This document shows, piece by piece, positions 1-64,000 of a stretch of DNA of 64,000 nucleotides. Under the pieces are notes generated by a model. It saw only the letters and a list, made by a program, of their open reading frames with translations, did no database searches and was not told the origin of the DNA. Position 1 is the first letter of the stretch; each line of letters begins with the position of its first letter. Source of the stretch: an uncultured Candidatus Saccharibacteria bacterium (lineage in GTDB: Bacteria; Patescibacteriota; Minisyncoccia; SW-4-49-11); contig CAZWIJ010000002.1 of NCBI GenBank assembly GCA_964633865.1, positions 64,628 through 128,627 on the forward strand, read 5' to 3'. The translations under genes and the position numbers were made by a program.

Positions 1-365
1 TAACATATCTATTATATCAGGATATAGGAGGTTTATCAAATAAGATAAAATTAATAAATAAAAAAAATCTTCTCAGAAGTATGAAAACTGAGAAGATTTT
101 TAGAATACCTGAAACAACTAAAGTTTAATTATAATATAATTAAAAATAATGAAATAATTTGTGTTATAAACAAGTTTGCAAAATAACTTGTCTACATATA
201 TATTATACATCTCTTACAATAATATTGCAACACAAACTTATCAACATTATTGTGGATAACTCTATTATTTATCCACAGATACCATTTTATAAAGATTATA
301 GTTTAAATTTTTGTTTATATAATAAATTTCTAATTTCAACTAAAAAAGCTCAATATAAGATTCTA

Positions 366-716
366 TTAATTTACAAAAACAGTATTTTTTACTTTCCATT
401 TTTTAAGAGATATAAATATCCAAAAAGAGTAAATACCCAATGTTATAACTAAAAGAAATAACCATTTTATCCATAAACCAAATAATCCTATTCCTGTACC
501 ATTAAATTTTAACCTTTTTCCATTAATAATGGTATGATTTATTTCCCAACCATAAACCAAGCATAATGCCCAAGGGAATCCAATCCCAAATGTGAGAAAT
601 GTAATTAAAAAACCCAGTATATTTATACCTATAAAAGATAATAATCCTCCATCGAATTTTGATTCTCCTAATGCTCCATTATCAACGGAACTACTAATAT
701 TACTTTGCTCTACCAT
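366..716 (-). CDS. small hypothetical integral membrane protein (3-4 TM helices)
   Basis: 116 aa ORF, hydrophobic segments (GFLITFLTFGIGFPWALCLVYGW, LFLLVITLGIYSFWIFI); no recognisable catalytic motif. Confidence 0.4.
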   Translation of the reverse strand: MVEQSNISSSVDNGALGESKFDGGLLSFIGINILGFLITFLTFGIGFPWALCLVYGWEINHTIINGKRLKFNGTGIGLFGLWIKWLFLLVITLGIYSFWIFISLKKWKVKNTVFVN

Positions 717-854
717 AAATGCTATTTAATTATAAATATAAAAATTACCTATATACCCATTTTACAATATTTATACTAAAAATACTATATATAGTCTATT
801 TCCCAAACTCCCCCAATTATGCTAAAATAAAAATAAGTTTAAAAAATTAGAGTT

Positions 855-3800
855 ATGCAAGAGATTATCCAAAATTATCTAAACAATATCCAATCCCTCT
901 ATCAATCAGGCAATGCACGAGAACATGCTTATCGGCCTGCCTTCCAAACCTTGATTGAGAATCTAATCGTTGATATTCAAGTTATAAATGAACCATCTTA
1001 TACTGGTGGAAATGCACCCGACTTTCTTTTCAAAAAAGGAGATATACCTATTGCTTATGCAGAATGTAAAGATATAAATATAGATATCAATTCAAAATCA
1101 GTCCAAGCACAAGCCCAAAGATATGTAGATGCATTTGGTAAAATTTTGCTTACCAATTACTATGATTTCCAAATTATGATAGAAAATCAAGACCCTGTCT
1201 TCTTTTCTATAGCCAAATTAGAAAATAACAAATTTATCTTAGATGAAGAGAATTTAGATCAAAATCTAAATCTACTCCGAGATTATCTCTCCCCAACTCC
1301 TCGTACAATCCGCTCTTCCCAAAAACTAGCCGAAATAATGGCAAACAAAGCAAGAATCCTAAGAGACACAGCCAAAGCTTCGCTTACCGAAAATCCAAAT
1401 TCGGATATTCAAGCTCAATATCAGACTTTCAAACAAATTTTGATAAATGATTTGTCCGAAGATGATTTCGCTGATATGTATGCCCAAACTTTGGTTTATG
1501 GGCTTTTTGTAGCTAGATATCATGATTCTACATTACCAACCTTCTCAAGATATGAGGCTCAAGATCTTTTACCACAGACCAACCCTTTATTAAAAAAATT
1601 CTTTGGTCATATTGCTGGAACAGATTATGACCCCAAAATTGCTTGGTTAGTGGATAGCTTAGTAGAAGCTTATCTTTCTACCAATGTAGCAGAACTAATG
1701 CATACTGAATTTACTAGCAAAGAAAAAGACCCTATTCTACATTTTTATGAGACATTCCTATCCAAATATGATTCCCTATTAAGAAAAAGTCGTGGAGTTT
1801 ATTATACACCCAAAGCCGTAGTCTCTTTTATGGTGAGAGCCGTTGATCAGATTTTACAGGCAAAATTTAATCTTCCACAAGGTTTGGCAGATACCAGTGT
1901 GATTGAATATGAGAAAAAAATTCAAGCAAATGATGCCAGAACCAAAGATAATCTAAAGAAAATCAAAATACAAATTCCCAAAGTCCAAATACTAGATCCA
2001 GCTGTAGGAACAGGGACTTTCTTAGATGAAGTCATAAAACAAATTCATACCAAATTCCGAGGCCAAGAAGGGCTTTGGTCAAGTTATGTCAGTAATCATT
2101 TGATCAATAGACTACACGGATTCGAGCTGATGATGACAAGCTATACAATGGCTCATCTCAAATTAGGTATAACCTTAGACGAGTTAGGTTACAAAGGGAA
2201 AGATAGGTTGTCAGTTTGGCTTACCAATAGTTTGGAAGAAGGTGTCCACGAAGTGCCAAATTTATTTATGTCTCAGTGGCTCACCGAAGAATCCAATCAA
2301 GCTTCCAGAATAAAATCAGAAATGCCGATTATGGTAGTTTTGGGAAATCCACCGTATGCGGTTAGCTCTTCTAATAAAGGAGAATCTATCACAAAACTTA
2401 TTCAAGACTACAAAAAGGATCTGAATGAAAGAAAGATAAATTTAGATGATGATTATATAAAATTTATAAGATTTGCTGAGGATCAAATAGAAAAAACAGG
2501 TTATGGAATAGTCGCTATGATTACCAATAATTCTTTTATTGATGGGATTACTCATAGACAAATGAGAAAACATTTGATGCAGACTTTTGATCAAATTTAT
2601 ATATTAGATTTACACGGAAATTCTAAGAAAAAAGAAACTGCCCCAGATGGCTCAGCAGACCAAAATGTCTTTGATATTATGCAAGGAGTTAGTATCAATA
2701 TTTTTGTTAAAAATAAGAGCGAGTTGCAAAAATTACCCTCCAAAAAAGATTTAGCCGAAATTTATCATTCAGAAATTTTTGGGAAAAGACAAGCTAAATT
2801 TGACTTCCTGAACCAAATCAACTTTAATTCTATCAATTGGCAAAAATTAAATCCTTTAGGACCTTATTACTTTTTTGTACCTAAGGATTTTAAAGATCAA
2901 ATTGAGTATGAGAAAGGCTTTAAAGTTAGTGAATTGTTTGAGGTTAATACAAGTGGAGTAAAAACTCATCATGATAAAGAATTAGTTTCTACTTCAAAAT
3001 TTAATACCGAATATAACTTAAGTTATAACTATAGAGCTTTTGATAATCATTTTATAAATTATGATAGAAATTTAGTTGAAAGAGATAGATATAATGTTAT
3101 GAAACATTTTATCTTAGGTGATAATTTAGGATTAATTTTTAGAAGAACAATAGAAAATACAAAAAATTGGCATCATATACATATTACGAAAAACATGATG
3201 GACATTAATTTTCTATCTGCTCAAACTTATAATTTCCCACTTTATCTTTATACTCAGGCAAGCTCAGCAGAACTTAAGACCTCCTCTCAAACCACCCCGC
3301 CCTTTGGGCACCCCTCCATCGGAGGGGAATTAAAGACCTATTCTAACTCCTCCTTTGGAGGAGAAAATTCCTCTTCTTTGAAGGGGTGGACTGCGGAGCA
3401 GAACGGGGTAGTCAAAAAACCTAATCTAAATCTAGAAATAGTAAAAGAAATTGAGGGTAAATTAGGGTTGAGATTTATTCATGATTTAGAGAATAAACCA
3501 CCCCGCCTTACAGGCACCCCTCCGACGGAGGGGAATAATAACATCTACTCTAACTTCTCCAAAGGAGAAGAAAATTCCCCTTCTTTGAAGGGGTGGCAGT
3601 CGCAGAATGACGGGGTAGTTAGTTCTGAAGATGATAAACCCCAGTCTGTCGGAATAGTTAAAAATGAAACTACTAGAAATACTTTAAACTATAAAAGTTT
3701 ACCTTTTAATCATAAACTACAAGATAGAGCTAAAGAATTAAGAAAAGCAGGTAATTTGGCAGAAGTTGTATTTTGGAATCAAGTTAAATCTAAAAAATTT

Positions 3801-4619
3801 AAAAATTATGATTTTGACCGCCAAAAAATAATAGGAAATTATATTGTAGATTTTTATTGTACAAATTGTAATGTAATTATTGAAATTGATGGAAGTAGCC
3901 ATAATGACAAACAAGAATATGATACAGAAAGAGATTTATATTTAGAAAGTTTAGGACTTACTGTTATTCATATACTAGACACTGATGTACTTAATAATTT
4001 AGATTCTGTAATGGAAATGTTATCAAGTCACCCAGCCTTAGAAAACAAACTAACTCACATTTCAGATACTTCCTCTCAAACCACCCCGTCCTTTGGGCAC
4101 CCCTCCATCGGAGGGGAATTACTAACTTTCACTCCCCTAGATTTACTAGATTATATCTATGCTGTACTCCATAATCCAGACTATAGAGATAAATACAAAG
4201 AATTCCTAAAAATAGATTTCCCAAGAGTTCCTTATCCAGAAGATCAGGAGAAATTTTGGCAACTTGTCAAATTAGGTGGAGAGTTAAGAGAACTTCATTT
4301 ATTAGAGTCTCCCAAAGTGAATGAATATATCACACAATATCCAATTGATGGAGATAATATAGTTAGTAAAGTTAGATTTGAAAAGTCTATTTCTGAAGAT
4401 GTAGGCAAAGTCTATATCAATGAAACTCAATATTTTGATAATGTACCGATTATAGCTTGGGAATTCTACATTGGAGGTTATCAACCAGCTCAAAAATGGC
4501 TAAAAGACAGAAAAAACAAAACTTTATCTATTGATGATATTCTTCACTACCAAAAAATTATTGTTGTTCTTTCAAAAACAAATCAGATTATAGGGGAGAT
4601 AAGTGCGTTGCCGATATAA
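855..4619 (+). CDS. Type IIG/IIL single-chain restriction-modification enzyme (N-terminal PD-(D/E)xK nuclease + gamma-class N6-adenine DNA methyltransferase + TRD), MmeI-like architecture, carrying an in-frame DUF559/Vsr-like endonuclease domain insertion
   Basis: N-terminal D..E.K motif (NAPDFLFKK...IAYAECKD). Motif X G.YYTP (GVYYTPKAVVSFMV). SAM motif I (ILDPAVGTGTFLD). Motif IV NPPY (VVLGNPPYAVSS) about 118 aa downstream, as in MmeI/HsdM gamma-class MTases. 1254 aa. A DUF559 signature (AKELRK...YDFDRQKIIGNYIVDFYC...IIEIDGSSH...RD..LESLGLTVIH) lies inside the C-terminal third. Confidence 0.8.
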   Translation: MQEIIQNYLNNIQSLYQSGNAREHAYRPAFQTLIENLIVDIQVINEPSYTGGNAPDFLFKKGDIPIAYAECKDINIDINSKSVQAQAQRYVDAFGKILLTNYYDFQIMIENQDPVFFSIAKLENNKFILDEENLDQNLNLLRDYLSPTPRTIRSSQKLAEIMANKARILRDTAKASLTENPNSDIQAQYQTFKQILINDLSEDDFADMYAQTLVYGLFVARYHDSTLPTFSRYEAQDLLPQTNPLLKKFFGHIAGTDYDPKIAWLVDSLVEAYLSTNVAELMHTEFTSKEKDPILHFYETFLSKYDSLLRKSRGVYYTPKAVVSFMVRAVDQILQAKFNLPQGLADTSVIEYEKKIQANDARTKDNLKKIKIQIPKVQILDPAVGTGTFLDEVIKQIHTKFRGQEGLWSSYVSNHLINRLHGFELMMTSYTMAHLKLGITLDELGYKGKDRLSVWLTNSLEEGVHEVPNLFMSQWLTEESNQASRIKSEMPIMVVLGNPPYAVSSSNKGESITKLIQDYKKDLNERKINLDDDYIKFIRFAEDQIEKTGYGIVAMITNNSFIDGITHRQMRKHLMQTFDQIYILDLHGNSKKKETAPDGSADQNVFDIMQGVSINIFVKNKSELQKLPSKKDLAEIYHSEIFGKRQAKFDFLNQINFNSINWQKLNPLGPYYFFVPKDFKDQIEYEKGFKVSELFEVNTSGVKTHHDKELVSTSKFNTEYNLSYNYRAFDNHFINYDRNLVERDRYNVMKHFILGDNLGLIFRRTIENTKNWHHIHITKNMMDINFLSAQTYNFPLYLYTQASSAELKTSSQTTPPFGHPSIGGELKTYSNSSFGGENSSSLKGWTAEQNGVVKKPNLNLEIVKEIEGKLGLRFIHDLENKPPRLTGTPPTEGNNNIYSNFSKGEENSPSLKGWQSQNDGVVSSEDDKPQSVGIVKNETTRNTLNYKSLPFNHKLQDRAKELRKAGNLAEVVFWNQVKSKKFKNYDFDRQKIIGNYIVDFYCTNCNVIIEIDGSSHNDKQEYDTERDLYLESLGLTVIHILDTDVLNNLDSVMEMLSSHPALENKLTHISDTSSQTTPSFGHPSIGGELLTFTPLDLLDYIYAVLHNPDYRDKYKEFLKIDFPRVPYPEDQEKFWQLVKLGGELRELHLLESPKVNEYITQYPIDGDNIVSKVRFEKSISEDVGKVYINETQYFDNVPIIAWEFYIGGYQPAQKWLKDRKNKTLSIDDILHYQKIIVVLSKTNQIIGEISALPI
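3282..3332 (+). repeat. GC-rich palindromic repeat R1 copy 1 (tcctctcaaaccaccccgccctttgggcacccctccatcggaggggaatta)
   Basis: near-identical copy at 4080-4130; contains hairpin cccctcc/ggagggg; translated in-frame as SSQTTPPFGHPSIGGEL. Confidence 0.85.
3360..3412 (+). repeat. GC-rich repeat R2 copy 1 (…ttctttgaaggggtgg…cagaacggggtagt)
   Basis: similar copy at 3555-3620; translated as NSSSLKGWTAEQNGVV vs NSPSLKGWQSQNDGVV. Confidence 0.7.
3496..3537 (+). repeat. degenerate R1-like GC-rich hairpin repeat (accaccccgccttacaggcacccctccgacggaggggaata)
   Basis: shares the ccaccccgcc…gcacccctcc..cggaggggaa core with R1 copies. Confidence 0.65.
3555..3620 (+). repeat. GC-rich repeat R2 copy 2
   Basis: aligned by eye to 3360-3412. 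Confidence 0.7.
4080..4130 (+). repeat. GC-rich palindromic repeat R1 copy 2
   Basis: 50/51 identical to 3282-3332. Confidence 0.85.
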
Positions 4620-4681
4620 AAAAATTTGTATAATAAAAATAGATATAGGGAAAGTCTCTATGTTTATTAATTTATACAATT

Positions 4682-5215
4682 ATGAATAATTTCATATTAT
4701 TTGACAACAACTACAAGAAAACATTTTTTGTATTATCTTTAATAGGAATACTTACTTCTTATGGATTAGATTTTTATAAAATAGGAAATAATAATATAAT
4801 ATATTTGGCAATTTACTTAGTTATAGTAGGAATAAGTGTATTTGATATAAAAAGTATTGCTTTTGATAAACTAAAAATAGAATTTAATAAAGTGAAAGAA
4901 CAAATAGAAACAATATCCTTTTTAAGTTTTATTTTAGCTAGTAGATGGGATGGTCCAGAATTAGATAAAATAAAAAATTTTTTAATAAAAGAATATATAC
5001 CAAAGATTCAATCTCCACAAACACAAGATGTAATCAATTATATGAATGCATGGGAAGATTTTGATAATTATCATTATGAACATGCTATAAGCAGTATAAA
5101 AGATGAAGAAGTTAGAAAACAAAAAGAAAATTATGCAGAAAAGAAATTATCAAAAGCAACCGATGAATTTTTAGATAAAATTAGAAAAAAAAATTCACCA
5201 AGAAACCTTTATTGA
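4682..5215 (+). CDS. hypothetical membrane-anchored protein (2 N-terminal TM helices + soluble C-terminal domain)
   Basis: 177 aa ORF; hydrophobic N-terminus; no recognisable motifs. Confidence 0.45.
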   Translation: MNNFILFDNNYKKTFFVLSLIGILTSYGLDFYKIGNNNIIYLAIYLVIVGISVFDIKSIAFDKLKIEFNKVKEQIETISFLSFILASRWDGPELDKIKNFLIKEYIPKIQSPQTQDVINYMNAWEDFDNYHYEHAISSIKDEEVRKQKENYAEKKLSKATDEFLDKIRKKNSPRNLY

Positions 5216-5347
5216 TGAGTCACATAAAATAGTTTATAATTTATCATAGATAAGACCACTGTAGATTGAGTTAGATGTTCCCATCCATAGGTTGGCAAAA
5301 GCTATGATTTATAGATAGAAAGTCTAACCAGAAAAAATCTACAGGGC

Positions 5348-5376
5348 TCTCCCCTCTTAATTGAGGGGTTTTTATT
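5348..5376 (+). terminator. intrinsic terminator hairpin (cccctc-ttaatt-gagggg + T-run)
   Basis: perfect 6-bp GC stem followed by TTTTTATTT. Confidence 0.5.
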
Positions 5377-5456
5377 TATATTATTTTCTCTAAAGAAATA
5401 CATCTTTTATAATTCTTAATGATCCTTATCTTACTATAATATTTTGTTAAGATATA

Positions 5457-5485
5457 TTGACAAAATAACTAAAATATGTTATAGT
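5457..5485 (+). promoter_or_regulatory. sigma70-like promoter (TTGACA-17-TATAGT) upstream of helicase gene
   Basis: consensus -35 plus near-consensus -10 at 17-nt spacing, roughly 10-35 nt upstream of the two candidate starts. Confidence 0.4.
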
Positions 5486-5495
5486 TAGCTAGTAA

Positions 5496-7460
5496 ATGTA
5501 CTTTCACAAGAGAAAAATTATGACCACTTTACTACCTATTTCTAGTTTCAAATCTCAGATTTTAGATTCAGTTTCTAATAATTCTGTGGTGATCATCACT
5601 GCGGAAACCGGAGCTGGAAAATCAACTCAAGTGCCACAATTCCTAGTGAATTCTGGCTATCGTGTGGTTGTAACCCAACCAAGGAGGCTGGCTGCCACTT
5701 CCGTGGCTGAAAGAGTGGCTGAAGAAATGGGGTGTAAACTCGGAACTTTTATCGGTTATCGTACCGGTGAAGAATCCTGTTGTTCCAATGGCACTCGCGG
5801 GTTATTCGTAACCGATGGGTTACAACTTGTTCGTGAGTTGACCTCTGGAGGTCAGACTGATGTACTAATCATTGATGAGGTTCACGAATGGAACCTCAAT
5901 ATTGAAGTATTAGTTGCTTGGTGTCGTCATCAGCAACAGCTTGGGTCACCTCTCAAGGTAGTGCTGATGAGTGCTACGATGGAGGCGGAAAAGTTGGCCG
6001 AATATTTTGGCAATGCTCCAATAATTTCCGTCCCAGGACGAACTTTTCCAGTGGAAGAAAAACAGGATACAAGTGATTCTGTAGTAGCTAATGTGAAAGC
6101 ATTGGTGGCTGAAAATCGTAATATTTTGGTTTTCCAACCTGGTAAAGCTGAGATTGAAGAGTGTATCTATGAAATTTCTCAAGAGATTGGAGAAAAAGCA
6201 GTCCTATTACCTTTACACGGTAATTTGACTTCTGAGGAACAACATAAAGTTTTTCAAAACTATAACCTTCCTAAGGTTGTAGTTGCCACCAATGTAGCTC
6301 AAACTTCAATCACTATTCCTGACATTGATGCCGTAATTGACACAGGAGTTGAAAGACGGATTGAGTTATCGGACGGTATTGAAGGATTGTACTTGAAAGA
6401 AATTTCTCGTGCAGACTGTATGCAACGAAAAGGTCGTGCAGGCCGAACAAAAGAAGGGATCTATATCTTATGTAGTGAGACTTCTTTGGAGGATCGTAAT
6501 GAATTTCCAAGGTCTGAAATTGAAAGATCTCGTTTGGATCAAATGGTATTGAGACTCGCTGTCGCTGGATTTGATGCCTCAGAGTTAGATTTCTTCCATG
6601 ACCCTGGTCATACCATTATTCTTGAGGCAAAAAGAACATTACAGGTTCTTGGAGCTCTTGATCACGATGGCGAGGTGACTCAGATTGGTCGTCAGATGTC
6701 TCATCTTCCCCTCTCTGTCCAATTCTCCCGTATGGTAGTGGAAGCTGCTCGTTATGGAGTCTTGGATGAAGTCATAACAGTAGCTGCTATTCTTGAAGTT
6801 GGTGGTATCACTGCTCGAGACGGTCGTTGGGGTAAGTTGACCAAAGAGCATGATTCAGATTTATTGGCACAACTTGATGTATATCAAAAGGCATGTGAGT
6901 TGCACAAGTCTGAGTTACATGAAAGCGGGATTTGGGTAAAAAACTTTTACCGAGTAAAAGAGCTTCGTCGTAAGCTCTGGAAATCGGTGAAAGGCTTAAA
7001 ATCCACTCCTCCCATTGTAGATGAAGCCTCTTCTCGTGATATGATCAAAAAAGCCTGCTTAGCAGGCATGGTAGATCATGTATACCAATCACGAGGTCGA
7101 AGACTCTACTCTAATGGAGACTATGTTATGAGACAGATTGCTCGTGAATCAGTAGTTGTCGGCGATGAGATTGTGGTAGGGCTTCCTTTGGACATCCAGA
7201 TTCGCTCTGGCAGAACTCTGAATTTGATTCAGATGGTGACCAAAGTGGATCTAGAAACTCTAAAAGAAGTTGCTCCTCAACTATTCGAGTTTGACGAAAA
7301 CTATACTCAATATGATGTCAGAAATGATGTTGTAAAAAGTCAAGGCTCAGTCAAATTCAATGGACAAGTAATTCAGTCTAATATATCTCAACCTTGTGCT
7401 GACAAAGCCAAGGCTACAGAAGTATTGGCTGAATACTTAGCTTGTCAGACAACTCGTTAA
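5496..7460 (+). CDS. DEAH-box ATP-dependent helicase, HrpA/HrpB-like core (probable true start ATG at 5520)
   Basis: Walker A TAETGAGKST, DEVH box (IIDEVHE), SAT-like (MSAT), QRKGRAGR motif VI; 654 aa; GC content visibly higher than flanks. Confidence 0.85.
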   Translation: MYFHKRKIMTTLLPISSFKSQILDSVSNNSVVIITAETGAGKSTQVPQFLVNSGYRVVVTQPRRLAATSVAERVAEEMGCKLGTFIGYRTGEESCCSNGTRGLFVTDGLQLVRELTSGGQTDVLIIDEVHEWNLNIEVLVAWCRHQQQLGSPLKVVLMSATMEAEKLAEYFGNAPIISVPGRTFPVEEKQDTSDSVVANVKALVAENRNILVFQPGKAEIEECIYEISQEIGEKAVLLPLHGNLTSEEQHKVFQNYNLPKVVVATNVAQTSITIPDIDAVIDTGVERRIELSDGIEGLYLKEISRADCMQRKGRAGRTKEGIYILCSETSLEDRNEFPRSEIERSRLDQMVLRLAVAGFDASELDFFHDPGHTIILEAKRTLQVLGALDHDGEVTQIGRQMSHLPLSVQFSRMVVEAARYGVLDEVITVAAILEVGGITARDGRWGKLTKEHDSDLLAQLDVYQKACELHKSELHESGIWVKNFYRVKELRRKLWKSVKGLKSTPPIVDEASSRDMIKKACLAGMVDHVYQSRGRRLYSNGDYVMRQIARESVVVGDEIVVGLPLDIQIRSGRTLNLIQMVTKVDLETLKEVAPQLFEFDENYTQYDVRNDVVKSQGSVKFNGQVIQSNISQPCADKAKATEVLAEYLACQTTR

Positions 7461-7543
7461 TTTTATTTATAGTGCCAATATATTATATATTGGTACATTC
7501 CTGAAGTTTTGAAAGATCATAATTTGTTCTTTTCAAGATTTCA

Positions 7544-8953
7544 GTGAATGTAATTTTACAATTTAATTTTTTCTGGAGAATTTTTATTATGGATTTCGCT
7601 ACTATTATTTCTTTCAATAAAGCTATTTTGAAAACTGCTCGTGAGATGAATCTCCGAGCCAACCAAGATATTTTCACTGTTAAATCTGAGCAGGAAATGA
7701 AAGAGTTTTACTTGAAAGCTCTAGCTGGAGCAACCACTATGACTGAAGTCAAAGATTGGGAAGCTCTAAAGCTCCCCGCTCTTGATCAAGATATGATCCT
7801 CTTAATTGAGGAAGAATATCCCACAGTTATATTACTGGGAGATTCAGAGATTCAGGCAGAATACACTATGTGGAGTAAAAATGCTCCAATGGTTAATTTC
7901 AAATTTTCTGAAGAATCTTTAATTAAAGCTTTTGAGAATAACTGGAAAATTCCATTCGATACCGAAGGACGATATAAAAGATTTTCTTATAACAATTTTA
8001 TAGAAGCTTCCTTAGAAGAACTCTATCATAAAGTTGTAAGTGAAGAAGTGAACTCGAAACTTCGCAAACTTAACCAAAGTCTTGAAGAAACTACCTTTAG
8101 TTCTCTTCGTGAGATTGCTCCCAATCAACTTGGAGCATGTCAGACCGTTCAAATTATGAATCAAGAATTTGAGGTCTACAAAGCACTCCGATTTTCCTAT
8201 GGGGAATACTTCTTCCAACTCTGTCAAGAGAAGGAAGAAGCACTAGAGGGCACTATTTCTACATTAAACAGTTATTGGGATTTAAAAACCAATAATATGA
8301 TTAATGAGATTATTGGTCAAGAATTCTTCACTGAGAATTGGCTACGACGAGATTCTTTCCTGAATTCTATCAAAGCTCAACTTGAGCAATTGTCTGAAGA
8401 ATGGAAAGAAAATCCCGGATTGATTCTCGAGTCTCTGGAGAAATTTCAAAACTTACTCAACTCTTTTGTAGATGCTTTTATCCTAGAATACTCTGTATTT
8501 GAAAAAAGATACGAGTCTCTAAACGATAAAAAAAATTCCATGAGTATGTCATGGGAAATTCGAGAAGAGGTTGGAGAATTACTTTGGAATACTTCCCTGA
8601 CGGGAATTTTATCTGAAGAATCCAAAAAATTGGATAAGGCAGAAAGACTACTTAATTCAGTTAGCAATGCTTCTGAACTTAAAGAGGAGGAAGAAGATCT
8701 AGAAGATAATTCTGGGGAAGAAGTTGTCTTTACTGATATTGGCAATCGATATTTCACTTGTCAATGTGGGTATAACAATCGTCTAACAAAATCTGCTTTC
8801 AAAGCCTATCAAGTAGGAGAAATCCTAGAAATTGAGTGTGGAGGTTGCGGAGGATATGGAGAAATTAAAAAATCTCAATCCTCCGACAAAAAACCCAAAG
8901 ATAGTGATCTTAGCTCTAGCTTAGATGCTATCCGTCAAAAATGGGGTAAATAA
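7544..8953 (+). CDS. hypothetical acidic protein with C-terminal CxxC…CxxC zinc-ribbon (probable start at 7589 MDFATII)
   Basis: 469 aa ORF. C-terminus has CQCGYN…CGGCGG; no other recognisable domain. Sits immediately downstream of the helicase with similar elevated GC. Confidence 0.55.
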   Translation: MNVILQFNFFWRIFIMDFATIISFNKAILKTAREMNLRANQDIFTVKSEQEMKEFYLKALAGATTMTEVKDWEALKLPALDQDMILLIEEEYPTVILLGDSEIQAEYTMWSKNAPMVNFKFSEESLIKAFENNWKIPFDTEGRYKRFSYNNFIEASLEELYHKVVSEEVNSKLRKLNQSLEETTFSSLREIAPNQLGACQTVQIMNQEFEVYKALRFSYGEYFFQLCQEKEEALEGTISTLNSYWDLKTNNMINEIIGQEFFTENWLRRDSFLNSIKAQLEQLSEEWKENPGLILESLEKFQNLLNSFVDAFILEYSVFEKRYESLNDKKNSMSMSWEIREEVGELLWNTSLTGILSEESKKLDKAERLLNSVSNASELKEEEEDLEDNSGEEVVFTDIGNRYFTCQCGYNNRLTKSAFKAYQVGEILEIECGGCGGYGEIKKSQSSDKKPKDSDLSSSLDAIRQKWGK

Positions 8954-8963
8954 TTTATCCTAA

Positions 8964-8998
8964 AGGAGAGTACACCTTGTACATCTCCTTTTTTATTT
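8964..8998 (+). terminator. intrinsic terminator (aggaga…tctcct hairpin + T9)
   Basis: hairpin directly after stop of 7544..8953 followed by TTTTTTTATTTT. Confidence 0.5.
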
Positions 8999-9071
8999 TG
9001 ATAGTAATATTTGACAGAATAGAAAATTAATGATACTCTAAAAAAGCACATTTAGATTCTGAGATTAAACT

Positions 9072-9461
9072 ATGATCATCTTTAAAAATTTTGAGATGTA
9101 TATTGAAGTAAATTTACCTAAAGATGGTTTGCTTCAGGAAACTATGAACTTCTTCGAAAATCTTCCCGATTTAGAAGAGATTCCAGGAGAAAGATTTTGG
9201 ATTGTCAAAATTGTTTCCAAACCTATTCTGGAAGATAATTTTATAACTCACTGGCCATGCAATGAATTAATAAAAGAATTAATAAAAAGATATTGTTTGA
9301 AATTAGAAAATACTAAAATATTACTACCGAACACACATATTTTAGTCAAAGCTGGGTATATGACAGAGATTGAAATATTAAATCCTGTAAAATACCAAAA
9401 ACTCATTCACCTAATTAATGAATTTAAAAAGACAAACAACACATTAATACAAAATTCCTAA
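9072..9461 (+). CDS. hypothetical protein
   Basis: 129 aa ORF with plausible coding composition; no motif recognised. Confidence 0.4.
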   Translation: MIIFKNFEMYIEVNLPKDGLLQETMNFFENLPDLEEIPGERFWIVKIVSKPILEDNFITHWPCNELIKELIKRYCLKLENTKILLPNTHILVKAGYMTEIEILNPVKYQKLIHLINEFKKTNNTLIQNS

Positions 9462-9578
9462 TCACTAATTAAATTTAAATCTAGAGAACTAAATTATATA
9501 GTTCTCTTTTTTACTTTATTTGCAATAATTATGTAAAAAAGTTATAATGACTATTATTTTATAAAATAAATTCATAGT

Positions 9579-9923
9579 ATGAATTGGGGGGAAAAATTTA
9601 ATATCTGGCTTCAAGGAGTAAAATATGCCTTTGTTACAGAAAAAAGCCTTATTGTCCAAACAATCTCTGTAACTATATTAGTAATTTTACTAGAAATTTA
9701 TATAGAAAACTGGCAGATAATAAAGCAAACCATTATTTTTGGAGTTATTATTTTGCTTTTAGAATTTATCAATACAATTGTAGAAGATATATGTGATTTT
9801 ATGGAACCAAAGAGAAATCTTAAAATTAAACAGATTAAAGATCTTTCTTCAGGAATGGTTGGACTAGCTATAATATCTTTTAGTTTAATTACTTTATTTG
9901 ATATAATTATTTTTCTTTATTAA
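9579..9923 (+). CDS. dgkA: diacylglycerol kinase / undecaprenol kinase family protein (DgkA)
   Basis: 114 aa, 3 TM; conserved EFINTIVEDICDF…IKDLSSGMVGLAII matches prokaryotic DAGK signature E..NTaiE..D…KD..SaaV. Confidence 0.7.
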   Translation: MNWGEKFNIWLQGVKYAFVTEKSLIVQTISVTILVILLEIYIENWQIIKQTIIFGVIILLLEFINTIVEDICDFMEPKRNLKIKQIKDLSSGMVGLAIISFSLITLFDIIIFLY

Positions 9924-9974
9924 AATTATAATATCTGTGTATAGTATTATAACCTATACAAAATCTGTTTTATT

Positions 9975-10490
9975 TTGTATAATATATATAATAAAATCAA
10001 AAATAATTGTAAACTAAATCTTTGCTCTATGTCAGATAAACTAAGAAAAAATGTTTTGGGGGTTATATTTGATGATGAGAGAAATGTCCTAATTGTATCC
10101 AGATCGAATGATCCCCTCCATTGGCAGTTTCCTCAAGGTGGAATCAATCAAGACGAGAATATGGAACTTGCTATTATAAGAGAATTAGAAGAGGAGCTAG
10201 GGACTTCAAAATTTACCGTGATTGACAAATGTCCTGAAACCCACTCCTATAAATGGTCTAAATCTCTAATCAGAGATGACAATGTAGGTCAAGTACAAAC
10301 TATCTTCATTCTAAAATTCAATGGTTTTAGCTCAGATATTATACTGGATAATAGAGAATTAGGTGGCTATTTATGGATACCTCATTATAGAGTTACTCAT
10401 TTATTACATGAGTATCGTAAACCTGTTTGGAAAATAGTCAAAAAATATTTTAATATAAAAACTTTAACTCGTAAGCCTCCTAAAAGATAA
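9975..10490 (+). CDS. NUDIX hydrolase, RppH-like (likely start at 10029 MSDKLRK)
   Basis: Nudix box GGINQDENMELAIIRELEEELG; WQFPQGG motif typical of RppH. Confidence 0.75.
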   Translation: MYNIYNKIKNNCKLNLCSMSDKLRKNVLGVIFDDERNVLIVSRSNDPLHWQFPQGGINQDENMELAIIRELEEELGTSKFTVIDKCPETHSYKWSKSLIRDDNVGQVQTIFILKFNGFSSDIILDNRELGGYLWIPHYRVTHLLHEYRKPVWKIVKKYFNIKTLTRKPPKR

Positions 10491-10502
10491 TTATTATAAA
10501 TT

Positions 10503-11729
10503 ATGAAACAATCACTATTAGCTACCAAAACAAGAAAAGATATTAGCTCTCAAGAGAAATCTCTAAATGCAAAATTATTACTTAAAGCTGGATTTATTGA
10601 TCAACTTATGGCAGGAGTCTACTCTTATTTACCCCTAGGTTATAGGGTTATTCAAAAAATAGAAAAAATTGTGCGAGAAGAAATGAATGCTATTGATGGA
10701 CAAGAAATCCTAATGCCAGCAATTCACCCAAAAGAAGTTTTAGAGACTACAGGAAGATGGGATACTATTGATGTTTTATATAAATTTCAGACTTTTTATA
10801 CCAAAATGGAAGTAGCTCTTGGATCTACTCATGAAGAAATTATTACCCCCCTCACCAAAAAATTTATCAAATCTTATAAAGACTTACCTCTTTCTCTATA
10901 CCAAATACAAACCAAATTCCGTGACGAAAAAAGAGCTAAATCTGGTATTTTGAGAGGTAGAGAATTTATTATGAAAGATCTATATTCATTTCACACAGAT
11001 GAACAAGATTTGAACAAATATTATGACAAAGCTATAATAGCTTACCAAAATATATATAAAAGACTAGGCATAGGAGACCAAACCTACAAAGTTTATGCTT
11101 CTGGAGGTACTTTCTCCAAATACTCTCATGAATTTCAAACTTTATCAGAAATAGGAGAAGATACTGTTTATATTTGTGATAAATGTCATATAGGAGTAAA
11201 TCAAGAAATTATATCTGATCAACCAAATTGTCCTGAATGTAGTGGAGATTTGCATCAAAAATCTGCCATTGAAGTTGGGAATATATTTAAGTTAAATACC
11301 AAGTTTTCTGATGCTTTCTCTCTTAAATTCACGAATCAAGATGGATCGAATAAATCCGTTATTATGGGTTGTTATGGAATTGGAATAAGTAGATTAATGG
11401 GAACTTTAGTAGAAATTTTTGCAGAATCAGAGAATAAAATGGTTTGGCCTAAATCAGTATCTCCTTTCCAAGTTCATTTGATAGGACTTAACCTTAATGA
11501 TGATTTAATTTTGGAAAAAGCAAATCAAATTTATAATAAGTTTTTAGAGCTAAATATTGAAATTTTATTTGATGATAGAAATGAAAGTACAGGTAAAAAA
11601 TTAGCTGATGCCGACTTGATTGGAATACCTAATAGATTAATTATTAGCAAAAAAAGTTTAGAAAATGGAGGGATTGAATTTGAGAATAAAATTTATAGTA
11701 TAGATAATATTCTTGATATTATAATCTAA
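10503..11729 (+). CDS. proS: prolyl-tRNA synthetase (class II, short form lacking editing domain)
   Basis: N-terminal LLATKTRK…AGFI..LMAGVYSYLPLG…MPAIHP…TGRWD ProRS signature; Zn-ribbon insert CDKC…CPEC; 408 aa. Confidence 0.85.
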   Translation: MKQSLLATKTRKDISSQEKSLNAKLLLKAGFIDQLMAGVYSYLPLGYRVIQKIEKIVREEMNAIDGQEILMPAIHPKEVLETTGRWDTIDVLYKFQTFYTKMEVALGSTHEEIITPLTKKFIKSYKDLPLSLYQIQTKFRDEKRAKSGILRGREFIMKDLYSFHTDEQDLNKYYDKAIIAYQNIYKRLGIGDQTYKVYASGGTFSKYSHEFQTLSEIGEDTVYICDKCHIGVNQEIISDQPNCPECSGDLHQKSAIEVGNIFKLNTKFSDAFSLKFTNQDGSNKSVIMGCYGIGISRLMGTLVEIFAESENKMVWPKSVSPFQVHLIGLNLNDDLILEKANQIYNKFLELNIEILFDDRNESTGKKLADADLIGIPNRLIISKKSLENGGIEFENKIYSIDNILDIII

Positions 11730-11931
11730 ATTCTAATATTCCTTAAATTTATTTGACAAATATTAAAAAATATTCTATTATATTTATAGATAGATACTTC
11801 ATACACTCCCTTCAATTTAAATTTTATTAGAATTCAATCATGTATGAAAATTTATCCTATACTTCCTAAAATAAAGACTCACAATTAATTTTGTGAGTCT
11901 ATTTATTTTTTTACAAATTAGATTATAAATT

Positions 11932-12720
11932 CTAACTATCTAATATAACCGTTCCTTGTAAAATATCTTTATAATACTCTGAACTTTCTCTTAATTCGGA
12001 ATCCGTGAAAGTACGAATCATTTTAGATTGACTAAATAAAGAGGAATCAATCAAGGAAACTGCTTTTTCTAAAGTTTTTAATCTATGAGCTACCACAAAA
12101 GTTATTGAATTAGAGGATAAATCATCAATCATTTTTGTGATAGATTGTTCAGATATCTCATCTAGTGAACTTGTTGGTTCATCAATAAGTACCATTTTTG
12201 GCTTATAATACATTGCTCTTAGATAAAGTGAGGCGAAATTTAATCTTTGTCTTTGACCTCCTGAAAGATTTAAGCCACCTTCCCCTATCAAGGTTTCTAA
12301 TCCATCTTTGGAAAAAAATATTTCCCATAAACCTACTTTGTGTAATACATCTTCCAATTCTTGATCTGTATATTGTTCTTCCCCATCTTCTTTTGGAATT
12401 ATTCCAAATAAGAGATTATATCTTAATTTACCTCTCATAGCTGTTGATGTTTGTAGTTGCATAGCTATCAAATCTCTTCTTTTCTTATCTCCCACTGAAT
12501 AAATATCTATATCATTGATGATAACTTTACCACTTTGTGGTTTCAATTGACCTCCTAAAATAGAAATTAAAGTTGTCTTACCTGTTCCTGATGGGCCAAT
12601 AACACCGTACAAACCAGATTTTGCTTCTACTTGCATTGAATGCTCATCAAAAACTTTACTCTTTTCTCCATATTCAAATGAAATCTTATCTAAAATAATT
12701 TTAGTTTTCATAGTTTTCAT
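11932..12720 (-). CDS. ABC transporter ATP-binding domain protein
   Basis: Walker A GPSGTGKTT, signature LSGGQRQR, Walker B LIDEPTSSLD. Confidence 0.85.
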   Translation of the reverse strand: MKTMKTKIILDKISFEYGEKSKVFDEHSMQVEAKSGLYGVIGPSGTGKTTLISILGGQLKPQSGKVIINDIDIYSVGDKKRRDLIAMQLQTSTAMRGKLRYNLLFGIIPKEDGEEQYTDQELEDVLHKVGLWEIFFSKDGLETLIGEGGLNLSGGQRQRLNFASLYLRAMYYKPKMVLIDEPTSSLDEISEQSITKMIDDLSSNSITFVVAHRLKTLEKAVSLIDSSLFSQSKMIRTFTDSELRESSEYYKDILQGTVILDS

Positions 12721-13765
12721 GATTATCTGTTAGTAAAACTGGATAAGTTTGTTTTCCAAATCCTCTTATAAATTCAAATAAATCTTGAATATTTTTGATT
12801 TGTTGTACAAAACGACCAACCTGATGTCCAATATAGATTAATCCTGTTGCTCCTCCAGAATATGTCGCTAATAAAGCAACTGCAGTTACAGTATCAATTG
12901 AACCTATTTTTAATAAATCAAAAACAAAGTATCCAATTATTGCCAAACTAGAGATATGAATTATAGAAGTAATTTGGAAAAACATTGTACTTATCATCCA
13001 AGAATTGATCTGATGTTTCACTACTGATTTTGATTGATTCTCAACCTTTTCTACTTGGATGTCTGTTGCAAAAGTAGATCTAATTAAAAGAACTTCTTGT
13101 AAATTCTCCACCGTAAGAGCCTTTAATTTATCCTCTTCATCAATACGATATTTGGAAATACGACTAATTACCATAATATTAATGATCACTGAGGAAGCTA
13201 TTATCGAGAGCAAACATAATCCAGCTATTATACCAAGATTAATTGATCGATAACCAAGAGCCCAAATAACACTCGCAAGTCCTGATAATGAATATAATAA
13301 ACTATACATAATAAAATCCAAAGCTGATTCATAAGAAGAGACTCCTCTTGTTACTTTAGAAATAATCTGCCCACTTGATCTGGTTGAATGAAAATGTGGA
13401 TCAACCGCTAAAAAGAATTGGTTTGCACTGTTATTCACAGAAGCTAGAATTGAAGCACTAGATAAACCATATATATATTCCCTAAAATATCTATATAATA
13501 AACTTATCACTAATAACCCTAAAATAAGAAAATAATTATTAACATTTCCTGTTGAAATTGCCCAAGCGACTAAAATTGGAAATAAAGTATTCAAACTAGA
13601 AAAGATTAATTCAAGAATAATAACAGTTAACATTCTCCATTTAAATTTCAAAATTATCTTCCACCAAGCTTGATTGAAATCTACAGGATGTATCTTAACT
13701 TTTTCATCTGTCCCCCAGATTGGTAAGACTTTCTGATATAATCTATCTATAAATTCTAAGTTCAT
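12701..13765 (-). CDS. ABC exporter transmembrane domain protein (overlaps the NBD gene by 20 nt in another frame)
   Basis: 354 aa with 6 predicted TM helices; sits immediately upstream of the NBD, and together they total ~616 aa, the size of a fused type I ABC exporter. Confidence 0.65.
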   Translation of the reverse strand: MNLEFIDRLYQKVLPIWGTDEKVKIHPVDFNQAWWKIILKFKWRMLTVIILELIFSSLNTLFPILVAWAISTGNVNNYFLILGLLVISLLYRYFREYIYGLSSASILASVNNSANQFFLAVDPHFHSTRSSGQIISKVTRGVSSYESALDFIMYSLLYSLSGLASVIWALGYRSINLGIIAGLCLLSIIASSVIINIMVISRISKYRIDEEDKLKALTVENLQEVLLIRSTFATDIQVEKVENQSKSVVKHQINSWMISTMFFQITSIIHISSLAIIGYFVFDLLKIGSIDTVTAVALLATYSGGATGLIYIGHQVGRFVQQIKNIQDLFEFIRGFGKQTYPVLLTDNHENYEN

Positions 13766-13947
13766 TTATTTAAAAAATTATTTAATTTAGTTTATTTAAA
13801 ACATTGAATATTATTCTATCATAAATTGACAAGAATGTAAACATAAAAATATTATCTTAATAATACTTAAGTACTTCATCCAGTATTTTAATATATATTT
13901 TTTAGTATTTTAATTTTTGAAAATAAATAAAAATATGTAAATTAGTA

Positions 13948-13976
13948 TTGACAAAAATTTAATTATATGATAGAGT
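13948..13976 (+). promoter_or_regulatory. sigma70-like promoter (TTGACA-17-TAGAGT)
   Basis: consensus -35; 12 nt upstream of ORF start 13988. Confidence 0.4.
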
Positions 13977-13987
13977 TATAAATGTAA

Positions 13988-15346
13988 ATGTTCTTTGACA
14001 AAAAAATTATGTCTTCATACAAATTTGACTTGGTTGATCCTTTAACTGGCAAATCCCTATTACATGGGTTTATCGGTGGAATGGACCGTTCATTTGGTTA
14101 TCAATTAACTGAATATATCGAGAATGGTGTTCGAAAATTAGAAGGATTAGTGGAACTCAATCTCATGGATTCTAAAAAACTTTCTAATAACGAAAAAGAC
14201 ATTTTCTTTATTGATTCAAATGGATCATCTAAGGATACGATTAAAATTTCTGGTTCATCAATGTTTGACTTCAATACTTGGGGAATTTTCTCCAAAGATA
14301 GTATTAAAGTTGTACTAGGAAGTAATGACACTTTAGTTATTAGAAACTTTCAATCAACAAAACAGACCACAAATTTTGATGTAATACTATCTAAAGGAGT
14401 ACAGATTCTAGACTTTAAAAATCTAGCTATCACCCCTTGGAATACTGGGACTAGTGGATTTATCAACATTGATGACTTAGCAGTCATTAATGTCAAAAAT
14501 CTTGAATCTCAAGATAAAATTTTGACTACAGAAAAGCAAAAATTGAGATTTTCTCAAGAATTTGCTGATGTCTCTGTAGACATAGTTGAAAAATTCGGCT
14601 TTTTCGAAAGAAGCCAGGATTATCTTGGAAAACTTAATTTCCAAAATTCAAGATTAAATACAGTTTTAACATCTTTTGGCCTCAATGCCAATGTAAGCTT
14701 AAAAGGTGATGTATCAGCTACTATTTGGGAGAATAAATCTACCCCTCAAAGAAAGTATGCATTCGATCAAGAGATTATGGTTGATCTCCAAGATGACTTC
14801 TCCCTGAGAGATTATCTTGATGGACAAAATGATCAATTCCTGTTCAATGGATTTGCTGACGATATGAAATCCGGGATTTATTTCGGTCAGAGTACAATCA
14901 AATCAATTGTCGATAAAGATCCTTTGACTGGATTAGCTCAAAAAGATTATTTCAGATTTAATCTGAAAGATGATACATTATTTGTCAACTCGATTTGGGC
15001 AACCAAAAGTACCACAAATTTTCATGTGAACTTTTTTGGAGAAAAAGGAGCTTCGCAAGAAACCTTAAACTTAGCAAACCTAGATATTACTCCATGGTAT
15101 CTAACTGGTAAGTTTTTAACAAAAAATGATATTTTGGTCATTAATGTAAAAAACCTAAGCAAAGAAGATAAAATCTTTTTTGACAAAACTCGTCAGGATG
15201 TAAAATTCTATCAAAAAGGATCTTCTACCTTTGTAGATATCGTAGAAGAAAATGGGGATTCCCGAAATCCTGATGATTACTTGGGAAGACTACAATTTCT
15301 TAACACAAACATAATGACTGTACAAAATGCTTTTCAAAGCATCTAG
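13988..15346 (+). CDS. hypothetical protein with two ~170-aa internal repeats
   Basis: repeat units share TK(Q/S)TTNF.V…L(D/N)(F/L)…ITPW…INVKNL(E/S).(Q/E)DKI; no known domain recognised. Confidence 0.5.
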   Translation: MFFDKKIMSSYKFDLVDPLTGKSLLHGFIGGMDRSFGYQLTEYIENGVRKLEGLVELNLMDSKKLSNNEKDIFFIDSNGSSKDTIKISGSSMFDFNTWGIFSKDSIKVVLGSNDTLVIRNFQSTKQTTNFDVILSKGVQILDFKNLAITPWNTGTSGFINIDDLAVINVKNLESQDKILTTEKQKLRFSQEFADVSVDIVEKFGFFERSQDYLGKLNFQNSRLNTVLTSFGLNANVSLKGDVSATIWENKSTPQRKYAFDQEIMVDLQDDFSLRDYLDGQNDQFLFNGFADDMKSGIYFGQSTIKSIVDKDPLTGLAQKDYFRFNLKDDTLFVNSIWATKSTTNFHVNFFGEKGASQETLNLANLDITPWYLTGKFLTKNDILVINVKNLSKEDKIFFDKTRQDVKFYQKGSSTFVDIVEENGDSRNPDDYLGRLQFLNTNIMTVQNAFQSI

Positions 15347-15400
15347 ACAAGTCATAATTATTTAAATTTAACCTATAGGCTAATTAATTTTAGCCTATTT

Positions 15401-16798
15401 TTATTTTTCAATGATTTCTTTTACTCTATCTCTTAATTCTATCATATCTTGCTCAGTTTTCCCTTCTGTAATAAGACGAAGTACTGGCTCTGTATTTGAA
15501 GCTCGGACAGAGAGCCAAGCATTTGGTAAATCTATTCTGATTCCATCTAATAAAGATAATTTCCCTTGACTAAATTCTTGTTTTATTTCTTCCAAAATTT
15601 CTTCTTTTGGACGAGATATCTCAAAATTAATTTCACCTGAATGAGTATATACAAATAATGGATCTGTCATTTCAGATAGACTTTGTTCATTATCTGATAA
15701 TAATTCCATAATTTTTAAGACTACGAATAATGGATTTTCAAAATATGCATGCTCTCCATCTTTTACCACATCAAGATAAAAATGTCCTGAGAATTCTCCT
15801 GAAAAAAATGCTTTTTCTTTAATCATCTGAGCTTTGATAAATGAGTGCCCTACTCTTGTTTGCATCGCTATTCCTCCATGAGCTTCGATTGTCTCTGGTG
15901 TGATATTAGAAGATCTAAGATCATATAAAATTTTAGCTCCCTCTCTACCAACCAAAAAGCTAGGTGCCAAGAGTGCTGTTGTGATATCTGGTCTAATTGT
16001 TCGTCCTGTATTATCTACGAATGATACTCTATCAAAATCTCCATCACAAGCCACTCCAAAATCTGCTTGATTATCTTTGATTGCTTTTTTTAGAGAATCC
16101 AGAGTTTCTTCTTTCAAAGGATTAGCTTCGTGATTTGGAAAATTTCCATCAAGCTCTTCAAATAATTGAATTAGTTCTATTTCTGGGAAATTAGAGAAAA
16201 ATTTAGTTATAGCTGGCCCAGACATTCCATTAGCATTATCTACCACTACTTTCATTGGTTTGATTTGAATATCTTTATTTCTGTATGTCAAAACATTTTC
16301 AATATAATCATCCAATGTATTTGGTTTTGATTCTGAGACAATTTCTTTTTTTTCTACCAATCTTTCAACCAAATTATCATTCATTACTATATCCCGAATT
16401 GCATAAATTCCAGTATCTCCTGAAATAGGTATAGCTCTCTCTCTCACCAATTTAAACCCATTATACTCTGCAGGATTATGTGAAGCTGTAATAATCATTC
16501 CCCCATCTGTTCCGTATTCCAAAACAGAATAATACATCATAGGAGTTGAAGAAAGACCAATATCTATTATTTTTATTCCCTCATCTGCAAGACCTTGCTT
16601 TGATTCTTCCATTAGAATCACTCCTGATTCTCTCATATCTCTTCCTAGAACTACTGTAATATCTTTTTTTGAAGACAACTCTTTTTTTAAGAATTGCCCA
16701 AAAGCTCGCCCCATTCTATAAGCCGTTTCATTGGTGAGTTCTTGATTATAAATTCCTCTTATATCATAAGCTTTGAAAATTTCTGGTTTAGTGTGCAT
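15401..16798 (-). CDS. phosphomannomutase/phosphoglucomutase (alpha-D-phosphohexomutase family)
   Basis: active-site ITASHNPAEYNGFK; metal-binding DGDFDR; 465 aa. Confidence 0.85.
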   Translation of the reverse strand: MHTKPEIFKAYDIRGIYNQELTNETAYRMGRAFGQFLKKELSSKKDITVVLGRDMRESGVILMEESKQGLADEGIKIIDIGLSSTPMMYYSVLEYGTDGGMIITASHNPAEYNGFKLVRERAIPISGDTGIYAIRDIVMNDNLVERLVEKKEIVSESKPNTLDDYIENVLTYRNKDIQIKPMKVVVDNANGMSGPAITKFFSNFPEIELIQLFEELDGNFPNHEANPLKEETLDSLKKAIKDNQADFGVACDGDFDRVSFVDNTGRTIRPDITTALLAPSFLVGREGAKILYDLRSSNITPETIEAHGGIAMQTRVGHSFIKAQMIKEKAFFSGEFSGHFYLDVVKDGEHAYFENPLFVVLKIMELLSDNEQSLSEMTDPLFVYTHSGEINFEISRPKEEILEEIKQEFSQGKLSLLDGIRIDLPNAWLSVRASNTEPVLRLITEGKTEQDMIELRDRVKEIIEK

Positions 16799-16944
16799 TT
16801 TATCTAAATTTAAGTTAATATATATTTATTATATCTTTTATTTTCCAAAAAATCAAAATTTTAAATAAAAAAAATACCCAACTTAAATTCAAGCTGAGAT
16901 TATTTTGGTATTAACACTTAAAAGGTTAAGTACTAATACCAAAT

Positions 16945-17172
16945 TCAAATTAAATGTCTGACTAACTTTGGGTAAACTGAATATACAGTATATCCACTAA
17001 CTTTAAGCCCACCCACTTGGAGGGTAACCATATCAGCCTCAAAATAAGCAGATACAGTTTTTTTCCCTAATTCAAAAACAACTTGTTCATCGGTCACACC
17101 GAGGAGCTGAGCTCCTTTTTCTTGTAAGAATTCCAGGGTGGAAGAAATTAAATTATCCATAATGTACCTCAT
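16945..17172 (-). CDS. small hypothetical protein
   Basis: 75 aa ORF with locally elevated GC; no motif recognised. Confidence 0.3.
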   Translation of the reverse strand: MRYIMDNLISSTLEFLQEKGAQLLGVTDEQVVFELGKKTVSAYFEADMVTLQVGGLKVSGYTVYSVYPKLVRHLI

Positions 17173-17374
17173 AAATTACTCTTATATAATACCATATTTT
17201 AACTATTTTGTCAATACTTTATGACTAATTATTTTAAGATTTTACAACTTTTATTGATTACATTTACATTAATTAACTATTCTAAATAACAAGATTTAGT
17301 TGAAGAAAATCTTAGCGTTAATAAATTTTATTGTTAATATTCCATTATTTGAAAATTAATATTGACAAAAAAAC

Positions 17375-18037
17375 CTACCAATTTATAATCTCTAGATTAT
17401 TAGATTCTAAATACTGATTTGCTTTTATAAAATGATTATTTCCAAAGAAACCTCTATTAGCTGAGAAAGGAGATGGATGAGCTGAATCCAAAATAAGATG
17501 TTTATTAGAATCTATGAGAGACTTTTTTTGTTTAGCATAATTTCCCCATAAAATAAAGACCAAATTGGATCTTTGATCAGATAAAGATTCTATCACATAA
17601 TCTGTGAATTTTTCCCATCCTAGTCCCTGATGAGATGCTGGTGTATTCTCTCTTACAGTAAGAACACTATTTAATAAAAACACTCCTTGATCTACCCATA
17701 ATTTTAAATTTCCATTCTGAAAGTCTTTTTTAACACCAAACTCTAATTCTATCTCTTTATAAATATTTTTTAATGAGGGAGGTAATTTGCTACCTTCAGG
17801 AACAGAAAAAGCTAAGCCTTCAGCCTGACCTAGCCCATGATACGGATCTTGTCCTAGAATCACAACTTTAATATCAAAAAATGATAGTTGGAAAGCTCTC
17901 CAAATATTTTCTTTCTCTGGATAAACTGTATGTAAAGCATATTCTTGCAAAATTTTATTATAAAAATTTACAAATTCAGATTTCTCAAAATATGGTTGTA
18001 AAATTTTTTTCCAATCTTTATCTAGATTAATATTCAC
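17375..18037 (-). CDS. ung: uracil-DNA glycosylase, family 1
   Basis: GQDPYH water-activating motif (VILGQDPYHGLGQAEGLAFSV) and HPSPFSANRGFFG. Confidence 0.9.
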   Translation of the reverse strand: MNINLDKDWKKILQPYFEKSEFVNFYNKILQEYALHTVYPEKENIWRAFQLSFFDIKVVILGQDPYHGLGQAEGLAFSVPEGSKLPPSLKNIYKEIELEFGVKKDFQNGNLKLWVDQGVFLLNSVLTVRENTPASHQGLGWEKFTDYVIESLSDQRSNLVFILWGNYAKQKKSLIDSNKHLILDSAHPSPFSANRGFFGNNHFIKANQYLESNNLEIINW

Positions 18038-18317
18038 TTATTTAGAAAATTTATTATCTTTATATAATTATAACTTATCTTTTATCAAAATCAAAATTTA
18101 AATATTTCTTGACTTAAAGATTAAAATAATTTATACTAACTTAGTAAAGATAATTATTAGAAAATTTATTTTAGTAATTATACTTTAAATTATTGTTGTA
18201 TTCCCATATAGCCATATTCCTATTTATGGCTTTTTTTATTTATTTAAATTAAAAATAATTGATATTATCTCTAAAAATTGATATAGTATAATCAAAGAAT
18301 ATTTTAATAATTTATAT

Positions 18318-19541
18318 ATGAATTTACCAAAAGGTTGTATTGAATATAATCCTCAATTCCAAAATATTATTGATAAAGTAGTATCCAAAGTAAGTAATTT
18401 ATACACATCTTATGGATTTCGACATTTAGATACAAGTATTATACAATATTTAGAAACATTAAACACAACCGGAGAAATAAGTAAAGAAATATATTCTCTT
18501 GCTCGTGCCAAAGATGATAAAGATTCATCCAAGACTGATTATGCCCTTCGCTTTGATCTCACCAAACCACTTGCTCGCTATGTAGAAGAAAATAAATTTG
18601 ATCTTAATTTTCCTTTTAAAAGATGGGATTATGGCCAAGTATTTCGTGGTGAGAGACCCCAAAAAGGAAGATATAGGCAGTTTTATCAATGTGATTTTGA
18701 TATAATCGGAAAAGAAAGTTTATCCCTGTATTATGATTATGAAGTATGTAGCATTGTTTGTAATATAATGTCAAAATTAGGGATAGAAGATTTTACTCTA
18801 AAAATTAATAATCGCAAATTCCTGAATGATATCCTAAATTTATTATTAGTACAAAAAGATACTCATAAGTCTATTATGAATTTATTAGATAAATTCTATA
18901 AGTTAGAAATGTCTGTTTTTCAAAAAGAGTTAGAAATATTAACTTCAAAAGAAATATCTGATAAAATTATCTTTATTCTAAATGAGAGTCAAGAAATACA
19001 TTTATCTGAAATTAAGTCATTATTCCAAAAAATTAATCTTGATATAAGCCAATCAGAAGGATATTTAGAATTAAAGTCTATTCTTGAATTTGTAACTGAA
19101 AAAGAATTATCCAAGATTAAGTTTGATTTATCTATTGTAAGAGGCTTAGATTATTATACAGGCTTTGTATTTGAGACATATCTAGATAAAGAACCCAAAC
19201 TAGGTAGTGTTTTTTCAGGTGGAAGATATGAGAATTTAATAGAATCCGAAGACACAAAATATCCGGGAGTTGGTGGAAGTATAGGAATATCTAGATTAGC
19301 TAGTTATTTAGAAAGTAATTATAGTGAAAAAACTAATGTAAGACAAGGATTTTTAATAAATATTAATACTAGTAATAAATCTCTTTTAGATAAAATACAT
19401 ACTTTAAGAAAATCTGGAGAAATAGTTTCAGTTGTAGATTTACCTTTCAAAAAAGCACTAAAAATAGCTCTCAAAGAAAATTTTAACACTTTAGTCTATC
19501 TAAATGATCAAGATATTATTATTGAAAAAAAGATTACTTAA
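18318..19541 (+). CDS. hisS: histidyl-tRNA synthetase
   Basis: RFDLTKPLARYV (HisRS motif), YQCDFDIIG, GGRYENL (HisA/histidine-binding motif 2), class II fold; 407 aa. Confidence 0.85.
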   Translation: MNLPKGCIEYNPQFQNIIDKVVSKVSNLYTSYGFRHLDTSIIQYLETLNTTGEISKEIYSLARAKDDKDSSKTDYALRFDLTKPLARYVEENKFDLNFPFKRWDYGQVFRGERPQKGRYRQFYQCDFDIIGKESLSLYYDYEVCSIVCNIMSKLGIEDFTLKINNRKFLNDILNLLLVQKDTHKSIMNLLDKFYKLEMSVFQKELEILTSKEISDKIIFILNESQEIHLSEIKSLFQKINLDISQSEGYLELKSILEFVTEKELSKIKFDLSIVRGLDYYTGFVFETYLDKEPKLGSVFSGGRYENLIESEDTKYPGVGGSIGISRLASYLESNYSEKTNVRQGFLININTSNKSLLDKIHTLRKSGEIVSVVDLPFKKALKIALKENFNTLVYLNDQDIIIEKKIT

Positions 19542-19698
19542 CCATAAAAATGTATGCAAAAAGAATTATTAGAAAAATATAAAAATGAGCTGTCAAACTT
19601 AGAAAAAGAAAAGGAACAAATTTTAGATGAATATTATTTAAAATTAAAAGAGTTTCAGATTAAGAAAATAAAAGACACCTTAAATAAATTAGAAAACA

Positions 19699-21093
19699 AT
19701 GAACAATAATAACGATATTTTAAACAAAGACAATATAGAATTTGGATCCAAATTAGAAGGCGGGGAAAGCATAGAATCCCCAAAATCTGAATCTGAAAGT
19801 ATAGAAGAAGTCTATAGTGAATTCAAATTTGAACCCAAACAAGAAATTGCTAGAATAGAAAAAAGATTTGATGGCTTCCAAGATAAATTAACTGAATCTG
19901 AAATATCTAATATCAGTAATGATCTTAGCATAAATCAGAAATTAGAAAATATCTCTAACAAAATGGATTCACAGAAAAAATCTATTTTAGAAATTTCTAA
20001 AAATAACACTTCAGAAGAACAGGATAAATCTAATGGGTCTATTTTAAACGAAAACAGTCTGTCCATAAAGGAGAATGTGCATAATGAACAATCTAATACT
20101 GATGAAAATTTAAAAAATTCTAATTTAGAAAATAACTCTTTGGAAGAAAATATAATAAATCCTTTATCTGAGAATAACCCAGACACAATAAATACTAATC
20201 CTCAAGAGAATGAACAAAAAGATAAAGATATTCTGATAAAAGGAATTACTGATACAACCTCTTACTTGAATACTCAATACACACAATCCATAGATACTTT
20301 AAAATCTCTTACTACATTAGAAAGTCCAGTTCAAGATAAATTATTTGAATTTTTAATACAAAGTGAACTGCAATCTAAAATAAATTCACAATTAGAAATA
20401 AATCAAAAAAATTTGAACAATGAAAGCTTAATGAATTTAGATATTACTCAATTAAATCAAATTAGCCAAAGTTTAGAGAATATTAAAAGTAATAATTTAG
20501 ACTTGTTCCAAAAAATTGATTCTCTTACCAATATTACTGAAGATAATTTTGATACAATAACACAAGGGATACAAAATTCACTAAATAAATTTGATTTAGA
20601 TTCATATAACTTAAAAAAAGAAATCAATCTTAATAAGTCAGTTAGCTCTCCAGATATGCAAAGCAGTGAAAACTACTTAGATCAAAAAGCTGAAATTGAG
20701 TCAATTTTATCATCTAATATCAAAGAAATCAAAGATACCTATACAAGTTTAAAAACTACTATCAAAAATTCAGTTTCAAAGAATCCAGCATTGAAAGAAC
20801 AATTTAGAGAAATTTATCTTAAAGGAAATGCGCAAAAAAATATTATGTCTAGTATGGATTCAGTAAGTCTTATTGAAAATAGTCTAGAAAATCTAGATTT
20901 AAGCCAAATAAAAGAAATTAATCAAACTATAGTTGAACTAAAAGCTAAATTTAATCAGTTTTTAATAGCCAATAATGAACTTGTTCAAGAATCAACAGAA
21001 CAATCAAAATTTGATTCAAAAAGTGATTTCTTAATCCAAACTTCAGAAGAAATAAATCAATCTTTCAATCTATTAAAAGAAAAGATTAATTAG
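19699..21093 (+). CDS. low-complexity N/S/E/K-rich coiled-coil protein
   Basis: 464 aa, compositionally biased, no catalytic motif. Confidence 0.45.
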   Translation: MNNNNDILNKDNIEFGSKLEGGESIESPKSESESIEEVYSEFKFEPKQEIARIEKRFDGFQDKLTESEISNISNDLSINQKLENISNKMDSQKKSILEISKNNTSEEQDKSNGSILNENSLSIKENVHNEQSNTDENLKNSNLENNSLEENIINPLSENNPDTINTNPQENEQKDKDILIKGITDTTSYLNTQYTQSIDTLKSLTTLESPVQDKLFEFLIQSELQSKINSQLEINQKNLNNESLMNLDITQLNQISQSLENIKSNNLDLFQKIDSLTNITEDNFDTITQGIQNSLNKFDLDSYNLKKEINLNKSVSSPDMQSSENYLDQKAEIESILSSNIKEIKDTYTSLKTTIKNSVSKNPALKEQFREIYLKGNAQKNIMSSMDSVSLIENSLENLDLSQIKEINQTIVELKAKFNQFLIANNELVQESTEQSKFDSKSDFLIQTSEEINQSFNLLKEKIN

Positions 21094-21099
21094 CTTTTA

Positions 21100-22128
21100 A
21101 TGAATAAATTTTTAATTATTATTACTATAATAACATTATTAATAATTGATCCTCTTGTTCTTTATATTTATAATTTTGCTTATAATGATACTTTGGGGGA
21201 CTCTACTTTATCAAAAGTAAATATAGAAGAACCATCTAAAGAATTCCCTAATATTCCTTTATCACTTAGAACTGATTTTAAAACCGATTGGTCAAAAATT
21301 AACCCCAAAATTGAAAAATCCATCTCTGGTGGCCCCACTAAAGATGGGATTCCTGCTATAGACAATCCTAATTTTGAACCATTAAAAAATTCAAAATTAG
21401 AAGACAATATAAAAGCCATTGTCTTAAATGACAAAGGAATTAGAAAAGTATATCCTTACAATATTTTAGTATGGCACGAAATTATAAATGACACTATAAA
21501 CGAAATACCTGTTAGTATAACATTTAGTCCTCTGTCTGGCAGTGCAATTGCATTTAATAGGACTATAGATAATAAGACTTTAACATTGGGAGTGAGTGGA
21601 CATCTTCTTGAGGGGAATATGATTATGTATGACAAAGAAACTGAATCTCTGTGGCAACAAAGTACAGGTAAAGCTCTAGCTGGTGAATATTTAGATAAAG
21701 AATTAAAATTATTTCCGCTTCAAGTAATGAATATTGGAGAGATCAAAAAAACTTATCCTAAATCTATAGTTCTCACTGAAAATACTGGCTTTGAGAGAGA
21801 TTACAAGAATAATCCTTACTTTGGATACAATGAGAGTGAAGACTTTAGATTTAACCCTTCTATAGTAAATAGACTTTATCCTCAAAAAGAAATCTTTGTG
21901 GTATTTAAAATTAATGAAAAAGTTGTTGGGATACCTTGGTTAGAGTTAAAAGAAAATATATCTTATGATAAAATTATAGATAATAAAAATATTTTTATCA
22001 AAAAAAATCGTGGAGAATTAACACTTACCATTGATAAAAATGTACCCATCCCCTTTTACTTTGAAATGTGGTTTAGCCTTTATGCTCAGAATCAGGATAA
22101 TATAATTATCCTGAACCCCAAAGAATAA
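21100..22128 (+). CDS. DUF3179 family protein (N-terminal TM anchor)
   Basis: TKDGIPAIDNPNFEPL motif characteristic of DUF3179; hydrophobic N-terminus. Confidence 0.55.
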   Translation: MNKFLIIITIITLLIIDPLVLYIYNFAYNDTLGDSTLSKVNIEEPSKEFPNIPLSLRTDFKTDWSKINPKIEKSISGGPTKDGIPAIDNPNFEPLKNSKLEDNIKAIVLNDKGIRKVYPYNILVWHEIINDTINEIPVSITFSPLSGSAIAFNRTIDNKTLTLGVSGHLLEGNMIMYDKETESLWQQSTGKALAGEYLDKELKLFPLQVMNIGEIKKTYPKSIVLTENTGFERDYKNNPYFGYNESEDFRFNPSIVNRLYPQKEIFVVFKINEKVVGIPWLELKENISYDKIIDNKNIFIKKNRGELTLTIDKNVPIPFYFEMWFSLYAQNQDNIIILNPKE

Positions 22129-22238
22129 AATCAATATATTACAAGATTATATTGATATAATTACTTAAAATTATATTGACTAAATTCTATATATAATATA
22201 CAATATATATGCTATCATATAAATTAATTATGATAAAT

Positions 22239-22310
22239 TCCGTGATAGCTCAGCGGTAGAGCAGTCGGCTGTTAACCGATTGGTCGTAGGTTCGAATCCT
22301 ACTCGCGGAG
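22239..22310 (+). tRNA. tRNA-Asn (anticodon GTT)
   Basis: Cloverleaf by eye: acceptor tccgtga/tcgcgga (one G-U), D-arm agctcagcggtagagca, anticodon stem gtcgg/ccgat with loop cTGTTaa, T-arm gtagg-ttcgaat-cctac, discriminator g. CCA is not encoded. Confidence 0.85.
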
Positions 22311-22322
22311 CAACTTAGGAAA

Positions 22323-22347
22323 GGAGGTGTAAAAAACCTCTTTTTTG
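22323..22347 (+). terminator. intrinsic terminator after tRNA (gaggt-gtaaaaa-acctc + T6)
   Basis: 5-bp stem plus TTTTTT directly 3' of tRNA. Confidence 0.45.
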
Positions 22348-22509
22348 TTTTCACATATTGGGATAAACTTTATTGAAAAAACAATATATTGATTTAGCCA
22401 ATAAAGATTTTCGTATCGAATTAATTCAGCAGTGAGAGAGGGGTGAGTATACTTGTTAATATTGAAATTCTTTTATATAATTTTAGTATATAAATAATTT
22501 ACAACTATT

Positions 22510-22908
22510 ATGGATATTGGTTTGATTGTACATTGTCTAGTGACTAGAAAAGCAGGAAAAGAGATTCTTATATTAAAGCGAAGTTTAAATGAAGATTATC
22601 TCCCAGGCATTTGGGATGTTCCAGGTGGCACATTAGAGTGGGGGGAAGACCCCTTTGAGGGTGTTGCAAGAGAGACGAAAGAAGAGGCTGGACTCCTTAT
22701 TTCAGATGCTAAGTTATTAGATTACTATTCTAATGTTGATTCTGGAAAACAGAAGCACTTTGTAACGCTTATCTTCGTTACTGAATATGATGGAGATAAA
22801 TTACCAACACTCAGTGAAGATCATTCTGAATATGCATGGATAACAAAAGAAGAAGCGAAGGATTATGATTTATTACACTACCTTCCTTCATTCATCGATC
22901 AACTTTAA
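22510..22908 (+). CDS. NUDIX hydrolase
   Basis: Nudix box GGTLEWGEDPFEGVARETKEEAGL; higher GC than surroundings. Confidence 0.75.
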   Translation: MDIGLIVHCLVTRKAGKEILILKRSLNEDYLPGIWDVPGGTLEWGEDPFEGVARETKEEAGLLISDAKLLDYYSNVDSGKQKHFVTLIFVTEYDGDKLPTLSEDHSEYAWITKEEAKDYDLLHYLPSFIDQL

Positions 22909-23497
22909 ATTTGAGAAGAACGTGCCAATATTACTAACATCAATAGGTTTATCCTCAAAGCTTTCACAAGACAAGTTTAAGGATATCTCTAAACACCTAT
23001 TAAACAAACATGTATCTATTGTAACGACTGCAGTTGATGGTAAGGAGCAAAATAAATATGCTAAAGTAGCATTAAATCAATTGAAAGACATAGGATTTAA
23101 TAAAATTGAGTTTGTTGATTTAGAATCTGAACCTTATTATGATTTTTCTTCTACAGGAATCCTGTATATTATGGGAGGAAATACATTTAAGTTAATGTAT
23201 TATGTTTCAAGATCTAATTTTAAAGATTCAATAAATAATTTAATGGAGAGAGAAGGAATATATATAGGAGTTAGTGCTGGGAGTATTATTTTGGGATCAA
23301 CTATTTTAACTGCTTCCGAAATATTAGAAGATGAAAATGACATATTTTTAGATAAATATGAAGGATTAGGTATTTTACCATTTGCGATTGTACCACATTA
23401 CAATACATCTCTAGAAGAGAAAGTTAATTTATTTGAAAGGCATCATAAGGTTAATGTTAAAAAAATATCTGATGATGAGTATATTATTATAAATTAA
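22865..23497 (+). CDS. peptidase S51 (PepE/cyanophycinase-like) family protein (start may be internal GTG ~22919)
   Basis: ILLTSIG…GGNTFKL…GVSAGSII, catalytic Ser context G.SAGS of S51 family. Confidence 0.55.
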   Translation: MIYYTTFLHSSINFKFEKNVPILLTSIGLSSKLSQDKFKDISKHLLNKHVSIVTTAVDGKEQNKYAKVALNQLKDIGFNKIEFVDLESEPYYDFSSTGILYIMGGNTFKLMYYVSRSNFKDSINNLMEREGIYIGVSAGSIILGSTILTASEILEDENDIFLDKYEGLGILPFAIVPHYNTSLEEKVNLFERHHKVNVKKISDDEYIIIN

Positions 23498-23502
23498 AAA
23501 GT

Positions 23503-23608
23503 ATAGAAAACCAGTATTCCCAATTCCTTAATGTATTTTTTATAATCTAGGTTGTAATTATCTCCAAATTGACCAAATCTTCTACTACAACTGAGTCATT
23601 ATTTAGTA
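23503..23608. repeat. 106-bp direct repeat, copy 1 (degenerate duplicate of the 3' end of the histidine-phosphatase gene)
   Basis: ~88 % identical to 24292-24397. On the minus strand it encodes the remnant …LNLLNNDSVVVEDLVNLEIITT*, versus the authentic …LSLNNDSAVVEDLVNVEIITT*. Confidence 0.8.
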
Positions 23609-24180
23609 AATTCAAAGCTCTTATAAATTTTTTCAAAGGTTTGTAAATATTCAGTTAGATCTTGTTTCGATTTTTCACTTTCAAGAGATACAAGAGGGAA
23701 TGACTTAATAACAACTATTTGTTCATTATTTTTATATATTATATATCTAGTCTCAGAAGTGTATACACTTTCTTTTTTAACAATAACCACTTCTCCAACT
23801 AAATCATTATTTGAAGTTACTTGATTTCTTTCTATATTTAAGTTATCAAAATTTTTTTCTAATTTTTGATATTCATCTTCTGTTAATACATTAAGATAGA
23901 AACTACCTTGCCCTTCAGAAAGCATTAGTCCTAATTTAGATTCTTCTGAATTAACTCTTTGATTTAGATACTCTTCTAACTTTAAATCTTTAGGATATTG
24001 TATTTTAAATCCAAATTCTTCATTTTGATAAGTCTCCCAACCTGTAATTTCATCCACGAATGGATTTTGAATCACATTTTTCAATACTGATGATTCATTA
24101 TCAGTATTTTGTAACTTTAAAAAATAGTAACCTCCTCCGATTAATGCCAAAATTAACAATGGTATTAAAAAAATTTTCAT
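23599..24180 (-). CDS. hypothetical secreted/membrane-anchored protein
   Basis: 193 aa, N-terminal signal/TM MKIFLIPLLILALIGGGYYF; the gene lies between the two 106-bp repeat copies. Confidence 0.5.
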   Translation of the reverse strand: MKIFLIPLLILALIGGGYYFLKLQNTDNESSVLKNVIQNPFVDEITGWETYQNEEFGFKIQYPKDLKLEEYLNQRVNSEESKLGLMLSEGQGSFYLNVLTEDEYQKLEKNFDNLNIERNQVTSNNDLVGEVVIVKKESVYTSETRYIIYKNNEQIVVIKSFPLVSLESEKSKQDLTEYLQTFEKIYKSFEFTK

Positions 24181-24291
24181 ATGTATTCTTTATCTTATAA
24201 TACCTTATATTATAGCACAGAGAAAAATATTTTTAAACAAAGAAATAAACCAACTATTAATATTAATGTGTCCTACTCTAAGCTAAAGAAC

Positions 24292-24397
24292 ATAGAAATC
24301 CAATATTCCATACTCCTTAGTATATTTTTTTATAATCTAAGTTGTAATTATCTCCACATTTACCAAATCTTCTACTACAGCTGAGTCATTATTTAGT
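24292..24397. repeat. 106-bp direct repeat, copy 2 (authentic 3' end of histidine phosphatase gene + downstream)
   Basis: see copy 1. Confidence 0.8.
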
Positions 24398-24924
24398 GAA
24401 AGCTTTATAATAGCTCCATTTCCCAAAGATTCAACCGTTGTATGCTTAATTATTTCACGAAAGATACATCTAATCGGTCCTCCATGAGTTATTACCGCAA
24501 TTTCATTATAAGGTGATGTGGTTAATTCTTGAAAAGATTTTAGAACTCTATCTCTAAAATCCCAATATGTCTCAGCTCCATCATATGCAGTATCTTTATT
24601 TACCAAGACTTCTCCTAATCTCCTGTATTCTTCTTCAGGTTGATCTTTCCCTAGTTCTAAGAAAGCCCCATAGATATCTTGTTCTGCAAGATCTTCTAGG
24701 ATATGGACTGGAACATCATATTTACTTTGAATTATCTTTGAAGTTTCTTGTGCCCTTATTTTAGGACTTGTATAGATAGCATCAATATTTTTTAACAAAG
24801 TATTATTAGCTACTTCTTGTGCTTGTTGTAATCCCATAACTGTTAAATTATCATCATAATCTCCATCATATTTTTGTTTGATGTCTGACTCACTTTCTCC
24901 ATGACGAATTAAATATATATTCAT
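24337..24924 (-). CDS. histidine phosphatase (phosphoglycerate mutase family) protein
   Basis: N-terminal catalytic motif IYLIRHGESE (RHG); 195 aa. Confidence 0.8.
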   Translation of the reverse strand: MNIYLIRHGESESDIKQKYDGDYDDNLTVMGLQQAQEVANNTLLKNIDAIYTSPKIRAQETSKIIQSKYDVPVHILEDLAEQDIYGAFLELGKDQPEEEYRRLGEVLVNKDTAYDGAETYWDFRDRVLKSFQELTTSPYNEIAVITHGGPIRCIFREIIKHTTVESLGNGAIIKLSLNNDSAVVEDLVNVEIITT

Positions 24925-25049
24925 TTTATATTATTTTAATTAATAAATTATCTTTATTATATCACTGATTTCATAAATATCAAATCAGTTGGAATCCTTT
25001 GATTTGATATGTTATAATATATTCATATTAATTAAATAGATATAAAATT

Positions 25050-25568
25050 ATGTGGTTTACTATATTATTCTTTATTGCAATTATTGTAATTTGGTTTATA
25101 TTAGAAATATTAGGGAAAAAATCCAAAGAGAATGACTCTTCTAAACCTGTTTCCGAACCAGTAAATCCCCCCTTAAACCAAACTTCCTTGGATTTTAGTC
25201 CTTATAAAGCTAGAGTTATTTTTTTTAACTCATCCGAAAGAACTCTTTATGATATCTTAATAGAACACTTAGCAAATAAATATATAATATTATCCAAGGT
25301 TAGACTTGAAGATATTATTGAATCTACAAACACGTCCTATACCTATAGAAATCGTATTAAATCCAGCCATATTGACTTTGTTTTATTAGACAAGCATACT
25401 GGCAAAGTTGTCTGTGCAATTGAATTAGATGGCACATCTCATAACAATATCGAGACTCAAAAGAAAGACGATTTTAAAAATAATTTATTTCAACATGTTG
25501 GAATTACTCTTCACAGAATTAAAGTAGGAACATCTTTTGTTGATGACATTATATCCTTGCAATTATAG
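25050..25568 (+). CDS. DUF2726 domain protein (PD-(D/E)xK-like nuclease fold) with N-terminal TM helix
   Basis: HIDFVLLDKHTGKVVCAIELDGTSH…GITLHRIKV matches DUF2726 core. Confidence 0.5.
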   Translation: MWFTILFFIAIIVIWFILEILGKKSKENDSSKPVSEPVNPPLNQTSLDFSPYKARVIFFNSSERTLYDILIEHLANKYIILSKVRLEDIIESTNTSYTYRNRIKSSHIDFVLLDKHTGKVVCAIELDGTSHNNIETQKKDDFKNNLFQHVGITLHRIKVGTSFVDDIISLQL

Positions 25569-25683
25569 TTTACTTTTAATCTTATTATCAAATATATTCT
25601 TTATAATTTAAAAAAATCATATTAAAGATATATATAACTTATTCTCTAAAAAAAAGATATAGACTGTAATAAATTAATAATAT

Positions 25684-26262
25684 CTATCTAAACTGTTTGG
25701 GTTTTTGATTTTGATCAGCAAGATCCACAATCTCATGAATTCTTTTTTGTCTAGTTTCCATTTTTTTACTAAGAATAAGCCACTGCAATATATTTCGTTT
25801 ATCTGATCTACTTAAACTCAAAAAATATTTTTTTGCTTTTGGATTTTTTAGAAACTCATCTTCTAAATCTTTAGGAATAATCAAGGCTTCGGCTTCATCA
25901 AGAATATTCCAAGAACCATTTTCTTTAGCTTTGTCTATGACATCAAATCCTGATTGCCTCATTAAACCTTCCTCTATAAGCCGTTTCACCTTTTCTTTAT
26001 TGACCCTAGACCATACACTTTTTTCTCTTCTTTTACTAAAAAGTTGCTTAAATTTTTCTTCATCCAATGATTTTATTTTACTATCAATCCAGCCAAAACA
26101 AAGTGCTTCATCAACAGCTTCACTATAAGCTACTGTAGGTATTTTAGATTTTTTCTTATAATATACAAGCCAAACTGACTGTTTTTTATCATAATTTTTC
26201 TCCAACCATTCCCGCCATTCTTGTCTATTTTGGGGACAAAATATTTCTATATTATCATCCAT
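25684..26262 (-). CDS. YdeI/OmpD-associated (OmdA, DUF1801-like) family protein
   Basis: WREWLEKNYDKKQSVWLVYYKK…AVDEALCFGWIDS signature. Confidence 0.5.
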   Translation of the reverse strand: MDDNIEIFCPQNRQEWREWLEKNYDKKQSVWLVYYKKKSKIPTVAYSEAVDEALCFGWIDSKIKSLDEEKFKQLFSKRREKSVWSRVNKEKVKRLIEEGLMRQSGFDVIDKAKENGSWNILDEAEALIIPKDLEDEFLKNPKAKKYFLSLSRSDKRNILQWLILSKKMETRQKRIHEIVDLADQNQKPKQFR

Positions 26263-26332
26263 TTTTATTGAATATTATATTATAATTTAAATTTTTTATT
26301 AATAAGGTTAATAATCTTTCACTCACATAAAA

Positions 26333-27349
26333 TCACTCTACTATTTTAATCACAACATTACCGGTTTTTTGTCCTGACTCGACATATCTGTAAGCTTCAA
26401 TAATTTGATCAAAATTATATTTTCTGTCAATTACAGGTTTAAATTCCCTTTTTTCTACAAGTTCTTTTAAAAATAATACATCTTCTTTAGAAATGGTTGG
26501 TATTGGAAATAAAAGTTTTTTACCATCTCCAAAATGTGTAGTAAGTGCTAATAAGACATTAATTCCATTCTTGCCAAGTTCAGTTGAGATATAAATTCCT
26601 TTTTCAGTTAATAGAGGTTTACATTCTTCAAAAGAGCTTTTTCCCACGGCATCAAAAATAAATTCAAATTTAGTTTTAAGTTTTGTAAAATCTTGTGATT
26701 GATAATCAACAACTTTATCTGCTCCAAGATTTTTGACAAGTTCTAAATTTTTAGTATTACAAACTGCAGTAACTATTGTACCAAAATGTTTTAATAATTG
26801 AACCGCTGCTGAACCAATAGCTCCTGTTGATCCATAAACTAATACATTTTGTCCGGGTTTGACTTTGGCAGCTCTAATATCTGCTAGAGCATAATGTGAA
26901 CCTTCCGTAATAGCAGCAGCCTCATCAAAATTAATTCCTTCTGGTATGGTTGTAACTGCATCCATCTCGGAAATAGTCAAGTATTCTCCATGCCCTCCAA
27001 AAGAGATATCATTAAATCCAAATACCCTATCCCCTTTTTTGAATGTTGTTACATTTTCTCCAGTATCAACAACAACACCAGAAAATTCAGATCCTAAAAT
27101 TTGACATTTTGGACTTAACAATCCTGTCCAAAAACGAGATATAAAATATTCAGCACTACGAAGTCCCGAATCAGTTCTATTAACTGTAGTTGAATAAACT
27201 CTAATTAATAATTCATCAGACTTTGGAATTGGTTTTGGAACTTCTTTTAACTTTACTACTTCTGGTGGACCATATTTTGTGTGTACAGCTGCTTTCATAT
27301 TGTGAATTTTAGTTAAATTAAAATTATTCAAATACTTTATAATATTCAT
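26333..27349 (-). CDS. zinc-type alcohol dehydrogenase / NADPH:quinone oxidoreductase (MDR superfamily); likely start MKAAVHTKYG at 27298
   Basis: Rossmann GxGxxG (VYGSTGAIGSAAVQLLK), N-terminal GroES-like region. Confidence 0.75.
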   Translation of the reverse strand: MNIIKYLNNFNLTKIHNMKAAVHTKYGPPEVVKLKEVPKPIPKSDELLIRVYSTTVNRTDSGLRSAEYFISRFWTGLLSPKCQILGSEFSGVVVDTGENVTTFKKGDRVFGFNDISFGGHGEYLTISEMDAVTTIPEGINFDEAAAITEGSHYALADIRAAKVKPGQNVLVYGSTGAIGSAAVQLLKHFGTIVTAVCNTKNLELVKNLGADKVVDYQSQDFTKLKTKFEFIFDAVGKSSFEECKPLLTEKGIYISTELGKNGINVLLALTTHFGDGKKLLFPIPTISKEDVLFLKELVEKREFKPVIDRKYNFDQIIEAYRYVESGQKTGNVVIKIVE

Positions 27350-27469
27350 TATATATTATTTAATTAAAATATAATAGTAAAATAATTTATTAATTAATTT
27401 ATATTTACATTTTAAATGTAAAATGTTATTATCTTCATATATAAAATAATTTTTAACCTCATATACTAT

Positions 27470-28090
27470 ATGAACAAACAAAGATTAGAAGCTCTAGCAG
27501 AAGGTATTTTTGCTATTGTAATGACATTACTTGTAATAGAGATTAGAGTTCCTGAAATTCATCATATTGTTACTAACAAAGAACTTTCTGAAGCAGTTTT
27601 TGAATTAACACCTTTATTTTTGAGTTATATTTTAAGCTTTTTTGTACTGTCAACCTTTTGGAGAGCTCATTTGTATATGGTATCTTATATAACAAAATCA
27701 ATTGACAATCATGTTTTAAATATAAATATTTTATTTTTTATGTTAATTGGCCTAATTCCCTTTTCATCTCATCTATTGGGGAGCTATCCAAACAGTCAGT
27801 TTGCTATAATTTGGTATGGGGTAAATATTTCTTTAATTAGTTTAACTCTATATGGACTCAGAACATATCTCAAATTAACAAAAAGATTTGACCCAGAAAA
27901 ATTTTATACCAAAGATAGAAAATACTCCAGAATTCGTTTATTAATGCCTTTAATTGCAACTTTATTAGTGATTCCAATCTCATTTTGGAATACAAATTTT
28001 GCTATATTCATTTATACATTTGTTGTAGTATTTAACTTTTTTCCTGGTGGGATCTATTTTATTGAAAATATCCTTGGCTTGAAAAAATAA
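27470..28090 (+). CDS. TMEM175/DUF1211 family membrane protein (putative K+ channel-like)
   Basis: RLEALAEGIFAIVMTLLVIEIRVPE matches DUF1211 N-terminal signature R.E.FSDGVFAIAITLLVLEI. Confidence 0.55.
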   Translation: MNKQRLEALAEGIFAIVMTLLVIEIRVPEIHHIVTNKELSEAVFELTPLFLSYILSFFVLSTFWRAHLYMVSYITKSIDNHVLNINILFFMLIGLIPFSSHLLGSYPNSQFAIIWYGVNISLISLTLYGLRTYLKLTKRFDPEKFYTKDRKYSRIRLLMPLIATLLVIPISFWNTNFAIFIYTFVVVFNFFPGGIYFIENILGLKK

Positions 28091-28097
28091 ATTTCTC

Positions 28098-29015
28098 TTA
28101 TTCTAATGTTTCTTTCACTTTATTCAATAAACTTTGCATTACATTTTTATCTAATTTAGAGAAAGCAAATAATTTTTTCCCTAAATCTTTTAGTGAAGCT
28201 CCTAGATGATAAATTTCTTGTTCATCTATTATAAGGAATCTATCATGATTTTTACTAAACTTTTTAATTATAAAATTTCCATATTGTTCATTCGCTTTTT
28301 GTATATATAATTTTAATTGCTGACTAATTGAATGTGTTAATAGAATTACTTTAACTTTTTTCTGTTTTTTTGCTAAATGAATTAATGTTGTTTCATCTAT
28401 ATAATTATCTATTAAAATTATACTTTCCTTAGCTGTACGAATTATTTTTGAAGACAATGCATATGCATCGAATACTTGCCCATCAAAAAATACTCCTTGA
28501 GTGGGAATAGAATTACCTTCTAGAGCTTTAAATATCTGCTCAAACTTTTGATCAGCTAATATCTGTCTGCTTTCTATTTTGTCTAACCGACTATACAATA
28601 CAATATTATCGTGAATCAACTTTCTCATAAATACAAATGCCCTCATGATTTCTACATGAACTTGTGAGGCAATTTTACTCTTCAGAACTCCTGACAATCC
28701 TGCAACTCCTTGTTCAGTAAATACAAAAGGTAAATATTTACGGTGTTTTCCTCTACCATCTTCTAAGATCACATTTTGTGACCTTAAATCTGATAACTCA
28801 TTTTTTAGATTTAAATTTTCCCATTCTGATTGAGTTAATTGAAACATAAAGTCTTCAGGAAATCTATCTTTATTTCTTTTTACTGCTTGATTTAATATTC
28901 TTGTTTCAACTTGATAAATCAAAGCTAGGTCACTATCCAGCATTACTTGAAAACCTCTAACACTAAAAATCTTGTTTTTAATCTGTCTTTGGGATATAGA
29001 TAATTCTTTACTCAT
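28098..29015 (-). CDS. ORF6N domain protein (phage antirepressor/KilA-N related)
   Basis: N-terminal FSVRGFQVMLDSDLALIYQVETRILNQAVKRNKDRFPEDFMFQLTQSEWENL = ORF6N signature. Confidence 0.55.
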   Translation of the reverse strand: MSKELSISQRQIKNKIFSVRGFQVMLDSDLALIYQVETRILNQAVKRNKDRFPEDFMFQLTQSEWENLNLKNELSDLRSQNVILEDGRGKHRKYLPFVFTEQGVAGLSGVLKSKIASQVHVEIMRAFVFMRKLIHDNIVLYSRLDKIESRQILADQKFEQIFKALEGNSIPTQGVFFDGQVFDAYALSSKIIRTAKESIILIDNYIDETTLIHLAKKQKKVKVILLTHSISQQLKLYIQKANEQYGNFIIKKFSKNHDRFLIIDEQEIYHLGASLKDLGKKLFAFSKLDKNVMQSLLNKVKETLE

Positions 29016-29470
29016 ATTTTTACCTTACTCTTCTTACCAAATCTTTTTTTGGTAATATCATAATACTTATCTATCAAAGGAAGGATTTCTTGTAAGCTAT
29101 TTTCTGTAGGATTAAGAATACAAACCCAACCGATCCATCCATAAACAGGATGAGGCATTAATGTATCTAACTTTTGAAAATCATACTCCCCTATTATCAC
29201 TCCTGATTTACCAGGTCTTGATGAGTACTCACCAAAAAATTTCAAGAAATCTTTTTTATCTGTACCAAAACTCAACCTAAAAACATTTTCTCTATCAAGA
29301 TTACTAGCTTTATCATTAGCTCCATCTTTTTCTTTTATAGTCACAAAATAAGTTCCTCGTGGAAATCTAAAATCTGGATTATAAAAAAATGAAGTCTCAC
29401 CCCAAGCATTTTGTGGAACTAAGCCTTGATATCTATTTAGAATAAATTTTGCTAGAGTCTTTGCTGTCAT
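29012..29470 (-). CDS. hypothetical protein (overlaps ORF6N gene by 4 nt; probably co-transcribed)
   Basis: 152 aa ORF, no motif recognised. Confidence 0.4.
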   Translation of the reverse strand: MTAKTLAKFILNRYQGLVPQNAWGETSFFYNPDFRFPRGTYFVTIKEKDGANDKASNLDRENVFRLSFGTDKKDFLKFFGEYSSRPGKSGVIIGEYDFQKLDTLMPHPVYGWIGWVCILNPTENSLQEILPLIDKYYDITKKRFGKKSKVKI

Positions 29471-29695
29471 ATTATCATTATATTTATATAATTTATTTTA
29501 ACTTTTTTTAGATAATTACACAAGAATTATATTTAACACCATGCATTAAAATGATATTCTTTTTATAATATATTTACCTAAACAAATCATACCTATAATA
29601 AATAAAAATCCCACTTCTTTTCAAAGTGAGATTACGAATTTGTATTTTATAGAACCTTATTTATATCCCGCTTGGTTCAATGCGGGGCTGATATT

Positions 29696-30358
29696 TTATA
29701 GTCTTTCAGCATAGACTTTTTGACTAAATTCTTCTGCTATATCTTCTAATTTGTCTGACTTTTTATATTGGAATTTTTCAGAATAAAAATTAAAATCAGA
29801 CTCCATCCATAATGGAATTTCTCCATTGTAATATGGCTTGGATAAAAAATCTCCTTCAATAGTTTCTTTTTCCCAAATGTCAGCGGTCATTCCAGCAAGA
29901 GCCAGAATCAAATGTTTGTGGTGAGTTCCTCCCATACGATTTTTTGGTAGAAGAACATAATATTTGTTTGTATCTTCAAAACCTAATATTATCACTGTAC
30001 CACGAGTGGTTTCATAAGCTAAGAAATTTTCATCCCAATATGATTTACATACATTGTATGAAGTTCCATAACCATATCCAGCTTTTTCATTTTCTAAGAA
30101 TTCTTGATGTAGATCTTTCTGTCTTTTGATTAAAAATTCCAAACCTTTTTTCCAACCTTCACGAAAGTTAGAACCAGAATTAAATTTTTCGAAAAAAGCA
30201 AATTTATCTTGGGTTAAATCAAATTTAATATAATTATCTAAATTTTCATATAAACTTTTTAAATCTAAAACAGAAATACTTGAAACAGAGGCATTAAGAT
30301 AAGTAGTCATAATTTTTTTAAAGTGCAAATTGATTAACAACAGAAATAACCATATCAT
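29696..30358 (-). CDS. hypothetical protein (likely start MTTYLN at 30307)
   Basis: ORF with coding-like composition; followed by cccgc/gcggg hairpin terminator at ~29650-29690. Confidence 0.4.
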   Translation of the reverse strand: MIWLFLLLINLHFKKIMTTYLNASVSSISVLDLKSLYENLDNYIKFDLTQDKFAFFEKFNSGSNFREGWKKGLEFLIKRQKDLHQEFLENEKAGYGYGTSYNVCKSYWDENFLAYETTRGTVIILGFEDTNKYYVLLPKNRMGGTHHKHLILALAGMTADIWEKETIEGDFLSKPYYNGEIPLWMESDFNFYSEKFQYKKSDKLEDIAEEFSQKVYAERL

Positions 30359-30452
30359 AGATTTGTTTATTTGTCAAGAGTAATTTACAAAAAAAGTTTA
30401 AGTTTGTGATTTAAATAAAAAAATCTCCTACAAGGTATAGGAGACGATAGAT

Positions 30453-31088
30453 TTATTCTATGATATAAAGTTCTGATAATAAATCATCAAGTTCTTTTAG
30501 ATTAGAGAATTCATTTTGGATAGAATATATTAATAGATTCAAATCTTGCTCTTTATTATTTTTGGGAGCTTTCTGATCATACAAATATACAGTTTTATCG
30601 AAATCTATTAGGTATGGGTTCCACTCTGTTCCTCCAAAATTAATACCTATACAGATATTTCTTGGGGTTAAGTCTCCATGGATAAATCCTAATTGCCAGA
30701 AATGATTTATTCTAGCATTAATAGATTTGAATAATTCTTGCAGGTCATATAAAGGAACTATTCCTTCTAAGAACCCTTGAATATATTCAACAAGAGTTGC
30801 TCCATTATTTATCTTTTTGATAATTATAGATTTAGGATTATCAAAGACATCAGATTCCAAATTACATTTAGGAATAAAATGTAAATGTAGTTTACCTGCC
30901 AAAGAATATATTTGATATTCTTTGCTCACACCTTGATCTTTTGGCAAATCTTCTTCGAGATCACATTTAATTATACAATTATTCCATGTAAGTAAAATTT
31001 TTGATTTTTTACCTTTCTCTGATCTTCTTACGAAGACATCTTGTTCACCAACCAAATTATAACTATTTAAAAAATTTACTTTTTTCAT
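30453..31088 (-). CDS. small protein-kinase-like protein (Bud32/RIO/Kdo-WaaP-like), tandem copy 1
   Basis: catalytic-loop-like HGDLTPRNICIG and DFG-like LIDFDKT. Start set to MKKVNF at 31088 by alignment to the paralogue and the upstream promoter; the computed ORF extends to 31160. Confidence 0.5.
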   Translation of the reverse strand: MKKVNFLNSYNLVGEQDVFVRRSEKGKKSKILLTWNNCIIKCDLEEDLPKDQGVSKEYQIYSLAGKLHLHFIPKCNLESDVFDNPKSIIIKKINNGATLVEYIQGFLEGIVPLYDLQELFKSINARINHFWQLGFIHGDLTPRNICIGINFGGTEWNPYLIDFDKTVYLYDQKAPKNNKEQDLNLLIYSIQNEFSNLKELDDLLSELYIIE

Positions 31089-31119
31089 AGTACCCAATCC
31101 AAAATTAAAGAACTTTATA

Positions 31120-31147
31120 ATTATACTATAAAATTTAAAAATGTCAA
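31120..31147 (-). promoter_or_regulatory. sigma70-like promoter (TTGACA-16-TATAAT) for kinase-like gene copy 1
   Basis: perfect -35 and -10 hexamers on minus strand ~30 nt upstream of ATG 31088. Confidence 0.45.
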
Positions 31148-31199
31148 TAATGTTTTGCATAAAAAAAATCCCACCTATATGTTAGGTGAGAAAATAGAT

Positions 31200-31832
31200 T
31201 TAGTCTATAATATAAAGTTCTGATAATAGATTATCCCTGTCTTGTAGATTCGGGAATTCATTTTGGATAGAATCTATTAATAGATTCAAATCTTGCTCCT
31301 TATTATTTTTGGGAGTTTTTTTATCATAAGAATAAATTGTTTTATCAAAATCTATCAAGTATGGATTCCATTCCGTTCCTCCAAAATTAATACCTATACA
31401 GATATTTCTTGGGGTTAAGTCTCCATGGATAAATCCTAATTGCCAGAAATGATTTATTCTAGCATTAATAGATTTGAATAATTCTTGCAGGTCATATAAA
31501 GGAACTATTCCTTCTAAGAACCCTTGAATATATTCAACAAGAGTTGCTCCATTATTTATCTTTTTGATAATTATAGATTTAGGATTATCAAAGACATCAG
31601 ATTCCAAATTACATTTAGGAATAAAATGTAAATGTAGTTTATTAGTAATGGAGTATATCTGAAATTCTCTAGATACTCCTTGATTTGATGGTAGTATTTC
31701 AAGATCAGATTTAATAATATACTGATTACCTGTTAGTAAAATTTTTGAGTTTTTACCCTTCTCTGATCTTCTAACGAAGACTTCTTGTTCACTGATTAGA
31801 TTATAACTTTTTAAGAAATTTACTTTTACCAT
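31200..31832 (-). CDS. small protein-kinase-like protein, tandem copy 2 (central ~260 nt identical to copy 1)
   Basis: same HGDLTPRNICIG/LIDFDKT motifs; 31392-31650 is an exact nucleotide match to 30653-30910. Confidence 0.5.
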   Translation of the reverse strand: MVKVNFLKSYNLISEQEVFVRRSEKGKNSKILLTGNQYIIKSDLEILPSNQGVSREFQIYSITNKLHLHFIPKCNLESDVFDNPKSIIIKKINNGATLVEYIQGFLEGIVPLYDLQELFKSINARINHFWQLGFIHGDLTPRNICIGINFGGTEWNPYLIDFDKTIYSYDKKTPKNNKEQDLNLLIDSIQNEFPNLQDRDNLLSELYIID

Positions 31833-31862
31833 AATAGAAATCCAAATTTAAAGAACTATATA

Positions 31863-31890
31863 AGTATACCTGAAATTAAAAAAATGTCAA
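31863..31890 (-). promoter_or_regulatory. sigma70-like promoter (TTGACA-16-TATACT) for kinase-like copy 2
   Basis: minus-strand -35 consensus at 31885-31890. Confidence 0.35.
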
Positions 31891-31941
31891 TATATTTTTA
31901 CAAAAAAAGACCACTCTATCAAGGTGATAGGTGGTCTAAAT

Positions 31942-32625
31942 TTAAATTACTGTGATTTTATCCTCCATAGCTCGGATTAGCTTGGAAGGACTTTCGCCCC
32001 AATTATCAAATAGACACCATAGGGCATCTTTGATATCAGTAAAATCATCCTCCTGTGTGGGAGTACACCCACGGGAATAGCCATTATTCCAGCCCCATTC
32101 TTCATCATTGGAGGAATGAGAAGAAGATGAAAAGTCAATTAGAAAAACCTTAAACTCATTTTTTTCATCTAATCCTACGACCAGATTTCTTAAGTGTAAG
32201 TCCCGATGAGTAAACCCTTCCTCCCAGAAACTGTTTAAGACTGTTCCAACTTTTGAAAAGATTTCTATCATAATTTTTTCAGGAATTTCTCCCTGTAAAA
32301 AAGCAATAATGTAATCTTCGAATGCTGCCCCACTGTTAATCTTTTCAAGGTGGAGACCGTAGTCGGTTCCTTCTTCGAGATAACATTTTGGAGCAAGGTC
32401 TAAACCTTCTAATAATTCGTATATTTGATACTCCCAAGAGATGAGATCATCCCCTGGTAAATCTTTTTTAACTACCACATCTTCCCCAAAAAGGGAAAGA
32501 GTGGATTTATGACCAAATGCAGCACGAATGGCAAATGTATCTTTTCCAGACACTTTTTGATAAATGTCTAGATTAAAATTATAAACAGATTTAGAAACAG
32601 ATTTTTTAAAAGTAACAGTAGCCAT
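31942..32625 (-). CDS. small protein-kinase-like protein, divergent paralogue (copy 3)
   Basis: canonical HRDLHLRNLVVG catalytic loop and LIDFSSS (DFG-like); 227 aa. Confidence 0.5.
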   Translation of the reverse strand: MATVTFKKSVSKSVYNFNLDIYQKVSGKDTFAIRAAFGHKSTLSLFGEDVVVKKDLPGDDLISWEYQIYELLEGLDLAPKCYLEEGTDYGLHLEKINSGAAFEDYIIAFLQGEIPEKIMIEIFSKVGTVLNSFWEEGFTHRDLHLRNLVVGLDEKNEFKVFLIDFSSSSHSSNDEEWGWNNGYSRGCTPTQEDDFTDIKDALWCLFDNWGESPSKLIRAMEDKITVI

Positions 32626-32881
32626 AATTAACCTCTAACCTCGGGATAAGTGTATAAAGATGCTCCGAGGTAAGCTAGATACCTATATATAAGATATACA
32701 ACTTACCTCAGACCAAGTCTACTTACAAATACCTTTAGTCAGGATATTATAACAGATTAACTTGTGAATGTTCACTATGAGAATTTCTTATCTTGACTAC
32801 TTAGTTCTTATTGATTGCTAGATATTATAAGCTATTTATACTCTTAAGTAGTCTCTCTCATTCCTCTCATATTATGTACAT

Positions 32882-32910
32882 ATTATATCATAAATTTATT
32901 ATATTGTCAA
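32882..32910 (-). promoter_or_regulatory. strong sigma70-like promoter (TTGACA-17-TATAAT) on minus strand, ~255 nt upstream of kinase-like copy 3
   Basis: perfect consensus hexamers at optimal spacing. Confidence 0.4.
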
Positions 32911-33096
32911 ACCTTTATGACATAATATTTTGTATCTTTTAGATTTTACTTTGCGGAGTAGGTGCAACCACTCCCTTTGCAACAGGTGTTATTGTTTCAT
33001 TGAAGAAAGACTAATTATTTTCTCACTCAGACCTTTCTGGGTGATTTTTTATTTGATAAATTAACATTTTATTGATATAATATTATTAGTTGTTCT

Positions 33097-33447
33097 ATGA
33101 GGAATTGTCTTATGTTCTTTCAAGCAAAAGATATATGGGAACTGAATAATCCAGAAATTTCTACTTTAGCACCGTTTCTTAGTTTATTTTCTATTATTGT
33201 AGTCAATAATGATATTTTTGAAAAGAATCCTAATCTTGATTGTCTAACTCAGATATGGGTTAGACATAATGCTATCAAAGAAGAAATTAAATCTGTATTA
33301 GATATGAATCCAACAGGATATTGCGAATTGTTAGATGCTTGGTTTTTTAATACAAAAATGGGAGCTCAATTTTTGGAAGAAAAACTTTTGATCAAAGAAA
33401 ATTTTTCAGAAATTAATCGTCAAATTTTAGAAAAATCATTAATTTAA
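33097..33447 (+). CDS. hypothetical protein
   Basis: 116 aa ORF; no motif recognised. Confidence 0.35.
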   Translation: MRNCLMFFQAKDIWELNNPEISTLAPFLSLFSIIVVNNDIFEKNPNLDCLTQIWVRHNAIKEEIKSVLDMNPTGYCELLDAWFFNTKMGAQFLEEKLLIKENFSEINRQILEKSLI

Positions 33448-33560
33448 ATTATTACTAAAGCTATTACTAAAATGTGATGGCTTTTTATTCGGTATATTTG
33501 ACTTTATACTCCAAATTAGCTATTATATTAACATAAATAATATTTAAAAGCATAATTAAT

Positions 33561-34982
33561 ATGGATGCCAAAAGTAATCAAAGAGTATATATCAGAGATT
33601 TGTCTCAACATAAAAATCAAATAGTAAATATTCAAGGTTGGATCAATACAAGAAGAGATCAAGGGAAAATGATTTTCTTTGATTTTCGTGATATAACTGG
33701 AATTGTACAAGGTGTGGTTTTACCAAAAAGTGAATGTTTAGAAATAGCAAAGACCACTAAAGAAGAATTTGTAGTAGAAATCCAAGGTAAAGTAAATCCA
33801 AGACCAGAGAGAAATATTAAAGAAGGTGTTTTGAATGGAGATATTGAGCTAGAAATTCTTGAGATTACAATCTTAAATCAATCTAGGACTCTTCCTTTCC
33901 CTATTGAAGGAGATACAAAAGAAATAAATGAACTCATTAGATTAAAACATAGATATCTTGATCTTCGTAGCCAAAGAATGCGAAAAAATATAATTAATCG
34001 TTCCAAAGTCCAAAAATTTATTCGTGATTATCTTATCAAAAAAGATTTTATTGAGATTGAAACTCCCCTATTATCTGCGCCAACTCCTGAAGGCTCAAGA
34101 TCTTTTGTAGTGCCTAGTAGAATTTATAGAGATAATTTTTATTCCTTACCTCAGTCACCCCAACAGTATAAACAACTCTTGATGGTGGCTGGTTTTGAGA
34201 AATACTTTCAATTAGCAAGATGTATGCGAGACGAGGATACCAGAGGAGATAGACAACCAGAATTTACTCAATTAGATATGGAAATGTCTTTTGCCACGGA
34301 AGAAGAAATCATGCAATTGAATGAAAAATTATTGATTGAAATTGTAAACAATCTATACCCAGAGAAAAAAATTCAACAAATTCCTTTTCCCAGAATGACT
34401 TATAAAGAAGCTATGGATAAATATGGAAATGATAGACCAGATATTAGAGATGATAAATCTGATGATAATCTTTTAGCTTTTCTTTGGGTCACTGATTTTA
34501 ATATGTTTGAGAAACCTGAACAAGATAATCCTGATGAAGTGACAGAGTGGACTTTTACTCATAACCCTTTCTCCAAACCTCGGGATGAACATTTTGATGA
34601 TTTTATGAACAAAAAAAATATTGATAAGATCCTCACAACTCAATACGATATTACTCTTAATGGCTTTGAAATTGGTGGTGGAAGTATCAGAAATCATTCG
34701 GCTGAGGCTTTGAAAAAAACTTTTGAGATTATGGGGTATTCAGAAGAGAAAATTCAATCTAACTTTGGACATATCTTGGATGCTTTAGAGTTAGGAGCTC
34801 CTCCACATGGTGGAATTGCTTGGGGGTTTGATAGATTGATGATGATTTTGGAAAATGAACCGAATATTAGAGAAGTTATTCCTTTTGCAAAAACTGGAGA
34901 TGGTAAAGATCTTATGATGAATGCTCCAGCTAATATTTCAATTAAGCAAAAAATAGAATTAGGGATAAAGATTGAGAAGTAG
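33561..34982 (+). CDS. aspS: aspartyl-tRNA synthetase, archaeal/eukaryal-type (no GAD insertion)
   Basis: N-terminal OB fold (FFDFRDITGIVQ). Class IIb motif 1 LPQSPQQYKQLL. FTQLDMEMSF is Asp-specific. Motif 3 GAPPHGGIAWGFDRLMM. 473 aa. Confidence 0.85.
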   Translation: MDAKSNQRVYIRDLSQHKNQIVNIQGWINTRRDQGKMIFFDFRDITGIVQGVVLPKSECLEIAKTTKEEFVVEIQGKVNPRPERNIKEGVLNGDIELEILEITILNQSRTLPFPIEGDTKEINELIRLKHRYLDLRSQRMRKNIINRSKVQKFIRDYLIKKDFIEIETPLLSAPTPEGSRSFVVPSRIYRDNFYSLPQSPQQYKQLLMVAGFEKYFQLARCMRDEDTRGDRQPEFTQLDMEMSFATEEEIMQLNEKLLIEIVNNLYPEKKIQQIPFPRMTYKEAMDKYGNDRPDIRDDKSDDNLLAFLWVTDFNMFEKPEQDNPDEVTEWTFTHNPFSKPRDEHFDDFMNKKNIDKILTTQYDITLNGFEIGGGSIRNHSAEALKKTFEIMGYSEEKIQSNFGHILDALELGAPPHGGIAWGFDRLMMILENEPNIREVIPFAKTGDGKDLMMNAPANISIKQKIELGIKIEK

Positions 34983-35066
34983 ATATTATTTAAGATTTTT
35001 TATAAATAATATAGAATTTATAAAAATAGTCTATACTTGGCTTTAGACATAGAGTTTTTAAACTCA

Positions 35067-35942
35067 TTATTCTTTCTCAATTTCTTCCTCTACCTTTCTT
35101 TTAGCTTCTTCTAATAAGTCTTTACTCTCTTTTCTTAATTTATAACTTTCTTGGACTTTTTCAGAGATTTGCTTTTGTATTTGGAGTTTGATAAGAGGGA
35201 TTTTGATTGATTCTAATTCTGTTTTTGAAATTGCAGTCAAAATTGTCCCCTTTGATCCTCTCTGTAAAAGTTCTTGAATAACGAGAGTTTTAAATAAAAT
35301 CAATAAAGTTTCAGAGTTTATTTTTTCTGAATTTAAAACGAAAAATCCAGTTGAGCAAATAGAATTATCAAATTCTTTTTCCACCAATGCACATGAACTT
35401 AAAGAACCTTCAATAGAAGAAATAATTAAATCGTTTGTATTGATTTTTCTTCTCGCCCTGCTTGGTAAATCTTTTCCAAATTCTTCTTGATAATCTGATA
35501 TATATCCCTGACTTGAAATATTAGAAAGTGCTAAATATTTATATTTTTGATAAGCTTTGGGTGTATAGTTTTTATCTTTAAAATTTATCGCATTTTTCAC
35601 TAAATCCCATCCGCCCTCATATTCTTCAATTTTCTTAATGATCTCGGCATATTTCGGCTGAAAATATTCGCTATCGTATCGGTGGGCTTCTTCGATTTCT
35701 TTTTTGGTGGTACTAAAAGTAAGTTCGTGTTTGACTTCATAATCCACAAGTCCAAGTTCTGCCAAAAGCAATTCTTTAGCTTCACGATAGAGTTGTTTGG
35801 ATTGAGTTTGTTTTTGATGTGACCTTAAAACAAATTCATCAATTATTTTATGAAAATTATCTTGAAAAATTGGAACTGGAATTTTCTTTAGATCTGGTAA
35901 ATTAAATCCTTTTTGAATTGCACCTCTTTCATTTCTCATCAA
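35067..35942 (-). CDS. hsdS: Type I R-M specificity subunit HsdS, C-terminal part (central conserved region + TRD2 + C-terminal coiled coil); separated from the N-terminal part by one in-frame TAG
   Basis: starts with the conserved central motif GAIQKGFNLPDLKKIPVPI; TRD2 has DLIISSIEGSLSSCALV; same frame as the upstream ORF 35955..36446. Confidence 0.7.
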   Translation of the reverse strand: MMRNERGAIQKGFNLPDLKKIPVPIFQDNFHKIIDEFVLRSHQKQTQSKQLYREAKELLLAELGLVDYEVKHELTFSTTKKEIEEAHRYDSEYFQPKYAEIIKKIEEYEGGWDLVKNAINFKDKNYTPKAYQKYKYLALSNISSQGYISDYQEEFGKDLPSRARRKINTNDLIISSIEGSLSSCALVEKEFDNSICSTGFFVLNSEKINSETLLILFKTLVIQELLQRGSKGTILTAISKTELESIKIPLIKLQIQKQISEKVQESYKLRKESKDLLEEAKRKVEEEIEKE

Positions 35943-35954
35943 TAATGATTTTCC

Positions 35955-36446
35955 CTATTTTGTATCAAGAAAGATCATTAAAAATTCTGGATTTATTTTA
36001 TTTGAACGAAAAACTGTACTTTTACAGCTAAAGATTGCTGGACCAAAAGAATCTCTATATATTGCAACATTGCCAAGAGTTCCAACAACAGTAATTAAAA
36101 CATCATTGTTTTTTAAGTGATATTTGGGTAATGAATCAAATTTTTCTTTGTTAACTGCTGAATTATCAACATCACTCAAAACTCCATTTTTAATATCTTT
36201 TCCTCTGATATATTTATATTGTTTATCTTCAACATAATCCTCTACCTTTACAGTTGATCCAAATGGACCAATAATAAATTTACCTAAGTTTTCTAGATAT
36301 AAAAAATCTGAATTAGTAATTAATTTTTCAGCAGTCAAATTAAAAGGCTTAAAATACTCTGCATCATATCTCCGAGCTTCAAGGACTTCTGTATATTTTA
36401 TGTAACTTATTTGAGGCATAGTTTCTTTTAAGTGGTAAATTTGCAA
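35955..36446 (-). CDS. hsdS: Type I R-M specificity subunit HsdS, N-terminal part (TRD1)
   Basis: HsdS TRD motif NDVLITVVGTLGNVAIY; terminates with TAG 12 nt before the in-frame continuation. Confidence 0.7.
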   Translation of the reverse strand: MQIYHLKETMPQISYIKYTEVLEARRYDAEYFKPFNLTAEKLITNSDFLYLENLGKFIIGPFGSTVKVEDYVEDKQYKYIRGKDIKNGVLSDVDNSAVNKEKFDSLPKYHLKNNDVLITVVGTLGNVAIYRDSFGPAIFSCKSTVFRSNKINPEFLMIFLDTK

Positions 36447-36455
36447 CTAACATTT

Positions 36456-37556
36456 TTATTTAATTATATCCAATAAATCTTCAAAGAAATAGGTTTTATT
36501 TCTTTCTTTATTATTATGATGAATAATCAAATTTTGAGATAAATAATGCAAGATACGAAAAGTTGCATCTTTTTTTATTCCCGTTTGCCTTGAAAAATCA
36601 GCAGAGTCAAAAATAGGTACTGAGAATAAGTAATCTAAGACTTTAATAGAATTTTTTGGAGTAGGAATATCAATAATTTTATCTTTTAATTGTTCATATA
36701 GAGCAAGAATTTTTTTAACTTTTTCAATGTTTTTTATGGACTGTTCTTCTACTGCTATAAGAAAAAATTTAATCCAACTTTCCCAATCCCCATTTCTTGA
36801 TATGTTTTGTAGATAATCATAATATTCATCACGATGAAGCTCAAAATACTCACTCAAATAAAACATTGGAGAAGATAGAACTTTTTTGTAATACAAGAAT
36901 AATGGCATTAAAATTCTTCCTGTTCTTCCGTTTCCATCCCAAAAAGGATGAATAATTTCAAATTGAGCATGAACAATTGCAAGTTGAACTATTTGATCTT
37001 TTTCATCAGAATGAATATATTTTTCAAAATTAGAAAAATACTCTGCAATATTTTGTGGTTCTGGTGGAATATAGCTGGCTCCTTCTACTCCCAATCCTTG
37101 TTTTCCAATAAAAACAGAACCTGTTCTAAAATTTCCAGGATTTTTCCCTTCTCCCCTTGTCCCCTTTAAAAGAAGCTTATGTATTTCTTTGATCAATTGT
37201 CCTGTTAAAGGGATTGTTTCGAGTTTTGTAATTGCTACACTCATGGCATGCCTATAATTAATAATCTCTTGAATATCTTCATATTTTTCAGTTTTTTCCT
37301 TTGGGTTGGCATCAAATTGTAAAACTTCTTCAAGAGTTGCTTGAGTCCCTTCAATTTTAGATGATAAAACGGCTTCTTTTGTTGATAGAGGAGATAAAAG
37401 AACTCTTCCATTTGGGATACTTTGAAGAAAAGCATCAAACTTCGCAACTGCTCTATTTGCTGTTCCTATATGAGCAATAAAAATATCCCCATTTAATTTT
37501 TCTAACGGTAAATTATCTGGTTTGAATGGTTTCATATTTTTTAAATTATAAATCAA
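36456..37556 (-). CDS. Fic family protein (AMPylase/Fido domain)
   Basis: canonical Fic motif HPFWDGNGRTGR; 366 aa; located between hsdM and hsdS. Confidence 0.85.
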   Translation of the reverse strand: MIYNLKNMKPFKPDNLPLEKLNGDIFIAHIGTANRAVAKFDAFLQSIPNGRVLLSPLSTKEAVLSSKIEGTQATLEEVLQFDANPKEKTEKYEDIQEIINYRHAMSVAITKLETIPLTGQLIKEIHKLLLKGTRGEGKNPGNFRTGSVFIGKQGLGVEGASYIPPEPQNIAEYFSNFEKYIHSDEKDQIVQLAIVHAQFEIIHPFWDGNGRTGRILMPLFLYYKKVLSSPMFYLSEYFELHRDEYYDYLQNISRNGDWESWIKFFLIAVEEQSIKNIEKVKKILALYEQLKDKIIDIPTPKNSIKVLDYLFSVPIFDSADFSRQTGIKKDATFRILHYLSQNLIIHHNNKERNKTYFFEDLLDIIK

Positions 37557-39661
37557 CTATTCCAAAAACTTAATTTCTGTTCTTTCGCCCATTTTTCAAA
37601 AGCTAATGCTATTTCTCTAAGATCATGCTTTTGAATAAGATGATTATGCTCATCGAGCTTTCTCTCTCCCTTCTCATTGGTTTCATACATTTCTATTCCT
37701 GAATTATCTTTTCCGCTATTCTCACTTACTGCCATGAAAATCTCATAATCCTCTTGTTGTGAATTATAGCTTGGAGAATTAGGATCTTCATCCCATTTTT
37801 GGATAAACAATACTGATGTTTTAGTTCCTGTATGTGGTTTAAAGGTGTTTCCATCTAATCCTACTACTGCCACAAGTCTTGCTTTTTCCATAATAAAGCT
37901 TCTAATCTTTTCATCGCTAGTATTATTAAATCTTCCTTGTGGGAGAACAACTGCCATTCTTCCTCCTTCTTTGAGAAAATCTAGATTTCTCTCGATAAAC
38001 AATACATCTCTTGAGACTTTATTTGCTTTTTTTCCTTTACTGTCAAAAGCGACTTCATAATTCGATATTAATCTACTATCTTTAATATCTCCTGCAAACG
38101 GAGGATTTGCCATTACAATATCAAAATTAAATTCTTTTGGGTTCTGTCGATTTTTTGCTAAATCTAGCATTCGATAATATCCTTCAAGATATGTTTTTGC
38201 CCATGAGCTATCTTTTAGTTTTTCTTCCCATCTTGTATAATCTAGTGTATTCAAATGCAATACATTGGTTTTTCCATCTCCTGCTATCATATTGAGGGTT
38301 CTTGCTACTCGAACAGATTTTTCATCAAAATCAATTCTAAATACTTTATGCACATAATCTTTTTGCTCATTGGTAAGTTTTTGATTAGAAAAATTATGAA
38401 AATTTGCTTTTCCTTGATTGACTAATTTTTGCCATACATTAAATAATGTATGTACAGTAAATCCACAACTTCCACAAGCGGTATCTATCATGTATTCATG
38501 TGATTGTGGGTTCATCATATAAACACACATATCTATAACATTTCTTGGGGTGAAATATTGCCCTTTTTCTCCTTTTGCTGACTTATTGACTAAATATTCA
38601 AATGCTTCATCTATCACCTGCAAATTAGAATTAAAGAGCTTTACATTTTGCAAAAATCCTACACAAATTTGGAGATGGTTTTCATCGGTTATTCTGAGTG
38701 GTTCACCTTGCTCAAAAATTCCTTGCCATTTTGATTTGGCTTTTCTATAGAGTTCATTGATGACTTCTTTTGTATGATGTGCATCTCCACGGCTTCTAAA
38801 TTCTAATTTTCTATAATCTTCATTATCAATTTGTTCGAGAATTTGTTTATCTGTAAGGGTGGGGTTTTGCTTCTTGATAATTTTAAACTGTGTCTCAATA
38901 TTTACCCTATCATCAGCACTTTCCATTTCGTCATAAAGTTTGGTAAATATAAGTTTAAATACTTCTTCAAATACATCAACTCCTGCTCCTGATAAAACTT
39001 CATCTTCTATTTCTTGAATCAAAGATTTAAGAGATTTTCGCTCTTCTGCAAGTCTATCTTTTTGCATAAGCTCAAGATAGGTAAATCGTTCATTCTTTAC
39101 ATCATCAATGGTTTCATGTACTTTTGGAATATCTGAAAGAGGTTCAAAATAATTAGGATCAAGTCTTTCATAATAATCAATCTCTACTCCATTAGTCCAG
39201 ATTGCAAGTGGAGCACCTGTAGCATTGGTATAACTTTTAAGCTGATCTTTTCCATCTTTAGCACTATGTTTTTTAATCTCAAGCACACAATAAATACTTG
39301 TTTTATCCTGTTTGTTCAATATTACAATATCTGCAAATTTCTTTTCTCTTCCAAAACTTACAGTATATTCAACATCCAGTAAATCAACAGAATAACCATA
39401 TTCATTGATAAGTTTATCTAACATTAGTTGTCTCACTATCTCTTCAGGCTTTACTTGGATGTCTTTATTTCTTTTAAGACACTTTAGGAAGAGCTTGTCT
39501 CCTTTTTCAAAAATACTATTTTCAATTTTATCGATACTTTCAGGTGAAAAAATAGTAAGATCATATTTACCATTTGATTTAATAAGTTGTGAAAGTTGTC
39601 TATGAACCATATTTTTTATAATCCTTAAATTTAAACTTACCCCCATTATACCACTTTCCAA
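37553..39661 (-). CDS. hsdM: Type I R-M N6-adenine DNA methyltransferase HsdM with ~200-aa N-terminal restriction-endonuclease-like (HsdR_N/PD-(D/E)xK-like) extension
   Basis: motif X QYFTPRNVIDMCV, motif I IDTACGSCGF, motif IV VMANPPFAGD; N-terminal ADIVILNK…YCVLEIKK nuclease-like motif; 702 aa. Confidence 0.85.
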   Translation of the reverse strand: MESGIMGVSLNLRIIKNMVHRQLSQLIKSNGKYDLTIFSPESIDKIENSIFEKGDKLFLKCLKRNKDIQVKPEEIVRQLMLDKLINEYGYSVDLLDVEYTVSFGREKKFADIVILNKQDKTSIYCVLEIKKHSAKDGKDQLKSYTNATGAPLAIWTNGVEIDYYERLDPNYFEPLSDIPKVHETIDDVKNERFTYLELMQKDRLAEERKSLKSLIQEIEDEVLSGAGVDVFEEVFKLIFTKLYDEMESADDRVNIETQFKIIKKQNPTLTDKQILEQIDNEDYRKLEFRSRGDAHHTKEVINELYRKAKSKWQGIFEQGEPLRITDENHLQICVGFLQNVKLFNSNLQVIDEAFEYLVNKSAKGEKGQYFTPRNVIDMCVYMMNPQSHEYMIDTACGSCGFTVHTLFNVWQKLVNQGKANFHNFSNQKLTNEQKDYVHKVFRIDFDEKSVRVARTLNMIAGDGKTNVLHLNTLDYTRWEEKLKDSSWAKTYLEGYYRMLDLAKNRQNPKEFNFDIVMANPPFAGDIKDSRLISNYEVAFDSKGKKANKVSRDVLFIERNLDFLKEGGRMAVVLPQGRFNNTSDEKIRSFIMEKARLVAVVGLDGNTFKPHTGTKTSVLFIQKWDEDPNSPSYNSQQEDYEIFMAVSENSGKDNSGIEMYETNEKGERKLDEHNHLIQKHDLREIALAFEKWAKEQKLSFWNS

Positions 39662-39772
39662 GTTTTTTTATAGTATTATAGTACGAGATGATAAATAATT
39701 CATGATTTGCCATAATATTTCTATATAAAGTATTCAAATTTAATCAAATAGCTAATAAATTGTTTTTAATAA

Positions 39773-39982
39773 TTATTCAGCAAACCAAGCTTTGATATCT
39801 TTCATTGCAAAAGATCTATCTGCTTGCTTTTCTATATCATAAGCATCCATTAACCAACCGGTCTCAGGATGCCACTCAGTTTTACCAAACCAAATTTTGA
39901 TTGGAATAATATCTCTAATTGATGTTTCTCCTTTGTAATTGGTATAGCAAATTTTTACTCTTTCTTGTTCTTGAAATTTCAT
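39773..39982 (-). CDS. small WYL-like domain protein
   Basis: 69 aa; R.IIP.KIWF…WLMDAYD…RSF..KDI pattern resembles the WYL ligand-binding domain. Confidence 0.35.
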   Translation of the reverse strand: MKFQEQERVKICYTNYKGETSIRDIIPIKIWFGKTEWHPETGWLMDAYDIEKQADRSFAMKDIKAWFAE

Positions 39983-40048
39983 ATTAAATTTATTATATCT
40001 TATATTATATCATAATTTTATGGTATAATAATACATATTTATAATTGT

Positions 40049-40981
40049 TTGATAATGTTCCAAATATTAAATGTCATAGCACCATTATTTATAATAATAT
40101 TTACTAGTGCTATATTCCAAAAAATAAAACCTGTTAAAAACTCTTACATAAGAGTCCTAAATCAATTTGCACTTAATATAGGCCTTCCTCTTTTAATTTT
40201 TTCTTCCTTATCTAGTACAAAAATATCATTATACGATGAAATTAATCTTATTCTAGTTAACTCAGCTTATATATTAATCTTATTTTTTATAGTCATTATT
40301 TTATCTAAAATCTTATCCTTAAATGAAAAAGTTTTTAGATCAATTATTATTTGTACAATGTTTGGTAATGTGGCATATTTAGGGATTCCAGTACTTACTC
40401 AAATATTTGGAACTGATGTATTACCTCAAGTTAGCTTAATTGTAGCTGTACATATATTTTGGATATTTAGTTTAGGAATTGGTCACTTAGAGTATTCCAT
40501 CACAGAAGATAAGTCTAGTATTATCCCAAATGTACTAAAGAACCTCTACAGAAGTCCTTTATTATTATCCGTAATATTAGGGTTTTTATTTATGGGACTA
40601 CAGATAACCCTACCTTCTATTCTTTCCAATTCTATTAATATGATTACAAACTCTGTTACTCCTATGGTTTTAGTTGTAATTGGACTTTTTATAGGTAAAT
40701 TCAAATTAGGTCATTGGAAAAAATGGATTCCAGCTTTGATATTCTCGGTATTAAGCTTGACTCTTATTCCTTTTGGTTTATATTTTTTATCTTTAATATT
40801 AAATCTAGATTTTGATTCTCTAGATATTTCTATTTTACAATTTGCTATGCCTATTGCCATCACTCCATTTGCTCTAGCCGACAAATACAATCTTGATAAA
40901 GATTTTATTGCTAAATCTGTCATAATCAGTACTTTATTATCTATTATTACTTTACCTTTTTGGGTATTTATCTTAAATTAA
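40049..40981 (+). CDS. AEC (auxin efflux carrier/malate permease-like) family transporter
   Basis: 310 aa, ~10 TM; N-terminal ILNVIAPLFIIIFTSAIFQKIKP…LNQFALNIGLPLLIF typical of PF03547. Confidence 0.6.
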   Translation: MIMFQILNVIAPLFIIIFTSAIFQKIKPVKNSYIRVLNQFALNIGLPLLIFSSLSSTKISLYDEINLILVNSAYILILFFIVIILSKILSLNEKVFRSIIICTMFGNVAYLGIPVLTQIFGTDVLPQVSLIVAVHIFWIFSLGIGHLEYSITEDKSSIIPNVLKNLYRSPLLLSVILGFLFMGLQITLPSILSNSINMITNSVTPMVLVVIGLFIGKFKLGHWKKWIPALIFSVLSLTLIPFGLYFLSLILNLDFDSLDISILQFAMPIAITPFALADKYNLDKDFIAKSVIISTLLSIITLPFWVFILN

Positions 40982-41155
40982 AAAATTAAATGAAAAAGAT
41001 GAAAAACATTGAGAACAATCTTGTGCTGAGTGTACCGAAGCAAGTTGATTAGGAAAAGAAAAGATAAAGTCTACGATCATGTCATCTCGTACAATTTTAT
41101 CATATTTTGTATTTGTATGATATAATAATTGAGATAAAAATTATACTAAATTATT

Positions 41156-42163
41156 ATGTGGAAATTAGAGTTTATTGAAGGAGGAATTATCTATGTCAAA
41201 CAAGAATTAAATAATTTACTTCTGAGTGATTTTATAATTAAAGAAGAATCTAAATTCATGTATTTAGAAAAAAATCCAAAAATTAAAATAGATATTATCA
41301 AAAATCTAAGAACTATCACTAAAGCTTATTCTGTATTAGAATCTCCCAAATTAACTCCAAAATATATTGCTAAAAATAAATCTATTCTTGGTAATTTAGT
41401 TAAAGAAATTATTGAATTAGATGAATTTGATACATTTTTTATTCAATGTGCTGGAGATGATACTCCTGAGATAAAATCCATTCTAAGATATATTTCTCAA
41501 GAATTCAAATTAGAATATGACAATAATAATCCTGATTTAAAAATACATATTATAAAAATTAAAGATCTTTGGGAAATTGGTGTTCAGATAACTACAAGAC
41601 CTTTAAGTACAAGATCTTACCGAATATCCCATATTAGCGGAGCCTTGAATCCGACTATTGCTTCTGGTATGAATCTATTAGCAGATATTCAGTCTGCAAA
41701 GTCTTATCTGAATCCATTCTCTGGTAGTGGAACTTTCTTGATTGAAGCTTTGATTAGTAACCCCAATTTACAAGAAATTATTGGATTTGATATCGATAAA
41801 TCAGCTCTTACTGCTTCTATCCAAAACATCAAAGAAGCTGGATTCATAAGAAAAATAAAGATAAAATCATTAGACATTACTGATAATTTAGATTTAGGTA
41901 AATTTGATATCATAACAGCTGACTTACCATTTGGAATGGTTATTTCCAAACATACAAATCTAGAAGATCTATACCAAAAATTTATTGAATTATCTAAAAA
42001 TCATCTAGCGAAAAATGGGAAAATGATTGCAATAACTAGTGAAATAGACTTATTTAGAAAAACTATCCAAAAATCTAAATTAAAAATTATTAAAGAAATA
42101 TCTTTAAAGCAAATTACTTCGGTAAATTCTTATCTCAAAACTAGTATATTTTTGTGTAAATAA
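41156..42163 (+). CDS. THUMP-domain class I SAM-dependent RNA methyltransferase (UPF0020; tRNA/rRNA guanine-N2 type)
   Basis: motif I NPFSGSGTFLIEAL and motif IV ITADLPFGMV (DPPF/Y-type); N-terminal THUMP-like region. Confidence 0.6.
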   Translation: MWKLEFIEGGIIYVKQELNNLLLSDFIIKEESKFMYLEKNPKIKIDIIKNLRTITKAYSVLESPKLTPKYIAKNKSILGNLVKEIIELDEFDTFFIQCAGDDTPEIKSILRYISQEFKLEYDNNNPDLKIHIIKIKDLWEIGVQITTRPLSTRSYRISHISGALNPTIASGMNLLADIQSAKSYLNPFSGSGTFLIEALISNPNLQEIIGFDIDKSALTASIQNIKEAGFIRKIKIKSLDITDNLDLGKFDIITADLPFGMVISKHTNLEDLYQKFIELSKNHLAKNGKMIAITSEIDLFRKTIQKSKLKIIKEISLKQITSVNSYLKTSIFLCK

Positions 42164-42254
42164 TTAAATTATTTTTCTTCTTCAAAATTTCCAAACTCTA
42201 ATTATCTATGTTATAATAATATTAATATTTTACTAAAAAGACCTCATTTTTAAT

Positions 42255-45200
42255 ATGCCTAAATTTACACATCTACACACCCATAGCCATTACAGTATCC
42301 TAGAAGCAATTGGAAATATTTCTGATCTAGTTCAATTTACTTCTAAAAACAATATGTCCTCCATTGCTCTTACGGATAATGGGAATATGTTTGGGGCTAT
42401 AGATTTTTATAAAACTTGTGAAAAAAATAAAATCAAACCTATTTTTGGATTAGAGATACTAATTGACCCAAAAGGAATTCAGGATAAATCAGCAAGTCCT
42501 GATAAGATTCTTTATCCCCTTGTTCTTTTAGCTAAAGATTATCAAGGGTATTTGAACCTAATAGAAATTGTAACCAAAGCTAGAGTGGAAGGTTATATCC
42601 CTCATCCAAAGATAGATAAAGAAATTTTATCAAAATATAGTCAAGGTTTGATTTGTTTGACCGGAGACTTCAATGGAGAATTAGGGCAAAAAATTTTACA
42701 AAAAGATAAATCTGGAATTGATGATTTATTAAAATTTTATCAAGATATATTCGGAGATAATCTATATTTAGAAATTGTTCCCTCTAAAAACACTAAAGAT
42801 CAAATTACTGTTAATCAAGAATTGATAAAAATTTCAGAAGAGACAAAAATTGAACTGGTATTAACTGGAATCAATTATTATATTGAGAAAGAAAAAGCAC
42901 AAGCTCACGATATTATGCTTGCTATAAAAAATAAAACTAATTTGATGAATTCTGAAAGGTATACTTTGATTAATGAAGATTATTCTTTGAAGACACCTGA
43001 TGAAATGTGGGATCTCACTCAAGAACTAAATATACCCGAACAAGCTTTTCATAATACCAATAAAATAGCTGAACTTTGTAAAGTCAAAGTTCCTTTGTAC
43101 CAAATTCAATTACCTCATTTTGATGTTCCAATAAAAAAAGATTCTGGAGAATCTCTAACTGATGCTGAATATCTCAAAGTTTTATGTGAAGAAGGAACTC
43201 CCAAAAGATATCCTGATGGAAATTTACCTGAAGGATTTCAAGAGAGATTAGAGTATGAATTAAAAACCATTAATGATTCTGGTTATCCGTCTTATTTTTT
43301 AATTGTTAGTGATTTTATTAATTGGGCAAAAGAAAACGGTATATTGGTTGGTCCTGGAAGAGGTAGTGCAGCTGGAAGCTTGGTTGCTTATTTAGTTGGA
43401 ATTACAGATCTTGATCCAATTCAATTTGAGCTTTTGTTCGAGAGATTTCTAAATCCTGCTAGAGTTTCTATGCCAGATATTGATATTGACTTTCAGGATA
43501 ATAAAAGGGATTTGGTTTTGGAATATGTAGCCAATAAATATGGTCGTGATCATGTAGCTCAAATTTGTACTTTTGGGACAATGGCAGCCAAAAATTCTAT
43601 CAGGGATACTGGAAGAGCTCTTGGATATTCTTATAGTCTATGTGATTCTATTGCTAAAATGATTGAGAAGAAAACAATTCAAAAATCTCTTGATGATTCG
43701 AATGAACTAAGAAATCGTTACGAACAAGATGATAAAGTACAAGTTCTGATTGATACTGCGCAAATTTTAGAAGGTTCAATTAGACATACTTCTACTCATG
43801 CTTGTGCTGTTGTGATTTCTAATAAATCTCTAACTCATTATACTCCCCTACAAATTTCAGAATCTGGAGGAAAAACTGGAATTACAACACAATTTGAAAT
43901 GCATGCTATTGAAGATCTTGGTCTTCTAAAAATGGATTTCCTTGGTCTTGCCAATCTTTCTATTATAGAATCTACTTTAAAATTAATAAAACAAAATCAC
44001 AAGATAGAAATTGATATGACTAATTTATCATTAGATGACAAGAATGCTTATAAACTTTTCCAAAAAGGACAAACCACTGGAGTATTTCAATTTGAATCTG
44101 CTGGTATGAAAAAAGCTTTGATTGGGCTTAAACCTTCTGAGTTTAATGATTTGATTGCTATGGTTTCTCTATATCGACCAGGACCTATGGAACTTATTCC
44201 AACTTATATAGCCAGAAAACACAGAGAAGAAGAGGTGAAATATTTACATCCTAATTTAGAAAACATTCTAAAACCAACTTACGGGATTATGATCTACCAA
44301 GAACAACTTATGCAAGCCTCACAAGCTATTGCTGGATTTAGTTTACCAGAAGCAGATATTTTGAGGAAAGCGGTTGGAAAAAAGATATTTGAACTGATGG
44401 AAGAACAAAAAGTAAAAATTATTGAAGGTACGGTAAAAAATGGGATAGAAAGAGAAATTGGAGAGAAACTCTGGGAGTTAATTGAGCCTTTTGCTTTGTA
44501 TGGATTTAATAAATCTCATGCTGCTTGCTATGCTTTAGTTGCATACCAAACCGCTTACTTAAAATCTCACTATCCTTTAGAATTTATGGTATCTTTGATG
44601 AATAGTGATGCTAAGGACTTAACAAGAATTGCTATTGAGATTGAAGAGTCAAAACAAATTGGATTAGAGATAATCCCTCCTTCCATCAATACTAGTTATC
44701 CTGACTTTGTAGGTAAAGATAAACAAATTTTCTATGGACTTGGAACTATTCGTAATATGTCATACAAATTGGCAGAAATTATAGTTAATGAAAGGAATCA
44801 AAATGGACTTTTCAAAAGCTTTCAAGATTTTTTAGAAAGAATTGATGGAAAAGAGTTAAATAAAAAAAATTTAGAAGCTTTGATAAAATCTGGATGTTTT
44901 GATAGTCTAGAAAACAGACAAAAACTTATCATAAATTTAGAAAATATTTTAGAATATATAAAAAAATTAATTCATATCAAAGGACAAAATTCTAACCAAA
45001 ATAGTTTCTTACTCAGTATTTCTCCCAATGAATTACCAAAATTAGAATTACCTCCATATATTGGAGATGATAGACAAGATTTGATAGAAAATTTATCTTT
45101 GGAAAACACTTATTTAGGTTGTTTTGTAAGTGGACATCCTATAGATCAATTTCAAGCTAAAATAAATGAATTATGCCTTCCTAATATACAAGATATAAAA

Positions 45201-45800
45201 TCTAGCAAAAGAATTTCTAACCTAAATATCGTCGGAGTTATTAGTAGTTTAAAGGAAATTACTACTAAAAAAGGTGATAAAATGGCTTTTATACAAGTTG
45301 AAGATGAGAAAGACAATATAGAAGTAATTTTATTCCCTTCAATTTATGATGGGATAAAAAATATTCTCAACACAGATAATTGTTTTATCTTCCGTGGGAA
45401 ATTAGATAAAGAAAATAACCAAATCAAATTCATCGGACAGGATGTGAAAAATCTATCAGATGAAAATATAATTGATTGGCTTGGTAAAAAAGTATCAAAA
45501 GTGACTAAAAAGCCATCAACAGAAGATATCTCTAATGCAAGTGAAGTTGATAATGAGATAAAAAAATATTTCAATAATGATAATGAAGAAGTTGTAGGTA
45601 TAAATATTCCCATTCCAAAAAATCTTACCAAAGATAAATTAGAAAATTTGAAACAATTCCTGAAAGAATCTCCTAGAGGTTATTGCACAGTATATTTTAT
45701 TATAAATCCCAATACTTATCAGGCAGAATGTCTAGAGACAAAATTTAAAGTAGAATATTCTTTTAAGTTAATTGATGATCTAAAGAAAATTATTTCATAA
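42255..45800 (+). CDS. dnaE: DNA polymerase III alpha subunit
   Basis: PHP domain start FTHLHTHSHYSILEAIG, polymerase core and C-terminal OB fold; 1181 aa. Confidence 0.9.
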   Translation: MPKFTHLHTHSHYSILEAIGNISDLVQFTSKNNMSSIALTDNGNMFGAIDFYKTCEKNKIKPIFGLEILIDPKGIQDKSASPDKILYPLVLLAKDYQGYLNLIEIVTKARVEGYIPHPKIDKEILSKYSQGLICLTGDFNGELGQKILQKDKSGIDDLLKFYQDIFGDNLYLEIVPSKNTKDQITVNQELIKISEETKIELVLTGINYYIEKEKAQAHDIMLAIKNKTNLMNSERYTLINEDYSLKTPDEMWDLTQELNIPEQAFHNTNKIAELCKVKVPLYQIQLPHFDVPIKKDSGESLTDAEYLKVLCEEGTPKRYPDGNLPEGFQERLEYELKTINDSGYPSYFLIVSDFINWAKENGILVGPGRGSAAGSLVAYLVGITDLDPIQFELLFERFLNPARVSMPDIDIDFQDNKRDLVLEYVANKYGRDHVAQICTFGTMAAKNSIRDTGRALGYSYSLCDSIAKMIEKKTIQKSLDDSNELRNRYEQDDKVQVLIDTAQILEGSIRHTSTHACAVVISNKSLTHYTPLQISESGGKTGITTQFEMHAIEDLGLLKMDFLGLANLSIIESTLKLIKQNHKIEIDMTNLSLDDKNAYKLFQKGQTTGVFQFESAGMKKALIGLKPSEFNDLIAMVSLYRPGPMELIPTYIARKHREEEVKYLHPNLENILKPTYGIMIYQEQLMQASQAIAGFSLPEADILRKAVGKKIFELMEEQKVKIIEGTVKNGIEREIGEKLWELIEPFALYGFNKSHAACYALVAYQTAYLKSHYPLEFMVSLMNSDAKDLTRIAIEIEESKQIGLEIIPPSINTSYPDFVGKDKQIFYGLGTIRNMSYKLAEIIVNERNQNGLFKSFQDFLERIDGKELNKKNLEALIKSGCFDSLENRQKLIINLENILEYIKKLIHIKGQNSNQNSFLLSISPNELPKLELPPYIGDDRQDLIENLSLENTYLGCFVSGHPIDQFQAKINELCLPNIQDIKSSKRISNLNIVGVISSLKEITTKKGDKMAFIQVEDEKDNIEVILFPSIYDGIKNILNTDNCFIFRGKLDKENNQIKFIGQDVKNLSDENIIDWLGKKVSKVTKKPSTEDISNASEVDNEIKKYFNNDNEEVVGINIPIPKNLTKDKLENLKQFLKESPRGYCTVYFIINPNTYQAECLETKFKVEYSFKLIDDLKKIIS

Positions 45801-45837
45801 CAAAATTTTTTATCAATTAATTATTAAAATAAAAATC

Positions 45838-45864
45838 CCTCACTTTATTAAAATAAAAGTGAGG
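45838..45864. terminator. bidirectional hairpin terminator between convergent genes (cctcactt…aagtgagg)
   Basis: 8-bp stem flanked by A/T runs on both strands. Confidence 0.45.
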
Positions 45865-45896
45865 AAATAATATTTATAATGTTATATAAGAATATA

Positions 45897-46526
45897 TTAA
45901 ATATATAGCTCTATTAAATTCATTTCTCCTATAGAGCCTGTTATTCTAGATTTCATATATCTAGAAAAATCCATATTATTAATATAAAATTCTAAAATTT
46001 GTACTTTTGTCATCTTATTACTCTCAAAAGTATTAAGCTTAAAGTTAGGATTTACTTTAAGCATTTTTTTAATATTCTGATTAAGCATAATATCAGCATA
46101 GGCATTCTCCAAAAGGATACTAGATTCAGGATCAGTAACTACATTGGGTAGATGACCTGATATATATGATGTGAAATAGTTTTTACTAACTATGATATAG
46201 TTAATACATATAAAATATTGATCCATTCTGACACCTATTTCTGACATATAATCAACTTTTAAGCTGAGTCTATATTTGAATCTTTCTTTTAAATAGCTTG
46301 CAAAACTTATGGCTCTTTCAGAATCACTTATTATATTTTCTTCTATATTATAGAAGCAGAATATTGGAATATTTGAGTCTCCTGGCATTATACCAGGAGG
46401 TAATAATTGACATATAACAATCAAATCTTTGTCATTCATTGAAAATATTTCAAGCAACTTATATCTTATAAAATGATGGACTGGGTTGGTTTGAGCCAAA
46501 ATATCAACCTGAATACTATGATACAT
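45897..46526 (-). CDS. hypothetical protein, member of a tandem paralogous pair (unknown family A)
   Basis: 209 aa; shares PGIM..DSN(I/L)PIF.FYN(I/L)E and C-terminal NP.FKL…L(E/L).YI…(F/G)FSRYM blocks with the 46646..47281 product. Confidence 0.5.
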   Translation of the reverse strand: MYHSIQVDILAQTNPVHHFIRYKLLEIFSMNDKDLIVICQLLPPGIMPGDSNIPIFCFYNIEENIISDSERAISFASYLKERFKYRLSLKVDYMSEIGVRMDQYFICINYIIVSKNYFTSYISGHLPNVVTDPESSILLENAYADIMLNQNIKKMLKVNPNFKLNTFESNKMTKVQILEFYINNMDFSRYMKSRITGSIGEMNLIELYI

Positions 46527-46645
46527 AAATTTTAAACCTATTAAAAGAACAACATTAAAATATTATTATAAAAAATTGTTTTTGTCAATACATCTTTACA
46601 AAAATAAAAACATCCTCATTCAATATAAAGATGTTTCATTGGATT

Positions 46646-47281
46646 TTAAAGATAAATTTTTAAAAATTGAACTCCTTCCCATGTTCCTTCTATAATATAT
46701 TCCATATATCTTGAAAATCCATATTCCTGTATATATACTTCTAAAAGTTCTAGCTTAGTTTTAGAATTTTCTTTAAAATTAATTAAAGATTCTAACTTAA
46801 ATCTTGGATTTTCTCTAAATAACCTTACGACATTACTATTAATCATAAATTCAGCATAAGCATTTAAAAAAATGTCTCTATACCCTTCTTCTAAATTCAA
46901 TTCTTTGTTTCTACCAATCAAATATTCATCAAAACAACTTTTATTGATAGCAATATAGTCAAAAGAAACGATATATCCTTCTGTAATAAGTCCAAATTTA
47001 TTTAAGCTCTTATCCTGAATATTAGGTATTTTAGAATATCTAACCTTAAGATGTTTACAAAAATGAGTAAATCTATCAGAGTCATTTATACAATTTTCTA
47101 AATTATAGAAATAAAATATCGGTAAATTAGAGTCAAAAAGCATTATGCCAGGTACAGTTATAGCTCCAAATATTATAAGCTCACTTTCTCTATTAGAGAG
47201 CATTGGAGTTATTTCATTTTTTAAAATTACCTGTATTGAATCTTCAGCAGATGTAACATTAAATTGCAATCTATTATACAT
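46646..47281 (-). CDS. hypothetical protein, paralogue of 45897..46526
   Basis: 211 aa; see above. Confidence 0.5.
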   Translation of the reverse strand: MYNRLQFNVTSAEDSIQVILKNEITPMLSNRESELIIFGAITVPGIMLFDSNLPIFYFYNLENCINDSDRFTHFCKHLKVRYSKIPNIQDKSLNKFGLITEGYIVSFDYIAINKSCFDEYLIGRNKELNLEEGYRDIFLNAYAEFMINSNVVRLFRENPRFKLESLINFKENSKTKLELLEVYIQEYGFSRYMEYIIEGTWEGVQFLKIYL

Positions 47282-47427
47282 ATAAAATTCAGTTTTTAAA
47301 AAGAACTTATTAAATATATCTTAATTTAAAATCTATGTCAATATATAAAAAAGTTTTTAATTTGCTTTATATTCAAAAAAATTTTATAATATATAGTAGA
47401 AAAAACTTATTTTAATTAACACATAAT

Positions 47428-48669
47428 ATGGAAAAATTTAATCAAAATCAAAATTTACTAGAAGAAGACTTTTCACAAATCGACGAAGAAAATAATAGTT
47501 ATACTGAAAAGATTTTAAAAGTTAGACAAGAAAAATACAATTCAGAACTAAAGAGAACTTTAGAAGAAAGAACTTTAGAAAAAGCTCTTCAAAATAAAGA
47601 ACTTGAAGAATTAGAAAAACTACATCAAGAAAAATTATTAAAACAAGCTCAATTATTAGAAGAGCAAAGGGAAAAATTAGAAATTTTAACAAAAGTACAA
47701 GAATTTAAAGAAAAAATAGAATTAGAAAAACAAGAACTTATAGAAAATAAAGGTCCTCGAAAGAAATATAACGGATTTTCTTTTGAAGATACACTTAAGT
47801 CAGCTTTTGAAAATATTGAAGGAGATACTATTACAAGTGATATTAAATTACCTAATTTACGAAAAAAAGAAAATTTAAAATTAATTGAAAAACTCAATGA
47901 TATAGATCAAATTAAAGAGTTATTATACACTGTGCTTCCAGACAAATCAGCAATAGCAGAGTCCTATTTAAAAGAAGAAAATAAAACTGATGATCCTCAA
48001 GCTTGGCTTGATAAAGTAGCAGGTGTAGATATGCAACCTTATCAAATACTAAAGGGAGAAACAAAAGAAGGAAAAGATATATATTATCCTGAAATTGCTC
48101 TTGTAGATTTAACTACAGATTCTAATCCTGTAAAAATAAAAAGAAAAATGAAAAATCATATAAAAAGTATGGCTGTTTATTATGAACTAACTGGAAAAAA
48201 TTCTTTTCCTATAATTCTAATAATGGATGATAAAAAGTTTCTTAGAGATGATAGTGAAATAAATTTTAGAGAAAATAGATATAAATTATCTAATTTTATA
48301 TCAGGATATCTAACTAAAATTCTAGAAATGAATCCAAACAAAAGACCTGCATATATCAAGTTCTCTGAAATTCAAGAAGTCTACAATAATGATTTAGATA
48401 CATATGATGACCCTGAAAAACCAAAAAACAGCTGGAAAAAAAGAGAAAAAAATGTCCAAAACCATTTAATAAGATTATCTAATATAGAATTAGAGATTAA
48501 AAAAAAGAATCGCTATACTAGTGATGAAGAATATTTAGAAAAAGAATTTGATGGAGATACTGAGAAAAGAATTATTTTTAGAAAATCTGCTTTAGAAAAT
48601 ATAAGTAAAGGATATTCTAATCAACAAATATTTGAACTATTACCTAAAAATAAAAAATCAGATGAGTAA
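47428..48669 (+). CDS. hypothetical protein with N-terminal E/K-rich coiled coil and C-terminal globular domain
   Basis: 413 aa; no recognised motif. Confidence 0.45.
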   Translation: MEKFNQNQNLLEEDFSQIDEENNSYTEKILKVRQEKYNSELKRTLEERTLEKALQNKELEELEKLHQEKLLKQAQLLEEQREKLEILTKVQEFKEKIELEKQELIENKGPRKKYNGFSFEDTLKSAFENIEGDTITSDIKLPNLRKKENLKLIEKLNDIDQIKELLYTVLPDKSAIAESYLKEENKTDDPQAWLDKVAGVDMQPYQILKGETKEGKDIYYPEIALVDLTTDSNPVKIKRKMKNHIKSMAVYYELTGKNSFPIILIMDDKKFLRDDSEINFRENRYKLSNFISGYLTKILEMNPNKRPAYIKFSEIQEVYNNDLDTYDDPEKPKNSWKKREKNVQNHLIRLSNIELEIKKKNRYTSDEEYLEKEFDGDTEKRIIFRKSALENISKGYSNQQIFELLPKNKKSDE

Positions 48670-48743
48670 ATTTAATTTATTATCGTAAAACTTTTTACTA
48701 TTAAATAAAAAGATTACATCATCACAATGTAATCTTACTAAAT

Positions 48744-49085
48744 TCAATTCAATTTATGAAATACTTCCAATTCTTTAGAAGTATTTAACATACCATCTAC
48801 CAAATCATAGATATCCTCATCATAGAAGACATCTATAAAATCTTTATCTCCATAATAATCTGTTAAGAGCTTACAGGTGTAAGCTCTGTTTTTTGAGAGG
48901 AAAAAAACTTTTTCCTCTCTATCATATTTTCTAAAAACAAGCCTCCCTTCAAATAGAGGTCCGTCTTGTCTTATATGAAATTCCCAATTATGATTGAGAA
49001 TTCTAATACATTTAAATCCCAAAAATAATTTTTCCAAAGGAAAACTATAAAAATTTTCCAAATTTTCAAATATTCTTTTTTTCAT
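48744..49085 (-). CDS. hypothetical protein
   Basis: 113 aa ORF. Confidence 0.35.
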   Translation of the reverse strand: MKKRIFENLENFYSFPLEKLFLGFKCIRILNHNWEFHIRQDGPLFEGRLVFRKYDREEKVFFLSKNRAYTCKLLTDYYGDKDFIDVFYDEDIYDLVDGMLNTSKELEVFHKLN

Positions 49086-49321
49086 AATGAACTATTGCAA
49101 AACAACCCTAGAATTATAACATAAATAACTAAAAATGTCAATCCATATTAACTAATATTATAAATTTTTATATAAATTAAATTAGATGTAAATATTTATT
49201 GATTATTATATAAAAAAGTTCTATACTTAATAAGTACTCTAAATATTAATTATATTAAATTTAAAATATAGTAAAAATAGATGATAAAGAAAAAAGTAAA
49301 TTATTTAAATGGAACTTAATA

Positions 49322-50149
49322 ATGGGATTTTTGCACTTGGTGCAAGGACTATTTATGGCTCTAATTTCTAAAGAAAATCTCACTCAAATAAAAATTTGGC
49401 TTCCTGATGTAAATCCTGTAGGAAGAACTTTTGATCTAGTGCCAGAAAATTGGTATCAAATTAATCTTGGATATACAATATCTCTGTTTTTATTTGCATC
49501 AGCAATAGCTCATTTTATTACAATTGCACCCAAAATATTTGATTGGTATTTAGATAATTTAGCACTTAAAGTAAATTTGATCAGATGGTTTGAATATGCT
49601 ATTTCTAGCTCAATTATGGTCTATGTAATTGCTATTTTATGTGGAATTAATGATGGAATTTTATTATTTGCTCTTGTATCACTTAATGCTTGTATGAATT
49701 TATTTGGAGCTATTATGGAAATGCATAATTCCAGTTTGAGACAAATTTCTTTGATGAAGCAACTCAAAGTATATTCTACAGAGAAAATAAATGTTGATTT
49801 AGACGAAGATAAGGAGTTTAAACCAAATTGGGCTAGTTTTATTTATGGGTGTTTTGCTGGAGCTATTCCTTGGGTTATAATGGCTATTTATTTCTTCGTG
49901 TCACTAGACAGATTAGGAGATTTAGCAGAACTACCACAAAGAGTCAAAGATGTTCTCAATACTGTTAGATGGATATTCCCTATTTTATTTATATTCTTTA
50001 ACTTATTTGCTATTAACATGTATTTACAATATGAAAAAATTGGAAAATGGAAATCTTATCTGTTTGGAGAAAAAGCTTATATTATTCTAAGTTTAACTGC
50101 AAAATCTTTCCTCGCTTGGTTTATTTGGGGAGGAATTTTAAGAGGATAA
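49322..50149 (+). CDS. heliorhodopsin (7-TM retinal-binding photoreceptor, inverted topology family)
   Basis: Block-for-block match to heliorhodopsin 48C12. NLIRWFEYAISSSIMVYVIAILCGINDGILLFALVSLNACMNLFGAIME contains the counterion Glu in RWFEY. FIYGCFAGAIPWVIMAIYFF is present. YLQYEKIGKWKSYLFGEKAYIILSLTAKSFLAWFIWGGIL contains the Schiff-base Lys in SLTAKSFLAW. Both conserved His are present (LHLVQ, AIAHFIT). Confidence 0.8.
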   Translation: MGFLHLVQGLFMALISKENLTQIKIWLPDVNPVGRTFDLVPENWYQINLGYTISLFLFASAIAHFITIAPKIFDWYLDNLALKVNLIRWFEYAISSSIMVYVIAILCGINDGILLFALVSLNACMNLFGAIMEMHNSSLRQISLMKQLKVYSTEKINVDLDEDKEFKPNWASFIYGCFAGAIPWVIMAIYFFVSLDRLGDLAELPQRVKDVLNTVRWIFPILFIFFNLFAINMYLQYEKIGKWKSYLFGEKAYIILSLTAKSFLAWFIWGGILRG

Positions 50150-50329
50150 ATTTTATATCAAAAAAAGAGTACAAAATAATTTGTGCTCTTTTTTTATTAA
50201 ACAAGTTATATTCTATTGACAAAATATTTTTGATATAGTATAGTTTCTCTAGATTATACCAATAAGTTTTCATACATAAAACATATTATTGTACTATAAT
50301 CTACTGTTCTTTTACAACAAATAAAATTT

Positions 50330-50962
50330 ATGAAATTTCTAAGAAATCTTCTAATTGTTTTTCTAATCGCTTTTTTTATAATTATGTTGATATTTTATTT
50401 AGGAATACTTTTAATTCCTATTGCATTTATTTTAAAATCAGAAAAAATAAAAACAAATTCTGATCATGATATAACTTTAGATGAAGATGTGATTAATGCC
50501 ATAAATAATTATGATCTTAATATGGATGAAAAAATCCAAGTTCAGATTGAAAAAGATAAAATCTTTACAACTTCTGGGCATATAACGAACAGTTGTTCTC
50601 TATCTTTCCAAGATAAAGTTATTAATTATCTAGAGAATTTAAGGATTGAAGAGTGTCAATCATGTCTTTCAAAAATTATAAAGTTGAAAGAGGATGGTTT
50701 TGACCCTATTATAATTGGAGATGATTTTGATATCATCGCCCTTGATGGATTAATTCTATTTCAAGTTCCTGAAAATTTTGAGAAAGATAAAGACTGTAGA
50801 GTCAAAATGATCAAAAATGTTTTGATCTTTGAAATGCATATTTCAAGAAAAATTAGTATGGAAGAAAAGCAATTTTTTGCTCCTTTAGTAAAAAAAATTG
50901 CTGAGAAATTAGCCTCACAAAAAAATTTAGTTAAACACTATGATCCTATCTTATGTGTTTAA
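50330..50962 (+). CDS. hypothetical membrane-anchored protein
   Basis: 210 aa; N-terminal TM LLIVFLIAFFIIMLIFYLGILLIPIAFIL. Confidence 0.4.
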   Translation: MKFLRNLLIVFLIAFFIIMLIFYLGILLIPIAFILKSEKIKTNSDHDITLDEDVINAINNYDLNMDEKIQVQIEKDKIFTTSGHITNSCSLSFQDKVINYLENLRIEECQSCLSKIIKLKEDGFDPIIIGDDFDIIALDGLILFQVPENFEKDKDCRVKMIKNVLIFEMHISRKISMEEKQFFAPLVKKIAEKLASQKNLVKHYDPILCV

Positions 50963-51000
50963 TATAAATTAATATTTTAATTACATCTTAATCAAAATTA

Positions 51001-51033
51001 AACACAATCTTTACAAATTGTGTTTTTTATTTT
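51001..51033 (+). terminator. intrinsic terminator (aacacaat-loop-attgtgtt + T-run)
   Basis: perfect 8-bp stem followed by TTTTTATTTT. Confidence 0.55.
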
Positions 51034-51056
51034 TACAATAAAAATGCAAATATAGT

Positions 51057-51085
51057 TTGACAAAAATATCTATTTATGATAACTT
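51057..51085 (+). promoter_or_regulatory. sigma70-like promoter (TTGACA-17-TAACTT) followed by RBS AAAGGAG before ATG 51136
   Basis: consensus -35, weak -10, good Shine-Dalgarno at 51124-51130. Confidence 0.35.
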
Positions 51086-51135
51086 TACTTAGGTAATTAA
51101 TATAAATTACAGCACTTTAATAAAAGGAGAATTTT

Positions 51136-52401
51136 ATGTTTCTAGATCATTATGCTAATTTTGAGATATCTAATTTACCCAATGGGTTAAAAGTCTATAA
51201 TTATAAATGGCCTTACAATGTAGGGTATCACCGTATCGGATTAATTATCCATACTGGAAGTGATAAAGATCCTGTGGGACTTGAAGGATTAGCTCATTAT
51301 GTGGAACATATGGTTGCAAATTCTTGCAAAACAAATGAAATGGAAGATTTCTTCTCTGATAAAGGCGGATTTATTACTTTTGGCAATACAAGTTTTAAAG
51401 GAATTTCTTATAGATTTAAGACAAGTAATGATAGAGATTCAATTAAAGAGAGTCTGGAAAAATTATCTGAAATTATTTTTAATGCCAATCTAACCGAGCA
51501 AGGTTTAGAGAAGCAAAGAAATATTATTCGATGTGAATTTTTAAAATCATATCCTAATAATTTCTCTTATGAAAGAATTCTAAGAGAGCATAGCTCTGTT
51601 TATCCAAACACTTTTTTAGAAAGACTGCCTTCACTTTTAGGAAATTTAGAAACTATTACTAATATTTCTCTTAAAGATATTAAGACTTTCTATGATATTC
51701 ATTATGTCCCAGCCAATATGAGTATTGTCTCCGTTGGGAATCTTTCAATTGAAGAAATAACAAATATGCTTTCTTCTACTGAATTTGGCAGAAATTATAA
51801 TATTGGAAAATTAAATCCTAAACCAGATTTAAACCCTTCTATTATCAATCCAAAAGAGCATTTTTATGAATATGAACTTCATAAAGTACTAAAAATGGAA
51901 AAACAATATGATGATTTTTTCTCATATTCTGGAGTAACTTCTCTACCAAACACGGTTAGTTCAAAAGCAATTTATATTTATATGAATATGCTTATAACAA
52001 AACTTAATGATGTGTTCAGGGAAGACTTGGAAGCGACATATCACATTGATTGTTGTATGTATAATTTTAGACATTTTTATAATTTCCAAATTTATTCCTC
52101 TAATTTAAATTTGAGAATTCTACCTGATATCAATACTTTAATTCAAGATTGTGTAAAAGGATGTCTTTCCAAAGACAATTTTGAGAAAGAAAGAAGACAT
52201 TCATTAATGTATCTTCAATCTTTAGATGAAAAAGGTTCTGACATTTTAGACAACTCAATGGGAGATTTAGAAGATTATCATCAAATTATTACCATTCAAG
52301 ATTCACTAGATAAATATTCTAATCTAGAATTCCAAGATGTTGAGCATATAGCTTCCCTATTAAGTTCTGACAGATTATGGACTTGTATCACAAAACCATA
52401 A
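51136..52401 (+). CDS. M16 family (pitrilysin/insulinase-like) zinc peptidase
   Basis: inverted zincin motif HxxEH (GLAHYVEHMV); 421 aa. Confidence 0.7.
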   Translation: MFLDHYANFEISNLPNGLKVYNYKWPYNVGYHRIGLIIHTGSDKDPVGLEGLAHYVEHMVANSCKTNEMEDFFSDKGGFITFGNTSFKGISYRFKTSNDRDSIKESLEKLSEIIFNANLTEQGLEKQRNIIRCEFLKSYPNNFSYERILREHSSVYPNTFLERLPSLLGNLETITNISLKDIKTFYDIHYVPANMSIVSVGNLSIEEITNMLSSTEFGRNYNIGKLNPKPDLNPSIINPKEHFYEYELHKVLKMEKQYDDFFSYSGVTSLPNTVSSKAIYIYMNMLITKLNDVFREDLEATYHIDCCMYNFRHFYNFQIYSSNLNLRILPDINTLIQDCVKGCLSKDNFEKERRHSLMYLQSLDEKGSDILDNSMGDLEDYHQIITIQDSLDKYSNLEFQDVEHIASLLSSDRLWTCITKP

Positions 52402-52515
52402 TCCCAAAAGTTTAGAAATTTAACTCTAACATAATTTAAATTTATAATACTAGATTAAACAGTCTAGTATTTTTATTTATTAATTATTTACAAAAATATC
52501 AATCACTATTGATAA

Positions 52516-52788
52516 ATGATCAGTTTTGAGTATAATATACTTTGTAAATGTACTTTAACAAAAGGTAAAAAGGTGAATTTTATGACTTCAAATATTACTT
52601 TGGATGAAGGAATTGTTTCTTTATATATTGGTATCAGAGGATTTTATAATAAAAATCGAGAAGATAATTTTTGTCAATTAGAGCTATTATGTTCCAAAAA
52701 TAATTCAGGTTTATCTGACTTAATTAATTTTATTGATCTTAAAAATAGAGCTTTTTATAAGTCAAGTCTTCTATCCTTTTATTTATAA
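52516..52788 (+). CDS. small hypothetical protein
   Basis: 90 aa ORF immediately upstream of LRR gene. Confidence 0.3.
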   Translation: MISFEYNILCKCTLTKGKKVNFMTSNITLDEGIVSLYIGIRGFYNKNREDNFCQLELLCSKNNSGLSDLINFIDLKNRAFYKSSLLSFYL

Positions 52789-52791
52789 GAA

Positions 52792-53721
52792 ATGTGTAAA
52801 TCAGGAAAGAATGGTTTTTGGAAAACATCTATTCAATTAAAAAATAATCAGAAGTTAAAGATACCTCATACAATCAGGAATTTAGATTCCATTTGTATTT
52901 CAAATCTCATATCACCTGGAATTGATATATCCTCCAAAAACTTCTTTTTAGATGATTTATCTATACCTAAAAGTCATAAAGAACCCATTACTATTAGTAC
53001 AAAATCACAATATGTTGAAATAGATGAGTTGGATGCAAAATTTTGTAATAAATTTTTATTCAACTTTAAAAATACTTATGAGCTGTGTATTAATGCATTT
53101 AATACAGCTAAACATTTATGTTTTAATAATAAGTTTATAATTGGAAACAGTCTTAAATCTTTAAGAATAAAAAATAGAATATTACATCCTGAATATTTAG
53201 TTCTGAATGAAAACTTAGAGAGTCTATATATTCAAGAATTAAAATCTTGTAAAAATTTAAAGTTAAACTCTAACTTAAAGAAACTTGAGATATATTATTT
53301 AAAGACAGCTTATGGTTTAATTTTAAATGATAATTTAGAAAAACTAATTCTTCCAAATATAACTACAGCTTATGGGTTAACTTTAAATGATAATTTAGAA
53401 AGACTAATTCTTCCACATCTAATTTCTGTTAAGAATCTAATTTTAAATGAAAAATTAAAATTCTTAAAGCTAGATAGTCTAGTTAATGCTAAAAATCTCA
53501 AGTTAAATGAAAAATTAGAAATTCTAGAACTAAATGGAATCGAAAATGGAGAGGGACTAGTTTTTAACGATAAATTGAGAATTGTTCAATTTAAGAGCTT
53601 AAAAACTGCTAAAAACTTAATTTTACCTCGAAGCATTGAAAAAGTAATTATACCTAAAGTACCTTACTTATCAGCCTTGAGAAAAAATCATCCAAAAGCC
53701 CAATTTATAATTTTAAAATAA
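52792..53721 (+). CDS. leucine-rich-repeat (BspA-like LRR) protein
   Basis: multiple ~20-aa L..L.L..N…L..L repeats (NLKLNSNLKKLEIYYL, LILNDNLEKLILPNI, LTLNDNLERLILPHL…); tandem 60-bp DNA repeats at ~53290-53420. Confidence 0.55.
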   Translation: MCKSGKNGFWKTSIQLKNNQKLKIPHTIRNLDSICISNLISPGIDISSKNFFLDDLSIPKSHKEPITISTKSQYVEIDELDAKFCNKFLFNFKNTYELCINAFNTAKHLCFNNKFIIGNSLKSLRIKNRILHPEYLVLNENLESLYIQELKSCKNLKLNSNLKKLEIYYLKTAYGLILNDNLEKLILPNITTAYGLTLNDNLERLILPHLISVKNLILNEKLKFLKLDSLVNAKNLKLNEKLEILELNGIENGEGLVFNDKLRIVQFKSLKTAKNLILPRSIEKVIIPKVPYLSALRKNHPKAQFIILK

Positions 53722-53722
53722 G

Positions 53723-53768
53723 AATTATGCCCTAACCAAATATTGGTTGGGGCATAATTCTTATTTTG
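53723..53768 (+). terminator. strong intrinsic terminator (17-bp stem aattatgccctaaccaa/ttggttggggcataatt + T-run)
   Basis: near-perfect long hairpin directly after stop codon followed by CTTATTTTG. Confidence 0.6.
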
Positions 53769-53868
53769 AAAACACTGTAATTTCAATAGACACACCAAAA
53801 ACTTGCAAAACTTCAATTTTTTGTGTATTATAATGTAATATTAAATATTTTTAATCTTATTTACCCAA

Positions 53869-55674
53869 ATGAATTCACATATCCGAAATATTGCCATTAT
53901 TGCCCATGTTGACCACGGGAAAACAACTCTAATGGATGCTATCCTAAAACAAACTCAAATATTCAGAGAAAATCAAGATATGGCTGAAAGGGTAATGGAT
54001 TCTATGGATTTAGAAAGAGAAAAAGGAATTACAATCAAAGCTAAAAATGCTACTGTTCAGTACAAAGATATTACAATCAATTTGATTGACACTCCTGGTC
54101 ATGCTGATTTTGGTGGTGAAGTAGAAAGAGTTTTGAGGATGGCTGATGGGGCTTTACTTCTTATTGATTCCAAAGAAGGTCCTATGCCTCAAACAAAATT
54201 TGTGCTAAAAAAAGCACTTCAGCAAGGTATGAGAGTTGTGGTGGTTGTAAATAAAATTGACAGACCTGATGCTAATCCAGAATTTGTTATAGATAAAACC
54301 TTTGATCTATTTGGAGACTTGAATGCAAATGATACTCAATTAGATTTCCCTATTGTTTATACATCAGCAATGAATGGAACTTCTTCACTAAACTCTGAAA
54401 AACAAAATCCTGATTTGACTGATTTATTTGAGGTTATTGTAAATGAGATTCCTGCTCCTACATCTCCTATTGAATCTAGTTTTAGAATGTTAACCCTAAA
54501 TTTACAGTTTGATAAATACAAGGGAACCATGGCTGTAGGTAAAGTTGATGCTGGTATTGTCAAAAAAGGAATGTCTGTTGTTAGAATTGATAGAGAAGGA
54601 AATCAAACTAAGAATAATGTGACTGCCCTACTTAAATACTCAGGAATGAATACAGTAGAAGTTGATGAAGTTTTAGCTGGTGATATTGCAGTTGTGGCTG
54701 GAATTTCTGGAATTGAAATTGGAGATACTGTAGCAGATAGCCAAAACCCTATCCAAATTACACCTGTTGAAATCGAATTACCTACTTTACAAATGATTTT
54801 TGCTATTAATGATAGTCCTTTTTCTGGAAAAGAAGGTAAATACTCTACTTCAAGAATGATTAGAGAAAGATTATATAAAGAACAAGAAACAAATATTGCT
54901 CTTAAAGTTGAAGATACAGATAGTCCAGAGAAATTCTTAGTGTCAGGAAGAGGTGAACTTCATTTATCTGTTTTGATTGAGACTATGAGAAGAGAAGGAT
55001 TTGAATTTTCTGTTGGGAGACCACAAGTTATTTATAGAGATAATAATGGTGTTACTGAAGAACCATATGAGTTACTTAGTATCGAAGTGCCCGAAGATTA
55101 TAGCGGAAAAATAATTGAAGCCATCAACAAAAGACAAGGTGAACTTCTAAATATGGAATTAACTGAAGCTAATGAATCTAAATTAGAATATAAGATTGCA
55201 ACTCAGAATCTGATTGGACTTAGAAGTATACTACTTACCTTATCCAAAGGAACTGTAATTATGAATAGTTTATTCCTAGAATATGGTCCAAAAACAACCA
55301 ATTACAAAGGAAGAAATACAGGCTCTATTGTTTCTTTAGAAAGTGGAAAAATCACTAACTATGCTCTAGATGGAGCATCTGACAGAGGAACATTCTTTGT
55401 GAAAGATGGAACTGAAGTTTATCCTGGAATGGTGCTTGGAGAAGCTAATCAAGAGTTTGATATAGAAATAAACCCCATTAAAGCTAAAAAATTAACCAAT
55501 ATGAGAGCTTCTGGATCAGATGATGGTGTTTATATAGCTCCTCCAAGAAATCTATCTCTTGAGGCTTCAATTGAGTATTTAGCTGATGATGAATTATTAG
55601 AAGTAACACCTCTATCACTCAGAATCAGAAAGAGAATTCTTGATACAAATGAGAGAAAGAAAGCTAAGAGATAA
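53869..55674 (+). CDS. typA: translational GTPase TypA/BipA
   Basis: G1 AIIAHVDHGKTTL, G3 DTPGHADFGGEVER, NKID; 601 aa with EF-G-like domains. Confidence 0.9.
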   Translation: MNSHIRNIAIIAHVDHGKTTLMDAILKQTQIFRENQDMAERVMDSMDLEREKGITIKAKNATVQYKDITINLIDTPGHADFGGEVERVLRMADGALLLIDSKEGPMPQTKFVLKKALQQGMRVVVVVNKIDRPDANPEFVIDKTFDLFGDLNANDTQLDFPIVYTSAMNGTSSLNSEKQNPDLTDLFEVIVNEIPAPTSPIESSFRMLTLNLQFDKYKGTMAVGKVDAGIVKKGMSVVRIDREGNQTKNNVTALLKYSGMNTVEVDEVLAGDIAVVAGISGIEIGDTVADSQNPIQITPVEIELPTLQMIFAINDSPFSGKEGKYSTSRMIRERLYKEQETNIALKVEDTDSPEKFLVSGRGELHLSVLIETMRREGFEFSVGRPQVIYRDNNGVTEEPYELLSIEVPEDYSGKIIEAINKRQGELLNMELTEANESKLEYKIATQNLIGLRSILLTLSKGTVIMNSLFLEYGPKTTNYKGRNTGSIVSLESGKITNYALDGASDRGTFFVKDGTEVYPGMVLGEANQEFDIEINPIKAKKLTNMRASGSDDGVYIAPPRNLSLEASIEYLADDELLEVTPLSLRIRKRILDTNERKKAKR

Positions 55675-55753
55675 TCTTAGTCTTTTTTTTATAGAATTAA
55701 TATGTTAAGCTTATAAATAAGATTTTATTATTAAAATAAGCTTTATTTATATC

Positions 55754-56800
55754 ATGAAAAATTCTAAATTAGATCTGAATGAATGGTCAAAAAGATTAAC
55801 AAAACAGTTAGGTTATAATATAAACATAGTACAAATAAATGATTATCTAGATGGGTATCAATCAAAAAGTTATATTTTGACTGATAGCTCCAATAAAAAG
55901 TTCTTTGCAAAACAAATCAAACATAATGTGAGAGGATTTGAATATCCTGCCAAAGAAATCTCTTCTCTGATGACTAGTGGATTTATGCAAGATAATACCA
56001 AGTTATCTCCTCGCAATTTAGGTTTATTCATAAGTAAAAATTCTGAATTAGTGGGACTACCTACAATTACAACACAAGATGAGATTTATCAACTACAAGA
56101 ATTTGCGGGAGAAGGTAAATCTTATTTTGATATTTTCTTATCTAATTTAAATAAAAAATCCATTGATGATCCCGATACTGAACATTTAGATAAAATAGTT
56201 AATATCATCTCTAATATTCATCAAGTAAAACCTGACCCAAATTTAGATTATTCACTTTTATATAAAGATGGGCTTAGGAGTCTTCTTACCAACTCTGAGA
56301 TCACAACTTCTCTTTTGAGTGACTTTGATTCTGATCATCCTATCTTGAACATGGATAGTCAAAAAGAATATTTGGGTGATTTCTGGGAATTAATAAGACA
56401 TTTCGATAATAATTCTAACAGAGTTTGTGCTCTACACGGGGATTTCTGGGGAGGAAATTTATTTTTTGGAGAGAATAATAATCCTTGGATAATTGATTTC
56501 TCTAGAATACCTTGGGGTGATGCTGGAATAGATATTGGTTGGTGGTTTGGTCAATATCTTTGGTTTTACTATGAAACGAAAAACCCTTATATCAAAAAAT
56601 TAGGTAATCTATTCTTAAAAAAATATATATTGAAAAGTAAAGATAAAAAAATAAAAGAAACTATGAGTTTAGGACTCGCCGTCGCTGGTATAATTTATAT
56701 TTCACCTAAAATTCATCCTAATCTAGATCTTAAAGTCGCAAATCTATTTTGGAATCACATCAGAAAGACCATCAAAAATAAGAAATTTGACTGGGAATAG
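55754..56800 (+). CDS. aminoglycoside/choline-kinase-like phosphotransferase (APH family)
   Basis: catalytic HGDFWGGNLFF (HGD…N) and metal-binding IIDFSR (IDF/W) motifs. Confidence 0.7.
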   Translation: MKNSKLDLNEWSKRLTKQLGYNINIVQINDYLDGYQSKSYILTDSSNKKFFAKQIKHNVRGFEYPAKEISSLMTSGFMQDNTKLSPRNLGLFISKNSELVGLPTITTQDEIYQLQEFAGEGKSYFDIFLSNLNKKSIDDPDTEHLDKIVNIISNIHQVKPDPNLDYSLLYKDGLRSLLTNSEITTSLLSDFDSDHPILNMDSQKEYLGDFWELIRHFDNNSNRVCALHGDFWGGNLFFGENNNPWIIDFSRIPWGDAGIDIGWWFGQYLWFYYETKNPYIKKLGNLFLKKYILKSKDKKIKETMSLGLAVAGIIYISPKIHPNLDLKVANLFWNHIRKTIKNKKFDWE

Positions 56801-56813
56801 AGGATATTACTAA

Positions 56814-59800
56814 TTACTTACTCCAAACAATATCCATATTATCTAATTTATAATTACTTGGATAATGAGAAAAGTTTTTCTCATTACTAAATGAATAATT
56901 TCCATCTTCATTATTAACTTCTTTATATTTATTTATAGCTTTATCCATAGATTTTTCAAAAATAGTATCTGTTCTATTTGTCCTTATATGTTTATTCTTT
57001 GAAATTGCTATCTTATCAAAATCATTATCTTTAGCAAAATCTATTAAAGTGTTATTTAATTCATTAAATAGTGATTCTTGATCTACAGAATACAAATATG
57101 TACTTGATGGATTATACGATGCTGACAAAATTTTCTGTCCATCTTCATCCTTAAAATGATGTAATAATACTAATCCCACACATCTTTTATTTTCTGGATT
57201 TTGTAGCACTAACTGAAAGTAATTTGGCATATCCCATATATTCTTTTCTCCTTTATCTGGATTACAGCCTGAAACACATACTCCTCCGACCATTCTTGCA
57301 TATGAACTCAAGTCATCTTTATTTATATATCCATTTAATTTCTTTGGTTTTTTCTCTATTTTTTTACCATCTGGATCATAATCTACCATTATAAATTTAT
57401 TGACTTCTGTTTCTATTATCTCATTCTCTTCTTTATACAAATTTGTGACACTTTGTTCTATTAATCTATTAAATAGTTCTTCATCATAAATTCCATCTGA
57501 TGCTGAAATCTTTAGAGCTATTACTTCTTTTAGATTTATATCTCCTAAATGTGTTGTCATCAAATCTTGTTCTTCTCCTGTTAATTGTCTAAATGCTTCT
57601 ACTGTTTTATTTCTCTGTCCCTTTAATCTTCCATAAAATGTCTTGGTATTAGAATCACTAGAGTTTGAGACTTTCTCCTCTAAAAATCCTGTCAGACTCT
57701 CATATCTACTTATAATTTCTCTTACTCTATCTTCTGAATACTTTTCTTCTATTCTTGCTTTTTCTTCTTTTGTACTGTCTTTATTTAACCTTCTTTTAAT
57801 TAAAATATTTCTCATATCTTTTATAAATTTGTCATTTAATCCTAATTTATCTATTTGTAACTTTCCTAATTCTTGTTTTTCTCTAGCTATTCTTTCTCTT
57901 TCTTGATTTTCTTTATATACATTCTCTGTTATCTCTTGAAATATTGGGTTTTGTTTTCCTTTATCTACTATTACATTCTGGGCTTCTTTTATTGTATCTT
58001 TGTAGAATTCTGATAATCCCATTATTTTCTCATAGTCTTTTTCTATTCCTTCTTCCCCATTTTCCTGATATCTTTCTATATTATCCAAATGTGAAAAATT
58101 ATAATACAAAATGCTCTTTTTTATCTCTTCTTCTTTGATTTCTTTATTTAATCTTGAATATAATATTGCTGCATAAATTTTCTCTTCTTGACTGATTAGT
58201 TTTTCTACTTGTATACCTAATTTATTCTCTTCTCCTATTTTTACTATCATTTCTTCTATGATTTTATCCAGACTCTGACTTATTTTTTCTATTCCTCCTT
58301 CATTATATTCTCTCATTATCTCTTCTCTTTCTTTTTCTATTTTTCCCAAATTTTCTTTATCTATTTCTCTTCCTTCTCTTAACTCTAATTTACTTTTGTC
58401 CACTATATTTATTGGGTATTTTTCTTTTATCTTAAATCCTTCTAAATCTTGACTTCTGTCTTGACATGTCTTTACTGATTCATATTTACCATAACTACCT
58501 GCATTATTTGGATATGTATATTCTAATAAATCTTGGAAATATTCTTCATTTCTCTCTTCTTCTTTAACTCCTCCACTTGTCATTCTATCCATTGTATCTG
58601 TAATTTTATCTAAATATTCTGTCTCTTTTTGCTTACTCTTGGCTTCAAGGTATTCTTTTACTATTATTGTATTCAATACTGGAATTCTATTTACTAATTC
58701 CAATATATCTTCATAATTCTCTTCTTTTATGATTCCTTTTTCTTTACACTCTACATATCCCTTGATTAATTCTTTTTCAAGTCCATTATGTTTTTTTACT
58801 AACTTTACTACAAAAGAGTTTTCTTTATTATATTCCTTAAATCCTATTTTCTCGGATAATTTGTAAACTTTCATTCCCTTTTCAGAATATGACTTTATTA
58901 TTATTTCGTTTATTTCTTCAGTATTTTCTTGGAAAAATTCTTCTCTATATCCCACCTCTATGTTATCCCAATAATCTAATTCATCTGTCAAAGAATATAT
59001 ATTTTCTCCTAAAGAAATTTTTATATTATTACTTATTTTCTCTTTATTATTTTGCAAAATTTCTTTATTATAACCAGGTTTTATACTATTCCAATAATCC
59101 AATTCTTCTTCAATATATCTTATATTATACCCCGATAGAAATCTATTTTTCACTCTTTCTTCTATTTTTTCTTTATTTTTTTCAAAAAAATTCTTAGCAT
59201 ATCCTTCCTCTACTCCATCCCAATATTTTAAATCTTGTATCAAATTAGAAGAATTATATTGAGATATCATATTTTCTAACTTACTATTCATTAAATCAAA
59301 ATTATTTCTTAAAAAATTAACTTTGTAACCTTTTTCTATAATTTCCATATTATATAAGATTACATATAATGATTCTAGATTACCTGTACCTTCGTTTAAA
59401 GCATCTTGGATTCTTTGTTCTACAATAAGACTAAAGTCTTCATTGTTAATTATCCCTTCCAAATTTTTAATATCTCTTAAACTTCTTATTTGTGAAATTT
59501 CTATATCCAATTCTTTTTTATACTTATTTTTGAATTCGTCTAAATCTAAAGAACCATTATTAAATAACTCTTTAATTAATCTACGACCATCATGGTCATT
59601 TAAATAGGAAATACTTTCCACAACTTGTAAATAAAATTTCTCTTTAATTTCTTCATTAGGGAATTCTAGTTTTAAATCATTTATTTGAAAATCAATTTTT
59701 AAGTCTACAATGTTTCTGAATAAAGAATTGTCTGTTTTTCCTTTATAAATAATATAATTATTTATTATATTATTTATATCTTCATCAGATAGAGAACTTT

Positions 59801-61526
59801 TATCTATATTAAACTCTCTTTCTACATCTTTATAACTACTTAAATCTGAATATTGACTTACATTTAAATATAATATACTAACAATATCATTATAATTATT
59901 AAGGTATTCTGTATTAAATAAATCATTTTCAGATATCAATTTTATTAAGTTTCTAATATCATTAAATATCCTTTCAGATCTTTCAAATCCGTTTCTATCA
60001 ATCTTTCTTTGGATAAATGAATTTATTTTTTCCTGATTTTCCTCTAAAAATTCTTTCTTATTCAATATTTGTTCTTTTTCTAAGAAGTTAAGAAATTTTA
60101 TGGAGATTTTAATATCAGAAGAAAAAAACATATCTACTATTTTTACATCTATACTAACTTTATTATTAGTATAAAATTCTTTAAAATCCACACCATAAAG
60201 TTGGCTCCATTCTTCAATCTTTTTATCTATATCTATATCTATATCTATAGGATTTATAAATATCTTATCAAAGTCAGAAAACATTGTTTGTATTTTTTCT
60301 TTGCTTAAATCTTGATTTTCATTCTGATAACCAATCTTCTCAAGAAATTTATTTTTATCCGTGGCTAAAAGATTATTGATTACATTTTCTATGTCTTCTT
60401 CTTTATATATTCTATTTAAATTAATATAATTTGTTATATCTTGAATAAGTTCTTCCATTGAAAAATCTTCTTTGTCGGGTAAATTTTTATAATTTTCCTC
60501 TATTTTATCTTTTAAATATGTTTTAAAATGTATGTTCTCAGTGTCATTATATATATTTTCTAAATTAATAAATTCTTTATCTTGAGTTAAAGTATTTTTA
60601 TATATCTTATTAAAAATATTTTCTGAATTAATTTCTTCTTCCATTTTTTTCAACTCTTCTTCTGAAGCAGGCATAATTTCACTTCTCTTCATCCTATCCA
60701 AGCCTGAATAATTTTCTATTATATCATTAGATAAGTGTATCTTGTCCAAAGTGTTATTTAATTTAACAAAATTTATTAAATCTTCTTGTATAGAATCTTT
60801 TGGCAAATCCATTTCATAGATTAAGCTAACTTTGATAGCCTCTAATTTTGAGATTTCAGTGTCTATTTTAATTTTTAAAAGTTCTCTATCTCTTGCTAAA
60901 TCTTTTGTATCCCACATATTTTCTTTTTCTATTGATGTTGGGTTTATTGATTTATAACTCTCTTCTATTTCTTCTATTTTTTTAATCATTAACAAAGCTA
61001 TATTTTGTACTTTTTCTTTAAATTCTTGGAATACTTTTATATTTTTTAAACTTTCTATTAAAGTATTTCTTTCTTCCCTACCTAAATTTGAGGTTGATTG
61101 AAAAAAATCCATACTCTTTTCTTTATCTATTCCTTTTAGAAAAAATAAATTATCTTTTAAATTATCGCTTTCTACTAAACTAGCATAATCTGATTCTTCA
61201 TTATTTTCTTTATCTAAATCCTTTAATTGTTCTTGTAAATCTTGATAGAAATCTATAATTTCTTGTGTAGATTTCTGTAAGTTTTCTATAGAAAATTCTA
61301 AAGATTTTTCTTTATCTTTATTGATTACTGTATTTTCGATTGCTTTTATTATTGGAGAGTTTTGCCTAAAATATTCCCAGATATTTTCTGGTGGTTTGAT
61401 TTTCTCACCTTCAAACTTATCTATTTCAATATTTTCTACTTTACTCTCCTTTTCTGATAAAGTCTCTTGTTTTTTTTCTAAAATTTCTTCCTCACTCCCT
61501 TGATTATAATTTCTAAATTTTTCCAT
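56814..61526 (-). CDS. giant (1570 aa) E/K/N/I-rich repeat-containing hypothetical protein
   Basis: single uninterrupted ORF; three ~35-aa (D/E)L(D/K)YW(D/N).(I/V).(E/P)GY…NKEKI repeats; (ID)n tract encoded by a (TATATC)n microsatellite at ~60225-60250; Cys/His-containing C-terminal globular region. Confidence 0.6.
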   Translation of the reverse strand: MEKFRNYNQGSEEEILEKKQETLSEKESKVENIEIDKFEGEKIKPPENIWEYFRQNSPIIKAIENTVINKDKEKSLEFSIENLQKSTQEIIDFYQDLQEQLKDLDKENNEESDYASLVESDNLKDNLFFLKGIDKEKSMDFFQSTSNLGREERNTLIESLKNIKVFQEFKEKVQNIALLMIKKIEEIEESYKSINPTSIEKENMWDTKDLARDRELLKIKIDTEISKLEAIKVSLIYEMDLPKDSIQEDLINFVKLNNTLDKIHLSNDIIENYSGLDRMKRSEIMPASEEELKKMEEEINSENIFNKIYKNTLTQDKEFINLENIYNDTENIHFKTYLKDKIEENYKNLPDKEDFSMEELIQDITNYINLNRIYKEEDIENVINNLLATDKNKFLEKIGYQNENQDLSKEKIQTMFSDFDKIFINPIDIDIDIDKKIEEWSQLYGVDFKEFYTNNKVSIDVKIVDMFFSSDIKISIKFLNFLEKEQILNKKEFLEENQEKINSFIQRKIDRNGFERSERIFNDIRNLIKLISENDLFNTEYLNNYNDIVSILYLNVSQYSDLSSYKDVEREFNIDKSSLSDEDINNIINNYIIYKGKTDNSLFRNIVDLKIDFQINDLKLEFPNEEIKEKFYLQVVESISYLNDHDGRRLIKELFNNGSLDLDEFKNKYKKELDIEISQIRSLRDIKNLEGIINNEDFSLIVEQRIQDALNEGTGNLESLYVILYNMEIIEKGYKVNFLRNNFDLMNSKLENMISQYNSSNLIQDLKYWDGVEEGYAKNFFEKNKEKIEERVKNRFLSGYNIRYIEEELDYWNSIKPGYNKEILQNNKEKISNNIKISLGENIYSLTDELDYWDNIEVGYREEFFQENTEEINEIIIKSYSEKGMKVYKLSEKIGFKEYNKENSFVVKLVKKHNGLEKELIKGYVECKEKGIIKEENYEDILELVNRIPVLNTIIVKEYLEAKSKQKETEYLDKITDTMDRMTSGGVKEEERNEEYFQDLLEYTYPNNAGSYGKYESVKTCQDRSQDLEGFKIKEKYPINIVDKSKLELREGREIDKENLGKIEKEREEIMREYNEGGIEKISQSLDKIIEEMIVKIGEENKLGIQVEKLISQEEKIYAAILYSRLNKEIKEEEIKKSILYYNFSHLDNIERYQENGEEGIEKDYEKIMGLSEFYKDTIKEAQNVIVDKGKQNPIFQEITENVYKENQERERIAREKQELGKLQIDKLGLNDKFIKDMRNILIKRRLNKDSTKEEKARIEEKYSEDRVREIISRYESLTGFLEEKVSNSSDSNTKTFYGRLKGQRNKTVEAFRQLTGEEQDLMTTHLGDINLKEVIALKISASDGIYDEELFNRLIEQSVTNLYKEENEIIETEVNKFIMVDYDPDGKKIEKKPKKLNGYINKDDLSSYARMVGGVCVSGCNPDKGEKNIWDMPNYFQLVLQNPENKRCVGLVLLHHFKDEDGQKILSASYNPSSTYLYSVDQESLFNELNNTLIDFAKDNDFDKIAISKNKHIRTNRTDTIFEKSMDKAINKYKEVNNEDGNYSFSNEKNFSHYPSNYKLDNMDIVWSK

Positions 61527-61590
61527 ATTTATAATAATTTATTTTTATAATTATATTATATCATATTCTTTTATATTAAATAAAGTTAAA

Positions 61591-61624
61591 AGACCCAAAT
61601 TATGTTTGGGTCTCCTATTTTTTA
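61591..61624. terminator. bidirectional hairpin terminator (agacccaaa-ttatg-tttgggtct)
   Basis: perfect 9-bp stem with T-runs on both strands, downstream of the minus-strand phosphatase gene. Confidence 0.55.
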
Positions 61625-61640
61625 AGATATAAAATTGAAT

Positions 61641-62429
61641 CTATACCAATATATTTGTATTGTAGAACCTGTCAATATACTCTACAATTTTCAAATATAC
61701 CTCTTCACTATTACAGGCAATATGCTCCAAGTTAGTGTAGATGTAATTATCTGATTGTAAATTACAGACGATACCTCCAGCTTCTTCTACAAGTAAGCAT
61801 CCAGGAGCATAATCCCAAATTGCACCATATGGTTTTAATGCAATTCTACCCTCAATTTTACCAGTTGCAATCAAGATATAATCATAACCAGCACAGCTAT
61901 GTTTATAATCTATTCTTTGGGATAAATTGTCTACCAAGAAATGTGAAAAGTCTTTATTCCTTGTCTCAAAGATAAGACTAGACTGATCCCAAGTACGGCT
62001 ACTTACATAAATCCTTTTTACATTACAAAAAGTTCCATTATTTCTTACCGCCCAGTAGATGTCATCATTAATTACATCGTAAATCAATGCAAACTCAACT
62101 ATACCATTAATTATTAGAGATAGCATAGTTGTAAAATAAATTAATTTTCTCACAAAACTACTTGTCCCATCAATGGGATCACACAGCCAAAACATATCTG
62201 CAGATGTATCTCCTCCTAATTCTTCTCCCACAAAAGGAATACTAGGGAAAACCTTCTCAAGCTCTTGTTTAAGAAATATTTCTATATCCAAATCAATTTG
62301 AGTCTGAATATTAGAAGTATCTCCATTCTTAAAATTCAACTTCTCAACTCTACCAAAATACGGAAGAGATAACTGTCTCGTTGAATGTACTATTTCTAGC
62401 ACTCTCTGATATGATGCTTTTTCTAGCAT
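61641..62429 (-). CDS. inositol monophosphatase family protein (IMPase/SuhB/CysQ-like)
   Basis: metal-binding motif WLCDPIDGTSSFV (DPIDGT) and downstream W.D..G motif. Confidence 0.8.
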   Translation of the reverse strand: MLEKASYQRVLEIVHSTRQLSLPYFGRVEKLNFKNGDTSNIQTQIDLDIEIFLKQELEKVFPSIPFVGEELGGDTSADMFWLCDPIDGTSSFVRKLIYFTTMLSLIINGIVEFALIYDVINDDIYWAVRNNGTFCNVKRIYVSSRTWDQSSLIFETRNKDFSHFLVDNLSQRIDYKHSCAGYDYILIATGKIEGRIALKPYGAIWDYAPGCLLVEEAGGIVCNLQSDNYIYTNLEHIACNSEEVYLKIVEYIDRFYNTNILV

Positions 62430-62521
62430 ATTAAAAATTTCTTTTTTCTAAAGTACTTATCTATATTATCATAAATTTTTATTTCGACAAGATATATCTA
62501 CAAAATAAATTTGTTTCTTTA

Positions 62522-63913
62522 TCAACTATCATCATCTTGAATTTCTAATTCAATTAACCGATTTAATTCTACTGCATATTCCAAGGGAAGAGATTTTATC
62601 ACAGGTTCCGAGAATCCATTTATAATCATTCTTTTTGCTTGATCATTAGACAATCCCCTACTTTCCAAAAAAAACAATTCTGCCTCACCGAGTCTTCCAA
62701 CTTTAGCTTCATGAGTAATTTCAGTTTGATTGTTTTCAATTTTCATTGTAGGATATGTATTTGAAATAGCTCCATTATTGAGTAGGAGTGCATCACATTG
62801 CACAGAAATTACACTATTTATAGCTTTTGGTAAAACTCTCACAAGTCCTCTATAATTAGAAATTCCATTTGATTTAGAAATACTTTTTGATGAAATAGTA
62901 GAACTAGTATCAGGAGCGACATGTATTACTTTGGAGCCTGTATCTTGGATCTGATTTTTACCTGCAAATGCGATACCAAGACTATCTGACTTAGCTCCTT
63001 CCCCAACCAAAACACTACATGGATATAACATAGTAACCCCACTTCCCATATTCCCATTTAGCCATTGTATTGTTCCATTTTCTTCTACAATAGCTCTTTT
63101 AGTATTCAGATTATAAGTATTTTTAGACCAATTTTCTATACTAATATATTTTACCTTAGCATTTTTATGTACAAATATTTCTACACATCCAGCATGCAAA
63201 GCTGACTTCTCAAATCTAGGAGCACTACAACCTTCAATATATTCCAATTCAGACCCCTCATCCACAATAATCAAAGTATGCTCAAATTGACCTCCTGACT
63301 GCATATTCATACGGAAATAAGCTTGCAGGGGAAGTTCCACTGTAACATTTGGTGGAACATAAATAAAAGTACCTCCACTCCAAACAGCTCCATGAAGCAT
63401 TATAAACTTATGATCATTTATAGGAATACACTTTGTCATAAAATATTTCTTGACTAAATCTGGATATTTTTGTACAGCTGTATCCATATTTTCAAAAATA
63501 ACTCCTTTATCTTGCAAAGATTGTTTCAAATTATGATAAACAATATCTGAGTCATATTGAGCTCCTACTCCACCCAAAGCTTTATGTTCTGCCTCTGGGA
63601 TACCTAATTTCTGAAAAGTAGATTTTATTTCATCAGGTACTTCATCCCAATTATTGGTTTCTTCCGTATCTGGTCTAACAAAATATCTAATCTCATCTAA
63701 ATTTAAATTTGCAAGCGAAGGCCCCCAATCTGGTAAAGGTGTTTTTTGATAAAAATCAAATGCTTGCAATCTTTTCTTGAGCATCCATTCTGGTTCTTGT
63801 TTTTGTTTTGAAATTTCTATCACTAACTTTTTATTCAAACCAAATTGAGAAGTATATTTAGATTTACTAATATTTGGTTCATCATATATTTCTCTTAGAC
63901 TTTTTGGATTCAT
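62522..63913 (-). CDS. sufB: Fe-S cluster assembly protein SufB
   Basis: 463 aa, conserved SufB/SufD beta-helix core and N-terminal SufB-specific region; ends 4 kb region of minus-strand housekeeping genes. Confidence 0.85.
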   Translation of the reverse strand: MNPKSLREIYDEPNISKSKYTSQFGLNKKLVIEISKQKQEPEWMLKKRLQAFDFYQKTPLPDWGPSLANLNLDEIRYFVRPDTEETNNWDEVPDEIKSTFQKLGIPEAEHKALGGVGAQYDSDIVYHNLKQSLQDKGVIFENMDTAVQKYPDLVKKYFMTKCIPINDHKFIMLHGAVWSGGTFIYVPPNVTVELPLQAYFRMNMQSGGQFEHTLIIVDEGSELEYIEGCSAPRFEKSALHAGCVEIFVHKNAKVKYISIENWSKNTYNLNTKRAIVEENGTIQWLNGNMGSGVTMLYPCSVLVGEGAKSDSLGIAFAGKNQIQDTGSKVIHVAPDTSSTISSKSISKSNGISNYRGLVRVLPKAINSVISVQCDALLLNNGAISNTYPTMKIENNQTEITHEAKVGRLGEAELFFLESRGLSNDQAKRMIINGFSEPVIKSLPLEYAVELNRLIELEIQDDDS

Positions 63914-64000
63914 TATAATAATTTTCTTTAGTATAATTTATTAATATAATTTTATCATAAAACTTGTCTTTAACAAAAAAACACTTAGTCTCAACTAAGT

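What the first reader, a model, noticed from the sequence alone, without database searches (positions are those of the whole stretch)
49322..50149. Heliorhodopsin gene in an AT-rich, reduced-genome (CPR-like) bacterium
The 275-aa product aligns block-for-block with characterised heliorhodopsin 48C12: RWFEY counterion region, the SSSIM…CGI..G.L…N block, FAGAIPW, YLQY…GKW..YL.GE.AYI.LSL.AKS.LAW with the Schiff-base Lys, and both conserved His. No retinal-biosynthesis genes (blh, crtY/B/I) are present in this window, so the organism would depend on exogenous retinal if none exist elsewhere. That is the same situation described for type-1 rhodopsins of Saccharibacteria. It implies light sensing, or light-dependent physiology, in an episymbiotic-type lineage.
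Basis: partly seen in the sequence, partly recalled or inferred. Interest (0 to 1): 0.75.

Follow-up and report, generated by a model that had tools for sequence, protein, structure and literature searches.

The report
Heliorhodopsin gene in a Parcubacteria genome
This is a genuine heliorhodopsin (a light-sensing, retinal-binding membrane protein) gene in a tiny-genome CPR/Parcubacteria bacterium, a combination already known from metagenomes; the unusual point is that this strain has lost the gene's normal ATG start codon.

Summary
The ORF 49322..50149 (+) is real and is a heliorhodopsin (HeR). It matches Pfam PF18761 at E=5e-70. Its best solved relatives are TaHeR and 48C12. The AlphaFold model (pLDDT 91.6) superposes on TaHeR (TM-score 0.90). 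The Schiff-base Lys, the Glu counterion and both conserved His are present and invariant across about 200 relatives.

The host is a CPR bacterium. Every named DnaE relative is Parcubacteria or Patescibacteria. GC is about 28% and genes lack Shine-Dalgarno motifs.

None of about 52 ORFs in the window is a retinal or carotenoid gene. The rest of the genome could not be checked.

- The family-typical protein is 293 aa. The homologous frame starts at 49268, where relatives have ATG. This population has ATA (window plus 6 samples) or ATT (3 samples). That base is the only variable site in 1244 nt. Starting at Met19 would remove half of helix A.
- This clade carries a cytoplasmic D-E loop insert of about 26 aa and a longer E-F loop.

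HeRs in CPR are already published and annotated in NCBI. This is a new member of a known kind and of modest interest.

The parts
49268..50149 (+). Full heliorhodopsin reading frame (293 codons plus TAA), homologous end to end with the 293-aa relatives. The first codon is ATA instead of ATG.
   Evidence: P0001 (97% identical) starts MVKIDDKEKSKLFKWNLIMGF, which equals the window's in-frame IVKIDDKEKSKLFKWNLIMGF. The AF2 model of this form has pLDDT 91.6 and pTM 0.88, with helix A at residues 6-33.
49268..49270 (+). Ancestral start codon, now ATA. Its third base (49270) is polymorphic A/T in the population.
   Evidence: The codon is ATG in L098 (97% aa), L105 (89% aa) and P0125. It is ATA in the window and in L001, L005, L006, L109, L110 and L112, and ATT in L002, L003 and L004. 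Position 49270 is the only variable site in 1244 nt across the copies.
49322..50149 (+). The ATG-initiated ORF as reported (275 aa). It begins at Met19 of the family-typical protein.
   Evidence: Met19 lies inside helix A (residues 6-33) of the model.
49592..49594 (+). Glu counterion codon (E91 in 275-aa numbering, E109 in 293-aa numbering) within RWFEY.
   Evidence: It aligns to TaHeR E108 and 48C12 E107. It is 204/204 conserved. Codon GAA.
50090..50104 (+). SLTAK motif: Ser257 through the Schiff-base Lys261 (K279 in 293-aa numbering).
   Evidence: It aligns to TaHeR K238 and 48C12 K241. S and K are each 203/204 conserved. This is the SxxxK heliorhodopsin motif used as the criterion in PMC9166423.
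49334..49336 (+). His5 (His23 of the 293-aa form), the helix A histidine of the HeR polar cluster.
   Evidence: It would sit only 4 residues from the N-terminus if translation starts at 49322.
49511..49513 (+). His64 (His82 of the 293-aa form), the helix B histidine.
49730..49828 (+). Clade-specific cytoplasmic D-E loop segment (SSLRQISLMKQLKVYSTEKINVDLDEDKEFKPN): 33 residues where typical HeRs have 7.
   Evidence: Segment-length comparison over 204 HeRs. The edges are conserved and the middle is variable. It is modelled as an extension of helix D (residues 130-166) plus short helices, with pLDDT 84-95. It is unaligned to TaHeR and 48C12.
49907..49951 (+). Extended extracellular E-F connection (DRLGDLAELPQRVKD), with positions conserved within the clade (R215, G217, P223, K227 in 293-aa numbering).
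50135..50137 (+). Ile272 (I290 in 293-aa numbering), a rare substitution of a Thr that is conserved in 188 of 204 sequences (WGGTLR).
   Evidence: The change is derived on the window branch, judged at the amino-acid level (relatives L098, L105 and P0125 all have Thr).
49086..49267 (.). Intergenic region between the divergent 113-aa ORF (48744..49085, -) and the HeR frame.
   Evidence: It is only 70.6% identical to L098, against 98% for the 54-nt N-terminal extension and the CDS. No Shine-Dalgarno motif is present, as for all genes in the window.

Best explanation
The locus encodes a true heliorhodopsin of a Parcubacteria-type CPR bacterium.

Inferred from family knowledge, the protein would be a 7-TM membrane protein with its N-terminus in the cytoplasm. 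It would bind all-trans-retinal through a Schiff base at Lys279 (Lys261 of the reported ORF), stabilised by the Glu109 (Glu91) counterion and the His23/His82 cluster. Like characterised prokaryotic HeRs, it would act as a slow-cycling light sensor or regulator that signals through its cytoplasmic loops rather than as an ion pump. This clade has an enlarged cytoplasmic D-E loop.

Retinal would have to come from outside the cell, as is usual for CPR; this is shown for the window only.

In this particular population the ancestral ATG start (49268) has been replaced by the near-cognate codons ATA or ATT. The full-length 293-aa protein can therefore be made only by weak non-canonical initiation. 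Otherwise a form lacking half of helix A is made from Met19 (49322). The gene is thus either attenuated or at the first step of being lost.

The confidence of 0.7 is for the whole statement. Family membership alone is about 0.97, the sensor/regulator mode about 0.6, and the functional status in this strain is open.
For: Shown:
- Pfam PF18761, E=5e-70.
- PDB phmmer hits are heliorhodopsins only.
- AF2 model pLDDT 91.6. Foldseek top 10 are all solved HeRs (E 3e-17 to 1e-12, TM-score 0.83-0.91 normalised by target length). Type-1 rhodopsins reach only E about 1e-2 at 10-15% identity.
- Lys, Glu, both His and the SxxxK Ser are conserved in 202-204 of 204 sequences.
- K+R counts favour the predicted cytoplasmic side, about 16 to 7 (plus the N-terminal sequence).
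- The host's DnaE relatives are all Parcubacteria/Patescibacteria.
- The gene's GC (0.29) matches the genome.
- No carotenoid or retinal genes in the window.
- Start codon: ATG in three relatives, ATA or ATT here; 49270 is the sole polymorphism in 1244 nt.
- The 54-nt extension is 53/54 identical to the 97% relative, while the adjacent intergenic DNA is 70.6% identical, so it evolves like coding sequence.
- Helix A spans residues 6-33.

From the literature:
- HeRs act as regulators through intracellular loops (PMC11109279).
- HeRs are proposed sensory rhodopsins in monoderms, including Patescibacteria (PMC8612252).
- HeRs take up external retinal rapidly (PMC9296517).
Against: - No partner gene is adjacent: no histidine kinase, glutamine synthetase, photolyase or ABC exporter. 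The neighbourhood is not conserved among 68-72% identical relatives.
- The middle of the D-E insert is poorly conserved, which weakens the idea of a specific docking surface.
- Loss of ATG, plus a T-to-I change at a 92%-conserved position, may mean this allele no longer functions.
- Retinal binding, photocycle and topology were not measured.
- The habitat, and hence light exposure, of the samples could not be established.
Confidence: 0.7

Rival explanations
1. The gene is an early-stage pseudogene in this population. The start codon has been lost, and the rest of the frame is intact only because the loss is recent.
For: ATG has changed to ATA or ATT in all 10 sampled copies of this population, while relatives keep ATG. 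A rare T290I change sits at a 188/204-conserved site on the window branch. An independent relative (L100/L101, 70% identical) carries an in-frame TGA at codon 3 of the same N-terminal segment. Together these suggest that N-terminal disruption recurs in this clade.
Against: The 882-nt frame is uninterrupted in a 28%-GC genome. The exact protein occurs in 48 blocks of the collection, with no other change in 1244-1628 nt. Both alleles are near-cognate codons that NCBI table 11 lists as possible initiators (established knowledge). Met19 offers a downstream ATG. The sole polymorphism falling on the start codon looks more like tuning than random decay.
Confidence: 0.25
2. The functional product is the 275-aa protein initiated at Met19 (49322). 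A shortened helix A is tolerated.
For: Met19 is conserved in 199 of 204 HeRs in the alignment. It is the first canonical start after the upstream stop. Gene callers report the 275-aa form in many samples.
Against: In the high-confidence model, helix A runs from residue 6 to 33. A Met19 start leaves about 15 helical residues and puts the conserved His23 four residues from the N-terminus. Nearly all relatives encode the extension with a conserved K-N-L-R/K-x-W-N motif. Other short calls (P0034, P0041) were gene-caller artefacts with proper upstream ATGs. The 54-nt extension stays conserved like coding DNA.
Confidence: 0.2
3. It is an ion-transporting heliorhodopsin, a proton channel or pump like viral V2HeR3, that supplies energy or ion flux to a metabolically poor CPR cell.
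For: Some viral HeRs transport protons (cited in PMC11109279, and PMC12873467). CPR cells do use type-1 proton pumps (PMC9296517).
Against: Its closest solved relatives are TaHeR and 48C12, prokaryotic HeRs in which, from my knowledge of the literature, no ion transport was detected. The proton-transport reports cited concern viral HeRs. No specific transport residues were identified or tested here.
Confidence: 0.07
4. It is not a heliorhodopsin but another 7-TM family or a type-1 rhodopsin.
For: None found.
Against: PF18761 is the only Pfam hit. Only HeRs appear in PDB by sequence. Type-1 rhodopsins appear only at Foldseek E about 1e-2 and 10-15% identity. The motif is SxxxK, not DxxxK.
Confidence: 0.01

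Closest known systems
Thermoplasmatales archaeon heliorhodopsin TaHeR (PDB 6is6, 7u55, 7clj)
   Same: It is the best solved match by sequence (E=9e-46) and by fold (38-39% identity, TM-score 0.90-0.91 normalised by target length). It has the same Glu counterion, Schiff-base Lys, His pair and A-B beta-hairpin.
   Different: The window protein has a D-E loop insert of about 26 aa and an E-F extension of about 9-14 aa that TaHeR lacks. The host is bacterial (CPR). The canonical start codon is lost.
Heliorhodopsin 48C12 (PDB 6su3, 6su4, 6uh3), the founding member
   Same: E107, K241, H23 and H80 all have equivalents. Sequence E is about 1e-34 and TM-score 0.83-0.86.
   Different: Only 32-34% identity. 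The loop inserts are absent in 48C12. Met19 corresponds to Ala in 48C12; this rests on the 48C12 sequence recalled from memory plus the alignment, which begins one residue further on.
CPR/Patescibacteria heliorhodopsins catalogued from MAGs (Chiriac et al. 2022, PMC9166423; Bulzu et al. 2021, PMC8612252)
   Same: The situation is the same: HeR genes with an SxxxK motif in reduced CPR genomes, proposed as sensory or oxidative-stress-linked photoreceptors.
   Different: Those surveys found HeRs mainly in Saccharimonadia (80), Dojkabacteria (7) and ABY1 (3). Paceibacteria/Parcubacteria are not named among the HeR-bearing classes in the text read. The motif here is SLTAK, whereas their commonest motifs are SLVAK, SLIAK and SFVAK.
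Saccharibacteria type-1 rhodopsins (SacRs; Jaffe et al. 2022, PMC9296517)
   Same: A CPR host with no blh, and a proposed reliance on retinal from hosts or neighbours.
   Different: SacRs are DTS-motif outward proton pumps of the type-1 family with the opposite membrane orientation. The window protein is a heliorhodopsin.
Regulatory heliorhodopsins (OcHeR with the ABC exporter OmrDE; HeR with glutamine synthetase; HeR with photolyase; PMC11109279)
   Same: The likely mode of action is the same: light-dependent modulation of a partner protein through intracellular loops. The conserved Arg in the B-C loop (R106 here, 204/204) is present. Whether R106 corresponds to the OcHeR binding residues R102/R104 was not checked by alignment.
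   Different: No such partner gene is in an operon with the window's HeR. One 68%-identical relative (L104) does sit 68 nt downstream of an FtsX/ABC pair.

Membership tests
Heliorhodopsin (Pfam PF18761) | Profile match above the curated gathering score over the full domain | tested here: met
   236 bits against a 26.7-bit cutoff, E=5.2e-70, profile positions 8-242 of 242.
Heliorhodopsin (Pfam PF18761) | 7-TM rhodopsin fold closest to solved heliorhodopsins, with the A-B beta-hairpin | tested here: met
   The AF2 model has pLDDT 91.6, seven helices and strands at 38-49 and 54-66. The Foldseek top 10 are all HeR structures, with target-normalised TM-score up to 0.91.
Heliorhodopsin (Pfam PF18761) | Retinal-binding Lys in helix G within an SxxxK motif (not the DxxxK of type-1 rhodopsins) | tested here: met
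   SLTAK at 50090-50104. K aligns to TaHeR K238 and 48C12 K241. The criterion is as in PMC9166423.
Heliorhodopsin (Pfam PF18761) | Single Glu counterion in helix C (RWxEY) plus the His pair in helices A and B | tested here: met
   E91, H5 and H64 (275-aa numbering) are all at least 202/204 conserved.
Heliorhodopsin (Pfam PF18761) | Inverted topology: N-terminus cytoplasmic, C-terminus outside | tested here: met
   This is indirect only. K+R counts on the predicted inside loops plus the N-terminus are about 16, against 7 outside, together with homology to solved HeRs. No dedicated topology predictor or experiment was used.
Heliorhodopsin (Pfam PF18761) | Binds all-trans-retinal, absorbs in the visible range, has a slow photocycle and shows no ion pumping | not testable with these tools
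   This requires heterologous expression and spectroscopy.
Functional, expressed heliorhodopsin gene in this strain | Intact full-length frame with a canonical start codon covering the whole of helix A | tested here: not met
   The frame is intact, but the ancestral ATG is ATA or ATT in all 10 population copies. The next ATG (Met19) cuts helix A, which spans residues 6-33.
CPR / Patescibacteria (Parcubacteria-Paceibacteria) host | Housekeeping genes closest to CPR lineages | tested here: met
   All named DnaE relatives are Parcubacteria, Patescibacteria or their candidate phyla, apart from generic 'bacterium' labels and one record labelled Pacearchaeota. The nearest named HeRs are likewise CPR.
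CPR / Patescibacteria (Parcubacteria-Paceibacteria) host | Small genome, reduced metabolism, characteristic rRNA and ribosomal-protein features | not testable with these tools
   Only 64 kb is available and it holds no rRNA or ribosomal-protein genes. A 68%-identical HeR relative sits on a 1.27-Mb contig. The window species was not found among the GTDB representative genomes.
Retinal auxotrophy (as proposed for Saccharibacteria) | Absence of blh and crtE/B/I/Y from the whole genome | tested here: inconclusive
   They are absent from all ORFs of at least 100 aa in the 64-kb window. The rest of the genome was not available.
Type-1 microbial rhodopsin | Bac_rhodopsin profile match, DxxxK motif, N-terminus outside | tested here: not met
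   There is no Bac_rhodopsin Pfam hit. The motif is SxxxK. Type-1 structures appear only at Foldseek E about 1e-2 and 10-15% identity.

The most novel reading that the evidence does not exclude
The start codon is being actively tuned rather than lost by accident. In an SD-less CPR bacterium, swapping ATG for ATA or ATT (the only polymorphism in the locus) would set HeR dosage, or switch between a full-length and a Met19-initiated isoform.

Separately, this long-loop Parcubacteria HeR clade may signal to the translation machinery. typA/bipA lies within 6 kb of HeR in the window and in at least three further independent Patescibacteria lineages. Together this would describe a light-to-translation regulatory link in an episymbiont that must scavenge its chromophore.
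Probability: 0.1. Interest if true: 0.6.

Novelty: new member of a known kind. Interest (0 to 1): 0.3.

Why it matters
It adds a well-supported heliorhodopsin to the Parcubacteria/Paceibacteria branch of the CPR. That branch was not among the classes the published CPR survey named as carrying HeRs.

It defines a sub-clade of at least 86 sequences with an enlarged cytoplasmic D-E loop and a longer E-F loop. This sub-clade could be a useful target for finding HeR partners.

The start-codon loss is a caution for annotation. The 275-aa model propagated in databases is N-terminally truncated. Presence of a HeR gene in a MAG does not by itself show light sensing.

If the ATA/ATT alleles are functional initiators, the locus would be a natural test case for non-canonical initiation in SD-less CPR bacteria. 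Otherwise the finding is ordinary, because HeRs in retinal-auxotrophic CPR are already documented.

Tried and rejected
1. Giant-virus or eukaryotic origin. I considered this because of the low GC and the many orphan ORFs. I rejected it because the window holds DnaE, BipA, SufB, aminoacyl-tRNA synthetases, GlmM and restriction-modification systems.
2. Alternative genetic code (UGA recoded, as in Gracilibacteria/SR1). Rejected: long ORFs are intact under table 11, and stops are TAA 36, TAG 11, TGA 6.
3. A homopolymer frameshift to an out-of-frame ATG at 49283 as the explanation for the short N-terminus. Rejected once relatives showed an in-frame ATG exactly at 49268.
4. Using a Shine-Dalgarno motif to choose between the two starts. 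Not informative, because no gene in the window has one.
5. Promoter scan. Hits are no more frequent than in shuffled sequence (21 against 20.9), so I drew no inference about a leaderless transcript.
6. Genome-collection scan with the single protein found nothing. The window's own species was therefore not identified.
7. Two exact-pattern scans of metagenome contigs, meant to count start-codon alleles, found nothing. Allele counts rest on 10 contigs from the look-up of encoding contigs.
8. A literature search for the sample accessions, meant to learn the habitat, found nothing.
9. Conserved-neighbour search. No neighbour of the window's HeR recurs in 20 related loci except bipA. M16 peptidase plus TruB recur near HeR in L007 and L100 by Pfam labels only. 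This is probably residual synteny.
10. Polarised substitutions on the window branch (about 5 non-synonymous and 2 synonymous) are too few to test for relaxed selection.

Full report
**1. Observation**

The ORF 49322..50149 (+, ATG to TAA, 275 aa) is present exactly as described.
- Its only Pfam match is PF18761 Heliorhodopsin, at E=5.2e-70 and 236 bits against a 26.7-bit cutoff, covering profile positions 8-242 of 242.
- Against all PDB sequences, the only hits are heliorhodopsins: TaHeR 6is6/7clj at about 1e-45, 48C12 6uh3/6su3 at about 1e-34, plus 9ljj and 9vfc.
They are E91 in RWFEY (49592-49594), S257/K261 in SLTAK (50090-50104), H5 (49334-49336) and H64 (49511-49513).
- The alignments place them on TaHeR E108/K238/H23/H82 and 48C12 E107/K241/H23/H80.
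- In a MAFFT alignment of 204 HeRs (120 database homologues plus HeRs from 84 fetched loci), these positions are 202-204/204 conserved.

This is far beyond chance.

**2. The gene model is 54 nt too short, and the start codon is mutated**

Length in relatives:
- Most close homologues are 290-300 aa.
- The nearest, P0001 at 97% identity, begins MVKIDDKEKSKLFKWNLIMGF.
- The window encodes IVKIDDKEKSKLFKWNLIMGF in frame, directly after a TAA stop.
- The homologous frame is therefore 49268..50149.

State of the first codon:
- It is ATG in L098/L099 (97% aa) and in L105 (89% aa). The cluster member P0125 also has Met at this position.
- It is ATA in the window and in six other sampled contigs.
- It is ATT in three contigs.

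Evidence that the extension is coding:
- Position 49270 is the only variable site in 1244 nt across the population copies.
- Compared with L098, the 54-nt extension is 53/54 identical and the rest of the CDS is 98.4% identical.
- The adjacent upstream intergenic DNA is only 70.6% identical.
- The extension therefore behaves like coding sequence.

Consequence of starting at Met19:
- An AlphaFold2 model of the 293-aa form, built from a 101-sequence alignment, has pLDDT 91.6 and pTM 0.88.
- It places helix A at residues 6-33.
- Initiation at Met19 (49322) would delete about half of helix A and leave the conserved His four residues from the N-terminus.

Other short calls:
- P0034 and P0041 proved to be gene-caller artefacts with proper upstream ATGs.
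- One independent relative (L100/L101, 70% identical) has ATG-AAC-TGA followed by the conserved PYKNLRLWNGIM in frame.

No gene in the window has a Shine-Dalgarno motif, so ribosome-binding sites cannot decide between the starts. ATA and ATT are listed as possible initiators in NCBI table 11 but are weak in tested bacteria (established knowledge).

**3. Fold and clade-specific anatomy**

- The ten best Foldseek matches against PDB are all solved heliorhodopsins, at E 3e-17 to 1e-12 and target-normalised TM-score 0.83-0.91.
- Type-1 rhodopsins follow at E about 1e-2 and 10-15% identity.
- K+R residues are enriched on the predicted cytoplasmic side, about 16 to 7, consistent with the N-in topology of HeRs.
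- The segment between helices D and E is 33 residues long. In HeRs of Actinomycetota, Thermoplasmatota, Chloroflexota, Saccharibacteria and other groups it is 7 residues.
- 86 of the 204 sequences share the long form. Those with a named source are Paceibacterota, Parcubacteria or Patescibacteria.
- The insert has conserved edges (N-S-x-L, then F/Y-K-P-N-W) and a variable, charged middle. It is modelled as a cytoplasmic extension of helix D.
- The extracellular E-F connection is also longer and is better conserved (R215, G217, P223, K227, V233).

**4. Host and context**

- The window is bacterial. It holds DnaE, TypA/BipA, SufB, HisRS, two further class II aminoacyl-tRNA synthetases, a phosphoglucosamine-mutase-like protein, restriction-modification systems and tRNA-Asn.
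- GC is 24-38%, about 28% on average.
- Every named relative of its DnaE is Parcubacteria, Patescibacteria or one of their candidate phyla, the nearest at 66%. The only exceptions are generic 'bacterium' labels and one record labelled Pacearchaeota.
- The HeR's GC (0.29) matches the genome.
- The exact 275-aa protein is indexed in 48 blocks of the collection across ENA, JGI, NCBI and Logan, so the organism is widespread. I could not establish the habitat.
- No retinal or carotenoid biosynthesis family appears in any ORF of at least 100 aa. The rest of the genome was not available.
- The HeR is flanked by orphan ORFs. Neighbourhoods differ among 68-72% identical relatives.

**5. Mechanism**

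Shown: family membership, fold, and all chromophore-site residues.

Inferred from family knowledge:
- The protein binds all-trans-retinal at the helix G lysine.
- It has a slow photocycle.
- It acts as a sensor or regulator through its intracellular loops, as shown for the OcHeR/ABC exporter pair and reported for glutamine synthetase and photolyase (PMC11109279).
- A sensory role has been proposed across monoderm phyla, including Patescibacteria (PMC8612252).
- Retinal would be scavenged, as proposed for Saccharibacteria. HeRs are noted for fast uptake of external retinal (PMC9296517).

For this strain, expression must rely on weak ATA/ATT initiation or on Met19. Otherwise the gene is on its way out.

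My rough split between the three outcomes:
- attenuated full-length protein, about 0.35;
- early pseudogene, about 0.25-0.3;
- truncated product, about 0.2.

**6. Comparison with what is known, and novelty**

- HeRs in CPR are documented. Chiriac et al. found 115 rhodopsins in 86 of 1326 CPR genomes, of which 98 were HeRs. These were mostly in Saccharimonadia, with some in Dojkabacteria, ABY1, Microgenomatia and other classes (PMC9166423).
- NCBI already labels relatives 'heliorhodopsin HeR [Candidatus Parcubacteria bacterium]'.
- The finding is therefore a new member of a known kind.
- The modest additions are the Parcubacteria host, the long-loop sub-clade and the start-codon polymorphism.

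**7. Verdict**

Its retinal argument holds for the window only. Its interest score was too high. My score is interest 0.3.

Noticed in passing
window 53869-55674; L018 16001-17809; L068 11425-13236; L070 11367-13169; L080 5552-7345: typA/bipA lies within about 0.6-6 kb of the HeR gene in the window and in 4 of 85 other HeR loci. Three of these are labelled CPR (Paceibacterota, Berkelbacteria, Patescibacteria group) and L080 is labelled only 'bacterium'. L068 and L070 are closely related, so there are about 3 independent cases plus the window. By my rough estimate about 0.5-1 would be expected by chance. The link is absent from the window's 68-72% identical relatives.
   Followed up: partly
L100 and L101, about 1490-1576: A 70%-identical HeR relative (P0010) has ATG-AAC-TGA and then the conserved N-terminal peptide (PYKNLRLWNGIM) in frame, with no canonical start after the stop. 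This is a second, independent disruption of the HeR N-terminus. It is identical in two samples.
   Followed up: partly
L104 3029-5841: In a 68%-identical relative, the HeR gene lies 68 nt downstream of a co-directional FtsX permease and ABC ATPase pair. This recalls the published HeR-ABC transporter regulatory operons.
   Followed up: no
window 49113-49141 (- strand): A perfect 12/12 sigma-70 consensus (TTGACA, 17 nt, TG-TATAAT) lies just upstream of the divergent orphan 113-aa ORF (48744..49085, -). It is the strongest promoter-like site in the region.
   Followed up: no
window 49328-49348 (+): A 9-bp-stem hairpin (core TTGCAC/GTGCAA) starts 6 nt after the Met19 ATG, inside the codons for the conserved FLHLVQG. 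It could hinder initiation at 49322, or it may be coincidental.
   Followed up: no
window 45897-53721: This is the lowest-GC stretch of the window (0.24-0.26). It consists almost entirely of ORFs with no Pfam hit (209, 211, 413, 113, 210, 90 and 309 aa) around the HeR gene and an M16-like peptidase. The 309-aa ORF (52792-53721) consists of leucine-rich L-x-L-N-[DE]-x-L-[EK] repeats. The region may be a variable island between dnaE and bipA.
   Followed up: partly
window 30453-32625 (- strand): Three tandem paralogous small kinases (235, 210 and 227 aa) give weak Kdo/WaaP and protein-kinase family hits.
   Followed up: no
window 56814-61526 (- strand): A 1570-aa ORF has no Pfam hit at all. It lies in the region of most extreme composition (GC 0.24, GC skew down to -0.48).
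   Followed up: no
window 855-4619 and 35067-39661: There are two restriction-modification loci. The first is a 1254-aa Type ISP-like enzyme with an embedded DUF559 endonuclease domain. The second is a methylase/HsdR-N fusion with two split S-subunit ORFs and an intervening Fic/DOC gene; several of these ORFs have TTG starts.
   Followed up: no
window, all gene starts: None of 53 ORFs of at least 100 aa has a recognisable Shine-Dalgarno motif. Upstream regions are simply A/T-rich, so translation initiation in this organism is SD-independent.
   Followed up: partly
window 27470-28090: A 206-aa protein matches the TMEM175 (endosomal/lysosomal K+ channel) family at E=7e-22. This is a prokaryotic homologue in a CPR genome.
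   Followed up: no
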